From assembly GCA_044229975.1 (NCBI GenBank), contig JBGARZ010000001.1, positions 864,001 to 928,000 on the forward strand: a DNA stretch of 64,000 nucleotides, in the 5' to 3' direction. Below are positions 1 to 64,000 of this stretch, in pieces. The position numbers and the translations under genes were made by a program. The stretch is from Polyangiales bacterium (GTDB lineage Bacteria > Myxococcota_A > Polyangia > Polyangiales > Ga0077539). The notes beneath the pieces were generated by a model. The model had not been told where the DNA came from and searched no databases. It saw only the letters and a program-made list of their open reading frames with translations. How positions within the stretch are numbered: position 1 is the stretch's first letter; each line of letters starts with the position of its first letter.

Positions 1-541
1 GCTCGCGGCCGAGGGAGTCGAGCATCGCGCGCACGAAGCCCACGTCGTCGTCGTTGCGGGTGCGGGCGGTGCCGCAGCAGTTGCCGGCGTTCCAACTGGA
101 GTCGCGGCCGCGCGGGTGGACGGCGACGAAGCCGCGCGCGTCGGACGCTTCGTTCATGTTCGACCAGTCGGCCTGCTGAACCTCGTTGCTGAGGTAACCG
201 TGGAAGTTGAGCACCACCATCGCGGGCCGCGTCGGGTCGTAGCTCCGCGGGATGTGCACGCGGTACACGCGCTCGACGCCGCCGACCGTGATGCGGCGCT
301 CGGTGTCCCCCGCCGTGACCGCGCGCGGCGGGCACGCGCCTGCATCTTCCACCGTCGCCACGTCCTCGACCACCGGGACGTCCTCGATCGTCGGAACATC
401 CACCGCCGCAACCACGTCAGGCCGCGCCGAGGTGTCCACCACGGGCACGTCCCTCGGCACCACCGCGGCGGGTTCGGTGCCACCGCACCCCGCGCCCAGG
501 AGCGTCGCCAGGGTCATTCCTGCGAGCGTGATTCGCGTCAT
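1..541 (-). CDS. Lipoprotein esterase, LpqC/PHB-depolymerase-like alpha/beta hydrolase (3' end runs off the window)
   Basis: Not in the ORF track; translated by hand from the ATG at 541: MTRITLAGMTLATLLGAGC (lipobox), an Asp-periodic linker, then VLNFHG...GFVAVHPRG..SWNAGNCCG...DDVGFVRAML, typical of this esterase family. Confidence 0.8.
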   Translation of the reverse strand, partial: MTRITLAGMTLATLLGAGCGGTEPAAVVPRDVPVVDTSARPDVVAAVDVPTIEDVPVVEDVATVEDAGACPPRAVTAGDTERRITVGGVERVYRVHIPRSYDPTRPAMVVLNFHGYLSNEVQQADWSNMNEASDARGFVAVHPRGRDSSWNAGNCCGTARTRNDDDVGFVRAMLDSLGRE

Positions 542-683
542 GGTGTCCGGTGCCTTCGTCGACGATCGGGGGCGCGAGACTACTGCATCGCAACCCCTGC
601 GAGGGGAAGGGCTCCGCGGCGACCAGACGTGCTAGCAACGCCCGCATGACGGCCCCCGCGACCTGGCACCACGGGTTGAGCGC

Positions 684-1742
684 GTGATCGCGACGACGAC
701 GCCCGAGGCGCGACTCCGAGCGCTCTCGATGCTCAGGCGTCATGGCTTCAACGCGACGTCGTTTCAGGTGTTGGAGGAGGGCTTCCAGTATTGGTTCGAT
801 GGCGACGAGGCGTGCGTGGCCTTCGCCGACACCGGGTCGGCCTGGGTCGTCGCCGGCGCCCCCATCGCCGCCACCGAACGCCTCGGCGAGGTCGCCCGGC
901 GCTTCCAGCACGCCGCGCGCGAGGCCGGCCGGCGCGTCTGCTACTTCGCGGTCGAGCAGCGCATGGTCTCGGTCAACGTCGGCCCGTCCGTCGCGATCGG
1001 CGCGCAACCCGTCTGGGACCCTTCGCAGTGGAAGGCCACGCTCGCCGGTGCGCCGAGCCTGAGGGAGCAGATCCGCCGCGCCCGCGCCAAGGGCGTGACG
1101 GTCCGCGAGGCGACGCCCGCCGAGATCACCGAGCCCACGTCCGAGGCACGACGCGCCATCGACGCCCTCATCGTCCGCTGGCTCGCCGTGAAGCCGATGG
1201 CCCCGATGGGCTTCCTCGTGGACGTGCAGCCCTTCTCCTTCGCCGAGGAGCGGCGGTACTTCCTCGCCGAGCGCGCCGGGCGCGTGGTGGGCTTCCTCGC
1301 GGCGGTGCCGGTGTACGCCCGCGGCGGGTGGTTCTTCGAAGACCTGCTGCGTGACGCGAGCGCCCCCAACGGCACCACCGAGCTGCTCGTCGACGCCGCC
1401 ATGCGCGACGCGTCCATCGGCGCGAGCACCTACGTCACCCTGGGCCTCGCCCCCCTCGGCGGAACCGTCTCCCCCCTCCTCCACACCGTCGGCCGCCTCA
1501 CCCGCAGCCTCTACGACTTCGGCGGCCTCTACCGCTTCAAGGCCCGCCTCCGCCCGCAGCGCTGGGACCCCATCCACGTCGTGTGCGCGCCCGGAACCTC
1601 CGCGCCCGCCGCCCTCTACGACAGCCTCACGGCCTTCGCGCGCGGCAGCCTCGTCCGGTACGGCCTCCGGACGCTGCTGCGGCGCGCTCGCTCACTCCGT
1701 CCCTCGCGGGCGCCTCAGTTGCCCGGCGCCAACCACACGTAG
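684..1742 (+). CDS. Stand-alone DUF2156 / phosphatidylglycerol lysyltransferase C-terminal-like (aminoacyl-tRNA-dependent transferase) domain protein
   Basis: VVAGAPIA, LREQIRRARAKGV, APMGFL, DLLRDASAPNGTTELL, LGLAPL, LYDFGGLYRFKARLRPQRW match the MprF C-terminal domain; no membrane domain. Confidence 0.8.
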   Translation: MIATTTPEARLRALSMLRRHGFNATSFQVLEEGFQYWFDGDEACVAFADTGSAWVVAGAPIAATERLGEVARRFQHAAREAGRRVCYFAVEQRMVSVNVGPSVAIGAQPVWDPSQWKATLAGAPSLREQIRRARAKGVTVREATPAEITEPTSEARRAIDALIVRWLAVKPMAPMGFLVDVQPFSFAEERRYFLAERAGRVVGFLAAVPVYARGGWFFEDLLRDASAPNGTTELLVDAAMRDASIGASTYVTLGLAPLGGTVSPLLHTVGRLTRSLYDFGGLYRFKARLRPQRWDPIHVVCAPGTSAPAALYDSLTAFARGSLVRYGLRTLLRRARSLRPSRAPQLPGANHT

Positions 1743-4441
1743 CCCGAGATTCCCTCGCTCGTGTACCCTTGGGTGACGAGGGCGATGTCCCGCTCGGAGT
1801 CGCTCGTCGTGTAGAAGTGATCGCCGTTGGCGAGGCGGTAGATGCGGTGCAACGCCGTCGATCCGCAGCGGGGGGTCGGCGCGATGTAGCCCATGGTGCC
1901 TTCGAGCACGGCGCCCGACGCGCTCTCGCAGACCGAGCTCGTCGTGTAGAAGTGCTTGCCCGACCACCGGCACCGGTAGAACGGCAAGAGCCCACCCACG
2001 TCGCTCGCGTAGAGGTAGTACGCGGGGTCTCCCTCGGTGACCCACTGCGAGCCGCCCACCTCACCGCGGCTCACCGTGTAGAAGTGCTCGCCCGTGCTGA
2101 TGTTGCGGTAGCGGTACACGGGAGTACGGCAGCCCGGCGTCTCGTCGCAGGCGCCGTTGCAGTTGTCGTCCGCGAGGTTGCACGCCTCGGCCGGCATGCG
2201 TCCGCAGGCGCCGCAGTTGGCCGCCGTCGCGAGGCTGGCCTCGCAGCCGTTGGCCGGGTTGCCGTCGCAGTTGTCGAAGCCGCCCGCGCACGCCGTCACG
2301 GTGCACGACCCGCCCGCGCACCCGACGCCCGAGGCGTTGGGCAGCGCGCACGCCCGGCCGCACGCGCCGCACGAGGTGGGCGTGGTGTTGAGGTTGACCT
2401 CGCACCCGTCCGACGCCGCCGCGTTGCAGTTGCCGAAGCCGCCGTTGCACGAGGCGACGAGGCACGCGCCCGACGCACAGGCCGCCGTCGCGTTGGCGAG
2501 CGCGCAGCGGGCCCCGCAGGCGCCGCAGTGGTTGCTGTCGCTCGCGAGGTTGACCTCGCAGCCGTTGCCCGCCGCGCCGTCGCAGTCCGAGAAGCCGCCG
2601 GTGCAGGCCGCGACGGTGCAGCTCCCGGCGAGGCACGCGCCCGCGGCGTTGGCCGGCGCGCAGCGGGCGTTGCAGGCGCCGCAGTGGTTGTTGTCGGCGC
2701 GGAGGTTGACCTCGCAGCCGTTGGCCGGGTTGCCGTCGCAGTCCGCGAAGCCGTCGTTGCAGCGCGCCACCGTGCACCGCCCGCCCGCGCAGCCTGCCGT
2801 GGCGTTGGCGAGGCTGCACGCGGCCCCGCACGAGCCGCAGTTGTTGACGTCGGTGTTGGTGTTGGTCTCGCAGCTGTTGCCCGCGCGGTCGCAGTCGGCG
2901 AGGCCCGCCGAGCACATCGTCAGGCCGCACATCCCCGCCGAGCAGGCCGCGGTGCCGCCCATGGCGGTGCACATGATGCGGCAGGTTCCGCAGTTGGCGA
3001 CGTCGCCGTTGAGGTTGATCTCGCAGCCGTTGGAGGGGTCACCGTCGCAGTCCGCGAAGCCCGTGTTGCAGGTGCCGATGGCGCAGCGGCCGCCCGCCAT
3101 GCACACGCCGGTGGCGTTGGACGGTGAGCAGACCCGCCCGCACGCGCCGCAGTTGGTCTGGCTCGTGCGGGTGTCGACCTCGCACCCATTGGCGTCGACG
3201 CCGTCGCAGTCCTGGAAGCCCATGAGGCACGACGTGAAGCACTCGCCGCCGAAGCACCCGGGGAAGGCGTTGGGACGTCCCCCGCACGCGGCGCCGCATC
3301 GGCCGCAGTGCGACACGCTCGACCGCAGCTCGACCTCGCAGCCGTTGGTCGCGTTGCTGTCGCAGTCGCCGAAGCCCACGGCGCACGCCGCCACGGCGCA
3401 CGCGCGCTCGACGCAGGCCGACGTGGCGTTGGGCAGGTTGCACGTCGTCGGGCACGCGCCGCAGTGCGCCGGGTCGCTGCGCAGGTCGACCTCGCAGCCG
3501 TTGTCGGGGTTGCCGTCGCAGTCGCCGAAGCCCTCCGCGCACGAGTACGCGCAGCGCCCCGCGTCGCAGCGCCCCACGGCGTTGGGCCGGGCGACGCAGG
3601 CCATCCCGCACGCGCCGCAGTGGTTGACGTCCATGAGGGTGTTGACCTCGCAGCCGTTGGCAGGCGCGCGGTCGCAGTCGGCGAAGGGCGAGATGCAGGT
3701 GCCGACGGTGCACATGCCGTTCTGGCAGGCGGCGGTGGCGTTGGGAACGGAGCAACGCGTGCCGCAGCCGCCGCAGCTCGCGACGTTGGACACGGTGTCG
3801 ACGCAGGCGCCGGTGCAGCAGGTGTTGATGCCCGGGCAGGGCCGCGCGTCGGTGCATCCCATCACGCAGACGTTGCCCACGCAGAGCATCCCCGACGGGC
3901 AGTGCTCGTCCCGCACGCACTGCACGCAGGCCCGCGTGTCGACGTTGCAGCGACCCGCCGTCGGCAGCGCACCCGCGTCGACCCCTCCGTCCCCGCCACC
4001 CGTGGTGCCGCACGCCTCGTCGTTGCGGCAGCCCGGCACGCACGTCGTGCCGCTGCAGAACTGCCCCACCGGACAGGTGTCCGCGGTCGGGACACACGGC
4101 ACGCACAGGCCGCTCACGACGTCACACGACCCGCCGGCCGGGTTGCCCACGCAGTCGGCGTTGCTCATGCACCGCGTCGGAACATCGGGCTGCACATCGG
4201 GCGTCACATCGACCGCGACCTCGCTCGCGTCGGGCGCATCCATGCCGGGGACATCGGGCGCGTCCAGACCGGGGACGTCGGAGGCGTCCTTCGCGACATC
4301 TGCGATGGAGCCGAGGTCGTTGTCGCCAACGTCGCTCCCGGCGTCGGGGCCGCCCACCACGGACTGCCCGGTCGAGCACCCCGCGACCAGCCACGCGACC
4401 ATCACGACCGACCACCACGCCACGCCCGAGCGAGTCACCAT
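1715..4441 (-). CDS. Large Cys-rich repeat lipoprotein with a MopE-like motif and a C-terminal DUF5648-like (3x HFYT) domain
   Basis: Lipobox LVAGC; Asp-rich linker; 11 CGxC cores in ~52-aa repeats (DCDG..NGCEV.L..D..HCG.CG..C); EACNLADDNCNGACDE; three HFYT repeats at the C-terminus. Confidence 0.85.
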   Translation of the reverse strand: MVTRSGVAWWSVVMVAWLVAGCSTGQSVVGGPDAGSDVGDNDLGSIADVAKDASDVPGLDAPDVPGMDAPDASEVAVDVTPDVQPDVPTRCMSNADCVGNPAGGSCDVVSGLCVPCVPTADTCPVGQFCSGTTCVPGCRNDEACGTTGGGDGGVDAGALPTAGRCNVDTRACVQCVRDEHCPSGMLCVGNVCVMGCTDARPCPGINTCCTGACVDTVSNVASCGGCGTRCSVPNATAACQNGMCTVGTCISPFADCDRAPANGCEVNTLMDVNHCGACGMACVARPNAVGRCDAGRCAYSCAEGFGDCDGNPDNGCEVDLRSDPAHCGACPTTCNLPNATSACVERACAVAACAVGFGDCDSNATNGCEVELRSSVSHCGRCGAACGGRPNAFPGCFGGECFTSCLMGFQDCDGVDANGCEVDTRTSQTNCGACGRVCSPSNATGVCMAGGRCAIGTCNTGFADCDGDPSNGCEINLNGDVANCGTCRIMCTAMGGTAACSAGMCGLTMCSAGLADCDRAGNSCETNTNTDVNNCGSCGAACSLANATAGCAGGRCTVARCNDGFADCDGNPANGCEVNLRADNNHCGACNARCAPANAAGACLAGSCTVAACTGGFSDCDGAAGNGCEVNLASDSNHCGACGARCALANATAACASGACLVASCNGGFGNCNAAASDGCEVNLNTTPTSCGACGRACALPNASGVGCAGGSCTVTACAGGFDNCDGNPANGCEASLATAANCGACGRMPAEACNLADDNCNGACDETPGCRTPVYRYRNISTGEHFYTVSRGEVGGSQWVTEGDPAYYLYASDVGGLLPFYRCRWSGKHFYTTSSVCESASGAVLEGTMGYIAPTPRCGSTALHRIYRLANGDHFYTTSDSERDIALVTQGYTSEGISGYVWLAPGN
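2200..3800 (-). repeat. Intragenic degenerate tandem repeat, ~156-bp unit, about 10 copies (Cys-rich repeat array; boundaries approximate)
   Basis: Recurrent + strand core gttgacctcgcagccgttg...gtcgcagtc at ~155-160-bp spacing. Confidence 0.8.
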
Positions 4442-4508
4442 AGGCCGTCGAGGCTACCTCACCCGGCGTCGCGCGCGGCAGCGGGAAGGGCGCCGCGGGG
4501 GGTATGCG

Positions 4509-6659
4509 TCAGCCGACGGTGATGCCCTCGGCGGGCGTTCCCATCCCGAGGATGGGACTCATGGGACCGCGCACGGGGAGGCGCGCGGTAAACACTGCCC
4601 CGCGCTCGGCGCCAGATCGCAGGGCCACGGTGCCGCCGTGCTCCTCGATGATGCGCCGCACCACCGCGAGACCGAGCCCCGTCCCCGTCGCCTTCGACGT
4701 GAAGAAGGGCTCAAACACCCGCGTGGTGTCCACGCCCCCGAGGCCGACGCCGGAGTCCTCGACTTCGAGGTCGACCGCGGGCACCGAGCCCAGCATCGCC
4801 GCCCTCGCGCGCAGCGTCACCACGCCCCCGTGCGGAACCGCCTGGATGGCGTTGACCATCACGTTGATGAGCGCCTGTCGGAGCAGTCGGTGATCGGCCT
4901 CCAGCGCCGGCAGACCCAGGTCGAGCTCGCGCCGCACCTCGACGGAGGTGGGCGCGCTCCCGGCCACGGCCCCCGCCCACGCGTCGTCGAGCAGGCGATC
5001 GATGAGCAGCGCGCGGGGAGCGAGGCTCATGGGTCGCGCGAAGTCGAGCAGGTCGCCGACGATGCGGTTGAGCCGGTCGCTCTCCTCGCGGACGATGTCG
5101 AGCAGGAGCTTCGCATCGCCCTCGGGTCGCAGCAGACGATCGAGTGAACCGAGGGAGTTGAAGATCACCCCGAGCGGGTTGCGCACCTCGTGGGCCATCA
5201 CCGCCGAGAGCTCCCCGAGCGCGGCGAGCCGCTCGCGCTGCACCAGCCGCGACTGGGCCGCGGTCAACGCGTCGAGCCGCCGCCGCGCCTCTTCGTGGAG
5301 CTCGGCGTTTTCCAACCCCACCTGCACCACGCTGGCGACCGCGCGCGCGAGCGCCACCTCGTCGTCGCGCAGCCTCCGCCCGGGCCGGTCGCTCACCACC
5401 AGCGCGCCGCGCATGCCGCCCTGCCCCTCGAAGGGAATCAGCCACAGCACCCGCGGGCTCGTCTCGTCTCGCCAGAACGCCCCGGCGCGCAGGTCGGCAC
5501 GCGTGTCCCCGAGGGGCACCACGTCACCCTGCGTGAGCATCTCGCGCAGCCACTCGCACCCGACGAAGCGCACCCTCACCACGGGCGACGCCTCGGTGCC
5601 AGGCCACGCCGCCGTGCGACGCAGCGACTCGCCGCGACGCTCGACCCAGGCAGACACCTCGCGCGCGCCCATCATCGACGCCACGACCTCGCACGCCGCC
5701 CGCAGCAACGGAACCGTCCCTCCGCGCGCCTCGGCCAGCATCGAGCGCGCGAGGGTGCTCACGGCCTCCAGCTCACGCTCACGCCGCCGGGCTCGCGCGA
5801 GGTCGCGAGCGTTGTCGAGCGCCGCCGACACCTGCGCCGCGAGCAGCCGCGCCACCGGGACGTCGTCCTCACGCAGCCAGCGCCCGACGAGCAGCAGCAG
5901 CGCCGGCCCGCCCGGCCATCCATCGACCCGCGTGACCACCACGCGCAGCGACTCGATGAGCACCGTGTCGCCCTCCTCGGGTGCGCCCACCGCGACGCCC
6001 AGCAGGGCCGCGAGCTCACCGTAGCCGTCGTCACTGAAGGCCTCGCCCCAACCCCACGCCTCGTGGCACAGCGGCGTCCACGACGTGCGCTCGTCGACGA
6101 GCGTGCGACCGAGCGCTCGCTCCACCACCGAGCGGTGCGGCTCGTAGCCCTCGACGAAGCACTGGCGCAACCCGTCACCGTCGGGTTGTAGCAACATCGC
6201 CACGAGCTGCGAGCCCGCGGCGCCCACGCGGAGCCCCGCCTCGACCTCCGCCTCGGTGCGCAGCAGGTGCACCGAGACGCCGAGGTGGGCGAGGCTGAAG
6301 CGTCGTGCGCGCAGCTCGACCCGCTCGGTGACGTCGCGCACCAGCACGAGCACCTCGGGGCCGACGGAGCGAATCTGGAGTTCGACGTGCCGCCGTGTGC
6401 CGTCGGGGCGACGCACCACCACCTCGTACTCCGAGGGCGCGGCGTCACCGCGGAGGCGCCTCGCCACGCGATCACCCACCCGGTGGGTGTGCTCGGGCGC
6501 CACCAGCTCGGCCGCGCTCACGCCGATCATCGCCTCGACCGGGAGCCCCGTGATCTCCGCGAGGGCTGCGTTGGCGTACACCACCACGCCGTTGTGGTGG
6601 ACGATCACCCCGAGGGGCGAGGCGTCGAGCAGACGATGGTGCAGCGAGGGCGTCTCCAT
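4509..6659 (-). CDS. Cytoplasmic PAS/GAF sensor histidine kinase
   Basis: N-terminal PAS; GAF-like regions; H-box AHEVRNPL; N-box NVMVNAIQA; DSGVG; FEPFFTSK..GTGLGL. Confidence 0.9.
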   Translation of the reverse strand: METPSLHHRLLDASPLGVIVHHNGVVVYANAALAEITGLPVEAMIGVSAAELVAPEHTHRVGDRVARRLRGDAAPSEYEVVVRRPDGTRRHVELQIRSVGPEVLVLVRDVTERVELRARRFSLAHLGVSVHLLRTEAEVEAGLRVGAAGSQLVAMLLQPDGDGLRQCFVEGYEPHRSVVERALGRTLVDERTSWTPLCHEAWGWGEAFSDDGYGELAALLGVAVGAPEEGDTVLIESLRVVVTRVDGWPGGPALLLLVGRWLREDDVPVARLLAAQVSAALDNARDLARARRRERELEAVSTLARSMLAEARGGTVPLLRAACEVVASMMGAREVSAWVERRGESLRRTAAWPGTEASPVVRVRFVGCEWLREMLTQGDVVPLGDTRADLRAGAFWRDETSPRVLWLIPFEGQGGMRGALVVSDRPGRRLRDDEVALARAVASVVQVGLENAELHEEARRRLDALTAAQSRLVQRERLAALGELSAVMAHEVRNPLGVIFNSLGSLDRLLRPEGDAKLLLDIVREESDRLNRIVGDLLDFARPMSLAPRALLIDRLLDDAWAGAVAGSAPTSVEVRRELDLGLPALEADHRLLRQALINVMVNAIQAVPHGGVVTLRARAAMLGSVPAVDLEVEDSGVGLGGVDTTRVFEPFFTSKATGTGLGLAVVRRIIEEHGGTVALRSGAERGAVFTARLPVRGPMSPILGMGTPAEGITVG

Positions 6660-6800
6660 GCGGGGCAGTGCGGGGCGTGTAAGGGCGCTCGCGGTGCGTC
6701 GCCGTGGTAGCGCCGGAGACCCGTCTCGCTACGTGCGCGGACCATGCCGTAGGAGGGGGTTTTATTCAAGACAGAGCCTGTGTTAGAGGCCGCGCTTCCG

Positions 6801-7465
6801 ATGGCCGCGAGCTACTTCGATGTGGATGGGACGCTGGTTCGAACGAACCTCATCCACCCAACCCTCTTCTACCTCCTCAACCAGGCGACGCCGGGTCGTA
6901 CGCTGGCCCGCGTGGGCGGTGCGCTGCTCCGTGCGCCGCTGCTCGCGCTCGCCGAGATGCGCGACCGCCGCGCGTTCAACGAGGCGCTCTACATGCTCTT
7001 CCGGGGCATGACCGAAGACCGCCTCGTGGTGCTCGCCGACGAAGCCGTCGAGAAGGTGCTGCGACCCGCGGTGTACTCCGGCGCGCGCGACCTCATCCGG
7101 CGTTGCAAGGACCTCGGGCACGAGGTGGTGATCTGCTCCGGCGCGCTCGACTTCCTCATGCACCCGCTGGCCCGCGAGCTCGGCGCGGACACGGTCATCG
7201 CCAACCGCCTGGAGTTTCACGACCGCGTGGCGAGCGGTCGGATGATCCCGCCGGTGGTGGCGGGCCCGACCAAGGCGCTGCTCATCCGCGAGCACGCGCG
7301 CCGCAACGGCCACGACCTCGACGCCTCCTTCGCTTACAGTGACTCGTACTCCGACGTGCCGATGCTCTCGGTCGTCGGCAACCCCTCCGCCGTCAACCCC
7401 GACGCCGCCCTGGAGCGCCTCGCCCACGCGCACCGCTGGCCCGTCCTGCACCTGGATCGCACCCC

Positions 7466-7469
<4 letters not shown>
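6801..7469 (+). CDS. elbB: HAD-IB family hydrolase (ElbB-like)
   Basis: FDVDGTL motif I, CSGA motif II, YSDSYSDVPML motif IV, VNPD; first gene of an elb-like operon. Start may be 6780. Confidence 0.8.
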
Positions 7470-9066
<1,597 letters not shown>

Positions 9067-9070
<4 letters not shown>

Positions 9071-12000
9071 TCGCGAACGGGCACAGCCCGCTCGACGTCG
9101 CGAGGATCATCGACGGCGCGCGGATCATCGTGGTCGGGGGAACGGGCTTCCTCGGCAAGGTCTGGCTCTCGCTGCTGCTCTGCCAGTACCCCAACGTCGG
9201 CAAGATCTTCCTCGTGGTGCGCTCCAAGGGATCGCAGGACTCCGAGGCCCGCTTCTGGACCGACATCGCCCCGAGCGAGCCCTTCAAGCCGCTGCACGCG
9301 CGGCACCCCGGCGACGAGTTCGAAGCCTTCCTGCGCGACAAGATCCACGTCGTCGACGCGGACGTCTCCAAGCCCCTCTGCGGCTTCTCCAACGACCTCC
9401 GCAAGGAGATCGAAGGAACCATCGACGCCCTGGTCAACGTCGCGGGCGTGGTGGACTTCAACCCGCCGCTCGACGAGGCGCTGCTCACCAACGCCGCGGG
9501 CATGCAGAACCTCGTGGTGCTCGCCAAGGCGCTCGGCGACGTGCCGGTGCTCCACACCAGCACCACCTACGTCGCGGGCTATCGCAGCGGGCGCGTCGAG
9601 GAGGTCGATCCGCGCGACGATCCGTTCCCCTACTTCAAGGACATGCCCGACGCGCCGTGGGATCCGCACCGCGAGATCTCCGAGGGGCTGTCGCTCGCGG
9701 CGAGCGTGACGAAGCACGCCGACGACGCCAACCGCATCGCGCAGTACGAGCGCGACGCGAAGGCGAACCTCGAAGCGAAGAAGGAGCCCACGACGGGCGC
9801 GATCTTCGCGGCCGAGGTGAAGAAGGTTCGCGAGAAATGGCTGTCCGCCGAGGGCGAGCGCGTCGGCATGGAGCGCGCGAAGTTCTGGGGCTGGACCAAC
9901 ACGTACACGTACACGAAGAGCCTCGGTGAGCAGGTGCTCGCGGGCTCCGGGTTGCGCTTCACGCTCGTGCGCCCGGCGGTGATCGAGTCCTCCGTCTCCT
10001 TCCCCTCCCCGGGATGGAACGAGGGCATCAACACCATGGCCCCGATCATGTTCATGTTCATGGCGGGCCACATGCGGGTGCCCGCGCACTCGACCGCCGG
10101 TCTCGACGTGATCCCCGTCGACATGGTGTCGGGCGGCATGATCCTGGCGCTCGCGGCGCTGCTCGAGGACACGCACGCGCCGGTCTACCACCTCGGTTCG
10201 AGCCACAAGAACCCCGTCTCCATCCACCGCATCATCGAGCTGTCGGGGCTCTACAAGCGGAAGTTCTACCAGCGCACGGGCAAGGGAAACCCCTTCACCA
10301 ACTTCGTGCAGGCGCACTGGGAGCCCACGCCCGTCTCGAAGGAGATCTTCTTCAGCCAGGGCGCGCCCGCCATCGCCCGCGCCGCGAAGACGCTCTCGCA
10401 GCTCGCACGCAAGGCGGCCGTCGGTCCCGCGGCGATCTTGATGGCCCCGACATCGCGCGCGCTGAGTTCGTACAGCGACCTCGCGAAGCGCAATGGCGAG
10501 ATCTTCGGCCTCTTCGTCCCCTTCATGGCGGAGACCGACTACCAGTTCGTCACCGACGCGGCGGCCGGGCTGATGGCGCGCGCGACGGAGGCCGACCGCA
10601 TCGCGTGCAACTGGGCGCCGGAGTCCATCGACTGGCGGCACTACCTGATGGAGGTCCATTACCCGGGCCTCGACCGCTGGGTGATGCCGCTCATCGAAGA
10701 GCGCCTCAACCGCCCGACCAAGCCGCTGCGCGCGTACGTCTCGCTGCTCGATGTTCTGGACGAGGCAGCCGAGCAGCACGAGCACCGCCCGGCGCTGCTG
10801 CGACTCGAGTCCGAGGGGCTCGCGCGACTCTCCTTCACGACCTGGAAGCAGCGCTCCGACGCGACCGCCGCTCGGCTCGTCGCGATGGGCGTGAAGCCCG
10901 GTGACCGCGTGATGATCTGCGCGGGCAACCACCCGGCGTGGCCCATCGCGTACTTCGGCATCCTGCGCGCGGGCGCCGTGGCCGTGCCCGCCGACGCCGC
11001 GCTCGAAGTCTTCGCGCTGGAGAACGTCCTGCGTGCGTCGCGCTCCGTCGTCGTGATCTGCGACGCCAAGGTACGCGAACGCCTGTCGACCATCGAGGGC
11101 CTCACGGTCACCGCTGTCGACCTGCACGACGTCACCGCCGAGGACGAGTCGCTCGTCGCGCCGGAGCTGCCGCGCCCGACGGCCGACACGCTCGCGAGCG
11201 TGATCTACACCTCGGGCACCACCGGGACGCCGAAGGGCGTGATGCTCTCGCACGGCAACTTCTGCCGGATGATCGCGTCGCTCGCGCCGGTCTTCCCCCT
11301 CGGCGAGGGCGATCGGGTCCTGTCGGTCCTGCCGCTGCACCACACCTTCGAGTTCACGTGCGGGATGCTGCTGCCGCTCTCGCGCGGGGCGTCGATGGTC
11401 TACCTCGACGAACTCACCGGCGAGCGCGTTGTACAGGCGCTCCGTGATGCGAAGGTCTCCGCGATGGTGGGCGTCCCGGCGCTGTGGCAACTGCTGGAGC
11501 GGCGCATCACCCAACAGGTGAAGGACTACGGCCCCGCCGCCAACACCGTCTTCGACATGGCCCTCGCGCTCAACCGAACGCTCGGCGAGAAGGCAGGCAT
11601 CAACGTCGGCCAGGTGCTCTTCGGCACCGTCCACGCGCGATTGGGCGGGCGGCTGCGCTTCCTCATCTCGGGCGGCGCGGCGCTGCCCAAGGAGACCGCG
11701 GAGCTGTTTCGCGGCATCGGGTTGCCGCTCGCGGAGGGCTACGGGCTCACCGAGGCGTCTCCCGTGCTCACGGTCGCCAAGGCGAGCTCGTCGGCCAAGC
11801 CCGGCAGCGTCGGTGCGCCGGTGCCCGGCGTCGAGGTGAAGATCCTCAACCCCGACCCGTCGGGTGTGGGCGAGGTCGCGGCGCGCGGACCCAACGTGAT
11901 GGTCGGCTACGCGGATGACCCCGAGGCGACAGCCGCGGTGCTGTCGGCCGACGGCTGGCTCCGCACGGGCGACCTTGGGGCCATCGACAAGAAGGGTCGG

Positions 12001-13734
12001 CTCACCCTCGTCGGTCGCAGCAAGGACGTGGTCGTCGCGGCCAACGGCGAGAACATCTACCCCGACGACGTCGAGCGCGCGCTGGGCGAAGTGTCACTGG
12101 TGAAGGAGCTCGTGGTGCTCGGCATCGCCGACGCCCGCGGCGGAGAGCGCCTCGCGCTGCTCGCGGTGCCCGACCTCGACGACGTGCCCGCGGAGGACCG
12201 CCCGGCCCGTCGCGACAAGGCGCTGCGCAACCTCAAGCACGCGGTGCGCGATCTTCCTCCGGCGTGGCAGCCCGCGGTGGTGCTCCCCTACGACGCAACG
12301 CTCCCACGTACCGCGACGCGCAAGGTGAAGCGCGCCGAGGTGCGCCCGGTGGTCGAGCGCCTCGTGGCGGCGACCACGCCCGTGCGGCCCGGGACGAGCG
12401 GTCGGTCGACACCGGAGAACCCGGTGCGACAGGCCATCGCGGCGATCGCGCGGCGGCCCATCGAGGACGTCACCGAGAAGAGCCGGCTGCGGGCCGACCT
12501 CGGGTACGACTCGCTGATGGCGATGGAGCTCGCGGTGGCGCTGGAGGCCATCCGGGGGCGACAGGTTCCGCAGGAGATGGTGAGCGTCGAGACGGTGGGC
12601 GAACTGGAGCGGGCGCTGGGCTTGGACAGCGAGCTTGCGCGGCAGCACGACGACGAGCGCGCGGTCGCGCCGAAGGACGACGACGACGAGATCAGGCTCG
12701 ACGTCCCGGCGCCGCTCAAGGACGCCGCCAAGTCGGCGCTCGCGGTGTTGCAGCGCGAGTTCTACGCGTCGGTGATGAAGCCCAGGGTGACGGGGCGCGC
12801 GTACATCCCGCACAACCGCAACGCGCTCGTGGTGGCCAACCACACGAGCCACCTGGACATGGGCTTCGTGAAGTACGCCCTCGGCAGCTACGGGAAGAAC
12901 CTCGTAGCCCTCGCGGCGCGCGACTACTTCTTCGACACGCCGCTCAAGCGCGCGCTGATGGAGAACCTCACCAACGTCGCCTCCTTCGACCGCGACGCGG
13001 GCCTGCACGAGACACTCAACGAGGTCGGCGAGCTGCTCCGCGCGGGCAAGACGGTGCTCATCTTCCCGGAGGGCACGCGCAGTCCCGATGGGCGCATCCA
13101 GAAGTTCCTCGGGGCGGTGGGCTTCCTCACGCTGCACTACGAGGTCGACGTGCTCCCGGTGTGGGTGGGCGGAACCTTCGAGTCGCTCCCCAAGACGGGC
13201 CTCGTCCCCAAGCGGCGGGACATCACGGCGCGCATCGGTCCGCCGCTGGAGCTCGATCACATCCGTCGGCTTACGCGCGGGATGAAGCCCGTGGAGTCGG
13301 CGCGCACGGTGGCGCGCCTCGCGCAACGCGCGGTGGAGTCGCTGCGCGACGGGACGGTGCTCGACCTGTCGACGCTCTCCGACGCGAAGGAGGACACGGC
13401 GGCGCGCAAGCATCCGCTGGTGGCGCTCTTCGACGAGCTGCCCGGGCGCTTCCTCAAGGGGAAGGTCGACAACCCCGTGAGCTTCTACTTCACCCTGGGC
13501 GCCGAGCCCGAGGCCAAGTGGACGGTGCAGGTCACGCCGACCGAGTGCCTCGTGGTCAACGGGAAGTCCGACACCGGCACCGCGGACTGCGTCCTCAAGA
13601 CGAGCGCCGAGCTGTTCACGCGCATCGTGCGCGAGGGCTACGAGCCGGGCGTGTCGGAGTTCATGTCGGGGCAGGTGAAGTCCAACGACGTGGGTCTCTT
13701 GCAGACCTTCACGCGCGCCTTCCACCTGGGTTGA
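9067..13734 (+). CDS. elbD: Multifunctional ether-lipid synthase (ElbD-like): acyl-CoA reductase + AMP-binding + ACP + PlsC acyltransferase + SCP2-like domain
   Basis: GGTGFLGK and YTYTK (reductase); YTSGTTGTPKG, GYGLTE, RTGDLG (adenylation); LGYDSL (Ppant Ser); NHTSHLD and FPEGTRS (acyltransferase). The in-frame GTG at 9067 overlaps the elbC stop. Confidence 0.9.
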
Positions 13735-13752
13735 GCGAGCGGAGACTTTCCG

Positions 13753-14751
13753 ATGAAGGCACTGGTCACGGGCGCGTCAGGGTTTCTCGGCGCCCACCTG
13801 GTCGACACACTGGTCGCGCGCGGTCACGAGGTCGTGGCCCTGGCACGCAAGCCCGCGCGGGTCGCCTCGCGGGCGGGCGTCACGGCCGTCGCGGGAGACA
13901 TCCTCGACGCCGACTCGCTCAAGGGCGCGGCGGCGGGCTGCGAGGCCATCTTCCATTGCGCGGGCGTGGTGTCGCGCGACCCCGAGGACGGGGAGCTCTT
14001 GTGGCGCACCAACGTCCTCGGCACCCGCAACGTGGTGCAGGCCGCGAAGGCCGCCGGGGTGAAGCGCGTCGTGCACGCGAGCACCAGTGGGACGGTGGCC
14101 ATCAGCGAAGACGCCACGCAGGTCAGCCGCGAGGACGACCCGACGCCGTACGCCCTCATCGAGCGCTTCCCGTACTACCGCTCGAAGCTCTACGCCGAGC
14201 AGGAGGCGCTGCGGGCCAACGGCGACGACCTCGCCGTGGTGTGCGTCAACCCGTCGCTGCTGCTCGGTCCGGGCGACGAGTTCGGCTCTTCGACGGGGGA
14301 CGTGCAGCGCTTCCTCGACCGGAAGATTCCGGCCGTCCCGGCAGGTGGCATGGCCTACGTCGACGCCCGCGACGCGGCCGAGGCGATGGTGCTGGCGTGG
14401 GAGAAGGGAACGCCCGGGCGGCGGTACCTGGTCAACGCGGTCAACTGCACGCTGCGGGAGTTCTTCGGGCGGCTGGCGCGGGTGAGCGGGGTCGAGGCGC
14501 CGACGCTGCGGATGCCGCCATCGCGCACGGTCGCGCGCTTCGGGGCGCGGCTCATGGAGGCCGGCGCGAAGTTCGCGGGCACCACCGCCCCGGTCGACGC
14601 GACCAGCGTCGAGATGTCCCAGCTCTATTGGTACTGCGACAGTTCGCGAGCGACGCGTGACCTCGGCTGGGCCCCGCGTGACCCCGTCGCGACCCTCGCC
14701 GACACCGTCGACGACCTCCGTCGACGGACGACCTTCAAGACCCTCCGCTGA
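13753..14751 (+). CDS. elbE: NAD-dependent epimerase/dehydratase, extended SDR (ElbE-like)
   Basis: VTGASGFLG, YYRSK catalytic YxxxK, GGAG RBS upstream; last gene of the operon. Confidence 0.85.
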   Translation: MKALVTGASGFLGAHLVDTLVARGHEVVALARKPARVASRAGVTAVAGDILDADSLKGAAAGCEAIFHCAGVVSRDPEDGELLWRTNVLGTRNVVQAAKAAGVKRVVHASTSGTVAISEDATQVSREDDPTPYALIERFPYYRSKLYAEQEALRANGDDLAVVCVNPSLLLGPGDEFGSSTGDVQRFLDRKIPAVPAGGMAYVDARDAAEAMVLAWEKGTPGRRYLVNAVNCTLREFFGRLARVSGVEAPTLRMPPSRTVARFGARLMEAGAKFAGTTAPVDATSVEMSQLYWYCDSSRATRDLGWAPRDPVATLADTVDDLRRRTTFKTLR

Positions 14752-14790
14752 CCACCCGAAGCTCCCCGAGCGCGGGCACACAGACGCCCA

Positions 14791-14825
14791 CTGACGGGCG
14801 TCATCATTTCGCCCGTCGGCTTTCT
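14791..14825 (+). terminator. Possible intrinsic terminator after the elb operon
   Basis: Stem CTGACGGGCG / CGCCCGTCGG with a short TTTCT tail; the U-tract is weak. Confidence 0.3.
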
Positions 14826-15227
14826 GACAGCGGCCCTGATGCCACAGCGTCAGATCGGGAAAGTGACACTACAACCGTCACTACCATGACACTCCGGACG
14901 CCCGACCGGAGGGCTTGTCAGGGAACCGACGGGGGCTCCGGGCGCCCGATGTCGGAAGAGAATATCCCGTCATCGACAGGCGACAACCCAACCGATATCA
15001 CAGCCGATATCTCTTTCGACCATGGCGGCATCGCCCGCGCGACCAAGGCTCCGACGGCTTCATTTCGCGGGCGTAAAATGGCCCGATCATTTCATTGTCG
15101 ATATCGGGACCGATCACCCCTTCGGCCCCATCTCGCTACGGCAAACCACCGCTGCGTCTCGCACCTACAACGTGGCTAATTCGTCAGACCATTGACGTGT
15201 CAGGTTTGTGGTGTCGATATATTGGCG

Positions 15228-16712
<1,485 letters not shown>

Positions 16713-16715
16713 CCC

Positions 16716-18107
16716 TCACGCCTCGGCGGAAGGCGCCGTCTTGACCGCGCCGACCACCGGCAGCGCCGACCCCGCCAGCAGCGCCCTCGCGCACGGACCG
16801 ACGACCTCGGCCAGCGCCTCGCGCACCGTCGCCGCGTGCTCCGCCGCGTCGAGCCGTCCCCACGCCCGCCACGCCTGCGCGTCGACCCCGATCGCCACGT
16901 CGGCGACGGCGGTGGGCGACCGACCGAGCGCGTCGGCGAAGGCCCGCTCCGCCACCGCGAGAAGCTCTGGCCGCGAGGTCACCGCCCACGCGACGAAGCG
17001 CCAGGCCAGGTTGGCGTGGCGCTCCTCGTCGGCGGCGATGCGAGCGAGCGCCGTGCGGGCCAGCGGCGACGTCGCCCGAGCGAGCTGCGCCTGCGCCACC
17101 AGGGCCGCCACGGTCTCGCCCACGCAGCCCTCGACGATCGCGTCGCGCACCGACTTCTCCGCGCACAGGCCGTCGAGCGCGCCCGAGGCGTCGAGCGCAC
17201 CGGGGCCCGTCGTCGCGCCGTCGAGCGACGCCGCGAGGTCGAGGCACAGCCGCGCGTGGTCGACCTCGTCGAGCGCCGCCCGCTGCGCGTCCGCCACCAG
17301 CGAGGGTGGAGCGCCCATGGCGAGGAGCTCCATGGTGAAGCGCGCGAACGACGCCACCGACGCGTGCTCCATGCGCCCGTCTTCGCGCCACGCCGCCGCG
17401 AGCGCCGCGCGCGTCGAGGCGTCGAGCCCGCCCACGGTCTGCGTCGGCACCGTCACCCACGACGACGCCGTCACCGTCTCGGCCGACCGCGGCGAGCCGT
17501 CGACCATCATCGGCCGACCGCAGCAGGCCATGTCGCACCACGTGTAGCAACACAGCTCGCCCTCCCGCTCCACCGCGAGCGCCGGGTTGCAGCAGCCGCT
17601 CTGCACGACCTGCGGCGCGTAGCACCCGTTGGACGCCCGCGGCGCGTCGATGGGCTCGGGGCCCGCGTCGCGCACGCCGCCCGCGTCGAAGATCGGACGA
17701 AAGCCCGCACCGCCGCCGCCTGGAGGCGTGCGGATGCGGGCCTCGACCTCTTCGAAGGTGAGGCACTGCCGCTCCGCGCGCGTGCCGCACGAGATCCCGT
17801 TGTCGGTCGCGACGGGGCGGTCTTCGGGGAAGCCTGCGTCGACGGCGACCTGCACATCGACGGGCGTGCCCAGGTCGACGAGCACGGGGCGGTCGACGGC
17901 GGTCTGCACGTCGACAGGAGTGCCCTGGTCGACGGGCGTGGGGCGATCGACGGCGGTCTGCACGTCGACGGCAGTGCCCTGATCGACGGGCGAACCCTGA
18001 TCGACCGCGGCGTCGGTGGTGGTCACCGACCCGGAGCACCCAAGCGGGAGCAGCGGGGCGAGCGTGGCGAGGAGCCCGATGCGAAAGCGAGTGGAGTTGC
18101 GCGTCAT
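16716..18107 (-). CDS. Lipoprotein with Asp-periodic repeats, a Cys cluster and a C-terminal ferritin-like diiron domain
   Basis: Lipobox LPLGC; (PVDQGT/AVDVQT)n; CCYTWCDMACCGRP; MEHAS...DEVDH...GCVGET...DEERH diiron-type ligands. Confidence 0.8.
   Translation of the reverse strand: MTRNSTRFRIGLLATLAPLLPLGCSGSVTTTDAAVDQGSPVDQGTAVDVQTAVDRPTPVDQGTPVDVQTAVDRPVLVDLGTPVDVQVAVDAGFPEDRPVATDNGISCGTRAERQCLTFEEVEARIRTPPGGGGAGFRPIFDAGGVRDAGPEPIDAPRASNGCYAPQVVQSGCCNPALAVEREGELCCYTWCDMACCGRPMMVDGSPRSAETVTASSWVTVPTQTVGGLDASTRAALAAAWREDGRMEHASVASFARFTMELLAMGAPPSLVADAQRAALDEVDHARLCLDLAASLDGATTGPGALDASGALDGLCAEKSVRDAIVEGCVGETVAALVAQAQLARATSPLARTALARIAADEERHANLAWRFVAWAVTSRPELLAVAERAFADALGRSPTAVADVAIGVDAQAWRAWGRLDAAEHAATVREALAEVVGPCARALLAGSALPVVGAVKTAPSAEA
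17836..18012 (-). repeat. 18-bp degenerate intragenic tandem repeat with a 54-bp higher-order period
   Basis: Encodes AVDQGS-PVDQGT-AVDVQT-AVDRPT-PVDQGT-PVDVQT-AVDRPV-LVDLGT-PVDVQV-AVDAG. Confidence 0.8.
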
Positions 18108-18119
18108 GGCGCCGAGCCT

Positions 18120-18135
18120 CGCACCGCTCGTGCCG
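18120..18135 (-). promoter_or_regulatory. Candidate sigma54 (-24/-12) promoter for the ferritin-like lipoprotein
   Basis: Minus strand CGGCACGAGCGGTGCG against consensus TGGCACG-N4-TTGC, with correct GG-N10-GC spacing; predicted start site within a few nt of the ATG at 18107. Confidence 0.5.
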
Positions 18136-18198
18136 TACGGGAAGTGACGGCGGATGGAGGTACGACCTGCGCCAGGGTGCGCCAGGCCGTCGATGGGA

Positions 18199-18930
18199 TC
18201 AGGCGGTGACGTCGAGGCGGTAGAGGGTCCCGCCGTTGTCGATGCCGTAGAGGTTGCCGCTCGCCGAGAAGAGGTGGCGGAAGTCGCTCAGGTCGTCGCC
18301 CGTGAGCTCTTCGTAGGATGAGTCTTCGAGCGTCGTTGCGCCGAGCGCGCCGTCGTCCTCGATCGCGTAGAAGACGCCGTTGTGGATCGTCGCCGCGAGC
18401 GTGTCGTCGTAGGCGCCCTCGTCGCCGAAGCGGCTCCACTCGCCGCTCTCGCCGTCGATCTTGTAGAGGCTACCTTCCTTCTCCAGCACGTAGACGTAGC
18501 CCTGCCACACCCACAGCGCCGCGGTGTCATAGCCGTCGCCGAGGTCGGTGGGCTCGCCGCCGTCCACCGGCATCGCCGAGAGCTGACCCGCGTCGTCGAC
18601 GTAGTAGATCGTCCCCTGCACCGCGTCGGCGGCCACCGCGTCGGCCCACGCCTCGTCGTCGCCGATCTGCTCCCACTCGCCCGTGCTGGGGTCGATCTCG
18701 TAGAGCGTGCCGTCGTTTTCGATGGCGTAGAGCACGCCGTCGTTGGTGCCGTCCGCCATGAGGATGCGCGTGTTGTAGCCCTCGCCGAGCACCTTCCACT
18801 GCCCGAGCTTCGCGCTCGTCGAGTAGAGCTTGCCGCCCTCCTCATAGGTGAAGAGCTTGCGCCCGAGGCCCACGCCCGTGACGGTGTTCTTCCACGCGCC
18901 GGGCTCGCTCTCCTGAACCTTGCTGACCAT
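18199..18930 (-). CDS. Highly acidic six-bladed beta-propeller protein (lectin-like repeats), no signal peptide
   Basis: Six ~38-40-aa repeats of the form LY(A/V)IE.DG.LY.ID..SGEW..(I/L)G; AGGAGG RBS upstream. Confidence 0.7.
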   Translation of the reverse strand: MVSKVQESEPGAWKNTVTGVGLGRKLFTYEEGGKLYSTSAKLGQWKVLGEGYNTRILMADGTNDGVLYAIENDGTLYEIDPSTGEWEQIGDDEAWADAVAADAVQGTIYYVDDAGQLSAMPVDGGEPTDLGDGYDTAALWVWQGYVYVLEKEGSLYKIDGESGEWSRFGDEGAYDDTLAATIHNGVFYAIEDDGALGATTLEDSSYEELTGDDLSDFRHLFSASGNLYGIDNGGTLYRLDVTA

Positions 18931-19034
18931 CGTCGCCTCCTGTCGCGGCGCGCGGAGAACACGCTCTCCATCGCCGCGAAGGCGCGCACCCTCGCACGGA
19001 GCACAGAGCCCGCGCCACCGTTGTCAGGGTGCGC

Positions 19035-19634
19035 TCAGTGCGCCGAAGCGGGAGCGAGCTTCGCCATGATCGCGAAGCCGAGGCCGAGCACCGGGGTCAC
19101 CACCGCCATGGGGACGAGCGCCGCAACGGCGGCCGAGGTCCATGCGGCGAAGCTGGCGACGTCGCCCGCGGTGGCGCTGGGCGCGGGGCCGTCGAGGTCG
19201 AGCTCGCGACGCATCTCGCCGACGGGGCGGTCGAGCAGGGCGTCGTTGAAGGTCGCGCCGTACAGGTTGCGGCTGTGACGACCGCGCACGAACGCACGGA
19301 ACACGGACACCGGCGCGAGCCCGAGGCCCATGCCCATCGCCGTGAGGTTGAGAAACCACGCGGCGTAGTGGTCGGTGCAGCCCGTCGCGATCTCCCAGGC
19401 GCCGATCTGACCTTCGCCCGCGTTGGTGGTCGGGTAGTCGGTGACGAGGTGGTGCAGGTCGTGGAAGCGCACCGCGCGCACCCGCGACGGCGTGTTGGGA
19501 AACGCTACCGGGAAGGGGCCGACCTTCGACTTCACCCACCCGTCGTTGTAGCCGCCGTCGACGCCGAAGTGGTTGTCCTCGAAGTATTGCCGTCGCGCGT
19601 CGCGCATCGTGAGCGTGTCGTCGTAGTGGACCAT
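19035..19634 (-). CDS. COQ4-like metal-binding protein with a C-terminal hydrophobic helix
   Basis: HDLHH-x11-E matches the COQ4 HDxxH-x11-E motif; also EMRRELDL near the C-terminus. Confidence 0.6.
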   Translation of the reverse strand: MVHYDDTLTMRDARRQYFEDNHFGVDGGYNDGWVKSKVGPFPVAFPNTPSRVRAVRFHDLHHLVTDYPTTNAGEGQIGAWEIATGCTDHYAAWFLNLTAMGMGLGLAPVSVFRAFVRGRHSRNLYGATFNDALLDRPVGEMRRELDLDGPAPSATAGDVASFAAWTSAAVAALVPMAVVTPVLGLGFAIMAKLAPASAH

Positions 19635-19716
19635 GGCGTTCCGTCTCCCTCGCGGGTGGTGGGTGTAGGGTCGAAGCCCCCCAGCTCGTCAAGGGACGAT
19701 CGGCTACGGTAGCGCC

Positions 19717-20463
19717 ATGCCAGCGAAGACCCCGAAGCCCTCCGCGAGCGACTCTGTCCGCCAACAGTGGCTGGCTCGTGTCGAGGCCGAGTACCGGTCG
19801 GCCGTGCTCACCCAGGAGCTCACCCTCTGGCTGATGCAGGCCGGCGCCTCGCCCGACCTCCTGCGCGACGGCCTCCGCATCGTCGAGGACGAGCTCACCC
19901 ACGCCGAGCTCTCCATGGCCGCCTACCAGGCCGCCGGCGGGAGCTCGCTCCCCACCCTCGCGCGCGAGACCCTCGGCCTCACGAGGCACCACGGCGAGCC
20001 GCTCGAACACGACATCCTCCGCGTCGCCGGGGACGGCTTCTGCCTGGGCGAAACCGTCGCCGTCCCGCTCTTCAAGAACCTCCGCGACGGCTGCACCGTC
20101 CCCGTCGCCCGCAAGGCCCTCGACCGCATCCTGCGCGACGAGGTGCGCCACCGCGACTTCGGCTGGACCCTCCTCGAATGGCTCCTCGAAGGACCGCTCG
20201 GCGCCAACCTCCGTGGACTTGTCGGGCGTGAGCTGCCCGACTGGTTCGAGCGCATCCGGCGCAGCTACGCGCCGGCGTACGCAGGGCAGTTCACCACCAT
20301 CTCGGAGGACGATCAGCAGTGGGGGCTCATGGCACCCGCCCGCTACGCAGCGGTCGTCGAACGGAGTTGGGAGCGCGACTGGAAGCCTCGCTTCAGCGAG
20401 CTCGGCATCGACGCCGTCCCCGCGTGGGAGACGGCCACGGCCCGCACTACGACAGCGCGATGA
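19717..20463 (+). CDS. Cytoplasmic ferritin-like diiron protein
   Basis: AEYRS...EDELTH...CLGETVA...RDEVRH; visibly paralogous to the C-terminal domain of 16716-18107. Confidence 0.75.
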   Translation: MPAKTPKPSASDSVRQQWLARVEAEYRSAVLTQELTLWLMQAGASPDLLRDGLRIVEDELTHAELSMAAYQAAGGSSLPTLARETLGLTRHHGEPLEHDILRVAGDGFCLGETVAVPLFKNLRDGCTVPVARKALDRILRDEVRHRDFGWTLLEWLLEGPLGANLRGLVGRELPDWFERIRRSYAPAYAGQFTTISEDDQQWGLMAPARYAAVVERSWERDWKPRFSELGIDAVPAWETATARTTTAR

Positions 20464-20956
20464 CCACGCCCGCATCGGCGAGTGGGTGCACGGCGCAGTC
20501 GGTCGATGAGCCGTCCTCCCAGACCAGACAGGTGAAGTCGATGCGGTCGTCGAGGGCGATCATCGGGTGGTGCCACACACCCGGGCGGTAGCTCACGCCC
20601 GTGGCCCCAGCGACCACGAAGGCACGCAGCGTCGACAGGTCGGGCGCGTCGCCACCGAGCGCGACCACCGCGAGGTAGCGGCGGGCGTTCATGGGGATGA
20701 ACACCTGCGTCGACGCAGGGTGCTTCTCCAGCAGCGCCAACGGGAGTGGCCAGTCGAGGCGCGGGGCACAGCGGAAGCTGCACACGTTGAGCGTGGCTTC
20801 GGGGCGCAGCGAACGAACGTCGGTGAGGAAGTCGCGGCGGGCAGCGGTTCCCTGGTTGGCGGGCTTCGCGGCGACGTCGGCGCGCTCGGCGGAGATCACG
20901 TCGCCATAGGGCGCGTAGGCTTCCGACGAGAGCGCCTCGGCGACGACGATGGGCAC
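20447..20956 (-). CDS. allA: Ureidoglycolate lyase
   Basis: YAPYGDVI, ANQGTA, LEKHPASTQVFIPM, GVSYRPGVWHHPM; GTG start adjacent to the uraH stop. Confidence 0.9.
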   Translation of the reverse strand: MPIVVAEALSSEAYAPYGDVISAERADVAAKPANQGTAARRDFLTDVRSLRPEATLNVCSFRCAPRLDWPLPLALLEKHPASTQVFIPMNARRYLAVVALGGDAPDLSTLRAFVVAGATGVSYRPGVWHHPMIALDDRIDFTCLVWEDGSSTDCAVHPLADAGVVIALS

Positions 20957-20957
20957 G

Positions 20958-21302
20958 TCAGCTCCCGCGGTAGGTGCTGAGCCCGAAGGGGCTGAGCAGC
21001 AGCGGGACGTGGTGATGCTGGCTCGCGTCGCGCACGCGGAAGACGAGCACCGCCTCGGGGAAGAAGCCCTCCACGCCGATGGCGCCGAAGTACGCCTCGG
21101 TGTCGAAGGTGAGGCGATACACACCCTCGGAGAGCGGCGTGTTGGTGGGGACCAGCGTGCGGAGGCGGCCGTCGTCGTCGGTCTTGCCGTGACCGACGGG
21201 CGCCCAGGAGCCGTCGTCGCGGCGACGTTCGAGGAGGACGGGGACGCCCGTCGCAGGCTTGCCGCGCGCGGTGTCGAGGACGTGGGTGGTGATGCTGTTC
21301 AT
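20958..21302 (-). CDS. uraH: 5-hydroxyisourate hydrolase (transthyretin-like)
   Basis: ITTHVLDTARGKPA, TDDDGR, HVPLLLSPFGLSTYRGS with the diagnostic YRGS end. Confidence 0.95.
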   Translation of the reverse strand: MNSITTHVLDTARGKPATGVPVLLERRRDDGSWAPVGHGKTDDDGRLRTLVPTNTPLSEGVYRLTFDTEAYFGAIGVEGFFPEAVLVFRVRDASQHHHVPLLLSPFGLSTYRGS

Positions 21303-22813
21303 GGTTCGAGGAGCTTCTCCAGGCGCAGCCGGGTGATGCGGTGCTGCTCGGCCGCCGCGACGCGCAGCTCGGCCTCCGGGTCGTTGCCCATGCGCGCCTT
21401 CGCCAGCGCCAGCATCTCGTCGAGCGTGCGACCCGTCGCGCACACGATGTAGATGAACCCGAAGCGCGCCTCGTACGCCTTGTTGAGCTCGGCGAGCTCG
21501 GTGCGCAGCGCGTCGCTCGCGCCCGCGGTGCCCGACTGTTCGGAGGCCGACCAGCGCTTCGCCGTCGCGTCCTGACCCGCGGCGGCCTTCGTCTCGCCGA
21601 TGCGCGGGTGCGCGCGAAAGGCCTCGCGCCAGTCGTCGGGTGACGTCCACGACCACGTCGCGTCGGCGGCCTCGCGCAGCGCCTCCACCGACGCGTAGGG
21701 GCGGCCTTCGGCCATCCACTCGATCCAGCGCGACGAGCCGCAGCACGCACGCAGGGACGACTCGGCGATGGACGGCGTGAGCGTGTTGAAGCGCGTGAGA
21801 CCGAGGCCGAGGCGCTCGTCGGGGGAGAGCGTTCCGAAGGCGCGCAGGCGGCTGACACCGCCGTCGGGGAAGACCTCCAGGCGCAGGTGCGTCGCGGGGC
21901 CGTGGTCGACCAGAACGTCCTCGAACCAGTGGCGCGTGTCGGCCTGGAGCTTCGTGCGCGGGAGCAGCTCGCGCCACGCGGTCTCGTCGGCGAGGCGAGC
22001 TTCATCGGAGGCGTCGCAGACCAGCACGCGACACGTGTCTGGGTAGTTGCCCTTGAAGTGGTGCGTGTCGATGACGAGCCGCGTGAGCGTCGCGCGGGCG
22101 GCGAGCTTCACCAATGCCCAGTCGTGGTGCGGCCCGCGGCTGCGGCGGGTTTCCCAGCCGTCGCCCATGTTGAGCGCGCGGTCGGGCATGATCAGGTTGC
22201 GGCGCTCACCAAAGAACATGTCGCTGCACGTCACGACGTGCGCCCCGTTTTCGGCCGCCGCGAGGTCGACCTCGCCGCGCGCGTGACCCGTGCGACGCCA
22301 GTCGGGCACCGCCTCGCCGAAGACCCGCAGTCGCGCGACGCCGCCGTCGGGGAAGATGTTGAGCCGCACGTGCGTGAACGCGAAGGGGCTCTCCACCGCG
22401 AAGGGGTTCTTGGAGTCGCCGTTGAGCGCGGACTTCGGGAGGATCTCGATCCACTCGGTGGACGGATCGGTGAGGGTCTCGATGCGCGCGTCCGAGGGAA
22501 GGGCGCACGCCTCGATGGAGCACTGCGCCGGGTAGTTGCCCCGGAAGAACGCCGTGTCGACCACGACGCCGCGGATCACTCCCGGAACGCCCAGTCGGAC
22601 GATGGCCCAGTCGTGTCCTTCGACGCGCTTGCGGCGGCTCTCCCAGCCGTCCATCCACTTGCCGCGGTCGGTGTACTCGTGCGGGAGGAAGACCGCCTCG
22701 CCGGGCTTCAGGAGGTTCTCCTTCTCGGCGAAGAAGTCGTCGCTGGCGGCGATCACCGCGCCGCGCAGGCGCAGCGAGGCGAGGTCCATGAGTTCGGTGA
22801 AGGGTGTGGTCAT
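21299..22813 (-). CDS. alc: Allantoicase fused to OHCU decarboxylase
   Basis: Two allantoicase repeats (MDGWESRRKR / MGDGWETRR, FPDGGVARLR / FPDGGVSRLR), then AFRAHPRIG, SASEQS, NKAYEARFGFIYIVCATGR. Confidence 0.92.
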   Translation of the reverse strand: MTTPFTELMDLASLRLRGAVIAASDDFFAEKENLLKPGEAVFLPHEYTDRGKWMDGWESRRKRVEGHDWAIVRLGVPGVIRGVVVDTAFFRGNYPAQCSIEACALPSDARIETLTDPSTEWIEILPKSALNGDSKNPFAVESPFAFTHVRLNIFPDGGVARLRVFGEAVPDWRRTGHARGEVDLAAAENGAHVVTCSDMFFGERRNLIMPDRALNMGDGWETRRSRGPHHDWALVKLAARATLTRLVIDTHHFKGNYPDTCRVLVCDASDEARLADETAWRELLPRTKLQADTRHWFEDVLVDHGPATHLRLEVFPDGGVSRLRAFGTLSPDERLGLGLTRFNTLTPSIAESSLRACCGSSRWIEWMAEGRPYASVEALREAADATWSWTSPDDWREAFRAHPRIGETKAAAGQDATAKRWSASEQSGTAGASDALRTELAELNKAYEARFGFIYIVCATGRTLDEMLALAKARMGNDPEAELRVAAAEQHRITRLRLEKLLEP

Positions 22814-24171
22814 GAGCGGGTGATCCATCGGCCGGAGCGTGGTGCGGAGGAGCCAAGTGCCTGCTCGCCCCGAAGGTAGGTCGCGCGAACGACACCGCGG
22901 AGGGTCTGTCCCTCATAGGGCGTGAGCTTGTTGCGGTGGTGGGTGAAGGGCGCCTGCACCACGAAGGTCGCGTCGGGGTCGAACACCACGAGGTCGGCGT
23001 CCATGCCCTCGGCGATGGACCCTTTGCGGCTCGCGATACCGGCGTGCTTCGCGGGCGCGCGGCACATCCACTCCACCACGCGGTCGAGCGTGATGCCTCG
23101 CGAGTGCGCCTCGCTCCACACCGCCGACAGGCTGAACTGCAAGCCCGCGATGCCGCCCCAGGCGGCCATGAAGTCACCCGTGTCGATGCGCTTCAGGTCG
23201 GGCGTGCAGGGCGAGTGGTCGGAGACGACCATGGTGATGAGCCCGTCTTCGAGCGCCTTCCAGAGACGGTCGCGGTTGCCGCGGTCGCGGATGGGCGGCG
23301 CGCACTTGTACCAGGTGGCTCCATCGGGGACTTCCTCGGCCGTGAAGTGCAGGTAGTGCGGCGCGGTCTCGGCCGTCAACGGAACGCCCTCGTCCCTCGC
23401 TCGCGCCAGCGTCTCCAACGCGCCCGCCGACGAGAGGTGGACGATGTGCACGGGCGTGCCGACCTCCTTGCAGAGCCGGTAGAGCATCGCGACGGCTTCG
23501 TCTTCCGCCGAGGGCGGACGCGAGCGCAGCCATGTTGCATACGCGCGGCTGTCGGGAGGCGGCGACTCCAGTGCCATCGAGCGCGCGGCCTCGTCCAGCG
23601 GACCGGGCAGCTCGGCGTGAACCATGAAGACGGCGTCGGTCCCGTGGAGGCGGACGAGCGCGTTGCGGACGTCGTCGACGTCGATGCACGGAAACTCGTC
23701 GACGCCGGACGGCGCGAGGAAACACTTGAAGCCGAGAGCGCCCCGGCCGAGGAGCTCAGGGAGCACCGCGGTGTCGTGACGCGTGTTGTCGGGAATCGCC
23801 CCGCCCCACAGGCCGACGTCGACGGCGCAGCGGCCCTCCATGGTCTCGGCCTTGGTCATGAGCCCCGTCGTCGTGGTGACGGGCGGAAGGCTGTTGAGCG
23901 GCATGTCGACGAGCGTGGTGATGCCCCCGGCGGCGGCCGCGCGCGTGGCGCTCTCGAAGCCCTCCCACTCGGTGCGACCGGGCTCGTTGATGTGGACGTG
24001 CGTGTCGACCACGCCGGGCATGAGGACGTTCTCTCCGGCATCGACGACGAGGTCGCCGGGGTTGCAGTCGTCGTGGTCGGCGACGCGGACGATGCGGCCG
24101 TCGTGGACGTGGACGGTGGCGGGACGCGTTCCGGTCGGTGTGACCACGCGACGACTGCGGAAGACCTTCAC
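22810..24171 (-). CDS. allB: Allantoinase
   Basis: PGVVDTHVHINEPGRTEWEGF, DMPLNS, GFKCFL, HIVHLSS, KCAPPIR, SDHSPC. Confidence 0.95.
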   Translation of the reverse strand: MKVFRSRRVVTPTGTRPATVHVHDGRIVRVADHDDCNPGDLVVDAGENVLMPGVVDTHVHINEPGRTEWEGFESATRAAAAGGITTLVDMPLNSLPPVTTTTGLMTKAETMEGRCAVDVGLWGGAIPDNTRHDTAVLPELLGRGALGFKCFLAPSGVDEFPCIDVDDVRNALVRLHGTDAVFMVHAELPGPLDEAARSMALESPPPDSRAYATWLRSRPPSAEDEAVAMLYRLCKEVGTPVHIVHLSSAGALETLARARDEGVPLTAETAPHYLHFTAEEVPDGATWYKCAPPIRDRGNRDRLWKALEDGLITMVVSDHSPCTPDLKRIDTGDFMAAWGGIAGLQFSLSAVWSEAHSRGITLDRVVEWMCRAPAKHAGIASRKGSIAEGMDADLVVFDPDATFVVQAPFTHHRNKLTPYEGQTLRGVVRATYLRGEQALGSSAPRSGRWITRS

Positions 24172-24175
24172 GGGC

Positions 24176-25375
24176 TCACTGCTCCTTGGCGCCCTGGTCG
24201 ATCCAGGCGCCGATGCGGGCGCGCTCTGCGTCGGTGATCTGCGTGGCGTTGGCGAGCGGCATGTTGCGCAGCTCGACGACGCGCAGCTTGATGCGCTCGC
24301 GCCACTGATGGACCGCCGAGTAGCTGTCGAAGACGATGCCGTTGGGCGGCAGCGGGAAGGCCGAGTTGGTCGGGCGCCGCGAGTGACAGGGCACGCAGCG
24401 ACGCTGGACGATGGGCTCGATGTCGGCCCAGCTCTGCGGGCCGGTGGCGCTCGCGTGGGTCGCGCGGCGGAAGCCCGCGGGGTTGGAGAAGAGCACCAGC
24501 GTCGCCACGCACAGCGAGAAGAACACCAGCGTCGTCGGGAGGAACCAGTTCCGCCAGGTGAAGCGGATGTTCATGAAGTGGCGGATGAGGGCGCTGCCGA
24601 AGGCGAGCACCATCAACACCACCCAGTTGAGCGCGTGCCCGAAGGTGAGCGGGAAGTGGTTGCTGATCATGATGAACAGCAACGGGAAGGTCATGTAGTT
24701 GTTGTGAATCGAGCGCGCCTTGGCCTGATAGCCCTTGGCGAGGTTTTGCCGGCGGTGCTCGCGGGTGGCGTTCACGAGCTCGTGCTGCGACGGCACGATG
24801 ACGAACCAGACGTTGCCGGTCATCAGCGTGCCGAGCATCACGCCGACGTGCATGTACGCCGCCCGGCCCGACAGGAAGTGGAACAGCACTCCCGACAAGA
24901 ACATCACCCACGCGATGGACAGCACGAAGGACAGCGTCTGCTTCTTGCCGAGCGGTGAGCGCCAGAGGAGGTCGTAGCCGATCCATGAAGCGGCGATGGC
25001 GCCGAGGCCGACGAGCACCGCGCGGGTGCCGGTGAGGCGCGAGACCGCCGGGTCGAGCATGAGCGCGGCGCCGCCCATGTAGTAGACGAGGATGAGCAGC
25101 GAGATGCCCGAGATCCAGGTGACGCCGTTTTGCCACTTGAACCAGTGGAGCACCTTGGGGAGCGCGCCCGGCTCGGGGTTGAGCTTCTTCACCTGGTAGA
25201 AGCCGCCGCTGTGGATCATCCAGTTCTCGCCGACGAGTCCCTTCTCGGGGTCGTCGGGCATGACCAGGTTGCGGTCGAGCCAGTTGAAGAGCATCGAGTT
25301 GCCGATCCACATGATCCCCGCGATGAGGTGAACCCAACGCGCGATGAGGTGGAGCAGCTCGGTCAGGGACGACAT
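24176..25375 (-). CDS. puuD: Cytochrome c-type membrane urate hydroxylase
   Basis: RWVHLIAGIMWIG, WMIHSGGFY, LHWFKWQ, RSIHNNYMTFP, and a C-terminal CVPCH heme-c motif with a MPLAN axial Met. Confidence 0.9.
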   Translation of the reverse strand: MSSLTELLHLIARWVHLIAGIMWIGNSMLFNWLDRNLVMPDDPEKGLVGENWMIHSGGFYQVKKLNPEPGALPKVLHWFKWQNGVTWISGISLLILVYYMGGAALMLDPAVSRLTGTRAVLVGLGAIAASWIGYDLLWRSPLGKKQTLSFVLSIAWVMFLSGVLFHFLSGRAAYMHVGVMLGTLMTGNVWFVIVPSQHELVNATREHRRQNLAKGYQAKARSIHNNYMTFPLLFIMISNHFPLTFGHALNWVVLMVLAFGSALIRHFMNIRFTWRNWFLPTTLVFFSLCVATLVLFSNPAGFRRATHASATGPQSWADIEPIVQRRCVPCHSRRPTNSAFPLPPNGIVFDSYSAVHQWRERIKLRVVELRNMPLANATQITDAERARIGAWIDQGAKEQ

Positions 25376-25487
25376 GGCGCGCGATGATAGACAGCGCGCG
25401 CGGGTGATTGCCATCGCCACCCGCAGGGACATATCCCGTCACCTCGTCCTTGCGCGGAAAGGCGATGCGGCCGCATAGCCAATGGGC

Positions 25488-27866
25488 ATGCAGCTCATCA
25501 TCACCGAGAAGCCGTCCGTCGCCCGCGACCTCGCCCGCGCCATGGGTGTTCGTGGTGGTGGCCAGGGGTGCATCGAGGGCACCGACAAGGTCGTGGCGTG
25601 GTGCCTCGGCCACCTCGTCGAGCTCGAAGAGCCTGATGCGTACGACCCGTCGTGGAAGGCGTGGCGGCTCGCGTCACTCCCGATGCTGCCAGAGCCATTC
25701 AAGCTGCGGCCGGTGAAGAGCTCGATGTCGCAATGGAACGTGGTGCGTTCACTGCTGCGCGACCGCCGCTTCACCGAGGTGGTCAACGCGTGCGACGCCG
25801 GGCGCGAGGGCGAGCTCATCTTCCGGCTGTGCCACGAGCTCGCGGGCTCACGATTGCCGGTGCGACGGCTGTGGATATCATCGCTCACCGAGGCGGCCAT
25901 CCGCGAGGGCTTCGCGCGCTTGGAGCCATCGTCGAAGTACGACGCGCTGGGTGACGCCGCGCGGTCGCGCTCGGAGGCCGATTGGCTGGTCGGGCTCAAC
26001 GCGACGCGGGCGGTGACGGTGCGCGCGCGCAGCGCCGGGAGCGACGCGCTCTTCTCCGTGGGACGTGTGCAGACGCCGACGCTCGCGATGCTGGTGGCGC
26101 GCGATCAGGCGATCCGGGCGTTTGTTCCGAAGGACTACTGGGAGGTGACGGGGGAGTTTGCGACGGGGAGCGCGAAGTTCGTCGCGCGGTGGAGCGCGGA
26201 GGGTCAGCGACGACTGGCGAAGGCCGAGCTCGCGCAGACGCTCATCGAGCGATCGGCAGCCAAGGTGGACGCGCCCGATGGTCCGCGGGTGGAGTCGGTG
26301 GAGACGAAGAGGCAACGGGTGGCGCCGCCGATGCTCTTCGACCTGACGTCGTTGCAGCGGACGGCCAACGGTCGCTACGGGTTCTCGGCGCAACGAACGC
26401 TCGACCTCGCGCAGGCGCTCTACGAGAAGCACAAGGTGCTGACGTATCCGCGCACCGACTCGCGCCACCTGCCGCGCGCGATGCACACGACATTGCCGAC
26501 GACCGTGAAGGCGGTGGGCGAGCAGGGTGACTACGCGGCCTTCGCGGAGCGGCTGCTGGGTGGTGCGCTGGTGAAGCCATCGCGGGTCTTCGACGACGCG
26601 AAGGTGAGCGACCACCACGCGATCATCCCGACCGACCACCGCGGGTCGCTGACAGCGCTCTCGGGTGACGAGCGGCGTCTCTATGACCTCGTGGTGCGGA
26701 GGTTTCTGGGGGTGTTCTATCCCGACGCGGAGTTTGATCAGACGGTCGCGGTGGTGGTGGTGGGCGCGAGCGACGGAGCGAAGCGGACGACGACGAAGCG
26801 GGCGCCGAAGGTTGGCGATGAGGTCGAGGAGGGGATGCTGGAGGCGCTGCCGCCGCCGCCCGATCGCTACACGGCGCGCGGTCGCGTGCGCGTGGCGGCG
26901 GGGTGGCAGGAGGTCGCGGGCTTCGGCGACGAAGAGCCGTCGGAGAAGGGTGGCGACGAGTCGCAGTTGCTACCGGCGTTGAAGGAGGGCGAGGCGCTGC
27001 GCGGGCGCTACGCGCCGGAGAAGAAGCAGACGCAGGCGCCGCGTCGGTACAACGACGCGACGATGCTCGGGGCGATGGAGTCAGCGGGCAAGCAGGTCGA
27101 CGACGAGGCGCTGCGCGAGGCGCTGAAGGAGCGCGGCCTCGGGACACCCGCGACGCGCGCATCGATGATCGAGACGCTCATCAGCCGGGGGTACGCGGTG
27201 CGGGAGCAGAAGGCGCTGGTGTCGACGGCGCTGGGTGAGGCGCTCATCGGGGGGCTGCCGGTTCCGGCGCTGGCATCGGCGGAGCTGACGGGCGCGTGGG
27301 AAGAGCGGCTCACGAAGGTCGCGCGCGGAACGGAGCGGCGAGCGGACTTCATGCGGGACATCCGCGCGATGGTGAGCGACCTCGTGACGCGGGTCGCGGA
27401 CGCGCCGGGGATCGCGGTGGGCGGAGGCGAGCGACGCGCGGCACCGGCGAGGCCCACGGCCGCCGCCGTACCCGGAGCGAAGCGGAGGGGAGCGACGGAG
27501 CGGCCGCCCGGTGCGGTTCGGACGGAGGAGCGGAGGGACGACCGAAAGGCGGCGGGAGCGTCCCGTCGGGTAAGGCCGGAGACTGGCGGCGTAGCAGGGG
27601 CTCGGACGGATGGAGACCGGACGCTCGGAAGTCGGACAGGCGTGGTGTGCCCGGTGTGCAAGGTGGGCGAGCTGATCGTCGGGCGTCGCGCGTGGGGATG
27701 CTCGCGATGGAAGGAGGGCTGCCCGGGGGTGTTTGCGTTCGAGGGTGGACTGCCGGGAGCGACGCCCGCGGCGAAGACGAAACGGGGGCGAAAGACCGCG
27801 GGTGCGACGACCACCACGCGTCGGAGGAAGAAGGGCGACGGCCCCGCTACGCCCGTCGGCGGATGA
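25488..27866 (+). CDS. topB: DNA topoisomerase III (type IA)
   Basis: EKPSVA, DAGREGE, GRVQTPTL, TYPRTDS (catalytic Tyr), GLGTPATRA; C-terminal CPVC..C Zn-ribbon and basic tail. Confidence 0.92.
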   Translation: MQLIITEKPSVARDLARAMGVRGGGQGCIEGTDKVVAWCLGHLVELEEPDAYDPSWKAWRLASLPMLPEPFKLRPVKSSMSQWNVVRSLLRDRRFTEVVNACDAGREGELIFRLCHELAGSRLPVRRLWISSLTEAAIREGFARLEPSSKYDALGDAARSRSEADWLVGLNATRAVTVRARSAGSDALFSVGRVQTPTLAMLVARDQAIRAFVPKDYWEVTGEFATGSAKFVARWSAEGQRRLAKAELAQTLIERSAAKVDAPDGPRVESVETKRQRVAPPMLFDLTSLQRTANGRYGFSAQRTLDLAQALYEKHKVLTYPRTDSRHLPRAMHTTLPTTVKAVGEQGDYAAFAERLLGGALVKPSRVFDDAKVSDHHAIIPTDHRGSLTALSGDERRLYDLVVRRFLGVFYPDAEFDQTVAVVVVGASDGAKRTTTKRAPKVGDEVEEGMLEALPPPPDRYTARGRVRVAAGWQEVAGFGDEEPSEKGGDESQLLPALKEGEALRGRYAPEKKQTQAPRRYNDATMLGAMESAGKQVDDEALREALKERGLGTPATRASMIETLISRGYAVREQKALVSTALGEALIGGLPVPALASAELTGAWEERLTKVARGTERRADFMRDIRAMVSDLVTRVADAPGIAVGGGERRAAPARPTAAAVPGAKRRGATERPPGAVRTEERRDDRKAAGASRRVRPETGGVAGARTDGDRTLGSRTGVVCPVCKVGELIVGRRAWGCSRWKEGCPGVFAFEGGLPGATPAAKTKRGRKTAGATTTTRRRKKGDGPATPVGG

Positions 27867-28707
27867 GCCCTTCCTGCGCGCAGCTCGCGACGAGCCGCCC
27901 CGCCCGATCGAAGAACCTCCCCCGCACCAGTCCCCTCGCCCCCGACGCCGACGGGCTGTCCACCGCGTACAACAGCCAATCGTCAAAGCGAAACGGCCGA
28001 TGGAACCACATCGCGTGGTCGAGCGACGCCACCTGCATCCCCGGCGTCAGCCAGCTCACCGCGTGCGGGTCGAGCGCCGTCCCCAGGAACGAAAAGTCCG
28101 ACGCATACGCCAACATGTAACGGTGCAACGCCGCGTCGTCGGGCAGCGCGTCCATCGCCCGCACCCACAGGTGCCGCCGCGGCTCGTTGACCTTCGGCCG
28201 CAGCGGGTTGCGCGGCTCCACCGGGCGAATCTCGATGGGCCGCTCGGCCGTCGCGATGGCACGAAACGCCGACGGCAGCCGGTCCGCCAGGGCCAACGCG
28301 AGGTCGCGCTCCGACTTGAGCTCCTCCGGGGGCGGCACCTCCGGCAGCGCGTCCTGGTGCTCCATCCCCTCTTCGTCGACTTGAAACGACGCCGCGAGCG
28401 TGAAGATGGCCTCGCCCTCCTGCACCGCGACCACGCGCCGCGTGGTGAAGCTCTTGCCGTCGCGCAGCCGGTCGACGTTGTAGAGGATCGGTCGGTTGAG
28501 ATCGCCCGCGCGCAGGAAGTAGCCGTGCAGCGAGTGCACCGGCCGATCGCTCGACACGGTCTGCACCGCGGCGGAGAGCGCCTGCCCCATCACCTGGCCG
28601 CCGAAGATGGCGCCCCAGCCGAGGTCCTGGCTGCGGCCGCGGAAGACGTCGCGGTCGAGGCGTTCGAGCGCGAGGAGGTCGAGGAGGTCGGACAGCAGGC
28701 GTTGCAT
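27847..28707 (-). CDS. tesB: Acyl-CoA thioesterase II
   Basis: IFGGQVMGQAL, HSLHGYFLRAG, RDGKSFTTRRV, ASLDHAMWFHRP, QEGLIR. Confidence 0.95.
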   Translation of the reverse strand: MQRLLSDLLDLLALERLDRDVFRGRSQDLGWGAIFGGQVMGQALSAAVQTVSSDRPVHSLHGYFLRAGDLNRPILYNVDRLRDGKSFTTRRVVAVQEGEAIFTLAASFQVDEEGMEHQDALPEVPPPEELKSERDLALALADRLPSAFRAIATAERPIEIRPVEPRNPLRPKVNEPRRHLWVRAMDALPDDAALHRYMLAYASDFSFLGTALDPHAVSWLTPGMQVASLDHAMWFHRPFRFDDWLLYAVDSPSASGARGLVRGRFFDRAGRLVASCAQEGLIRRRA

Positions 28708-28807
28708 GGCGGCGTCTTCCTGGCGGGGCGTTGAGTACGGTGGGCGGTATTGAGTCGACCGCCGCGACCGCGTCAAGGGCCTCGCGCGCCGCGCTACCAT
28801 CGACGCC

Positions 28808-29755
28808 TTGAGCGCCGAGACCAATGGCTGGAAGCAGCACGCCCACGTGGCGCTCGGCCTCATCGGGCTGGGCGTCACGCTCGCGATGCTCCGCCACATC
28901 GAGCTCGACGACCTGCGCGCGTCTGGTCGGTGGGCCGTCTTCGCGATCGCCATCGAGGGGACGCGCGTGCTCGCCGAGACCGCCGCCACGCGTGCGCTGC
29001 TGGGTCGCACTGCGGGTGTTCCGTGGCCGGTGCTACTGCGCGCTCACCTCGTCGGGTACGCCTTCGCGATGACGATGCCCGCGGGTCGCACCGTCGCCGA
29101 AGCCGCCAAGGCCGCCCTCCTCGCACCGTGGCTGGGGACCGCGCGCAGCGTCGGCATCGCCGCCACCAACCAGGCCCTCGTGATGCTCTCGACGGGCCTC
29201 CTCGCCCTCGTCTGCGCGCTCGCCGCGCACCTCCAGCACCACCCTGCGCTCGCGGTCACGGTGACCCTCCAGGCCGCGACGCTCGTCGCCCTCGGCGGCG
29301 GACTGCTCGCCATCGTGCGGAGCCGCTCCCTCGCGTCGTGGGCGCGGCGGCGCCTCCCGCGCTTCGCCGACGTCGCGACCGAGACCGACGGCGGCGCGAG
29401 CGCTCGCGGCGTGGCGGCAGCGCTCGGGTGCTTCGTGTTTCATCGCGGTGTGCAGGCGCTCCAGCTCGGGGCGCTGCTCCATGCGCTCGGTCGCGGTGGG
29501 GTGGGCCGCACGCTGGCGCTCACCGGCGCGTCCATCGTGGGCACCTCCGTCGGCGTCGCTGTCCCGGGCCAGCTGGGCGCTATCGATGGGGCGATGGCGC
29601 TCGCGGCACGTGGCCTCGCGCTGGCTCCGTCACAGGCGGTTGCGATGGCGCTCGTGCTTCATGCGGCGCAGTTTTCCTGGGTCGCTGCGGGGTTTGCCCT
29701 GTGGGCTTTCACCCGCGGGTCGAAGCCCTTCCCGAAGCGCCCATCGCCCTTCTGA
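28808..29755 (+). CDS. Lysylphosphatidylglycerol-synthase TM domain / UPF0104 flippase-like membrane protein
   Basis: About 7-8 TM helices; MPAGRTVAEAAKA and VPGQLGAIDGA motifs. Confidence 0.65.
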   Translation: MSAETNGWKQHAHVALGLIGLGVTLAMLRHIELDDLRASGRWAVFAIAIEGTRVLAETAATRALLGRTAGVPWPVLLRAHLVGYAFAMTMPAGRTVAEAAKAALLAPWLGTARSVGIAATNQALVMLSTGLLALVCALAAHLQHHPALAVTVTLQAATLVALGGGLLAIVRSRSLASWARRRLPRFADVATETDGGASARGVAAALGCFVFHRGVQALQLGALLHALGRGGVGRTLALTGASIVGTSVGVAVPGQLGAIDGAMALAARGLALAPSQAVAMALVLHAAQFSWVAAGFALWAFTRGSKPFPKRPSPF

Positions 29756-29777
29756 AACGTGTATCTTGGCGGGCTCG

Positions 29778-31835
29778 ATGGCCAAGCAGATCGACGACGT
29801 GGGCCACCTCGACGACGTCCGCCGGGCCGAGGTGCTGAGCACCGTCGCGGCGCGTATCGCCGAGCGCCTGGAGGTCCCCGAAATCGCGCGCGTGCTGTGC
29901 ACCGAAGCGCGAGCCGCGTTCGGCGACCACGTTCGCGTGACGCTCTTGTTGAGCGAGCCCGACGAGAGCGCCTTCGTCGTCGCCCACTCCGAAGGAACGC
30001 CCGTCGGCAGCGGCGCCCTCCCCGTGCGCTACGACCCGCCGACCGTCCCGCTCAACGAGCTGCGCCGCGAGGGTCGCGTGACCTACCTCCCCGACGTCGC
30101 GCTCGCCGAGCCCGGTCTCGCCGCAAGCGCCGGGCGCACGGGCGTCCGTGGCCTTGCGTTTGTGTACCTCTTCAACGCGCACTCGGTGGTCGGCGCGCTG
30201 TCGCTCACGACCTTCGACCGGCCGCTGGCGCTCGACCGGGCTGACCTCTTCCTGCTGCGCGGGATGGCCGACCAGGGCGCGAGCGCCATCACCAACGCGC
30301 GCGTGCTCACCGAGAGTCGGCTGACGGCGCAGCGCTACCACAACATCCTCGAGACGGTCTTCGACGGCATCAACATCACCGGCTTCGACGGCGTCATCCG
30401 CTACTGCAACTCGCAGTTCGCGACGATGCTCGGCGCCACGCCCGAGGAGGTGGTCGGCAAGGCCCTGCCCGACCTGCTCTTTCCCGAAGACCTCGCGTCC
30501 GCGCACGACCGCATCCGTCAGCGTCGCGCGGGGCACACCGCGCCGATGGTCTGGCGCCTGCGCGCGCTCAACGACGGGCACGAGGTGTTTGTCCGCGCCA
30601 ACAGCCGCGAGCTGAAGGACGCGTCGGGCCAGCCCAGCGGCATGCTCGGGGTCATCAGCGACGTCACCAACTCCCGCCGACTGGAGGAGAGGCTCCTCCA
30701 ATCGCAGAAGCTGGAGAGCCTCGGCGTGCTCGCGGGCGGCATCGCGCACGACTTCAACAACCTCCTGGTGGGCGCCCTGGGCAACGCGGGCCTCGCCCTC
30801 ATGGAGCTGCCGCCGGAGAGCCCCGTGCGGCCGCTCATCGAGGAGATCCAGAAGGCCACCGTGCGCGCCGCCGACCTCACGCGCCAGCTCCTCTCGTACT
30901 CCGGCAAGGGGCGCTTCGTGCTCGCGCACCTCGACCTCGCGCGCGTCGTCCAGGACATGTCCCACCTGCTGGGCGCGGTGCTCTCGGAGCGGGTGGTGAT
31001 CCGCTACGACCTCAACGAATCCCTCCCCTCGGTGGAGGCCGACGCCGCGCAGATTCGCCAGGTGCTCATGAACCTCGTGACCAACGCCTCGGACGCCATC
31101 GGCGACCGTCAGGGCGTCATCACGGTGAGCACCGGCGTGGTGCACGCCGACGCGACGTATCTCGCCGACACCTTCGTCGACGACGGCCTCGCCCCGGGGC
31201 GCTTCGTCAGCCTCGTGGTGTCCGACACCGGCGTCGGCATGACCCCGGAGACCGTCACCAAGATCTTCGATCCGTTCTACACGACGAAGTTTGTCGGGCG
31301 GGGCCTCGGGCTCGCGGCGGTGCTGGGCATCCTGCGCGGGCACCACGGGGCCATCAAGGTGGCGAGCGAGCCCTCCCGCGGGACGACCTTCACCGTGCTG
31401 CTCCCGGCCCTCGTCGACGCCGTCGCGGCTCCGGCCGCCGTCGTGGCGGCGGCGCACGGGTGGGCGCACGGGGTCGTGCTGGTGGTCGACGACGAGGAGG
31501 GCGTTCGCAACGTGGCGCGGCGCATCTTCGAGCGCGAGGGCTTCGCGGTGCTGGTGGCCAAGGACGGCGTGGAGGGCGTGGAGTTGTTTCGCGAGCACCA
31601 CGCCGAGGTGTGCGCGGTGCTCCTCGACGTGACCATGCCGCGCATGGGCGGCGAGGCGGCCTTCGCCGAGATGCGTCGCATCCGCGACGACGTGCGGGTG
31701 CTGCTCACCAGCGGGTACTCCGAGCAGGAGGCGACGGCGCGCTTCGCGGGTCACGGCCTGGCGGGCTTCGTGGAGAAGCCCTTCCTCCCGCAGTCGCTGG
31801 TGGAGAAGCTACGGAGCGTGCTCGACGGCAGGTAG
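29778..31835 (+). CDS. Hybrid GAF-PAS histidine kinase / receiver
   Basis: AGGIAHDFNNLL, NLVTNASDA, DPFYTTKFVGRGLGL; receiver VVDDE...LLDVTMP...KPF. Confidence 0.92.
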   Translation: MAKQIDDVGHLDDVRRAEVLSTVAARIAERLEVPEIARVLCTEARAAFGDHVRVTLLLSEPDESAFVVAHSEGTPVGSGALPVRYDPPTVPLNELRREGRVTYLPDVALAEPGLAASAGRTGVRGLAFVYLFNAHSVVGALSLTTFDRPLALDRADLFLLRGMADQGASAITNARVLTESRLTAQRYHNILETVFDGINITGFDGVIRYCNSQFATMLGATPEEVVGKALPDLLFPEDLASAHDRIRQRRAGHTAPMVWRLRALNDGHEVFVRANSRELKDASGQPSGMLGVISDVTNSRRLEERLLQSQKLESLGVLAGGIAHDFNNLLVGALGNAGLALMELPPESPVRPLIEEIQKATVRAADLTRQLLSYSGKGRFVLAHLDLARVVQDMSHLLGAVLSERVVIRYDLNESLPSVEADAAQIRQVLMNLVTNASDAIGDRQGVITVSTGVVHADATYLADTFVDDGLAPGRFVSLVVSDTGVGMTPETVTKIFDPFYTTKFVGRGLGLAAVLGILRGHHGAIKVASEPSRGTTFTVLLPALVDAVAAPAAVVAAAHGWAHGVVLVVDDEEGVRNVARRIFEREGFAVLVAKDGVEGVELFREHHAEVCAVLLDVTMPRMGGEAAFAEMRRIRDDVRVLLTSGYSEQEATARFAGHGLAGFVEKPFLPQSLVEKLRSVLDGR

Positions 31836-33044
31836 CGGCGGGCGCGCGAAGAGCCGCACCGCGAGCGCGAGGCCCACCGCGTGGAAGCACGCCGCGAGGA
31901 AGAACGGCGCGCCCGGGACGTGCGGGCGCGCGGTGGCGGGGCCGAAGGTGGCGTAGAGCCCCGTGCCGATGAGCGGCGCGACGACGGCCGTGAGGCTCTG
32001 GATACTGGTGAGGGCGCCCTGCACCTCGCCCTGCTCGGCGGGCCCCACGGCGCGCGAGACCAGCGCCTGGAGCGACGGGTTGGCGAGGCCGCCGAGCGCG
32101 AAGGGGACGACGATCGCGTACATCATCCAGCCGCGGGTCGCGAGGCCGAAGGCGACGAAGCCGAGGACGTTGACGGCGAGCCCGAGGACGAGCGCGCGGC
32201 GCTCACCGAGGCGCGGGACGAGCACGCGGATGAGGCCGCCCTGCACGATGGCGCTCGACAGGCCGACGGCGGCGAGCGAGGTCCCGACGTCGACCTCGCG
32301 CCACCCGAAGCGGCCTTCGCCCGCGATGGCCCACACGCTCTGGAGGATCTGCTGGGCGAGGCAGGAGCAGGCGAAGGTTCCGGCGAAGCCGAGGACGACG
32401 GGGTGTCGTCGGAGCGTGGCGACGAGGTCGAGGGAGCTCGACCGCCGGAGCGAGAAGGGGCGGCGGTGCTCCGGGCGCAGCGACTCGGGGAGCACGAAGA
32501 AGCCGTAGAGGAAGTTGGTGAGGTTGAGGCCCGCGGCGACGAGAAACGGGAGCCGAAGGTGGATGCCGCCGAGCAGGCCGCCGAGGGCGGGGCCGATGAT
32601 GAAGCCGAGGCCGAAGACGGCGCCCATGAGACCGAAGCTCTTGGCGCGCTCGTCGGGCTCGGTGACGTCGGCGATGTACGCGGTGGCGGTGGAGAAGCTC
32701 GCGCCCGTGATGCCCGAGATGACGCGCCCGACGAGGAGCCACCCGAGGCCCGGAGCGACGGAGAGGAGGAGGTAGTCGAGGGCGGATCCGAGGACGGAGC
32801 CGAGGAGCACCGGGCGGCGGCCGAAGCGGTCGCTGAGCCCGCCGAGCACCGGCGCGAAGACGAATTGCATCAGCGCGTACACGGCCACGAAGAAGCCGTA
32901 GTAGCGGGAGGTGGTCGACGGGTCGTGGTGCACGAAGCTGCGCACGAGGCTCGGAAGCACCGGGATGACCACGCCCACCCCGAGGGTCGACAGCATCAGT
33001 GTGACGAGGATGAACGCGATGCCGGCGGTGCGTGGTCGGGTCAT
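31809..33044 (-). CDS. TCR/Tet-family (DHA1) MFS transporter
   Basis: [14 protein letters not shown] motif [21 protein letters not shown] motif C; about 12 TM helices. Confidence 0.9.
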
Positions 33045-33147
33045 TGGGTCAGTCGGCTCGCGGGAGCTCGCACGACGGAGGCGCACTCATCGACCAAGTG
33101 ACGCGGACTGTCCAGCGGCCGCGCGCGGGTATATCCCGTCAGACCCG

Positions 33148-33765
33148 ATGACCACCGACGACCTCCGACGCTTCGCTCCGGCTACCCAGCGCAACCGAGA
33201 CCCGATCCTGGCGGTGCTCCGTCGGGTGCTCCCGGCGACGGGCACGGTGCTGGAGGTGGCGAGCGGCAGCGGCGAGCACGCGGTGTACTTCGCGGCGCAG
33301 CTCCCTGCGCTCACCTGGCAGCCCTCGGACGCAGACGCGACGGCGCGCGCGAGCATCGCGGCGTGGGCCGCCAAGGAGGCGCTCGGCAACGTGCTGCCGC
33401 CGGTGGCGCTCGACGCGTCGGCGGAGGAGTGGCCCGTGACCAGCGTCGACGCGGTGCTCTGCTGCAACATGGTTCACATCTCGCCATGGTCGTCGTGCGA
33501 GGGCTTGATGCGGGGCGCCGGACGGGTGCTGACAGCGGGCGGGGTGCTGGTGATGTACGGACCGTTCAAGGTCGGCGGCGAGCACACGGCGCCGAGCAAC
33601 GCGGCCTTCGACGCCGACCTGCGACGGCGCGACGCGCGGTGGGGAGTGCGTGACCTGGAGGCGGTGGTGGACGAAGCGCGGGGGCGCGGGTTCGATCACG
33701 TCGAGACGGTGTCGATGCCGGCCAACAACCTGACGGTGGTATTCCGGCGGCGCGCGGAGGGATAG
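33148..33765 (+). CDS. DUF938 family SAM-dependent methyltransferase
   Basis: APATQRNRDPIL, LEVASGSGEH, WQPSD, NMVHISPW, YGPF, SNAAFD, MPANN. Confidence 0.9.
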   Translation: MTTDDLRRFAPATQRNRDPILAVLRRVLPATGTVLEVASGSGEHAVYFAAQLPALTWQPSDADATARASIAAWAAKEALGNVLPPVALDASAEEWPVTSVDAVLCCNMVHISPWSSCEGLMRGAGRVLTAGGVLVMYGPFKVGGEHTAPSNAAFDADLRRRDARWGVRDLEAVVDEARGRGFDHVETVSMPANNLTVVFRRRAEG

Positions 33766-33770
33766 GTGGG

Positions 33771-34313
33771 TCAGCGCGGGCGGCAGCGGCCGCGGAAGAA
33801 GAACCAACCGGGCGGGCACGCCATGGGCGCCATGTTGGCGGGGCGACAGGCGCCGTTGATGAAGGCGTAGCCCGCGGGGCACGCGACCGGCTGCACGGGG
33901 ACGGCGACGGCGGTGCAGACGCCGTTGACGAGCATGGTGCCCGGAGGGCAGGCGACGGGCATGGGCTGCTGGATGGGCTGGCCCTGGGGCCAGCACCGAC
34001 CGTTGCTCCAGAAGAAGCCGGCCGGGCAGGCGACGGGCTGCTGCTGGATGGGCCGACAGGCGCCGTTGACGAAGGCGTAGCCGGCGGGACAGGCGACGGG
34101 CTGCGGCTGGGCGATGACGACGCACATCCCGTTCTGGAAGACCTGGCCGGGCGGGCATGGGCTGTTGCCGTAGGGGACGCAGCGACCCCAGCGGTTGCGC
34201 ATGAACCCCGGGGGACAGCGAAACTGCGCCGACGCAGGCACGGCGACGAGCAGGGTGGAGAGGGCCGCCAGGGCGGGAACGATGATGGATGTCGGGACTC
34301 GGGCGAACTTCAT
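33771..34313 (-). CDS. Secreted Cys/Pro repeat protein (7x CPxG-x4-NGxC-like units)
   Basis: Sec signal ending ASA-Q; seven two-Cys repeats joined by QPVA-type linkers; GGAGG RBS. Confidence 0.75.
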   Translation of the reverse strand: MKFARVPTSIIVPALAALSTLLVAVPASAQFRCPPGFMRNRWGRCVPYGNSPCPPGQVFQNGMCVVIAQPQPVACPAGYAFVNGACRPIQQQPVACPAGFFWSNGRCWPQGQPIQQPMPVACPPGTMLVNGVCTAVAVPVQPVACPAGYAFINGACRPANMAPMACPPGWFFFRGRCRPR

Positions 34314-34406
34314 GGGGATATCCTCCAGCGGGGCACTACGGACGGGCGGAGACAGAACTTCAGCGCGGCCTCAACGACTCCCCCCCAAAGGGCAGACCGC
34401 CGACCT

Positions 34407-36875
<2,469 letters not shown>

Positions 36876-36939
36876 GTCGGGGCGCGATGGTACTGCCCAT
36901 CGTCCCCGACTGACCACGAATGTCGCTGTCGCCGGAGCG

Positions 36940-37386
36940 CTAGCGGTGCGAGCGCTGCTTGTCCTCGCCCTTCAGCTCGCGAGCGCGACCCGCGGCCTGC
37001 ATCTGCTCGTCGCCGAGCACCTCGCCGAGCTTGCCCTGCACCGCGCCTGCGACCTCCTGCAGCTTGCCCTTGGCGCGCTCGACGGCGTTGAGCGCCTCGA
37101 CGCGGTCTTCGCCCTCCAGCTCACGCGCCCGCCCTTCGGCCTCCATGCGCTCGCTGCCGACGGCCGACCCGATGGCGCCCTGCACCGCACCCGCTGCGCG
37201 CTGCACGTGTCCCTCCACGCGCTCGGCCCCCTTCGCCGCGCTCTGCTGCGCCTGACCGGCGAGCTCCTTCGCGCGCCCCTCGGCCTGCATCTGCTCATCG
37301 CCCACCAGGGCGCCGACGCCCTGCTTGATCTTGCCGCCCAGCTCGGTGACCGCACCCTCGACGCGCTTGCTCGTGTTGCTGCTCAT
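36940..37386 (-). CDS. csbD: CsbD-family stress protein with three tandem CsbD units
   Basis: Three repeats of G..K..VG..VGDEQMQAEGRA.EL.G; GAGG RBS before the ATG at 37386. Confidence 0.8.
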   Translation of the reverse strand: MSSNTSKRVEGAVTELGGKIKQGVGALVGDEQMQAEGRAKELAGQAQQSAAKGAERVEGHVQRAAGAVQGAIGSAVGSERMEAEGRARELEGEDRVEALNAVERAKGKLQEVAGAVQGKLGEVLGDEQMQAAGRARELKGEDKQRSHR

Positions 37387-37444
37387 AGGAAACCTCTGTC
37401 GTTTGCATCCGCCAAGCACATCGCCCGGGGATGACGGACCCCAT

Positions 37445-37460
37445 CGCAATGCGTGTGCCG
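37445..37460 (-). promoter_or_regulatory. Candidate sigma54 (-24/-12) promoter for csbD
   Basis: Minus strand CGGCACACGCATTGCG matches TGGCAC-N5-TTGC with exact spacing, ~60 nt upstream of the ATG. Confidence 0.65.
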
Positions 37461-37608
37461 ACAGGAGCAGGAGGCGCGCGGACGTTGGAAATGTCGCGGG
37501 TGCGCGCCGCGCTGACGCTGCGGCGTGGGACCAGAAATCAGAACAGACGCGCGAGCCCATCCGCCGAGCGACGCCCCAGCGCGCACCTGTGGCGATCGTG
37601 CGTGTGCG

Positions 37609-39003
<1,395 letters not shown>

Positions 39004-39081
39004 GCGTCCCATCGTAGGGCCACCCACGAAGCGCGGGCACCCATCGACGGCGCGGTGGTGTTCGTGGTCCGCTCCGCGGCG

Positions 39082-39912
39082 ATGCGCCCACACCTCCCGC
39101 TCTCCCTCGCGCTGCTCGTCGGCGCGTGCTCGTCGCCCACGACCAACGTCACCGTCGATGCCGCGACCACCGACGTCGGCACCACGCCCGACACCGGCTC
39201 ACCGGCCGTCGATGTACCTCTCGCCACCGACGTTCCGCCCGCGGTCGACGTTCCGCCCGCCGTCGACGTCCCGCCCGCCGTCGACGTCCCGCCCGCCGTC
39301 GACGTCCCGCCCACGGTCGACGTCCCGGCCCGCACCTACGTCGAGATGCCCGCGCTCTCCGAGGCGCCCGTGCGTCGCTTCGACGCCGCGCCCGCCGCGA
39401 TGCTCGTCGCCGGGAGCGACTACCGCGCGACCGTCGTCACCGACGCCGGAACCCTCACGCTCGACCTCTTCGAAGACGCCGCCCCCCTCGCGGTGAACTC
39501 CTTCATCTGGCTCGCGCGCCATCACTTCTATGACGGCATCGCGTTTCACCGGGTGATCGAAGGCTTCGTCGCGCAGGGCGGCGACCCCAACACCATCGCC
39601 GGCGCCCGCACCACCTGGGGCCGCGGCGGTCCGGGCTACATGTTCGGCACCGAGATCGACGACACCCTGCACTTCGACGGACCCGGCGTCCTCGGCATGG
39701 CGCGCTCGACCAGCCTCAACAGCAACGGGTCGCAGTTCTATCTGACGCTCGCTGCGGCCGCACACCTCGACGGGCAGTACACCGTGTTCGGCCGCGTGCT
39801 CGGCGACGGCGCGCTCGCCGTGCTCGATCGCATCCAGCGCGGCACGACGGACGCACCGCCCGACGTGCCGACGCGCATCACGTCGGTGACGATTCTCGTG
39901 GCTGCTCCCTGA
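39082..39912 (+). CDS. Cyclophilin-type peptidyl-prolyl isomerase, lipoprotein
   Basis: Lipobox LVGAC; (VDVPPA)n linker; [46 protein letters not shown]. Confidence 0.92.
39211..39330 (+). repeat. 18-bp tandem repeat (GACGTCCCGCCCGCCGTC), about 6.5 copies, in frame
   Basis: Units start at 39211, 39229, 39247, 39265, 39283, 39301 and 39319; encodes DVPPAV. Confidence 0.9.
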
Positions 39913-40906
39913 GGCGAAGCCCCTCCTTCACGTTGGCCTGCTCGGTCGCCGCGTGGTCGCCGGGGTGCTCCTCGGGCTCGATCTCGGGCGCGGCCTCCTG
40001 CTGCTTCGCGGTCTCCGGCATGTTGGCCACGTGCGTGTCGGTCTTCTCCTTGTCCTCGCCAGGCATCAGGATCTTGTTGATCTCCGCGCCGAGCAGCAGC
40101 GCCATCGTCGAGACCCACATCCAGAGCAGCAGCACGATGACGCCGCCGAGCGCGCCGTAGGTCGCCTCGTAGCTGCCGAAGTGCTGCACGTAGAAGCTGA
40201 AGCCCCACGACGCGCCGACCCACAACAACACCCCGACCACCGAGCCCGGCGTCACCGGTTGGAATCGCGGCTTCACGTTGGGAAGGAACTGATACAGCCC
40301 CGCCCACGTCACCATGATGATGAGCCCCGCGAGCGGGAGGCGAAGCCACTCCAGGGCGGTGCCGAGCGGGCCGCCGATCCAGCGGGCGAGAGCGGGCACC
40401 GCGATGGCGATGAGGGACGCCACGAGCGCGATGACGCCCACGCCGATGGTGGTTCCGATGGCGAGCAGGCGACGCTTCCAGAAGGGGCGGGTCTCGACGA
40501 CGTCGTAGGCGCGGTCGAGCGCCGGGATGAGCGACGCGACGCCCGCCGAGGCCGACCAGAGCGCGCCGATGAAGCTCAGCGTGAGCAGGCCGGTGGCGGG
40601 CTGTGACTTCAGCGCCGTGAGACGCTCGGAGACGATGGTGGTCACGTCGCGCGGCATCACGCGCGAGACCTGGCGGACGATGTCCTCGATGGTGTCCCAG
40701 CTCACCACCTTGCTCAGGACGCCCACCACGAAGAGCAGGAAGGGGAAGAGCGCGAGCACGCAGTAGAAGGTCACCGTCGCCGCGACGTCGTCGACCGCGT
40801 CGTGGTCGAGCTCCTTCACCAGCTTCTTGAAGAACTCCTTCCAGGGCATGTCTCGCCCTGGCCAGAGGAGCTTCGTCTTCGGTTGCTCCGTCGACTCGGT
40901 CGGCAT
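39878..40906 (-). CDS. YihY / BrkB family membrane protein
   Basis: AATVTFYCVLALFPFL, LWSASAG, LYQFLPN, YEATYGALGGVIVLLLW. Confidence 0.9.
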   Translation of the reverse strand: MPTESTEQPKTKLLWPGRDMPWKEFFKKLVKELDHDAVDDVAATVTFYCVLALFPFLLFVVGVLSKVVSWDTIEDIVRQVSRVMPRDVTTIVSERLTALKSQPATGLLTLSFIGALWSASAGVASLIPALDRAYDVVETRPFWKRRLLAIGTTIGVGVIALVASLIAIAVPALARWIGGPLGTALEWLRLPLAGLIIMVTWAGLYQFLPNVKPRFQPVTPGSVVGVLLWVGASWGFSFYVQHFGSYEATYGALGGVIVLLLWMWVSTMALLLGAEINKILMPGEDKEKTDTHVANMPETAKQQEAAPEIEPEEHPGDHAATEQANVKEGLRLREQPRESSPT

Positions 40907-41044
40907 GACCGCGTTTCGTGAGCACACCACGTACCGCCGCGCGATGCGGCCCGGCGACGGGTCGCGGCCGAGGCCGCTCGCCACACCTGTGACAAGGGTG
41001 GCGTGCCTTGACGTCGACACGCACAGGACATCACAACCGAAGGC

Positions 41045-41473
41045 ATGAACCTCCGATTGGCTCCGGTGTTCTTCGTCGTCGGCGCGGCAGCCTGTGGCAC
41101 GCGCGGTGGGTACGCCGAGCCCGGTCCGGCCTCGGCCTCCGCCAACCCGCCGAGCCCGCCCAGCGTTCAGTCGGGGCAGCCGTTGCAACCGTCCCCCGGC
41201 AACGGTGAGCCCTCGGCCATCCCGCCGACGGTCGGCCCCACCGGCAACAACATCGCCGCACCAAGCGACCCCGACACCCGCGCCGAGTGCCGCACCGACG
41301 CCGACTGCGCGCCCGCGGCGTGCTGCCATCCCGCAGCCTGTGTCGCGGTCGCCAGCATGCCCCGGTGCGCAGGCATCATGTGCACCGGCCAGTGCGCGCC
41401 CGGGACGCTCGACTGCGGGCAGGCCCATTGCGTCTGCCTCGGCGGCCGCTGCGGCGTGCAGCGACGAGGCTGA
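41045..41473 (+). CDS. Small lipoprotein with a Pro/Ser linker and a 12-Cys C-terminal domain
   Basis: Lipobox AAAC; ECRTDADC...CCHPAAC...CVCLGGRC. Confidence 0.7.
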   Translation: MNLRLAPVFFVVGAAACGTRGGYAEPGPASASANPPSPPSVQSGQPLQPSPGNGEPSAIPPTVGPTGNNIAAPSDPDTRAECRTDADCAPAACCHPAACVAVASMPRCAGIMCTGQCAPGTLDCGQAHCVCLGGRCGVQRRG

Positions 41474-41524
41474 GCGCATCGTCACCCTTGACGCGATGGA
41501 GGCCGCTGGTCTCCCATCGCCGCA

Positions 41525-43015
41525 ATGGCCCCCTCCGACGTCGGCGGTACGGACCGCGCGTGGCGGGCCCTGTCGCTCTCCCTCACGGCCCTCACCCACG
41601 GCGCCGCGCTCGCGGGCGACCTCCTCGACGGCGACCGGCTGTTGCTCGTTCGCAACCCGAGCCTGCACTCCTTCGCGGGGCTCGCCACGCTGCTCTCCGA
41701 CGGACGTGTCTTCCTCCGTGGCGCGGCGCTCCCGCTGCGTGACCGCTCACCCCTCGCGGCGCTCTCGACGTGGCTCTCGTGGCAGTGGTTTCGCGCCAAC
41801 CCGGTGGTGCAACACGCCCTCGGCGTCGCCCTGCTGGTCTCGATCGTCGCGGCGTTCGGGTCATTGCTCCGCTCGCTCAGGACGTCATCCGCCGCAGCGT
41901 GGCTGGGCGCCCTCGGGCTCTCGCTCCACCCCTGCGCCGCCGACCTCACGGGCCCGCTGCTCGGCCGCGACACGCTGCTCGCGCTGCTCGTCGCGCTCGT
42001 CGCGGCTCGACGCGTTCGCGACGCGGCCCCGTTGCGAGCCGTCGCCTGGTCGGCTGTCGCCGCGCTCGTCGCTGGACTCTGCGCGCCCGGTTCTGGCCTG
42101 CTCGGGCTGATCCCCGCGGCGCTCGCTTCATCGTCTCTCGCACGTCGTGCCGCCGCCCTCGCCGCCATCTTCGCGACGCTCGTCGCCCTCGGTGTCACCC
42201 ACGGCGTCGACCCGCTCCTCCCTTCGCTCGCTGCCCTCTCCACTGGCGCCGTCGCGACCCTCCTCGCGTGGCTCCCCTCGCCCACCGCCTTCGTCGCCGT
42301 CACGCTTCCCCGCGGCCTCGTCGTCGGCCTCCTGCCCTCCGTCGCGCTCGCGCTCTTTGCGTTCGTGTCGTCGGTCCGCGCGCGTGACCCCGACGCCGCC
42401 GCGCTCCTCCGCGCCGGGTCCGCCGCCGCGCTCGCCTCGCTGCTCTCCGCCGCTGCCTCCGTGCGCGCCTCCACCGCCGACGGAACCTCCGCCCTCCTCC
42501 TCCACCTCTCCCTCTCCCTCGTCGCGCTCGCCGTGCTCCGCGCCCAGGGCGCTACGTTCGCGGCCCGCGCCCGTCCGTGGATGCTCCTGGTGCTCGCACT
42601 CCCTGCCGCGCTCACCGCGCATCGCGTGCGTCAGTGGTCCACCCAGGAGCGGGTGCTCGGTGCGCTCATCGCGCGCGACCCCGACGACCCCGAGGCGCTG
42701 CTCGCCCGCGCGACGCTCGCGCTACGTCGCGGCAACCTCTCCGACGCCGCTCCGTGGTGCCTCCGCTACGGCGCGGCGATGACCACCACCGGCCGCGCCG
42801 ACGGGTGCGTCGGAGCGCTCGCCGCGGCGCGGGGCGACGAGCGTGCGGCGGTGTTTCTGCTGCGACGATGGGCGGCTACGCTGGACGACCGCCGGGCGCT
42901 GCGAGCCGCGGCGTTGCAGCTCTCGGACGCGATGCCCGACCCGCGCTTCGGCGTCGCGTTTCGCGCGGCCACGGGGTACTCGCTCCCGCAGCGTCGACCC
43001 GGGGAGGCGCGGTGA
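41525..43015 (+). CDS. Polytopic membrane protein with a C-terminal TPR-like region; distant TMTC-like (GT-C) resemblance
   Basis: DGDRLLLVRNP, SPL..LS, LHP, GRDTLL, QWS pattern echoes TMTC-type DD...NP / RPL / HP / GR / W motifs but is degenerate. Confidence 0.5.
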   Translation: MAPSDVGGTDRAWRALSLSLTALTHGAALAGDLLDGDRLLLVRNPSLHSFAGLATLLSDGRVFLRGAALPLRDRSPLAALSTWLSWQWFRANPVVQHALGVALLVSIVAAFGSLLRSLRTSSAAAWLGALGLSLHPCAADLTGPLLGRDTLLALLVALVAARRVRDAAPLRAVAWSAVAALVAGLCAPGSGLLGLIPAALASSSLARRAAALAAIFATLVALGVTHGVDPLLPSLAALSTGAVATLLAWLPSPTAFVAVTLPRGLVVGLLPSVALALFAFVSSVRARDPDAAALLRAGSAAALASLLSAAASVRASTADGTSALLLHLSLSLVALAVLRAQGATFAARARPWMLLVLALPAALTAHRVRQWSTQERVLGALIARDPDDPEALLARATLALRRGNLSDAAPWCLRYGAAMTTTGRADGCVGALAAARGDERAAVFLLRRWAATLDDRRALRAAALQLSDAMPDPRFGVAFRAATGYSLPQRRPGEAR

Positions 43016-44619
43016 AGCGCGGCGGGTGGGCGCTGCTGCTCGGCGTGTTGGGCGTGACGCTGGGCTGGGCGGCGACCCATCACGGCATCGACGAGTGGGG
43101 CAGCGCGCGGGCGCGCACGATCGTGGCGCTCGCCGCCCTCGGGTGGGCGTGGTGGCTGCGTGATCGTCGCCGCGACGGACGACCGGTCGCCTTGCCCGTG
43201 GCACACGGCGTCACGGGTGCCATCGCGCTGTGTGCGGCGGCGGCGTGGTTCAACTTCGGCGCCATCGGCCACACGGGGGGTGTGCACCGCCACGACGTCT
43301 TCCACTACTACGTCGGCAGCAAGTATCACCGCGAGCTCGGCTACGGGCTCATCTACCGCTGCACCGCCGTCGCCGAGGCCGAAGACGGTCACGTCCAGCG
43401 CGTGCGCGAGCGGATGTTTCGCGACCTCGCGACCGACCGTCTGGTGCCCGCGGGCGAGGCGCTCGCCGACCCGTCGGTCTGCCACGACCGCTTCACCGCC
43501 GAGCGATGGCGGGCCTTCCGCGATGACGTCCACAACATCCGCGAGGGCATCCCGGAACCTGCGTGGCGACAGGCGCAGATCGACCACGGCTACAACCCGA
43601 CGCCCGCCTGGAGCGTCACCAGCGGCGCCCTGTCGCGGGTGGTTCCGTCCACCGACCTCGGGCTGCGCTTCCTCGCGTCGCTCGACCTCGCGCTCATGGC
43701 GCTCGTGGTCGCGCTGCTCTTCTGGGCCTTCGGCTGGCGCGTCGCCGCCCTCGCCCTCGTCCTCTGGGGAACCCAGGAGCCCGGCAAGTTCACCTGGGTC
43801 GCCTTCTCGATGCTGCGCTTCGACTGGCTCTTCCTGCTCGTCGCGTCGCTCGCGCTGCTCCGCCGCGGTCGACCCGCGCTCGCCGGCGCCGCCCTCGGCT
43901 GGGCCGCCGCCATGCGTGGCTTCCCCGCGCTCGGGCTCGTCGGGGTGCTCCTCGCAGGCGTCGCCGACCCGCTTCTGCGCGCACGCTACGCCGTCACCCG
44001 CCGCCGCTTCGCGCTGGGCTTCGGCGCGACCGCCGTCGTGCTCGTCGCCCTCAGCGCCGCCGTCACCGGAACCTCCTCGTGGTCCGAGTGGGCCCATCAC
44101 ATCCGTCGCCACAACGCCGTGGCTGCGTCCAACAAGGCCGGCCTTGGCGTGCTCGTGTCGTTCCATCCCGAGCACCGCGTGGAGCGCGTGCAGGCGAGGC
44201 ACCCTGGGGCGGCGCAAGAGGTGTGGATGCAGCGCTGGTCGGACGAGGTGCGCGCCACCCGCGACGCCCGCAAGCCCCTGCTCCGACTGTTGCAGCTCGC
44301 GTTTGGCGCGCTGCTGCTCGTGGCCCTGGGACGTGCCCGTCGCCCGTACCTCGGCCTCACGCTGGCCATCCTCGCCGCCCCGATGGCCACGGAGCTCTCG
44401 GGTTACTACCTCATGTACTTCCTCATCGCGGCGGTGCTCGCGACGGCGCGCGCGTCGCTGGAGCGCTGGCTCCTGGGCTTCGCTGCCGCGGTGCAGGCGC
44501 TGATGGTGATGCCCGCGGTGGGGTGGTTCTACGACGACCGCTACCTGGCCATTTCGCTCACCTATGTGGTCGCGGCCGTGGCCCTGACGGCGGTGTTCGC
44601 CCGCCGACGACGGGCGTGA
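43012..44619 (+). CDS. GT-C fold (GT87-like) membrane glycosyltransferase
   Basis: GTGA-coupled to the upstream gene; HDVFHYY, YNPTP, RFDWL, MRGFP motifs; about 11 TM helices. Confidence 0.55.
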   Translation: MKRGGWALLLGVLGVTLGWAATHHGIDEWGSARARTIVALAALGWAWWLRDRRRDGRPVALPVAHGVTGAIALCAAAAWFNFGAIGHTGGVHRHDVFHYYVGSKYHRELGYGLIYRCTAVAEAEDGHVQRVRERMFRDLATDRLVPAGEALADPSVCHDRFTAERWRAFRDDVHNIREGIPEPAWRQAQIDHGYNPTPAWSVTSGALSRVVPSTDLGLRFLASLDLALMALVVALLFWAFGWRVAALALVLWGTQEPGKFTWVAFSMLRFDWLFLLVASLALLRRGRPALAGAALGWAAAMRGFPALGLVGVLLAGVADPLLRARYAVTRRRFALGFGATAVVLVALSAAVTGTSSWSEWAHHIRRHNAVAASNKAGLGVLVSFHPEHRVERVQARHPGAAQEVWMQRWSDEVRATRDARKPLLRLLQLAFGALLLVALGRARRPYLGLTLAILAAPMATELSGYYLMYFLIAAVLATARASLERWLLGFAAAVQALMVMPAVGWFYDDRYLAISLTYVVAAVALTAVFARRRRA

Positions 44620-44683
44620 CGTCGGACGGCCAGTGGGGTCTATCATCGCCCGCCCGCCACCGCCCCGAAGGAGACCCACGCCG

Positions 44684-45757
44684 ATGTCATCGATCGCCCG
44701 CCGTAGCCTGCTGCTCCCGCTCGTCCTCCTCGGCGCCGCCGCCGGGTGCAGCGATTCGGTCTCGACGACCGACGCCGCGGTCACCACGGACGTCCCGAGT
44801 GACCTCGGCGCTGCACCGAAGGACGCAGAGGTCGACGCGGGCACGATCAAGCCCGAGGACGTCCCGCCCGTGGCCGTCGACGTCCCCGCCACCGATGTCT
44901 ACGAGCCGGCGGTGGTGTCGGGCCCCTGCGACTCCTTCAACGCCGGCACCGTCACGGGCTTCAGCGTCGATGGGCTCAACCGTTCGTTCATGCTGACGCT
45001 GCCGACGGGCGCGACGGGGACGGGCGGTCGTTGGCCAGTCGTCTTCAACTGGCACGGCCTCGGCGACAGCGCGCCCAACATGAACCGGCTCCTCGCGGGC
45101 GAGGTGAACAACGCCACGATGCCGTTCATCCTCATCACGCCGGTCTCCACGATGCTCGGTCCGACCACCATGCCCCTCGGCCTGGAGTGGGAGAACCTCC
45201 GCGCGATGACACCCAATCGCGAGGCCCGCCTCTTCGACGCGGTGGTGCGCTGCCTCGACGAGCGCTACGGCGTCGACCGCGACCGCCTCTACACCGTCGG
45301 CTTCTCCGCGGGCGCCATCATGTCCGACCTGCTCGGCGTGCTCCGCGGTTCGCAGCTCGCCGCCGTCGCCAGCTACTCGGGCGGCTACTTCTCCAACCCC
45401 GACAACCCCGCAACGCTGGGCGCGCTCCGCACCTATCCCCAGTGGCCCAACCCCAACGCCACCGCGCGCTATCCCCAGCTCGTGATGTTCGGCGGCGAGA
45501 GCGACACCTTCAACCTCTTCGTGGCCACGGCGCGCTTCAACGTCTTCGCCGCCAACGACGTCGGCTACCTCAACGCCCGCCAGCACGAGGTCGTGTACTG
45601 CAACCACAACGGCGGACACACGATCCCGACGGCGATCCAGGGGTCGCGGATCGTGCAGTTCTTCGCGGCGCACCCGCGCACCGCGACGTCGTCTCCGTGG
45701 GCCGCCGCGCTGCCGACGGGCTGGCCGTCGTACTGCTCCTTCCGCGGTCGGTCGTAG
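44684..45757 (+). CDS. Lipoprotein alpha/beta-hydrolase (PHB depolymerase / esterase-like)
   Basis: AAGGAG RBS; lipobox AAAGC; VVFNWHG, GFSAG nucleophile elbow, GGESD, GGH. Confidence 0.8.
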   Translation: MSSIARRSLLLPLVLLGAAAGCSDSVSTTDAAVTTDVPSDLGAAPKDAEVDAGTIKPEDVPPVAVDVPATDVYEPAVVSGPCDSFNAGTVTGFSVDGLNRSFMLTLPTGATGTGGRWPVVFNWHGLGDSAPNMNRLLAGEVNNATMPFILITPVSTMLGPTTMPLGLEWENLRAMTPNREARLFDAVVRCLDERYGVDRDRLYTVGFSAGAIMSDLLGVLRGSQLAAVASYSGGYFSNPDNPATLGALRTYPQWPNPNATARYPQLVMFGGESDTFNLFVATARFNVFAANDVGYLNARQHEVVYCNHNGGHTIPTAIQGSRIVQFFAAHPRTATSSPWAAALPTGWPSYCSFRGRS

Positions 45758-45784
45758 CCCTTCAAACCGGTGTACGGTCGAGGG

Positions 45785-47533
45785 ATGCCTCGACCGGATG
45801 CCCGAAGAGCACCGCGCTGGACCCCGCTGCTGGTCGTCGCCCTCGCCGCGTGTGACCTCCTCACGGCGCGCCGACCCAGCGTGGCCATCGGCGGCGAGTG
45901 CACCTTCAACGACGAGTGCACGGCGCCGCTGCTCTGCGCCGCCCGCCGCTGCCGCGCGCCCTGTCGCACCGACCGCGACTGCACCAACAACTGGCGCTGC
46001 CTCTCCGCGGGCATCGTCGACAAGTTCGTCTGCTACGCGCCCGACGACCTCGACACCGCGTGCGTCTGGCCGAGCCACTGCCTTCGCGGTCGCGTCTGCA
46101 CCCCCGAGCGCATCTGCCGCGCCCAGTGCCGCGCCGACTACGACTGCCAGACCATCCGCCGTGACCTCACCTGCAACGTCGACGCGGGGGTCTGCCTCGG
46201 TCACCCGCTCCTCCAACCCGACGGAACCCTCCGCGACACGCTCCGCAACGACGACGGCCCCAACGTCGACCCCATCGTCGGATCGGCCGCGCCCGTCGAC
46301 GCAGGCACGCCGCCCGACGTGGGTTCTCCCACCGATGTCGGGATGCCTGCGGACCTCGGGATGCCCTCCGACCTGGGCACGCTCGCAGACACCGGCACGC
46401 CCCCCGATGTCGGTACACCGGCAGACGCGGGCGACCCGAGAGCCTGCGCGACGCTCACGGGCGGCACCGCCTGTCGTCCGGGCATCGACGTCGGCTGCAC
46501 GGTGACGTCGTTGAGTGCTCGCGGCGGCAACGCCTGCGCGCTCGTGAGCGGCGGCTCGATGCGCTGCTGGGGCTCGAACTTCTCGGGTCAGCTCGGCGTC
46601 GGCGGCACGCGCTCGTGTCTGTGGCCGGGCCTCGTGCCTGCGCTCACCACAGGCGTGTTGGGCATGGCGGTCGGCCAGGACTTCGCGTGCGCGCTCCGCA
46701 CGGGCATGGGCGTCTGGTGTTGGGGCACCAACAGCCGCGGTCAGCTCGCCACCGGCAAGCTGACGCCGAGCCGTGATGTTCCGTTCATGAGCAACGCGAT
46801 GGAGGGGCAGCCCTACGCGGGCAGCGGCCACGCGTGCATCGTCAATGCCGCGACGGCGCAGTGCTGGGGCGACAACTCGTACCGCCAGCTCGGGGCCCTC
46901 TTCGGAACGCGCACCGAATACTTCTCCCCCGTCGCGGTGAGCATCGCGGGTTCGGTGAGCGTGGCGCTCGGTCGCTCGCACTCGTGCGCGGTCTTCTCGG
47001 GCGGGACCGTCGGCTGCTGGGGCAGCAACGCCAACGGGCAGGCAGCTCAGATGATGTCGATGACCATGGTCAACATGCCCGCGGCGGTGACGGGTCTCGA
47101 CTCGATCGAGCAGGTGGTCGCGGGCGACAACTTCAGCTGCGCGCGACGGACGGGCGGCCAGGTGTTCTGCTGGGGCGACAACATGGCGGGGCAGCTCGGG
47201 CGGGGGACGGTCGCGTCGCCGGCGAGCGACGCGGTGCCGCAGGTGGTTCCGACGATCACTGATGCGACGGAGCTCACCGCGGGGCCCGCGGGCGTCTGCG
47301 CCGTGCGGACGGACCAGACCGTGTGGTGCTGGGGCGAGGCGGCGCACCTGGGCGACGGATCGATGGCGGCGCGAGGGGTTCCGGCGCAGGTTCCGGGGCT
47401 GACGGGGGTGCTCGGGCTGGCGGGGTCGGGGCCGTTGTGTGCGCGCCGCGCTGGCGCCGACGTGCGCTGCTGGGGCACCGCGCCGGGTGACGGGACCGCG
47501 AGGTCGATCACGCCCGTCGCGGTGGTCTGGTAG
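45785..47533 (+). CDS. Lipoprotein: Cys-rich N-domain + Asp-periodic linker + RCC1 beta-propeller
   Basis: Lipobox LAAC; ECTFNDEC...; (P.D.G.)n; about 7 CWG.N..GQLG repeats. Confidence 0.85.
   Translation: MPRPDARRAPRWTPLLVVALAACDLLTARRPSVAIGGECTFNDECTAPLLCAARRCRAPCRTDRDCTNNWRCLSAGIVDKFVCYAPDDLDTACVWPSHCLRGRVCTPERICRAQCRADYDCQTIRRDLTCNVDAGVCLGHPLLQPDGTLRDTLRNDDGPNVDPIVGSAAPVDAGTPPDVGSPTDVGMPADLGMPSDLGTLADTGTPPDVGTPADAGDPRACATLTGGTACRPGIDVGCTVTSLSARGGNACALVSGGSMRCWGSNFSGQLGVGGTRSCLWPGLVPALTTGVLGMAVGQDFACALRTGMGVWCWGTNSRGQLATGKLTPSRDVPFMSNAMEGQPYAGSGHACIVNAATAQCWGDNSYRQLGALFGTRTEYFSPVAVSIAGSVSVALGRSHSCAVFSGGTVGCWGSNANGQAAQMMSMTMVNMPAAVTGLDSIEQVVAGDNFSCARRTGGQVFCWGDNMAGQLGRGTVASPASDAVPQVVPTITDATELTAGPAGVCAVRTDQTVWCWGEAAHLGDGSMAARGVPAQVPGLTGVLGLAGSGPLCARRAGADVRCWGTAPGDGTARSITPVAVVW
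45895..45994 (+). repeat. Copy 1 of a 100-bp dispersed direct repeat (copy 2 at 50903-51002)
   Basis: Manual alignment gives 9 mismatches in 100 bp; both copies encode ECTFNDEC.APL.CAARRCRAPCRTDRDCTNNW. Confidence 0.9.
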
Positions 47534-47540
47534 GCGGGCG

Positions 47541-49034
47541 CTACGGCGGCCACTGCTCGTCGATACGCCGCCGACCGTGCGGTACCCGGGGCGTCGCTGG
47601 AGCGGTCGCCGTCGGCCTCACGGGTCGAGCGACACCAGTCGCTGCGGGAGTCGCAGTAGGCGCCGCGTCCTGCACACGACGAACGAGCGATCGCGAGATG
47701 CGCAGGTCGCCGTCGGCGCGCACCGAGTCGACGAAGGGCAGGTAGCCGTCGGCCTCGACGCGCAGCGAGTGAACGCCGCCGCGCGCGACCTGGGTCGAGG
47801 CGTGCCCCGCGCCGAGCTCGGCGCCGTCGAGAAGGATGCGCGCCTCGACCGGTGAGAAGTCGAAGCCCAGCGTCACCATCGGCGTGGCAACGGTGGGAGG
47901 CGGTGCAACGGTCGGAGCCACGCGGTCGCGACGGGTGAGCGCGAAGCCGCCCGCGATGAGCCCGACGGCGACGACCGCGATGACGAACGCGAGGGGCCAG
48001 CGCGTCGGCGGCACCCGGGTCGGCGGCGCTTCGATGGGCGTCCTCTCGACGGGCGGCGGCGGGGTGACCAGCGGCGGTGCCTCGGCGGTGGCGGCGATGT
48101 CGACCGGCGTAGCGACCACGGGCGCAACGCCGGGAGTCGGTGCGCCGTTGAGCGCGTCGATGAAGGCCTCCATCGAGGGGAAGCGGTTTGCGGGCTCGGT
48201 GGCGAGCGCGCGCATGAGGGCGGCGACGAGCGCGGGGTCGAGTGACGGGCATCGCGCGCCGAGGTCGGCGACGGGCTCGGAGACGCGGCGCACGAGCAGC
48301 GCGTGGGCGGTCTCGCACTGGTGCGGAATCTCCCCGCAGAAGGCCTCGTAGAGCATCGCCGCGAAGGCCCACTGGTCGGCGGCGTGGGTGATCTCCTTGA
48401 GGCCCCAGGTCTGCTCCGGGGCCATGTACGCGGGCGTTCCGAGGATGGCGCCGGTCGCGGTGATGGACTTCGCGCCCTCCTGGGAGATCGGTCGCGCGAT
48501 GCCGAAGTCGAGCACCTTCGGCGTGAGGGAGCCGTCGTCGCCCTTCACGAGGAAGACGTTGTCGGGCTTCACGTCGCGATGAACGATGCCCCGCGCGTGC
48601 ACGAAGGACAGCGCCCGCCCCACCGGAATCACCAGCGGGAGCAGCGCGGCCGGATCACACGGGACGCGAGCATCGATCCAGTCGGCGAGGGTCGATCCCG
48701 AGAGAAACTCCATCACGATGAAGACGAGCGGCCCCTCCTGCCCCGCGTCGAACACCTGAACCACGTTGGGATGGGTGAGCCCGGCCATGGTCTTCGCCTC
48801 GCGGCGGAAGCGCGCCACGAGCCCGGCGTCGACCGTCAGCGCGGGGTGCAACACCTTGAACGCCACGCGCCGATCGAGCGTGAGGTGGGTGGCCTCGTGC
48901 ACGGCGCCCATGCCACCGGCGCCGAGCATGCGCTCGATGCGATAGCGACCCGCGATGATGCGACCGGGTTCGAGCGAGGGCGCGAGCTCAGGCGCGTCGG
49001 CGTCGGTGTTGGGTTCGTGCTGCGCCGCGGTCAT
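47541..49034 (-). CDS. Ser/Thr kinase with a TM helix and a C-terminal PEGA-like domain
   Basis: GAGGMGAV, HRDVKPDN, DFG, APE; TM; FSPVEARILLDG...HSLRVEADGY. Confidence 0.9.
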   Translation of the reverse strand: MTAAQHEPNTDADAPELAPSLEPGRIIAGRYRIERMLGAGGMGAVHEATHLTLDRRVAFKVLHPALTVDAGLVARFRREAKTMAGLTHPNVVQVFDAGQEGPLVFIVMEFLSGSTLADWIDARVPCDPAALLPLVIPVGRALSFVHARGIVHRDVKPDNVFLVKGDDGSLTPKVLDFGIARPISQEGAKSITATGAILGTPAYMAPEQTWGLKEITHAADQWAFAAMLYEAFCGEIPHQCETAHALLVRRVSEPVADLGARCPSLDPALVAALMRALATEPANRFPSMEAFIDALNGAPTPGVAPVVATPVDIAATAEAPPLVTPPPPVERTPIEAPPTRVPPTRWPLAFVIAVVAVGLIAGGFALTRRDRVAPTVAPPPTVATPMVTLGFDFSPVEARILLDGAELGAGHASTQVARGGVHSLRVEADGYLPFVDSVRADGDLRISRSLVRRVQDAAPTATPAATGVARPVRPTATAPATPRVPHGRRRIDEQWPP

Positions 49035-49041
49035 CGCAAGG

Positions 49042-50463
49042 TCAGAAGGTACCGCGAAGCGAGGCGCCGCCGGGGCTCAGCGACACGTCCCACCCCACGG
49101 GGCGATCGTAGCGATCGGAGGGGTCGGCGCGGAGACGGAGCACAGTGCCGACGATGACGCCCGCAACGCCGATACCGATCAATGAGCCACCGACGATGGC
49201 TCGCACCGAGGCCGCAGTGAACTCGCTGTCGTACGGGGCGCGCTGTGCGTTGAACTCCGCCGTCGTGGTGGAGCATCGACCCGTGAGGTCCTGTTCGCAG
49301 GCGGTCATTCGAGCACCCACTTCGTCGATACGAGATTGTGCGTCGGCCCGATCACTCAGCCCCGTGATGAGCAACGGCACGCCACCCGCGATCAGCGCGA
49401 GACCCGCCCCACCGAAGACGTACGCCACGGTTCGTTGCCGACGCACTCGCGCGGCGTGCTCGCTGCGCAGCGTGGTCGTCGCGTCGAGCCACACCCGCGC
49501 GGTGTTGTCCCCTGGCGACAGCTCCACCGACCGCTGCGACGGAACGTATCCCGCGTGCGCCACCCGGAGCTGATGCCTCCCCGGCGGGACGCGCGCGCTC
49601 CCGTCCACCACCACGCTCCGCCCGTCGACGCTCACCGTCGGGAACGTCACGTTGCTCTCCACCCGCAGCGTCGCCGCGACCGATGGCGGCATCGACGGCT
49701 CCCATTCGAGCGGGGCGTCCATCACCACGCCCGCGGTCCCCATCACCACGTTGTGCGCGTAGGTCACGTAGCCGGGGCGGGCGACCTCCAGGCGATGCGG
49801 CCCTTCGGTGAGCATCAGCGGTTCGGTGAGTGGTGTGCGGGCGACCTCGACTCCATCGACCCGCACGACGGCTCCGTCGGTGTCGCAGCGCAGCGCGAGC
49901 GGGGCCCGCTGCGGGTCGAGCGCGTCGGTCAGCACGAGCTCACGTCCACCGGTCACGTCGACCGTGGTCTCGCGCGGGACGTGGCCCGGCGCTTCGAGGC
50001 GCACCCGTCGCGGACCGGCCGACACCGGAACTCCTCCGCGCGCACGCTCTACCGGGACGTCGCGCCCGTCGACGGTCACGCGCAGACCGATCGTGGGAGC
50101 GGTGACGCGGAGGGTTCCGATGCGTTCGCGGAGGCGGGCGAGGCGCTCGTCGAGCTCACGGGCGCGCTGGGCGACGGTCGCGGGCGTCGCGCCCATGCGG
50201 TAGGCGGTGAGCGCGTCGCGCGCCTCGACGAAGCGGCCGAGGGCCTCGTACACGGCGCCGAGGTTGTAGAGCAGGTTGGGGTTGTGGCTGAGGTCGTAGG
50301 CCCGCTGAAACTCGACGAGCGCCGCCTCGTAGTTGCCGTCGGCGTAGAGGGACACGGCGCGGGCGAAGCTGGCGCGCGCATCGCTGGATGGTGGCGTCTG
50401 CGCGAGCGCGGCGGAGCCGTGGAGGACGGCGGCGAGCGCCAATGGGAGGTGGGGGTGACGCAT
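49042..50463 (-). CDS. Secreted TPR + 3x PEGA-domain protein with a C-terminal hydrophobic hairpin ending in Phe
   Basis: Signal peptide (ALA-Q); TPR (YEAALVEFQRAY..LLYNLG); V.VDG...G.H.L.V..PGY repeats; ends ASLRGTF. Confidence 0.85.
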   Translation of the reverse strand: MRHPHLPLALAAVLHGSAALAQTPPSSDARASFARAVSLYADGNYEAALVEFQRAYDLSHNPNLLYNLGAVYEALGRFVEARDALTAYRMGATPATVAQRARELDERLARLRERIGTLRVTAPTIGLRVTVDGRDVPVERARGGVPVSAGPRRVRLEAPGHVPRETTVDVTGGRELVLTDALDPQRAPLALRCDTDGAVVRVDGVEVARTPLTEPLMLTEGPHRLEVARPGYVTYAHNVVMGTAGVVMDAPLEWEPSMPPSVAATLRVESNVTFPTVSVDGRSVVVDGSARVPPGRHQLRVAHAGYVPSQRSVELSPGDNTARVWLDATTTLRSEHAARVRRQRTVAYVFGGAGLALIAGGVPLLITGLSDRADAQSRIDEVGARMTACEQDLTGRCSTTTAEFNAQRAPYDSEFTAASVRAIVGGSLIGIGVAGVIVGTVLRLRADPSDRYDRPVGWDVSLSPGGASLRGTF

Positions 50464-50630
50464 GAGAGGGAGTGCCCGCGCGACGATCGATGGTCGGAGG
50501 GGACGGGTCAAGACACCGGGCGGTGGTGTCCGAGTTTGAGTCGCTGTGCCCCGGCCGAGAGTCCGCTGCGTCCTACTTTGGAAGCGGAGGAGAGTGATCG
50601 GTGTCCTCCGTCGGACACCACTCACAGGGC

Positions 50631-50743
50631 CTGGGATTCGGAGTAGGCGTCGGCGGCGTGGGCCGGATGGCCACGTCGGCGGTCCCCACGAGGGACCGAC
50701 GACGAGCACCTCGCGTCGCCACGACGCCTACTCCGAATCCCAG
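50631..50743. repeat. 113-bp element bounded by perfect 22-bp inverted repeats (MITE/REPIN-like, or a structured RNA)
   Basis: CTGGGATTCGGAGTAGGCGTCG (50631-50652) is the exact reverse complement of 50722-50743; two internal hairpins. Confidence 0.85.
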
Positions 50744-50813
50744 ACCGGGCAGACCTCGTTGCATCCGACGCCCCACCGAAGCGATCATTCGTCGTCGAGT
50801 GCCCCTCGTCGCC

Positions 50814-51260
50814 ATGCGCCACCACCCCCTTCTCAGCCTCGCGCTCTGCCTCACCTCGCTCTTCGGGTGCACCCTCGAAGCCGAGCGGCGCGGCCTCCTC
50901 GCCGAGTGCACCTTCAACGACGAGTGCGAGGCGCCGCTCATCTGCGCCGCGCGCCGTTGCCGCGCCCCGTGCCGCACCGACCGCGACTGCACCAACAACT
51001 GGGTCTGTCGCTCGGCCGGTCAGGAAGATCGCCTCGTCTGTTACGCGCCAGGGACGCTAGACCACGGCTGCGTGCGCGACAGCGACTGCGAATCCCCCTA
51101 CGTCTGCGGCACCACCCGCGAGTGCATCTTCCAGTGCCGCACCGACTACGACTGCCGCATCGCGTACCCCTACGAGCCCAACGCCCGCTGCGTCGTCGCC
51201 GACCACACCTGCGACGCGCACCCGCGCTACGCCGCGGACGGCGGCGCTACGAACGACTGA
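50814..51260 (+). CDS. Small Cys-rich lipoprotein, paralogue of the N-domain of 45785-47533
   Basis: Lipobox LFGC; 31 of 33 aa identical to the core of the paralogue. Confidence 0.8.
   Translation: MRHHPLLSLALCLTSLFGCTLEAERRGLLAECTFNDECEAPLICAARRCRAPCRTDRDCTNNWVCRSAGQEDRLVCYAPGTLDHGCVRDSDCESPYVCGTTRECIFQCRTDYDCRIAYPYEPNARCVVADHTCDAHPRYAADGGATND
50903..51002 (+). repeat. Copy 2 of the 100-bp dispersed direct repeat (copy 1 at 45895-45994)
   Basis: About 91% identical to copy 1 by manual alignment. Confidence 0.9.
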
Positions 51261-52032
51261 CCCGCTCGCCCGGGTCCTGTCGATAGAAGTCGGCCAGCAG
51301 CGCGTACAGGTCGGGTAGCGCCCGCTTCAACGGCACCGGTCGCTCGAAGAAGCTCTCCGTCGCCACCGCGAAGAACTCCGCTTCGTTCTTCGCTCCGTAG
51401 GGGTCGATCACGCGGCGCACGTCGGGGTCGTGGTCCTTGAGCGCGAGGAAGACCTCCGAGCACACCTCGGCCCAGCTCCGTCGCTCGGCGCTGCTCTCCA
51501 GCGGAGGCGTCCCGTCCACCTCGCCGCCCAGCATGTCGATCTTGTGCGCGAACTCGTGAAACACCACGTTGCGCCCGTCGTCCGGGTCGCGCGCGCCGCG
51601 CTTCACGGCGTCCCACACGAGGATCACCGGACCACCCTGGTGCGCCTGCCCGAGGATCGCTTCGGACTCCTCCACCACCGCGCCACCGCGCTCGAAGATG
51701 CCCGCCGTGCGCTCCGCCGCGAAGACCGTGCTCGGGTACACGAGGATGCTCTCGACGTCGTCGTAGAGATCGTGGTCGCGGCCCAGCAACAACAGACACG
51801 CCTCGGCCGCGACGGTCACCCTGATCTCGTCGGTCATCTCCAGACCCCCGCAGCCCTCCCAGTGCTTCTCCGCGATGAACACCTGCACCAGCTCGCGCAG
51901 GCGCCCGCGCTCGGCGTCGTCGAGGCCGCGCCAGTGGGCGACGTTGCGCTCGATGATCGCCTGCCACTCCGCGGGGAAAGACTCTTCGAGGATGCGCGCC
52001 CGACGGCGCTCGGTGAGCCAGGTGAACAGCAT
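51247..52032 (-). CDS. MtfA-like M90 zinc metallopeptidase
   Basis: FIAEKHWEGCGGLE, ILVYP, NVVFHEFAHKID (HExxH), YGAKNEAEFFAVATESFFE. Confidence 0.9.
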   Translation of the reverse strand: MLFTWLTERRRARILEESFPAEWQAIIERNVAHWRGLDDAERGRLRELVQVFIAEKHWEGCGGLEMTDEIRVTVAAEACLLLLGRDHDLYDDVESILVYPSTVFAAERTAGIFERGGAVVEESEAILGQAHQGGPVILVWDAVKRGARDPDDGRNVVFHEFAHKIDMLGGEVDGTPPLESSAERRSWAEVCSEVFLALKDHDPDVRRVIDPYGAKNEAEFFAVATESFFERPVPLKRALPDLYALLADFYRQDPGERVSRS

Positions 52033-52163
52033 GCGAGGGAGACTCGCACAGCCGATGGCCCTTGCGCGCGGGCACCGACCCGGCACCATCCGCGGCTGTG
52101 GGTCACGGCGTAGTCATCGCCCTGACCATTGGGGTTCCACCGCAACGTAGGGAGACGACGCCG

Positions 52164-53800
<1,637 letters not shown>

Positions 53801-53801
<1 letters not shown>

Positions 53802-54262
53802 TGGCGCCACAACGGCTGTCGCGGGAGGACTTCCTCACGGTGGTGCGCCTCGCGCCGCTGGTGTCGCTCGACCTCGTGGTGAGCAACGCCTGCGGTGAGG
53901 TGTTGGTGGGTCTCCGTACCAATCGACCCGCGGAGGGGTTCTGGTTCGTCCCGGGCGGGCGCATCCAGAAGGACGAGCGCATGGACGCGGCCTTCCGTCG
54001 GCTCACGGGCGAGGAGCTCGGTCGCCCGATGGGGCTCGCCGAGGCGTCGCTGCTGGGCGTCTACGAGCACCTGTACGAAGACAACTTCGCGGGCGAGCCT
54101 GGAGCCTCCACCCACTACGTCGTCATCGCCCACCGGCTCACGCTCGACGTCGAGCTCGCGTCACTGCCCGGCGCGCAACACGCCCGCTGGAAGTGGATGT
54201 CCGTGGAGGCGCTGCGCGCCGACGAGACGGTGCACGCCAACACGCGGGCCTACTTCCCGTGA
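53801..54262 (+). CDS. gmm: GDP-mannose mannosyl hydrolase (Nudix)
   Basis: PLVSLDL, RTNRPAEGFWFVPGGRIQKDE...AFRRLTGEELG, GVYEHLYEDN, THYVV, QH, VHANTRAYF. Confidence 0.85.
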
Positions 54263-55539
54263 GGCGCGGTCAGCGTCTCGGCCCGCCGTCGCCCCGTCAG
54301 TAGCCACACCTCCATCTCCCCCTTGCCCTTCACGGTGATGACCCCGCGCGCCGTCATCTCGTAGCGCGACGCCAGCCGCTCGTGCACCGCCGCCGTCACC
54401 TGGATCTCCCCGGGGATGCCGTGCGACTCCATCCGACTCGCGGTGTTTACCGCGTCGCCCCACAGGTCGTAGATGAACTTCCGCTTGCCGATCACGCCCG
54501 CGACGGCCGGGCCCGTGTTGATGCCGATGCGCGCCTTCAGGGGATAGCCCGTCTCGGCCGACACCCGCGCGAGCACCACCCGCATCTCCAGCGCGAGGTC
54601 GGCGATCACCTCCGCGTGGTCGTCGCGCGCCTCGGGCAGCCCGCACGCGACCATGTAGGCGTCGCCGATGGTCTTGATCTTCTCGACCCCGAAGCGCAGC
54701 GCCAGCTCGTCGAACTCGGAGAAGATGCGGTTGAGCACCTGCACCAGCGCCTCGGGCGACAAGCGCGCGCTCAGCTCGGTGAAGCCCACCAGGTCGGCGA
54801 AGAGAACCGTCACCGAGGGGAAGCCCTCCGCGATGTGCTGCTGCCCGCCCTTCAAGCGCTTCGACACCGACGCCGGGAGGATGTTGAGCAGCAGGCGTTC
54901 GGAGCGCTCGTGCTCTTCGGTGAGGCGCTCCTCCGCGCGGATCACGTCGCCGCGAAAGAGCTGCACCAGATAGATGAGCGTGCCGAAGGTGAGCGCCACC
55001 GCCGTGAGGCTCAGCGCGTGCTCGACCGGCATGGAGAAGCGAAACACGCCGCGCTCGGGGATGAAGTCCTCGACCACCGCGAAGAGCACCACGCTCAGCG
55101 CCGCGAAGCCCCACCGCACCCAGCGCTCCTGCTCGGAGAAGAGCAGGAACCCCAGCGCCGCGAAGACGAAGTAGTAGAGGTGGAAGCCCGCGCCGCTCCC
55201 GACGAGTGCCGACACCGCGACGATGAGCGCGTGCGCGGGGCCGAGCAGCATCACCCGCGCGGCCCGGTGCCACCCGCGGGCGTTGAGCGCGATGGTGAGC
55301 CCGAAGCACACGACCGCGACGGCGTTGATGGCCGAGCCCGACCAGTAGGTCGACAGGTCGGCGACGGCGTAGCCGATCACGAAGCTCGTGCAGGTGAGCG
55401 CGCCAATCGCCGCGGTCTGGTTGCTCAGGTGGATGCGCCGCTGCTCGGCCGGGTCCTGATCGAGAGCGCCGACCGCGCCGACGGCGTCGAGCAGTCGAAG
55501 CAACACCGGGCGGGGCGGAGCCTCTGCGGTCGGCGACAC
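54250..55539 (-). CDS. Membrane adenylate/guanylate cyclase (class III) with a ~6-TM sensor region
   Basis: LLLNILP, VLFADLVGFT, KIKTIGDAYM, KFIYDLWGDAVNTASRMES; start inferred at GTG 55539. Confidence 0.9.
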   Translation of the reverse strand: MSPTAEAPPRPVLLRLLDAVGAVGALDQDPAEQRRIHLSNQTAAIGALTCTSFVIGYAVADLSTYWSGSAINAVAVVCFGLTIALNARGWHRAARVMLLGPAHALIVAVSALVGSGAGFHLYYFVFAALGFLLFSEQERWVRWGFAALSVVLFAVVEDFIPERGVFRFSMPVEHALSLTAVALTFGTLIYLVQLFRGDVIRAEERLTEEHERSERLLLNILPASVSKRLKGGQQHIAEGFPSVTVLFADLVGFTELSARLSPEALVQVLNRIFSEFDELALRFGVEKIKTIGDAYMVACGLPEARDDHAEVIADLALEMRVVLARVSAETGYPLKARIGINTGPAVAGVIGKRKFIYDLWGDAVNTASRMESHGIPGEIQVTAAVHERLASRYEMTARGVITVKGKGEMEVWLLTGRRRAETLTAPHGK

Positions 55540-55637
55540 GGACCCATCGTACGTCACAAGAGCGAGGTCCGACTCTCCGCATTTCTCGCGCCGGAGGTCG
55601 GGCACCCAAGTACCATCGCGGCCGTCACGAGCGGACG

Positions 55638-57014
55638 ATGAGCGACCCGAGCTCCCCACCCGATGCCTTCGTCGGCGAGACCCTCCTCGGGCGCTACCTC
55701 GTGGAGGAGTGCGTCGCGCGCGGTGGCTTCGCGGTGGTCTATCGCGCACGACACCTGGAGCTCGATGTTCCGGTCGCGATCAAGGCGCTGACGGACGTCG
55801 ACCGCTACGGGGGCGAGTCGGGCAAGGCGTACCTCGCGCTCTTCAAGCAGGAGGCGCGCACCGTCGCAGCGCTCAATCACCCGGCCATCGTCCGCGTGCT
55901 CGACTACGGCGCGCTCGGTGACCGTCCGTGGATCGCCATGGAGTGGCTCGACGGCACGACGCTGGAGGAAGACCTGCGCGCCCACGAAGGCATCGGGCGA
56001 TCGCCGCGCGAGGTGCTCGACCTGCTGCGCCCGGCCTTCGACGCGCTCGCGTGCGCTCACGAAGCGGGCGTCAGCCATCGCGACATCAAGCCGTCCAACC
56101 TGATGCTGGTGAAGGCGCGGCGCGGGGAAGGCTCGCTGCGGGTCATCGACTTCGGCGTCGCCAAGGTCGACGAGCCCGACCGCGACGTCGGCAGCGGGTC
56201 GACGCGAACGGCGGCGGCCTTCGTGGCGTTCAGCACGCAGTACGCCGCGCCCGAGCAGGTGGCGCGCACCCGCACCGGACCGTGGACGGACGTGCACGCG
56301 CTCGCGCTCGTCCTCGTCGAGGCGCTGGTGGGTCACCGCGCATACGGCGACGCGGACGGGGCCGAGCTCATCGAGCGGGTGCTCACGACGCCGCGACCGA
56401 CGCCCGCGCGGGTGGGCGTCGACGTGGGCCCCTGGGAGTCCGTGCTCGCGCGCGCCCTCGAACGCCTGCCCGCCGCGCGCCCCGCCAGCGCCGCGGTGTT
56501 CTGGACGGAGCTCGCCAGCAGCGTCGAGGAAGCACAGGCCGCGTGGGTCGCCTCGCCGCGAGCGCGCACGCCGACATCGAACGCATCGAGCGCCGTCACC
56601 CGCGTCGGAACTGGCGAGACCGCCGCCTCGCTGCCCTCCGTCGCGATCGTCGTCCCCGCGCCGACCACCTCGACCGCTTCGCTGCGCGCCTCGCTGATGC
56701 CGCCTCTGCGTGGCACCTGGCTCGTCGCCGCGTCGCTCTTCGTGGCGCTCGCGGCGCTCGCCACCCTCCTGCGCGGACCCCACCGCGCGCCGCAACCGAC
56801 GCCGGCGTTCATCCACACGCCCATCGCGCTGGCCCCGGTCGCGCAGCCCGCTCCCCTCGCCCCGATCGCTGCGCCCACCGCGGCACCGCTGGCGCCGCCT
56901 CCCCCGCCGTCGAAGCTCGCCGCGCGTCGGCCCCTGCGACCGCGACCGATCACCGACGCGAGCACCGCGGTCGTGGCGACGCCGCCTTCCGAACCGACGC
57001 TGGTCGTCGAGTGA
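55638..57014 (+). CDS. Membrane-anchored Ser/Thr kinase
   Basis: ARGGFAVV, VAIK, HRDIKPSN, DFG, APE; TM helix; Pro-rich tail. Confidence 0.9.
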   Translation: MSDPSSPPDAFVGETLLGRYLVEECVARGGFAVVYRARHLELDVPVAIKALTDVDRYGGESGKAYLALFKQEARTVAALNHPAIVRVLDYGALGDRPWIAMEWLDGTTLEEDLRAHEGIGRSPREVLDLLRPAFDALACAHEAGVSHRDIKPSNLMLVKARRGEGSLRVIDFGVAKVDEPDRDVGSGSTRTAAAFVAFSTQYAAPEQVARTRTGPWTDVHALALVLVEALVGHRAYGDADGAELIERVLTTPRPTPARVGVDVGPWESVLARALERLPAARPASAAVFWTELASSVEEAQAAWVASPRARTPTSNASSAVTRVGTGETAASLPSVAIVVPAPTTSTASLRASLMPPLRGTWLVAASLFVALAALATLLRGPHRAPQPTPAFIHTPIALAPVAQPAPLAPIAAPTAAPLAPPPPPSKLAARRPLRPRPITDASTAVVATPPSEPTLVVE

Positions 57015-57985
57015 GGGCGCGACCGCTCGCCCTCGCCCTCGTCACGATCGCCGCTCCCGTTGCGGCGCAGGAGACGCCCGAGGAGACCGCCCGTCGCGAG
57101 CTCATCGCGCAGGCCGAGCAGAGCGCCACGGCTGCCGACCACGCCCGCGCGCTGGAGCTCGCCCGCCGTGCTTCGGCCATCCGCCCGTCCCCGTCGCTCA
57201 CGTGCTTCCTCGCCCGTGAGCACCGCGCGCTCGACCAGCTCGTCGAGGCCCTCGACCTCGCCCGCGCCAGCATCCGCGCCGTCGACGCCGACCTCACGCT
57301 CCGCAACCGCGACACCATCCGTCAGGCGTGTGAGGCCGTTCGCGCGAGCGTCGAGCCACGCCTTGGCCGCCTGGAGGTCTCCGTCGTCGGCGGGGCGACC
57401 GATGCCCTCGTCGTGCGCCTCGACGGCCGCGCGCTGTTGCCCGAGCTGCGTGGCGTGGCGATGCCCGCGATGCCGGGTGAGCACCGCGTCGAGGTCGAAG
57501 CGCCAGGCTTTCTCCGCGCGACTCGAACGGGCGTCGTGAGCGCGGGTGAGCTCCTCCGCGTCGAAGTTCACCTCGAACGCGAACTCCCGCCACCACCTCC
57601 CGCTCCCCTCACCGTGCTGCCAGGGGTCATCGCGCCGCCCTCCCACCGGGTGCGACGCGCCATCGGCCCGGGTCCGTGGATCATCGGCGGCGCCGGCATC
57701 GCAGGCGTGATCTTCGCGGGCATCAGCTATGAGCTCGCGACGAGCGCCCAGTCGGAGCGCGACGCCGCCTGCTTCGCCGACGGCACCTGTCGCCCCGAGG
57801 CGGTGCCCCTCGACGCTCGCTACGTCGACTGGCTCGCGGCCACCAACGCCGCGTCCGTGGCGGGCGGCGCGCTGCTGGGCGGAGCGGTCGTCTGGTACCT
57901 CGTGGCGCGGCTCACGGGCACCTCCGAGGCGGCCCCGCGGCCCACCTTCACCGCTGGGCGTCTGGGTGTCAGCGTTGCGTTCTAG
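57011..57985 (+). CDS. Secreted TPR + PEGA-like protein with a C-terminal hydrophobic hairpin ending in Phe
   Basis: GTGA-coupled to the kinase; signal peptide (VAA-Q); TPR-like helices; VVRLDG...PGEHRVEVEAPGF; ends GVSVAF. Confidence 0.8.
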   Translation: MRARPLALALVTIAAPVAAQETPEETARRELIAQAEQSATAADHARALELARRASAIRPSPSLTCFLAREHRALDQLVEALDLARASIRAVDADLTLRNRDTIRQACEAVRASVEPRLGRLEVSVVGGATDALVVRLDGRALLPELRGVAMPAMPGEHRVEVEAPGFLRATRTGVVSAGELLRVEVHLERELPPPPPAPLTVLPGVIAPPSHRVRRAIGPGPWIIGGAGIAGVIFAGISYELATSAQSERDAACFADGTCRPEAVPLDARYVDWLAATNAASVAGGALLGGAVVWYLVARLTGTSEAAPRPTFTAGRLGVSVAF

Positions 57986-60191
57986 CGCGCTGCTCGCGCT
58001 GCTCGTCGCGCTCGTGGGCTGCACCCGCGACGAGTGGCGTTTCCGTCCGATCGTCGATGCCGCGGCGCCCGGCGACGTCGTCGACGCCGCCGCGGACGTT
58101 GCGGTCGCCGACGTGCCCGCCATCGACACACCGCAGGCATCGGGGCGCGTCGTGCAGTTCGTCACCGCGGCGCGCATCACCTACGCCGTGCGCGACGATG
58201 GGCTCGTCTTCGCCGCGGGCGAAGGCGCTGGCGCCTTCGAGGGCTACGAGGGAACCCACCGCAACACCTTCGTCGCCATCCGCGGGCTCACCGACGTCGC
58301 CGAGGTGTCGAGCGCCTCGCAGTCGCCCCACGTCGTGTGCGCGCGTCACGCCGACGGAACCGTGACCTGCAAGGACGGCAGCACCGACCCGATCGCCGTC
58401 GACGGCGTTCGCGCGCGACGCATCGCCGGTCGCTGCGCCCTGCTCACCGACGGCGGCGTCGCCTGCTGGGACCTCGCGCAGTTTCGCGCCGCGCCCGTCG
58501 ACCTCACCGACGTCGTCGCCCTCGCGGGCAACGGCAGCCTCCACTGCGCCCTGCGCCGCGGCGGAACGGTCTGGTGCTGGGGCGAGGTCGGCGCCGTGCT
58601 CGACGTCCCCGCGACCACCCGCACCACGACGGCACCCGTGATGGTCCCGGGCATCACGACGGCCACGTCCCTCGCGGTCGGCCGCTTGAGCGCGTGCGCC
58701 GTCGTCGACCTCGGCGCGGTGGTCTGCTGGGGTCGACGCTCCATCATCAACGGCGGGCCCGACGCCAACACCGAACGCCCGATCGCGATCACGGGCGCGC
58801 GCGGCGTTCGGACCCTGACGCCCAACTCCGCACTCACCGAGCGGGGCGAGGTTCTCACCTGGGGCGGCGCCCACGGAACGCGCGGCGACGGCACCTACGG
58901 CGCGGCGCCGACGGCCTTCGTCGCACCGGGCGTCACGGCGCGCGCCATCGCCGAAGGTGACGGAGAGCTCCGGGTCTGCACCATCGACGAGGAGGGTCAC
59001 GGGTCGTGCTGGGGCGAGGACTTCGTCGGCGAGCTCGGCGTCGGTGGTGGCATCGAGCTCCACCCCCTCCCCGTGCTCGCGCACCCCGAAGACCCTGCCG
59101 ACCCCGCCAGCCTCGACGACGTCGTCGACACGATGCTCTCGGGCGAGGCGCAGTGTGCGCTCCTCGGCGACGGGTCGGTGCGCTGCTGGGGCTGTCCCGC
59201 GCACGGCACGACCGGCGCCGGGGTCATCGCGTCGTGGCCCTCGTGGCAGCCCACGCCCACGCCCGTCGCGGGCCTCACGGACGTCACCGCCCTCGTCAGC
59301 TTCGGCTCGACGCAGAACGAGACCTTCGGCGCGCTCCTCCGCGACGGCACGGTGCGCCTGTGGGGCCAGGGGATGGCCGGAGCCCTTGGCAACGGCGGCG
59401 TCATCTCTCGCGCGCGACCGGGTGCGCCCGACGGCCTCGCCGACGTCGCCCGCCTCGTCATGGGCGAGTACCACGCGTGCGCGATCGCCCGCGACGCCAC
59501 GGTGTCGTGCTGGGGCATCGGCACATCCGGGCAGCTCGGCGACGGCAGCACGTCGAGCTCGTCGCGACCCGTTCCGGTCGCGCGCCTCACCGACGTCGTC
59601 GACCTCGCGCTCGGCACCGACGTGTCCGTGGCGCTACGCCGCGACGGCTCGATGCACCTGTGGGGGCGCTCGCAGTGGCTGCTCTCCACGTCGACGCTCA
59701 ACCCTTCGCCCATCGCGCTGCCGACCCTGCCCGACGTGGTGGAGCTCGCCATCCTGACGCCGCACAACTTCCGCCAGCTCTGCGCGCGCCGCAGCGACGG
59801 TCATGTGAGCTGCCTCGGTGCGAACCTCCCCTCCGCCGACCGCTGGTTCGACCTCGGGCTGGAGGGCGTCACGCAGATCTCGGCGAGCGCGTCGGGCACC
59901 GGCTGTGCGCGCCACGCGGATGGTGGCGTCTCGTGCTGGGGAATCAACCGCAACGGCGAGCTCGGCGACGCGCGCGTCTCGCAAGCCGACGGCTACCATC
60001 CTCCGCAGCGGGTGCTGCTCACGGGCGACACCCCGCTCGACCGCGTCACCCGCGTACGCGCCGGCATCGGCAACGTCTGCGCGGTGCGCGACGACCACAC
60101 GCTGTGGTGCTGGGGCGCGGTGAACCACGGCGTCACGGGCCGCGGCCGCGCCATCGTCTCGCCCCTCCCCCGCCGGGTGCTCGGTCTCTGA
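57975..60191 (+). CDS. Lipoprotein with two RCC1-like beta-propellers
   Basis: Lipobox LVGC; DAAAPGDVVDAAADV linker; more than 10 G.V.CWG repeats; start TTG 57975 or GTG 57966. Confidence 0.85.
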   Translation: MRSSALLALLVALVGCTRDEWRFRPIVDAAAPGDVVDAAADVAVADVPAIDTPQASGRVVQFVTAARITYAVRDDGLVFAAGEGAGAFEGYEGTHRNTFVAIRGLTDVAEVSSASQSPHVVCARHADGTVTCKDGSTDPIAVDGVRARRIAGRCALLTDGGVACWDLAQFRAAPVDLTDVVALAGNGSLHCALRRGGTVWCWGEVGAVLDVPATTRTTTAPVMVPGITTATSLAVGRLSACAVVDLGAVVCWGRRSIINGGPDANTERPIAITGARGVRTLTPNSALTERGEVLTWGGAHGTRGDGTYGAAPTAFVAPGVTARAIAEGDGELRVCTIDEEGHGSCWGEDFVGELGVGGGIELHPLPVLAHPEDPADPASLDDVVDTMLSGEAQCALLGDGSVRCWGCPAHGTTGAGVIASWPSWQPTPTPVAGLTDVTALVSFGSTQNETFGALLRDGTVRLWGQGMAGALGNGGVISRARPGAPDGLADVARLVMGEYHACAIARDATVSCWGIGTSGQLGDGSTSSSSRPVPVARLTDVVDLALGTDVSVALRRDGSMHLWGRSQWLLSTSTLNPSPIALPTLPDVVELAILTPHNFRQLCARRSDGHVSCLGANLPSADRWFDLGLEGVTQISASASGTGCARHADGGVSCWGINRNGELGDARVSQADGYHPPQRVLLTGDTPLDRVTRVRAGIGNVCAVRDDHTLWCWGAVNHGVTGRGRAIVSPLPRRVLGL

Positions 60192-60194
60192 CCG

Positions 60195-61190
60195 TCAGCT
60201 CTGCGGAACCATCGCGACGTCCGCCCCCTCCGCGAGGCGGAAGCGCACGCCGCCGTCGTAGCGGTCGAGCAGCGCGCCGCCGTCGATGTCCGCGCGCACG
60301 AGGTCTTTGCGGGTGCGAAAGACCAGCGTGTTGAGCTCGACGCGGCCGCCCTGCTTGCCGCCCGGCCACACCCGCGGGATGAGCACCTCGTCGGGCACGA
60401 GATCACCCGCCGCGTGCGGTGCCGGAGGGAAGAGCAGCGTCGCCACGAGGTCGCAGCGTCGATCGGCGAGCCAGAGCGTTCGCTCCCACGAACCGTAGCC
60501 CACGGTCAGTCGCCCGCCGCGCGGAAGAAATTCCAACCGTGCCGCCCGCGGCAGCTCGACCCCCGACTCCGGGGCTGTCGCGGTCTCAGGCCCCGTCGAC
60601 GCCGACACCAGCCGAAGCGATTGACCGAGGTGACGCACCACGGTGCCCGAGCGCACGGCCACCACCGCGGCCTCCTGCAGCGGGCCGTCGCAGTCCACCC
60701 CCGCGACCCCCGTCTCCATCACCAGCGCACGCTGCACCAACGAAAACGTCAGCGCCGCCGCTGCCCATCCGGGGATGTGCAGGTCGTCGCGCTCGTCGCC
60801 GCCCACCGTGAAGGGGCTCTCCGCGATGCGATAGAACGCCCCCGCCGCCGACTCGACGCCCCACACACAATCCGCGCGAACGACCTTCGGCGCCGGCGTG
60901 CTCACCACGCGAAAGGCCCGCCCGCACACCGCGAGCCCGTCGCCATCTCGCAGCGTCGCGACGGTCTGCACGGGCGCGTCGTTGACCCGCACCGGCGCGC
61001 GTCCGAGCACCATGAGCTCGACGCCGTCATCCACCGGTCGCAGCAGGAGCTGATGTCGGCTGACCCGCGAGTCGGGCAACACCACCTCGCAGTCGGTGCT
61101 GCGCCCGAGGAGCAGCCCGCCGTGCCGGACGAGCACCCGGCCGAGGTCACCCTGGAGCCAGTACTGGCGGGCCTGGTCGCGTTCGCGCAT
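60195..61190 (-). CDS. FHA-domain protein with a second degenerate FHA-like region and a C-terminal OmpR-like winged helix
   Basis: LGRSTDCEVVLPDSRVSRH (FHA GR/SR); C-terminal VPDEVLIPRVWP...NTLVFRTRKDL resembles Trans_reg_C. Confidence 0.7.
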   Translation of the reverse strand: MRERDQARQYWLQGDLGRVLVRHGGLLLGRSTDCEVVLPDSRVSRHQLLLRPVDDGVELMVLGRAPVRVNDAPVQTVATLRDGDGLAVCGRAFRVVSTPAPKVVRADCVWGVESAAGAFYRIAESPFTVGGDERDDLHIPGWAAAALTFSLVQRALVMETGVAGVDCDGPLQEAAVVAVRSGTVVRHLGQSLRLVSASTGPETATAPESGVELPRAARLEFLPRGGRLTVGYGSWERTLWLADRRCDLVATLLFPPAPHAAGDLVPDEVLIPRVWPGGKQGGRVELNTLVFRTRKDLVRADIDGGALLDRYDGGVRFRLAEGADVAMVPQS

Positions 61191-61213
61191 CGCCAAGCGA
61201 TATCAACCGACGG

Positions 61214-62761
61214 TCAGTAGTGCACGCCCGACGCGATCTGCCGCGAGCCCGGGAACCCGGTGCCCGCCCACACGCCGTCGAGGAGGTCCATGGCGAGTCC
61301 CCAGCGACGCACGGCCGTCCGACCGCGCGCCCCGTCGAGGTCGTAGCGCACATCGCGCAGCGACGTGATGACCGCGGGCCGGAAGAACATCGCGTGTGCC
61401 AGCTTCACGCGGAAGAAGTCCTCGGGAGAGACCAGCGCGTCACGGTCGAGTCCGCGCACTGGTCCCTCCATGGGCATCGCCTGGCGCAGACGCCACGGCA
61501 TCTTCTCCAACGCGATGGCCGCGAAGCTATGGTGATCGGCCGTGTGGAAGGTCGACACCGTGCAGAGGTACGTCGCCACGGCGCGCGCGAGCACACCGCC
61601 CCGCGCGATGGCGCCGCCGTCGGGGTAGCCCGGCAGCCACGCGGCGATGTGGTCGGCCCAGGCGCGCACGTGCACGTCGTCCGCGGCGACGCCGTCGAGC
61701 GCCTCGGCGACGAAGCCCGTCCACGCCTGCAACCACACCTGACGAAAGCGCCCGTACGAAACATGCGCTCCGGTGAAGAGGTCGCCGAAGCGCCACGCGG
61801 GCCACGCCGGGTTGCGCGCGACGCCCTGTCGACCGGCGACCACCATGCGGTGCATCCCCTCGGTGGTGTACGGGAAGGGGTTGTAGAGCTCGCGCTGCGA
61901 GTTGTGGATGCTCGATCGTCGGTGATGGATCACCGACTCGTGGAGCCCGAGGGTGAAGCGGGTGTGGGGTTCGATGAGCCGCCGTACCGGGTGACGCCGC
62001 GGGAGCACGGAGCGCGTGACGGCGTTGATGACGTCGGCCGGGAAGTGCAGCCGCGGATGCGCCGCCGTGACAAGGCGCACCTGCGCCGATTGCAGCGCGT
62101 ACCAGCGAGCGAGCCGCCACGCGTCGCCCTCGTCGGGCGTGACGATGCGCGCGTGCACCCGGATGGCCGCGACGGACCACGGGTCGCCCTCGCGGCGCAG
62201 CAGCACGACCACGGGCGCGGTGTGGACGCCCGGCAGCAGCTCGTCGAGCGCCGCGACGCTGAAGTCCATCGTGGCGTACACGCCGGGTGAGCGCGCCATC
62301 AGCGGATGGAAGTCCTCGCTCGGGGCGCACTCGTCGGCGAGCGCGACAAACTGCCCGAAGCTCGTGGTGGTGAGCAGCGAGGCGAGCTCGCCGTCGTCGA
62401 CGTCGACGAGTCGTGGCCCGCGCAGGGCCTGCGACGCCGCGGCGGGCACCTCGCTGACCATCTGCCGCAGGTAGCGCGAGACGATGAAGCGCACGTAGTC
62501 GACCCGATCGCCCGCCGGGACATTGAGCACCGGCGCATAGAACTCCGGGTCGATGACCGGCTCCTGCGGCCACGGCCCTCGCACGCCCCGCGGGTGCCGC
62601 GGAGCAGGCGCGTCGATGCGCCCCGCGCCCCAGGGCATCGGGCTGAGGCGCGGCGAGTCGGTCCACGTGGTGGGGGCGCGGAGGAGCGACCCCATGAGGG
62701 AGAGCGCGTCGTCGGAGGCCGGGCTGTCGGGTGCGGTGGTGGTGCGGGCGGGGGCGTTCAT
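61214..62761 (-). CDS. Divergent lipoxygenase-family protein
   Basis: WRLARWY...AHPRLHF...LPRRHPVRRLIEPHTRFTLGLH aligns with the LOX W.LAK...H..TH...L...HP..LL.PH...T..IN signature; TVSTFHTADH with TAS..HAAVN; C-terminal IASGVHY with IPNSINI. Confidence 0.7.
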   Translation of the reverse strand: MNAPARTTTAPDSPASDDALSLMGSLLRAPTTWTDSPRLSPMPWGAGRIDAPAPRHPRGVRGPWPQEPVIDPEFYAPVLNVPAGDRVDYVRFIVSRYLRQMVSEVPAAASQALRGPRLVDVDDGELASLLTTTSFGQFVALADECAPSEDFHPLMARSPGVYATMDFSVAALDELLPGVHTAPVVVLLRREGDPWSVAAIRVHARIVTPDEGDAWRLARWYALQSAQVRLVTAAHPRLHFPADVINAVTRSVLPRRHPVRRLIEPHTRFTLGLHESVIHHRRSSIHNSQRELYNPFPYTTEGMHRMVVAGRQGVARNPAWPAWRFGDLFTGAHVSYGRFRQVWLQAWTGFVAEALDGVAADDVHVRAWADHIAAWLPGYPDGGAIARGGVLARAVATYLCTVSTFHTADHHSFAAIALEKMPWRLRQAMPMEGPVRGLDRDALVSPEDFFRVKLAHAMFFRPAVITSLRDVRYDLDGARGRTAVRRWGLAMDLLDGVWAGTGFPGSRQIASGVHY

Positions 62762-62827
62762 CGGTCCTCCGGGAGCGTCGGTGACTGCGGGGAGTCACTT
62801 CGCACCTGGCGGGCCGCGCGGCCGATG

Positions 62828-63613
62828 TCAGCCGATATCAACCACCGACTGGCGGCCCTTCACGCGCGAGATCACGCGCCCCACGAAGAAGGGCCCCATG
62901 CGGTCCATGAACTCGCCCGTCTGGCGGGTCTTCCGCATCGACTGGATGACGTGCGAGAGCGGGTGCAGCTCCTTGCCGACGAGCCCGATGACGAAGTCGT
63001 TGTCGTTGCTGTCGAGGCCGTGGCAGGCGAGGCGGATGTCGTGCGCCAGGTCCTTCTCCCCGTACGCGCGGCCGATGGTCCCGTGCTCGCGGAGGATGGC
63101 GCCCTGCTCCTTCGGATCGAGCCGACTGAAGGCCCCGGTGCGCTTGAGCGGGTACCACACCGCCCAGTCCCAGCCCTCGTGCATCACGGTGTCGCGCGGC
63201 CGATCGAGCAGCCAGTGGGTGAGGTCGCTCTCGTACCCGGTGCTGTACGTTCGCCCGAACATCGAGAACTCCGGCCGCGACCGCCACGGCGCCACGTCCG
63301 TCGCGCGGTTGCACTCGCGCACGATGTCGTGGACGCGGGTCACGAAGTGCGCCGGGTCTTCGCTGAAGGTGAGCAACCCGAGGCCCTGCGGGTGGTTGGC
63401 GTCGGCGTAGAGCACCGCCGGCACGCCGCCCAGGGTCAGCGCCTCTTCGAGCTGGTGCAACGCCGCGTCGAAGTTGGACGGGTGCTCGAACACTAGGAGC
63501 TGCATGAAAAGTCGCCGGTTGCTCACCTGCGGGACGCCGTCCTTGGGCGCTCCCCGCTCGCTCACGTCCACCGCCGGGAGATCGCCTGGGCCGTGCTTCG
63601 TCGCGTCGCTCAT
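62828..63613 (-). CDS. Chlorite dismutase-family heme protein, probably coproheme decarboxylase (ChdC/HemQ-like)
   Basis: WYPLKR (Y-P-x-x-R), ILREHGTIGRAY (proximal His), GLDSNDNDFVI, MR, GPFFVG. Confidence 0.75.
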   Translation of the reverse strand: MSDATKHGPGDLPAVDVSERGAPKDGVPQVSNRRLFMQLLVFEHPSNFDAALHQLEEALTLGGVPAVLYADANHPQGLGLLTFSEDPAHFVTRVHDIVRECNRATDVAPWRSRPEFSMFGRTYSTGYESDLTHWLLDRPRDTVMHEGWDWAVWYPLKRTGAFSRLDPKEQGAILREHGTIGRAYGEKDLAHDIRLACHGLDSNDNDFVIGLVGKELHPLSHVIQSMRKTRQTGEFMDRMGPFFVGRVISRVKGRQSVVDIG

Positions 63614-63661
63614 CGCGCGCTACATCCCACGCCGACGCGCGGGCGGGCAAGCGCACCGATG

Positions 63662-64000
63662 TCAGGAGGCGGACGAACGGGCGGTCGACGCGCGTTCACG
63701 GTCTTCGCTCACGCAGAGCGCGAGGTAGAGGCAGTCGAAGACGAAGATCATCGTGTAGAGGAAGTACGTGAACGAATACGTCGTGGGCTCGACGACGTGC
63801 GGATGCGTGCGGAGGTGGCCGTCGACAAACTGCGCGGGCCACCACGTCGCGAGGAAGAACGACCCGGCGAGCGTCCCGATGAGCTTGAGCCACGCGACGT
63901 GGGTGGAGAGCCCGACGCGCCCCGGCCGCGAGAGGTGGAAGAGCGGGTACGCGATGCTCATGACGAGGTTCATGGACATCGACGAGGTGACGCCCTTGAG
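63662..64000 (-). CDS. Membrane protein (5' end off window), possibly a Pyr4/PaxB-like transmembrane terpene cyclase
   Basis: NLVMSI...SR...GLSTHVAWLKLIGT...FVFDCLY resembles the C-terminal half of that family; only 112 codons are visible. Confidence 0.45.
   Translation of the reverse strand, partial: LKGVTSSMSMNLVMSIAYPLFHLSRPGRVGLSTHVAWLKLIGTLAGSFFLATWWPAQFVDGHLRTHPHVVEPTTYSFTYFLYTMIFVFDCLYLALCVSEDRERASTARSSAS

Follow-up and report, generated by a model that had tools for sequence, protein, structure and literature searches.

A recurring kinase and TPR-PEGA adaptor gene pair and its possible place in envelope-spanning signalling in a myxobacterium

Two gene groups in a 64,000-nt stretch of a Polyangiales genome (hereafter the window, whose positions serve as coordinates) each encode a Ser/Thr kinase, a protein with TPR and PEGA domains and an RCC1-type lipoprotein (Table 1). 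The initial annotation read these genes as a recurring triad that forms one signalling pathway, which raises the question of which members belong together and how a signal could pass between them. All six genes lie where that annotation placed them, with the overlaps and the convergence that it described. In cassette 2, the kinase and adaptor genes share 4 bases (GTGA), and the start of the RCC1 lipoprotein gene overlaps the end of the adaptor gene by 20 bases. In cassette 1, 7 bases separate the adaptor and kinase genes, both on the minus strand, and another 7 lie between the kinase gene and the convergent, plus-strand RCC1 lipoprotein gene. Judged by sequence, the two cassettes are old paralogues, since their counterparts share only 31-33% identity (kinases 33%, TPR-PEGA proteins 31%, RCC1 proteins 31%).

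Table 1. Features of the two cassettes and their surroundings, in window positions
Feature	Position	Strand	Basis
Kinase-RCC1 fusion	34407-36875		
RCC1 lipoprotein 1, Cys23	45785..47533	+	Pfam WD40_RLD/RCC1; lipobox from sequence
Hanks Ser/Thr kinase 1	47541..49034	-	Pfam Pkinase + PEGA; catalytic motifs intact
TPR-3xPEGA adaptor 1	49042..50463	-	Pfam TPR, PEGA x3
Cys-rich head-only small lipoprotein	50814..51260	+	13 invariant Cys in 21 copies
Hanks Ser/Thr kinase 2	55638..57014	+	Pfam Pkinase; catalytic motifs; alignment
Kinase 2 predicted C-terminal docking peptide, residues 452-458	56991..57011	+	Modelled TPR-groove interface; covariation
TPR-PEGA adaptor 2	57011..57985	+	AlphaFold2 model; Pfam PEGA weak, E 0.009
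RCC1 lipoprotein 2, Cys19	57966..60191	+	Pfam WD40_RLD/RCC1
FHA + FHA-like + putative OmpR-type winged-helix protein	60195..61190	-	Pfam FHA; model pLDDT 91.6

Three further features of the table, the head-only lipoprotein, the FHA regulator and the kinase-RCC1 fusion, had been overlooked by the initial annotation.

The kinases and their pairing with TPR-PEGA adaptors

By their Pkinase domain and catalytic motifs (Lys, HRD, DFG and APE, retained in both), the window kinases are classed as Hanks-type Ser/Thr kinases. PASTA domains were not found in either with Pfam, and the NCBIfam PknB scores (268 and 183) are below the family cut-off of 450, which rules out PknB/Stk1 PASTA kinases. Kinase 2 has a kinase domain, a single membrane helix and a Pro/Ala/Thr tether of ~80 residues, and lacks a folded ectodomain. 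Adaptor-paired kinases have in general a single membrane helix with only such a tether outside; kinase 1 differs, in that the membrane helix (~residue 348) is followed by a PEGA ectodomain, a Pro/Ala/Thr tether and a short C-terminal tail. This genome also encodes two kinases in which an RCC1 region follows immediately on the outer side of the membrane helix, as a direct fusion.

The kinase and the TPR-PEGA protein form the fixed unit, a gene pair that recurs in dozens of copies in this myxobacterium. A same-strand kinase gene lies directly upstream of 35/61 TPR-PEGA genes, against 1.7% for all genes. Outside this genome, at loci drawn from 32 genomes and 8 further contigs, 47/87 adaptor genes are paired with a kinase, and 21/87 have none within ~6 kb. 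The TPR-PEGA family is present in 109/151 genomes of the phylum; pattern scans of public collections gave 4 + 4 loci only. Among the 223 Hanks kinases of this genome, 36 of the 76 with a membrane helix and a bare tether adjoin an adaptor, as do 2/74 and 2/73 of the remaining classes.

The initial annotation knew of no functional description of this system, and we also found none in the literature searched; subscription papers and preprint supplements, which lie outside that literature, may mention the pairing. In their available text, PMC7159879 and PMC10600179 deal with PEGA in systems other than this cassette, and the anti-sigma factor with TPR-CHAT treated in the accessible part of PMC11506125 is unrelated to it.

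Adaptor topology, tail docking and the third gene

Adaptor 2 is composed of a signal peptide, a five-helix TPR (residues 23-117), a PEGA domain (119-187), a Pro linker, a helical hairpin (221-302) and a terminal beta-hairpin, in a model with a pLDDT of 87.5 overall and <50 for the beta-hairpin. The signal-peptide-like start, the pair of hydrophobic helices that flank two Cys and the terminal Phe (LRGTF and VSVAF) that had been described for both window adaptors were confirmed, and the helices proved to be Gly-rich. Across the family, 53/58 adaptors have such a start, and the hairpin loop contains no Cys in 39 proteins, two in 97 and an odd number in none (136 proteins), with a net charge <=0 in 94% of adaptors. 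The earlier reading of the terminal Phe as an outer-membrane beta-signal stood in part. The last residue is aromatic in 123/136 adaptors, and positions -5 and -7 are hydrophobic; position -3 is Gly, not aromatic, in 87/136, and -6 is Gly in only 52 (n=136). The published signal is G-x-x-aromatic-x-aromatic at the C-terminus, according to the available text of PMC13067283, so the adaptor C-terminus, as a sequence, matches it in part only and departs at -3.

Anchoring of the adaptor in the outer membrane is the likely topology and the best fit to these sequence features, because the loop Cys residues, behind a signal peptide, are paired or absent and never odd. If the signal peptide is cleaved, an inner-membrane hairpin would place an acidic, strictly Cys-paired loop in the cytoplasm. 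Hydrophobicity alone cannot tell inner- from outer-membrane helices here: the second hairpin helix has a median of +0.72 against +0.61 for ordinary multi-pass inner-membrane helices. Foldseek of the whole adaptor model gave PEGA-like and TPR matches, one of them at E under 0.001, and no match to the hairpin. The hairpin likewise matched no Pfam family, and in the Atlas it matched only unnamed Myxococcota clusters, where DUF5683, at 0.81, is no more than a lead.

The docking of the kinase's periplasmic tail with the TPR, put forward at the outset as an interface to be modelled, was supported by the complex model, in which the last seven residues of kinase 2 sit in the TPR groove of adaptor 2. 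One kinase-adaptor pair was folded with 3 controls, and the score was 0.66, against 0.02 for the best control, with 97% of contacts common to three runs and a partner pLDDT of 49-50. The docking mark was reached by 116/157 solved pairs and by 2/215 mismatched pairs. The C-terminal motif of Hsp90 is EEVD, and the tail of kinase 2 ends in a similar VVE. The TPR fold in turn resembles peptide-binding TPRs (Tah1-Hsp90, HOP), every match having an E above 0.01. Solved structures include many TPR-peptide complexes and VVE resembles EEVD, so the pass may derive from likeness to known complexes.

Sequence comparison across pairs indicates that the kinase tail covaries with the TPR groove, the effect being weak. 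With kinase-domain similarity removed, tail similarity tracks TPR similarity with r 0.158 (89 pairs); after dereplication, r is 0.099 (p 0.003, 69 pairs, in which kin are not independent). The 17 groove columns of the model outperform 494/500 random column sets. Within this genome alone, p is 0.057 for tail and TPR and 0.023 for tail and hairpin, and in the subset from other genomes the linker control is significant as well (r 0.136). From the model, the kinase tail is predicted to bind the adjacent adaptor through its TPR groove.

The claim of a triad held for the kinase and the adaptor and failed for RCC1 as its defining third member, given that an RCC1 gene follows 5/37 kinase-adaptor pairs in this genome and is the next gene at 0/85 loci in a sample from the whole phylum. 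The third position can be filled by various genes, the RCC1 lipoprotein gene being one of them, whose cargo domains include RCC1, FGE-sulfatase (2/27 next genes scanned), lamin-tail, FG-GAP, Stig1-like, DUF5122 and unnamed domains. A lipobox is found in 21/39 operonic next genes, against a background of 12.9%; elsewhere the lipoprotein link to adaptors (28/85) is weaker than the kinase link.

Lipoprotein 1 has a Cys-rich N-terminal head, an acidic linker and an RCC1-like beta-propeller, whereas lipoprotein 2 has a short peptide head and a long RCC1-like propeller region. The head of lipoprotein 1 is 56% identical to the head-only lipoprotein, for which weak DUF7107/Dickkopf-like matches only were obtained, and Cys-rich heads occur within 4 kb of 11/31 matches to the 3-PEGA adaptor in relatives. 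A head similar to that of lipoprotein 2 opens a 118-residue lipoprotein that lacks RCC1 and is encoded behind a paralogous adaptor. Head similarity follows that of the hairpin loop (r 0.125, p 0.002, 49 pairs), and no signal was found between the head and the TPR (49 pairs) or PEGA.

A proposed signalling route and its alternatives

On balance, we lean towards a modular, likely envelope-spanning cassette, in which the kinase tail would dock in an adaptor whose likely anchor is the outer membrane and whose likely partner is a lipoprotein of swappable domain. The initial proposal of one pathway survives in the kinase-adaptor unit, the predicted docking, the covariation and the topology, and not in RCC1 as a defining member. 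The inner-membrane kinase would extend its Pro/Ala/Thr tether into the periplasm, where the last residues would dock in the TPR groove of the adaptor encoded next to it. The Gly-rich hairpin would span the outer membrane and place its disulfide loop on the outer side, where the short N-terminal head of the lipoprotein may bind it and present a cargo domain, the RCC1 propeller in the window cassettes. Ligand binding could then cluster adaptors and bring kinases together for trans-autophosphorylation, and in cassette 2 the phosphorylated kinase might recruit the adjacently encoded FHA-winged-helix regulator and change transcription.

That protein is the likely cytoplasmic output of cassette 2. 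Three of four paralogues lie beside an adaptor, the FHA-winged-helix linkage is seen at 16/30 loci, and Gly29, Arg30 and Ser44 are conserved. The winged helix itself is weakly suggested by profiles: Trans_reg_C is detected in 19/81 homologues (E up to 0.5, best 9e-4), the window copy not being among them. A structure search gave the SaeR DNA-binding domain at E 0.039, and the secondary-structure pattern fits a winged helix.

It is unlikely, in our estimate, that the adaptor is an inner-membrane or re-entrant periplasmic co-receptor, in a complex confined to the inner side that responds to periplasmic cues and does not involve the outer membrane. In hydrophobicity its second helix could belong to an inner-membrane protein, and its C-terminus is not a canonical beta-signal, but the signal peptide would then leave the acidic, Cys-paired loop in the cytoplasm, a kinase tether of about 100 residues would be unneeded if kinase and adaptor shared one membrane, and the TPR-PEGA module is also found, behind a kinase, fused to a TonB-receptor plug domain (locus L032 of this genome). 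We regard as rather improbable a Slam-like role, whereby the adaptor would mainly export or display its cognate lipoprotein and the tethered kinase would monitor or regulate assembly instead of sensing an outside ligand. The excess of lipoprotein genes behind adaptors, the covariation of head and loop, the adaptors with no nearby kinase and the aromatic terminal residue are in keeping with export. However, the model, two helices and one beta-hairpin, has no beta-barrel and does not fit a Slam translocon, the kinase link (47/87) exceeds the lipoprotein link (28/85), and FHA genes cluster at adaptors (16/66 within three genes).

The RCC1 lipoproteins could also be unrelated neighbours, drawn from another expanded family, of a kinase-adaptor pair that was duplicated many times. 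Their rarity as next gene, the 33/41 RCC1 genes that lie more than two genes away from any adaptor and the convergence in cassette 1 agree with this, yet we consider it very improbable: 8/41 RCC1 genes do lie closer (p 3e-5), and RCC1 is found in 6/55 adaptor-near lipoproteins against 17/1036. Moreover, the genes for kinase, adaptor and these lipoproteins stay linked in relatives, though in shuffled order, which argues against an accidental neighbourhood in cassette 1.

Myxobacteria have up to hundreds of Hanks kinases, a large class of which has only a tether outside the membrane, and the available text of a recent atlas lists 'transmembrane only' Myxococcota kinases without input (10.1101/2025.01.12.632604). 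The cassette favoured above would account for the way in which outside signals reach kinases that lack a sensor domain. A tail-to-TPR code would link each tether-only kinase to a named partner, to a candidate sensor and sometimes to an output, and therefore what these kinases sense would become testable with short peptides. More tentatively, and with some doubt on our part, the cassettes may represent phylum-wide, plug-and-play receptor kinases of Myxococcota, whose hairpin adaptors, a new outer-membrane class, read a peptide barcode in each kinase tail and another in the head of a surface lipoprotein, with dozens of insulated two-membrane channels, swappable sensors and dedicated FHA transcription factors at their ends.

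Relation to known systems

The closest known system is TagQ/TagR-PpkA, which has a similar logic and an unrelated adaptor. According to the available text of PMC13713981, TagQ/TagR(-TagST)-PpkA-Fha1 is the sensor module of the H1-T6SS of Pseudomonas aeruginosa, and PpkA has a folded periplasmic domain whose pocket takes a TagR loop. In both systems, in ours putatively, a lipoprotein and a periplasmic partner act on the portion of an inner-membrane Hanks kinase that reaches into the periplasm, and an FHA protein is the output. TagR belongs to the FGE-sulfatase family, and domains of this family occur among the cargo of the cassette. In contrast to PpkA, which carries the pocket itself (PMC13713981), the kinase here would offer a bare tail to a pocket on the adaptor. 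The cassettes do not belong to TagQRST-PpkA: the adaptor is a TPR-PEGA protein that brings a membrane hairpin of its own, the cassette recurs in dozens of copies whose tails are matched, and FGE-sulfatase, among the 27 next genes scanned, is present only as lipoprotein cargo. Nor do they have the folded periplasmic kinase domain, since kinase 2 has a bare tether and kinase 1 a PEGA domain. No T6SS genes were seen beside the cassettes within the window.

In Slam, a TPR domain is attached to a C-terminal beta-barrel that anchors it in the outer membrane, and lipoproteins are its partners, an arrangement that the adaptor shares in its TPR, its likely anchor and its probable lipoprotein partnership. 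For Gly-rich helices that span the outer membrane, the SlyB-type helical-hairpin proteins offer a precedent in the available text of PMC13067283, with the difference that the adaptor is not a lipoprotein. If the hairpin is indeed anchored there, the adaptors would form a large additional family of helical proteins in that membrane.

TonB-dependent cell-surface signalling of the FecA-FecR-FecI type runs from an outer receptor through a periplasmic docking contact to an inner-membrane transducer and a transcriptional output. The proposed cassette would follow the same order, and one adaptor of this genome is the TonB-receptor-plug protein; however, its transducer is a Ser/Thr kinase and not an anti-sigma factor, its anchor is usually a helical hairpin and not a 22-stranded barrel, and its sensor is a separate lipoprotein. 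Neither window cassette was found to contain a plug and beta-barrel receptor, an anti-sigma factor or an ECF sigma factor.

Receptor-type Hanks kinases such as PknB/PrkC (PASTA) and PknD (propeller) carry their own ectodomain, and PknH-EmbR pairs a kinase with an FHA/OmpR-type DNA-binding regulator. The cassette kinases share with the former the kinase fold and the single membrane helix, whereas their sensor would reside on separate proteins. With the latter pair they share, as likely partner, a regulator with FHA and putative OmpR-type domains; EmbR is the top match of the FHA protein among solved structures, but the cassette regulator has its FHA domain first, which is not the domain order of EmbR.

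Kinase and adaptor genes as a pair

The two cassettes are real and represent a phylum-wide, apparently undescribed variant of probable trans-envelope Hanks-kinase signalling. The positions reported for their six genes by the initial annotation agree with the sequence, as do the stop/start overlaps of 4 and 20 bases in cassette 2, and the intergenic gaps of cassette 1 are 7 bases. Catalytic motifs are intact in both kinases, the components of one cassette show 31-33% identity to those of the other, and by this comparison the cassettes are old paralogues. Named homologues of the window proteins come from Polyangiales.

Features of the window, with positions in the window
Feature	Position	Strand	Observation
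1555-residue fusion	9067-13734	+	Fatty acyl reductase, AMP-binding, carrier and acyltransferase domains
Third membrane kinase	15309-16712	+	Bare tether; no adjoining adaptor
Kinase-helix-RCC1 fusion	34407-36875	-	
Cassette 1 lipoprotein	45785-47533	+	RCC1-like domains (Pfam)
Kinase 1	47541-49034	-	Pkinase, PEGA ectodomain (Pfam)
Adaptor 1	49042-50463	-	TPR and three PEGA domains (Pfam)
Cys-rich domain by itself	50814-51260		
MASE7-adenylate/guanylate cyclase	54250-55506	-	Divergent from kinase 2
Kinase 2	55638-57014	+	Pkinase (Pfam)
Adaptor 2	57011-57985	+	Weak PEGA only (Pfam)
Cassette 2 lipoprotein	57966-60191	+	RCC1-like domains (Pfam)
FHA protein	60195-61190		Converges on cassette 2
515-residue protein	61214-62761	-	Faint lipoxygenase match (E 0.57)

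Kinase and adaptor genes are paired. Among the 7743 genes of our own calls for this genome, profiles built from the window proteins detected 223 kinases, 43 RCC1 genes and 61 TPR-PEGA adaptors; a kinase lies directly upstream, on the same strand, of 35 of the 61 adaptors, compared with 1.7% of all genes, and directly downstream of 2 more. This linkage is specific to a single class of kinases: where a membrane helix is combined with a short Pro/Ala/Thr ectodomain, 36/76 adjoin an adaptor, against 2/74 of the remaining membrane kinases and 2/73 of those lacking a helix. The 40 orphan bare-tether kinases, including the third membrane kinase of the window, may rely on adaptors encoded elsewhere. 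Behind other kinases of this genome, variant adaptors (L012, L004, L020, L022 and L024, on contigs C19, C13, C20 and C23) apparently replace the two-helix hairpin by a single C-terminal helix or another end.

Adaptor profile matches occur in 109 of 151 genomes of the phylum, the window's own counted. We sampled 80 loci from 32 genomes, picked by score and flank length among the 150 matches listed (846 in all), and joined to them 8 loci from pattern scans of public collections; since kin are not independent, the resulting counts are descriptive. A kinase is directly upstream in 47 of the 87 sampled adaptors with enough upstream DNA, directly downstream in 5, and absent within roughly 6 kb at 21, and a lipoprotein gene comes next in 28 of the 85 with downstream DNA, RCC1 being that next gene in none of the 85. 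It follows from these counts that the conserved unit is kinase, adaptor and lipoprotein slot. RCC1, common in the window's own family (9/30 loci), is a family-level cargo. Of the recurring kinase/TPR-PEGA/RCC1 triad that had been proposed, kinase and adaptor are retained, and RCC1 is lost as the constant third member, also in the window's genome, where it is directly next at 5 of 37 kinase-adaptor pairs. In several small genomes (3-4 Mb; loci L119-L123, L126, L127, L139 and L144) adaptors occur with no kinase nearby, some of them followed by a lipoprotein.

The kinase tail and the TPR groove

The ectodomain of 89 paired kinases has a median length of 102 residues, is about half Pro/Ala/Thr, and finishes in a short, distinct motif. 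With kinase-domain similarity removed, tail similarity tracks TPR similarity (89 pairs, r 0.158, 0/300 shuffles as high); in the same pairs the correlation between a tail and the kinase domain it belongs to was 0.007 when TPR was controlled for, and the linker control was not significant. After removal of 20 near-orthologous pairs the tail-TPR value is 0.099 (p 0.003). The window's genome alone gives 0.065 (p 0.057) for tail and TPR and 0.127 (p 0.023) for tail and hairpin, and in the 52 pairs of other genomes the linker control is significant as well. Four kinases two to three genes from an adaptor, outside these tests, have tails that by eye are typical of that adaptor subfamily.

Folding the kinase periplasmic tail with the TPR, as had been suggested, gave a predicted complex of adaptor 2 (residues 20-192) and kinase 2 (residues 425-458) in which kinase residues 452-458 sit in the TPR groove, with a score of 0.66 against 0.02 for the best control and 97% of contacts common to runs; the partner pLDDT is 49-50. 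The mark applied to this score, reached by 116/157 solved and 2/215 mismatched pairs, is only roughly valid with our own alignments. The score may reflect likeness to solved TPR-peptide complexes. Foldseek matched the adaptor TPR, with weak E-values, to the short peptide-binding TPRs of Tah1 with Hsp90 peptide, HOP and Sgt2. The 17 groove columns taken from the model track the tail, random non-groove sets doing as well in 6/500 cases (69 pairs) and, when the window's subfamily is left out, in 2/500 (64 pairs); the same columns do not track the linker. Docking of the tail in the TPR groove is predicted, with some comparative support.

Placement of the adaptor in the envelope

The AlphaFold2 model of adaptor 2 (49 sequences, pLDDT 87.5) contains a five-helix TPR, a PEGA sandwich, a Pro linker and two long helices, with a terminal beta-hairpin modelled at low confidence; Foldseek on this model returned no match for the helical hairpin. 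A signal-peptide-like start is present in 53/58 adaptors. A hairpin could be detected in 136 of 138 proteins. Gly makes up 20-24% of its helices, and its loop carries a zero or negative net charge in 94%; 97 of these proteins have two Cys in the loop and 39 have none, and loops with one or three do not occur.

An outer-membrane adaptor would fit best, because the TPR-PEGA part and the presumed disulfide loop are probably both extracytoplasmic yet one hydrophobic helix apart, which is impossible for an inner-membrane hairpin. This placement is also supported by locus L032 (1608-4538, contig C38 of the window's genome), where, immediately after a kinase, a TPR-3xPEGA module heads a 976-residue protein that continues into a TonB-receptor plug; a convergent Stig1-repeat lipoprotein follows. 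Against the outer membrane, the second hairpin helix matches multi-pass inner-membrane helices in hydrophobicity. The terminal Phe had been read as an outer-membrane beta-signal; the aromatic end is common (Phe, Trp or Tyr in 123/136), but the C-terminus deviates from the signal as set out in PMC13067283. Together with the outer-membrane location, we infer lipoprotein binding and signal flow.

The nearest tested system, TagQ/TagR-PpkA-Fha1, is alike in logic (PMC13713981); its adaptor is unrelated and its peg-and-pocket arrangement reversed, which places the kinase-adaptor cassette outside it. Nor does the cassette belong to TonB-dependent signalling, its kinases to the PASTA kinases or its adaptor to Slam. 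A literature search, with most subscription papers outside its scope, found no account of the cassette.

Lipoprotein cargo and the FHA gene

By our own crude lipobox pattern, which misses some and overcalls others, 21/39 co-oriented genes no more than 200 bases 3' of an adaptor encode a lipobox, against 529/4091 comparable genes. Pfam assigned 27 of the next genes to RCC1 (3), FGE-sulfatase, FG-GAP and Stig1-like (2 each), to lamin-tail, DUF5122 and others (once each), or to no family (10). RCC1 is enriched around adaptors, with 8 of the genome's 41 non-kinase RCC1 genes at most two genes away, and the existence of two kinase-helix-RCC1 fusions in this genome, one of them in the window, suggests that RCC1 can act as sensor domain of a kinase.

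One proposal is that a conserved lipoprotein head would dock and the cargo would be interchangeable. The stretch that follows the lipidated Cys was compared with the adaptor in 49 adaptor-lipoprotein pairs: given TPR and PEGA, it tracks the hairpin loop (r 0.125, p 0.002), a small effect and one of nine comparisons made; this head does not track TPR similarity in these pairs. Behind a paralogous adaptor, a lipoprotein of 118 residues that lacks RCC1 begins with a head similar to the one in cassette 2's lipoprotein. In cassette 1 the element in common is a Cys-rich domain with 13 Cys invariant across 21 copies, present in its RCC1 lipoprotein and also by itself in the window. A gene for this domain lies at most two genes from all three 3-PEGA hairpin adaptors of the genome and at most 4 kb from 11/31 3-PEGA adaptor matches in relatives, in which adaptor, kinase and Cys-rich lipoproteins stay close and gene order varies.

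The model of the FHA protein (pLDDT 91.6) comprises an FHA domain, a second similar sandwich and a strand-helix-hairpin domain. Gly29, Arg30 and Ser44, which presumably bind phosphothreonine, are invariant in 81 homologues, 19 of which have a weak Trans_reg_C match. Adaptors of the same subfamily stand beside three of its four paralogues, such an adaptor lies within 1.5 kb in 16 of 30 loci (3 of them from this genome), and cassette 2 with its FHA gene is kept whole in a relative (G151). Linkage and fold make this protein a likely phospho-dependent transcriptional output. The neighbouring 515-residue protein is 79% conserved beside cassette 2 in the same relative. Elsewhere in the window, the 1555-residue fusion resembles myxobacterial ether-lipid enzymes.

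Follow-up and report, generated by a model that had tools for sequence, protein, structure and literature searches.

A predicted sister branch of the lipoxygenase fold with a shortened histidine pair and an aromatic C-terminus, encoded in a Polyangiales bacterium and in other bacteria

The window analyzed here is a stretch of 64,000 nucleotides from the genome of a Polyangiales bacterium, and the features in Table 1 are numbered within it unless a prefix is given; papers are cited by accession. The reverse strand carries an intact open reading frame for a 515-aa protein ending in SGVHY, with a GC3 of 0.91, between a HemQ/chlorite dismutase-like gene and an FHA-domain gene. At the locus of the closest relative (L001), a similar FHA gene likewise lies downstream. 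A Pyr4-like terpene cyclase gene, here in a bacterium, is found two genes upstream of the reading frame on the same strand. Because neither the HemQ-like nor the Pyr4-like gene has a counterpart beside any other family gene among the fetched loci, a heme or terpene role read from these neighbors was ruled out.

Table 1. Features of the lipoxygenase (LOX)-like locus, of the host genome and of related loci
Feature	Position	Strand	Basis or remark
ORF, 515 aa; LOX catalytic fold at residues 56–515, no PLAT domain	61214..62761	-	Profiles and model
GGAGG, likely ribosome-binding site, 5–9 nt upstream of ATG	62766..62770	-	Seen in sequence
HPRLH, His235 and His239, predicted metal ligands 1 and 2	62045..62059	-	Both His 147/147, Pro236 110/147
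HTADH, His406 and His410, predicted ligands 3 and 4	61532..61546	-	His 146/147 each
SGVHY end, Tyr515 carboxylate, predicted fifth ligand	61217..61231	-	Tyr/Phe 142/147; pairs with terminal Ile/Val column
HPVRRLIEPH, structural H-P-x2-L-L-x-P-H motif of LOXs	61964..61993	-	Sequence comparison
Residues 273–285, remodeled arched-helix region (Leu273, Val277, position 281)	61907..61945	-	Offsets, Table 1 of PMC5437038
Phe460, Leu in Fe-LOXs, Phe in two fungal Mn-LOXs	61382..61384	-	Phe/Tyr 128/147; Table 1 of PMC5437038
Arg96-Tyr97, helix 83–114, candidate fatty-acid carboxylate binder	62471..62476	-	Arg 128/147, Tyr 131/147
HemQ/chlorite dismutase-like gene, 66 nt upstream of LOX-like ORF	62828-63613	-	Same strand
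FHA-domain gene, 17 nt downstream of LOX-like ORF	60195-61196	-	Same strand
Pyr4-like transmembrane terpene cyclase, 250 aa (L153)	63662-64000, on to G000:C32:928414	-	PF25129, E 8.8e-14
Second intact family member, 558 aa, HGMLH / HAGDH / SIQY (L014)	G000:C33:170549-172225	+	35% identity to query
Two tandem ordinary LOXs, 592 and 557 aa (L015, L016, L154)	G000:C32:481267-490058	-	Directly upstream of 1757-aa kinase-STAND-cyclase-type gene
Ordinary LOX, catalase-like gene, divergent STAND gene of LOX-linked clade (L156)	G000:C19:443449-452705		Catalase-like PF00199, E 5.7e-6
Divergent ordinary LOX, 549 aa, facing divergent P450 (L155)	G000:C39:206362-209656		P450 PF00067, E 2.1e-5
PUFA synthase genes: pfaD and pfaA over cutoff, third large gene behind	G000:C10:41775-53342	+	Profile matches
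Still more divergent LOX-fold relative: H-x3-H, HAADH, terminal Phe	L050:7909-9324	-	E 8e-28 to family profile
Ordinary LOX overlapping start of family gene, then kinase-STAND gene	L132:2-4481	+	Gene order

A first-pass annotation, made from the sequence, had described this protein as a small divergent LOX with three LOX-like motifs, without a PLAT domain or an obvious signal peptide. Translation of the reading frame confirmed the three motifs at the places described, HPRLH being residues 235–239 and HTADH residues 406–410, and put HPVRRLIEPH at residues 257–266. The protein also proved to be free of a PLAT domain, because residues 1–82 of the structural model hold no β-barrel, and no signal peptide was apparent, the best 12-residue hydrophobicity mean being 1.05 in a crude scan that is not a trained predictor. 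By the same crude scan, an N-terminal hydrophobic stretch above 2.0 was seen in just 3 of 147 relatives. When used alone, the query matched no Pfam or NCBIfam family at E 0.1, gave a weak match to rabbit 15-LOX (E 9e-4 across 65 residues), and scored 9 bits against PF00305, below the gathering cutoff of 23.6.

A word search recovered 61 relatives of the query, and a second word search with a wide profile added none. The full search of 1.84 billion representatives returned 282 matches at E 0.001, 209 at 1e-10, and 126 at 1e-30, and the best 150 of the 282 were taken as relatives. From 205 proteins, we aligned 147 with 21 to 79% identity to the query, after the exclusion of 40 that were shorter than 420 aa, 10 near-copies, and 8 that looked frameshifted or truncated (8 of 165 long matches). 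The family comprises about 280 clusters at 50% identity, most of which are missed by Pfam: the PF00305 cutoff was passed by 4 of 50 distant relatives, and a PF00305 search of the host genome found neither of its two family genes. Among the matches listed, the closest named relatives are from Myxococcales/Polyangiales assemblies (77% and 61–64% identity). Named members come from Enhygromyxa salina, Minicystis, Polyangium, Halobacteriovorax, Flammeovirga, and Alteromonadaceae, as well as from Acidobacteriota and Actinomycetota assemblies, and most are annotated as "hypothetical"; one is a "Lipoxygenase domain-containing protein" and one cluster member a "lipoxygenase." The distribution is sparse: of 401 genomes from the phylum, 6 (host included) have a full-length match, as do 5 of 49 from one taxonomic family. 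No relatives were found in 71 candidate stretches of viral contigs, and no longer fused forms among 7,982 candidates, the latter being weak evidence. The branch may be wider than sampled, as suggested by the still more divergent relative at L050. That protein has no Pfam match, and its neighborhood includes an ordinary LOX gene and one for a patatin-type phospholipase.

Profile and structural comparisons both led to lipoxygenases. Profile searches against the PDB gave a first E of 1.8e-9 and a best E of 1.6e-17, and all 55 rows were lipoxygenases. AlphaFold2 run on the alignment produced a model with a pLDDT of 95.7 and a pTM of 0.94; the model obtained without the alignment (pLDDT 33) was not used. 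Foldseek matched the model at E 2.6e-13, with a lipoxygenase in every row among the matches listed. In a structure search of 48,161 chains, the 12 with Z above 8 were all lipoxygenases, the next fold having a Z of 4.8. The best of these matches had a Z of 29.1 and an rmsd of 2.8 with 436 residues aligned; lipoxygenase matches overall had Z values of 22–29 at 12–17% identity to solved LOXs. The structural alignments span residues 56–515, and residue 515 was the last aligned in 48 of 50 rows. The lipoxygenase fold put forward in the first-pass annotation is thus upheld by profile and model, although the check it had suggested against PF00305 fails for the query alone.

A profile–profile comparison with 24 ordinary LOXs of the same phylum (probability 100, E 9.8e-41, 417 columns) brought every ligand into register: the first His pair was matched by His235/His239 with a single gap, H-x3-N by His406/His410, and the terminal Ile/Val column by Tyr515. 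ESM Atlas offered clusters with PF00305 on 34–75% of members (score 0.97), a lead only, given its low recognition value. In an unrooted tree of 49 family members, 24 ordinary controls, and one odd relative, the family and the controls were split with a support of 100, with long branches flagged and about 1.9 changes per column between the family and ordinary bacterial LOXs; this tree, the other protein tree, and the STAND tree described below were all built with FastTree only. The family is therefore predicted to have the fold of a lipoxygenase catalytic domain. Although it is predicted to work like a lipoxygenase, we assign it to a sister branch of that fold, because the query falls below the Pfam cutoff and the H-x4-H pair, the terminal Ile/Val, and the defining features of fungal Mn-LOXs that were examined are lacking.

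His235, His239, His406, His410, and the carboxylate of Tyr515 are predicted to hold one metal ion. This four-His, terminal-Tyr site had been proposed at the outset as the mark of a bacterial subfamily, and as a family trait it stands, with the ligand set conserved in 142–147 of the 147 relatives. Its distinctiveness has to be narrowed, as His is an ordinary fourth ligand: PMC13059375 lists "His, Asn or Ser" for this position, and porcine 12-LOX (3RDE) has H-x3-H at its second ligand pair in the profile alignment. It is the Tyr/Phe C-terminus that is unusual, a 2026 review giving Ile, or on rare occasions Val, as the last residue of every lipoxygenase (PMC13059375). The last residue of the 147 relatives is Tyr in 106, Phe in 36, and another residue in 5, and never Ile or Val. 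Since 36 proteins end in Phe, the Tyr hydroxyl appears dispensable, and the fifth ligand is likely the C-terminal carboxylate. Conservation of HPxxH and of the terminal Tyr, which the first-pass annotation had suggested examining, was complete for the two His and partial for Pro and for Tyr. Asp409 is family-specific and near-invariant (Asp in 137, Glu in 9, and Asn in 1 of 147), and H-x2-[DE]-H is found in 145 of 147 relatives.

The spacing of the first pair separates the two groups without exception. All 24 ordinary LOXs of the phylum have H-x4-H and an Ile/Val end, with a His1-to-His2 distance of 5, versus 4 in all 147 family rows. As the distance from Trp to His1 is 20 residues in both groups, we read H-x3-H as a true one-residue deletion relative to ordinary LOXs. 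Homologs with canonical H-x4-H and Ile, which would have pointed to decay of this copy, were not found among the 147. We also considered the iron LOX of Myxococcus fulvus, given as "His376 + His372" in PMC6612559, as an example of H-x3-H and rejected it, for the Gly359 and Ala410 reported there fit His367. Judging from these other numbers, the entry is likely a typing slip.

Around the metal site, the substrate channel looks remodeled, judging by offsets from Table 1 of PMC5437038. Leu273 is by offset the equivalent of the clamp Ile, and the Ala/Gly switch and the Leu clamp both look altered: the switch offset falls on Val277 (Val in 135 of 147), and the Leu-clamp offset on position 281, which is variable and polar with no aliphatic residue (Arg 53, Asp 18, Pro 14 of 147). 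These assignments may be off by one to three residues; a 3-residue insertion would bring Val/Ile/Leu (117 of 147 at 284) to the clamp site, and a 1-residue shift would bring Ala/Ser/Gly (128 of 147 at 276) to the switch site. The helix of this region ends at residue 279 in the model. The Leu clamp is described as invariant among Fe-LOXs and fungal LOXs of class I, and there is hardly any activity in fungal LOX-fold proteins that carry Cys at this site (PMC12383934). Arg96 may be the equivalent of Arg182 of coral 8R-LOX, which binds the fatty-acid carboxylate (PMC13059375). In addition, Pro236 takes the place of a channel-lining residue, and the Glu/Gln found four residues before His1 in 21 of 24 ordinary LOXs is hydrophobic in the family.

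The Mn-LOX of Gaeumannomyces carries HVLFH, with H-x3-H spacing, and the first-pass annotation had seen in the same spacing here a possible sign of manganese. The spacing proved to be no marker of that metal, as the ligands of the M. oryzae Mn-LOX (His284/His289; docking study, PMC10997076) are five apart and the model is no nearer to the Mn-LOXs. The two fungal Mn-LOX profile matches had E values of 2.9e-6 and 2.3e-5, versus 1.6e-17 for the best Fe-LOX, and ranked 52nd and 54th of 55; a short-region profile aimed at the Mn-LOX His segment did not have 5FNO or 5FX8 among the matches listed. The model gave Z values of 27.0 and 26.2 against the Mn-LOXs, versus 28–29 (best 29.4) against animal Fe-LOXs. 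By profile and structure comparison, the family is not nearer to Mn-LOXs than to Fe-LOXs, and from these low profile ranks and Z values we conclude that the short His spacing likely arose separately from that of the fungal enzymes. A signal-like N-terminus (by crude scan), a terminal Val, and an Asn fourth ligand, all features of fungal Mn-LOXs, are absent from the query. The His1+1-to-clamp-Ile offset is 37 in Gaeumannomyces Mn-LOX, as in the family, 38 in M. salvinii, and 37 in Cyanothece CspLOX1 (PMC5437038, Table 1). Bacterial LOXs described in PMC5437038 and PMC6612559 contain iron, and we consider iron to have a slightly better than even chance of being the metal here. Manganese comes somewhat short of even: the sole precedent for the short spacing is a Mn-LOX, the Phe460 site points the same way, and stronger donors would suit manganese.

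Twelve close loci had no neighbor gene in common. Across 97 family loci (one further locus without a scoring match was dropped), a STAND NTPase gene lay within 1.5 kb in 29, on the same strand in 26 of these, and in 20 of the 51 loci whose flanks both reach 1.5 kb; the background, taken from the host genome alone, was 1.2% of random places. Fourteen of the neighbors, all initially detected with Pfam, served as seeds for the search profile. These STAND proteins have AAA_16 fused to a Ser/Thr kinase, GAF, adenylate cyclase, histidine kinase, or TPR domain. The loci are not independent, and counted as clusters at 50% identity, 13 of 26 have a STAND neighbor, with 6 changes on the tree; on the query's own branch, it is 0 of 18. 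Ordinary LOXs of Myxococcota resemble the family in this respect, with a kinase-STAND-GAF neighbor in 9 of 20 loci of other genomes. In a tree of 47 of the 49 STAND domains (2 short ones were dropped), a clade with a support of 100 united all 10 ordinary-LOX neighbors, 8 family neighbors, and one further host gene, and a second clade held 11 other family neighbors. The further host gene, checked after the tree was made, is separated from an ordinary LOX by about 2 kb that include a catalase-like gene. Based on the neighbors, the product is likely to serve, across the family, as a signal for the adjacent STAND kinase/cyclase protein; for the query copy this role is weaker, because its locus has no STAND neighbor. 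Genes of the fatty-acid hydroxylase/sterol desaturase family PF04116, too few to interpret, lie near two family genes (L047:10054-11046 and L049:6773-7489).

The host genome also has four ordinary LOX genes (Table 1). The arrangement at L156 resembles a cassette for hydroperoxide conversion that includes its own receptor, and the P450 at L155 may have a CYP74-like role. Similar catalase-like genes adjoin ordinary LOXs at L145 and L148. Neither catalase-like nor P450 partners of this kind were found in the family loci. With its PUFA synthase genes and 12 desaturase matches over cutoff, the host is, by gene content, likely able to make a polyunsaturated fatty-acid substrate.

We predict that the query is probably a fatty-acid dioxygenase, and likely a cytoplasmic, single-metal enzyme that adds oxygen to polyunsaturated fatty acids. 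This reading is favored because site and fold are both retained, family genes stand in the genomic position otherwise taken by ordinary LOXs, and an ordinary LOX is seldom found beside them. As in lipoxygenases, a metal(III)-hydroxide would pull a bis-allylic hydrogen, O2 would add to the fatty-acid radical, and the hydroperoxide would be released. The short His helix, the Val switch, the absent Leu clamp, and Asp409 may alter the product position, the rate, or the side reactions.

Two rivals remain, given the rebuilt channel and second shell and the near-inactivity of fungal proteins with similar alterations (PMC12383934, PMC13319228). The protein could retain the metal site yet act on another substrate, or serve as a slow lipid or redox sensor for the STAND protein. 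The combined changes in clamp, switch, and second shell, the long branch to ordinary bacterial LOXs, the frequent abutment of family and STAND genes on one strand, and the class II fungal LOX-fold proteins that bind metal with only nominal activity (PMC12383934) all agree with this; retention of the whole catalytic domain (436 residues aligned), the genomic slot shared with ordinary LOXs, and the lack of any recurrent biosynthetic gene hinting at another substrate among the scanned neighbors make it rather unlikely. More doubtful still is a role confined to the isomerization of hydroperoxides. In a fungal Mn-LOX, isomerase activity goes up when the switch residue is bulkier (G316A), and poor access of oxygen has been proposed to explain such activity in eLOX3 (PMC13319228, PMC13059375); the one-residue shift described above would instead leave a small residue at the switch. 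The four ordinary LOX genes of the host could supply hydroperoxide, and at L132 an ordinary LOX is followed by a family gene and then a STAND gene, an arrangement resembling the two-LOX-plus-STAND units of ordinary LOXs, but an ordinary LOX lies within the fetched flanks of only 1 of 97 family loci, so that there is usually no local supplier. That the query is a decaying copy of an ordinary LOX is scarcely credible, despite its low PF00305 score, the broken-looking long matches, and the broken frames at L011 and L054, and is refuted by the recurrence of this unusual ligand set in several phyla, among relatives with as little as 21% identity, and by an excess of synonymous over amino acid-changing differences against three relatives (0.36/0.14, 0.40/0.24, and 0.52/0.24, uncorrected), with an intact paralog in the same genome also speaking against it.

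The nearest known systems each share part of the picture. PLAT-less bacterial iron LOXs (Cyanothece CspLOX2, 5MED; Pseudomonas, 4G32; Enhygromyxa, 8X8F; and myxobacterial LOXs) have the same fold (Z 25–28), consist, like the query, of the catalytic domain only, and have their His ligands and C-terminus in the same register; the family differs from them in its altered clamp and switch and its separate, fully supported branch. The 24 ordinary Myxococcota LOXs combine H-x4-H, H-x3-N, and an Ile/Val end, where the family has H-x3-H, H-x2-D-H, and a Tyr/Phe end. Animal ALOX15 and leukocyte 12-LOX (1LOX, 3RDE) are among the best sequence and structure matches and share the His fourth ligand, but have a PLAT domain, H-x4-H, and a terminal Ile, at 13–15% identity. 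Fungal Mn-LOXs (Gaeumannomyces, 5FX8; Magnaporthe, 5FNO) resemble the family in lacking PLAT, in their non-Ile end, and in the Phe at the Leu506-type site; unlike it, they are secreted, end in Val, have an Asn fourth ligand and a Gly switch, and keep the Leu clamp. eLOX3 and the class II fungal proteins, likened here by their published description only, combine the LOX fold with changes in channel residues, show hardly any or no ordinary dioxygenase activity, and serve as models for the two rivals.

The family is real and conserved, and it is apparently undescribed. We found no description of the branch or of a LOX–STAND link in a literature search confined largely to openly accessible papers, and the accessible text of PMC3669278 and bioRxiv 2022.06.21.497025 holds nothing on the branch. 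A 2022 survey of over 4,700 bacterial LOX sequences in nine clusters, as cited in PMC13319228, may contain a few members.

In this family, hundreds of proteins retain the fold with joint changes in terminal ligand, His spacing, second shell, and channel clamp, which makes it a natural experiment on how a fold chooses between iron and manganese and between dioxygenase and isomerase activity. Members occur in named isolates (Enhygromyxa salina, Flammeovirga kamogawensis, and Halobacteriovorax sp. JY17) and are therefore directly testable, and new product specificities would serve as biocatalysts. The role of bacterial LOXs is poorly known, and the LOX–STAND link, seen with both gene types and one STAND clade, names a candidate receptor. 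There is an outside chance that this is a separate bacterial branch of the LOX fold that came to manganese chemistry independently, with its short His helix, four His, added Asp, and aromatic terminus, and that a dedicated STAND kinase/cyclase receptor senses its oxidized-fat product; if true, it would constitute an undescribed eicosanoid-like signaling module of bacteria.
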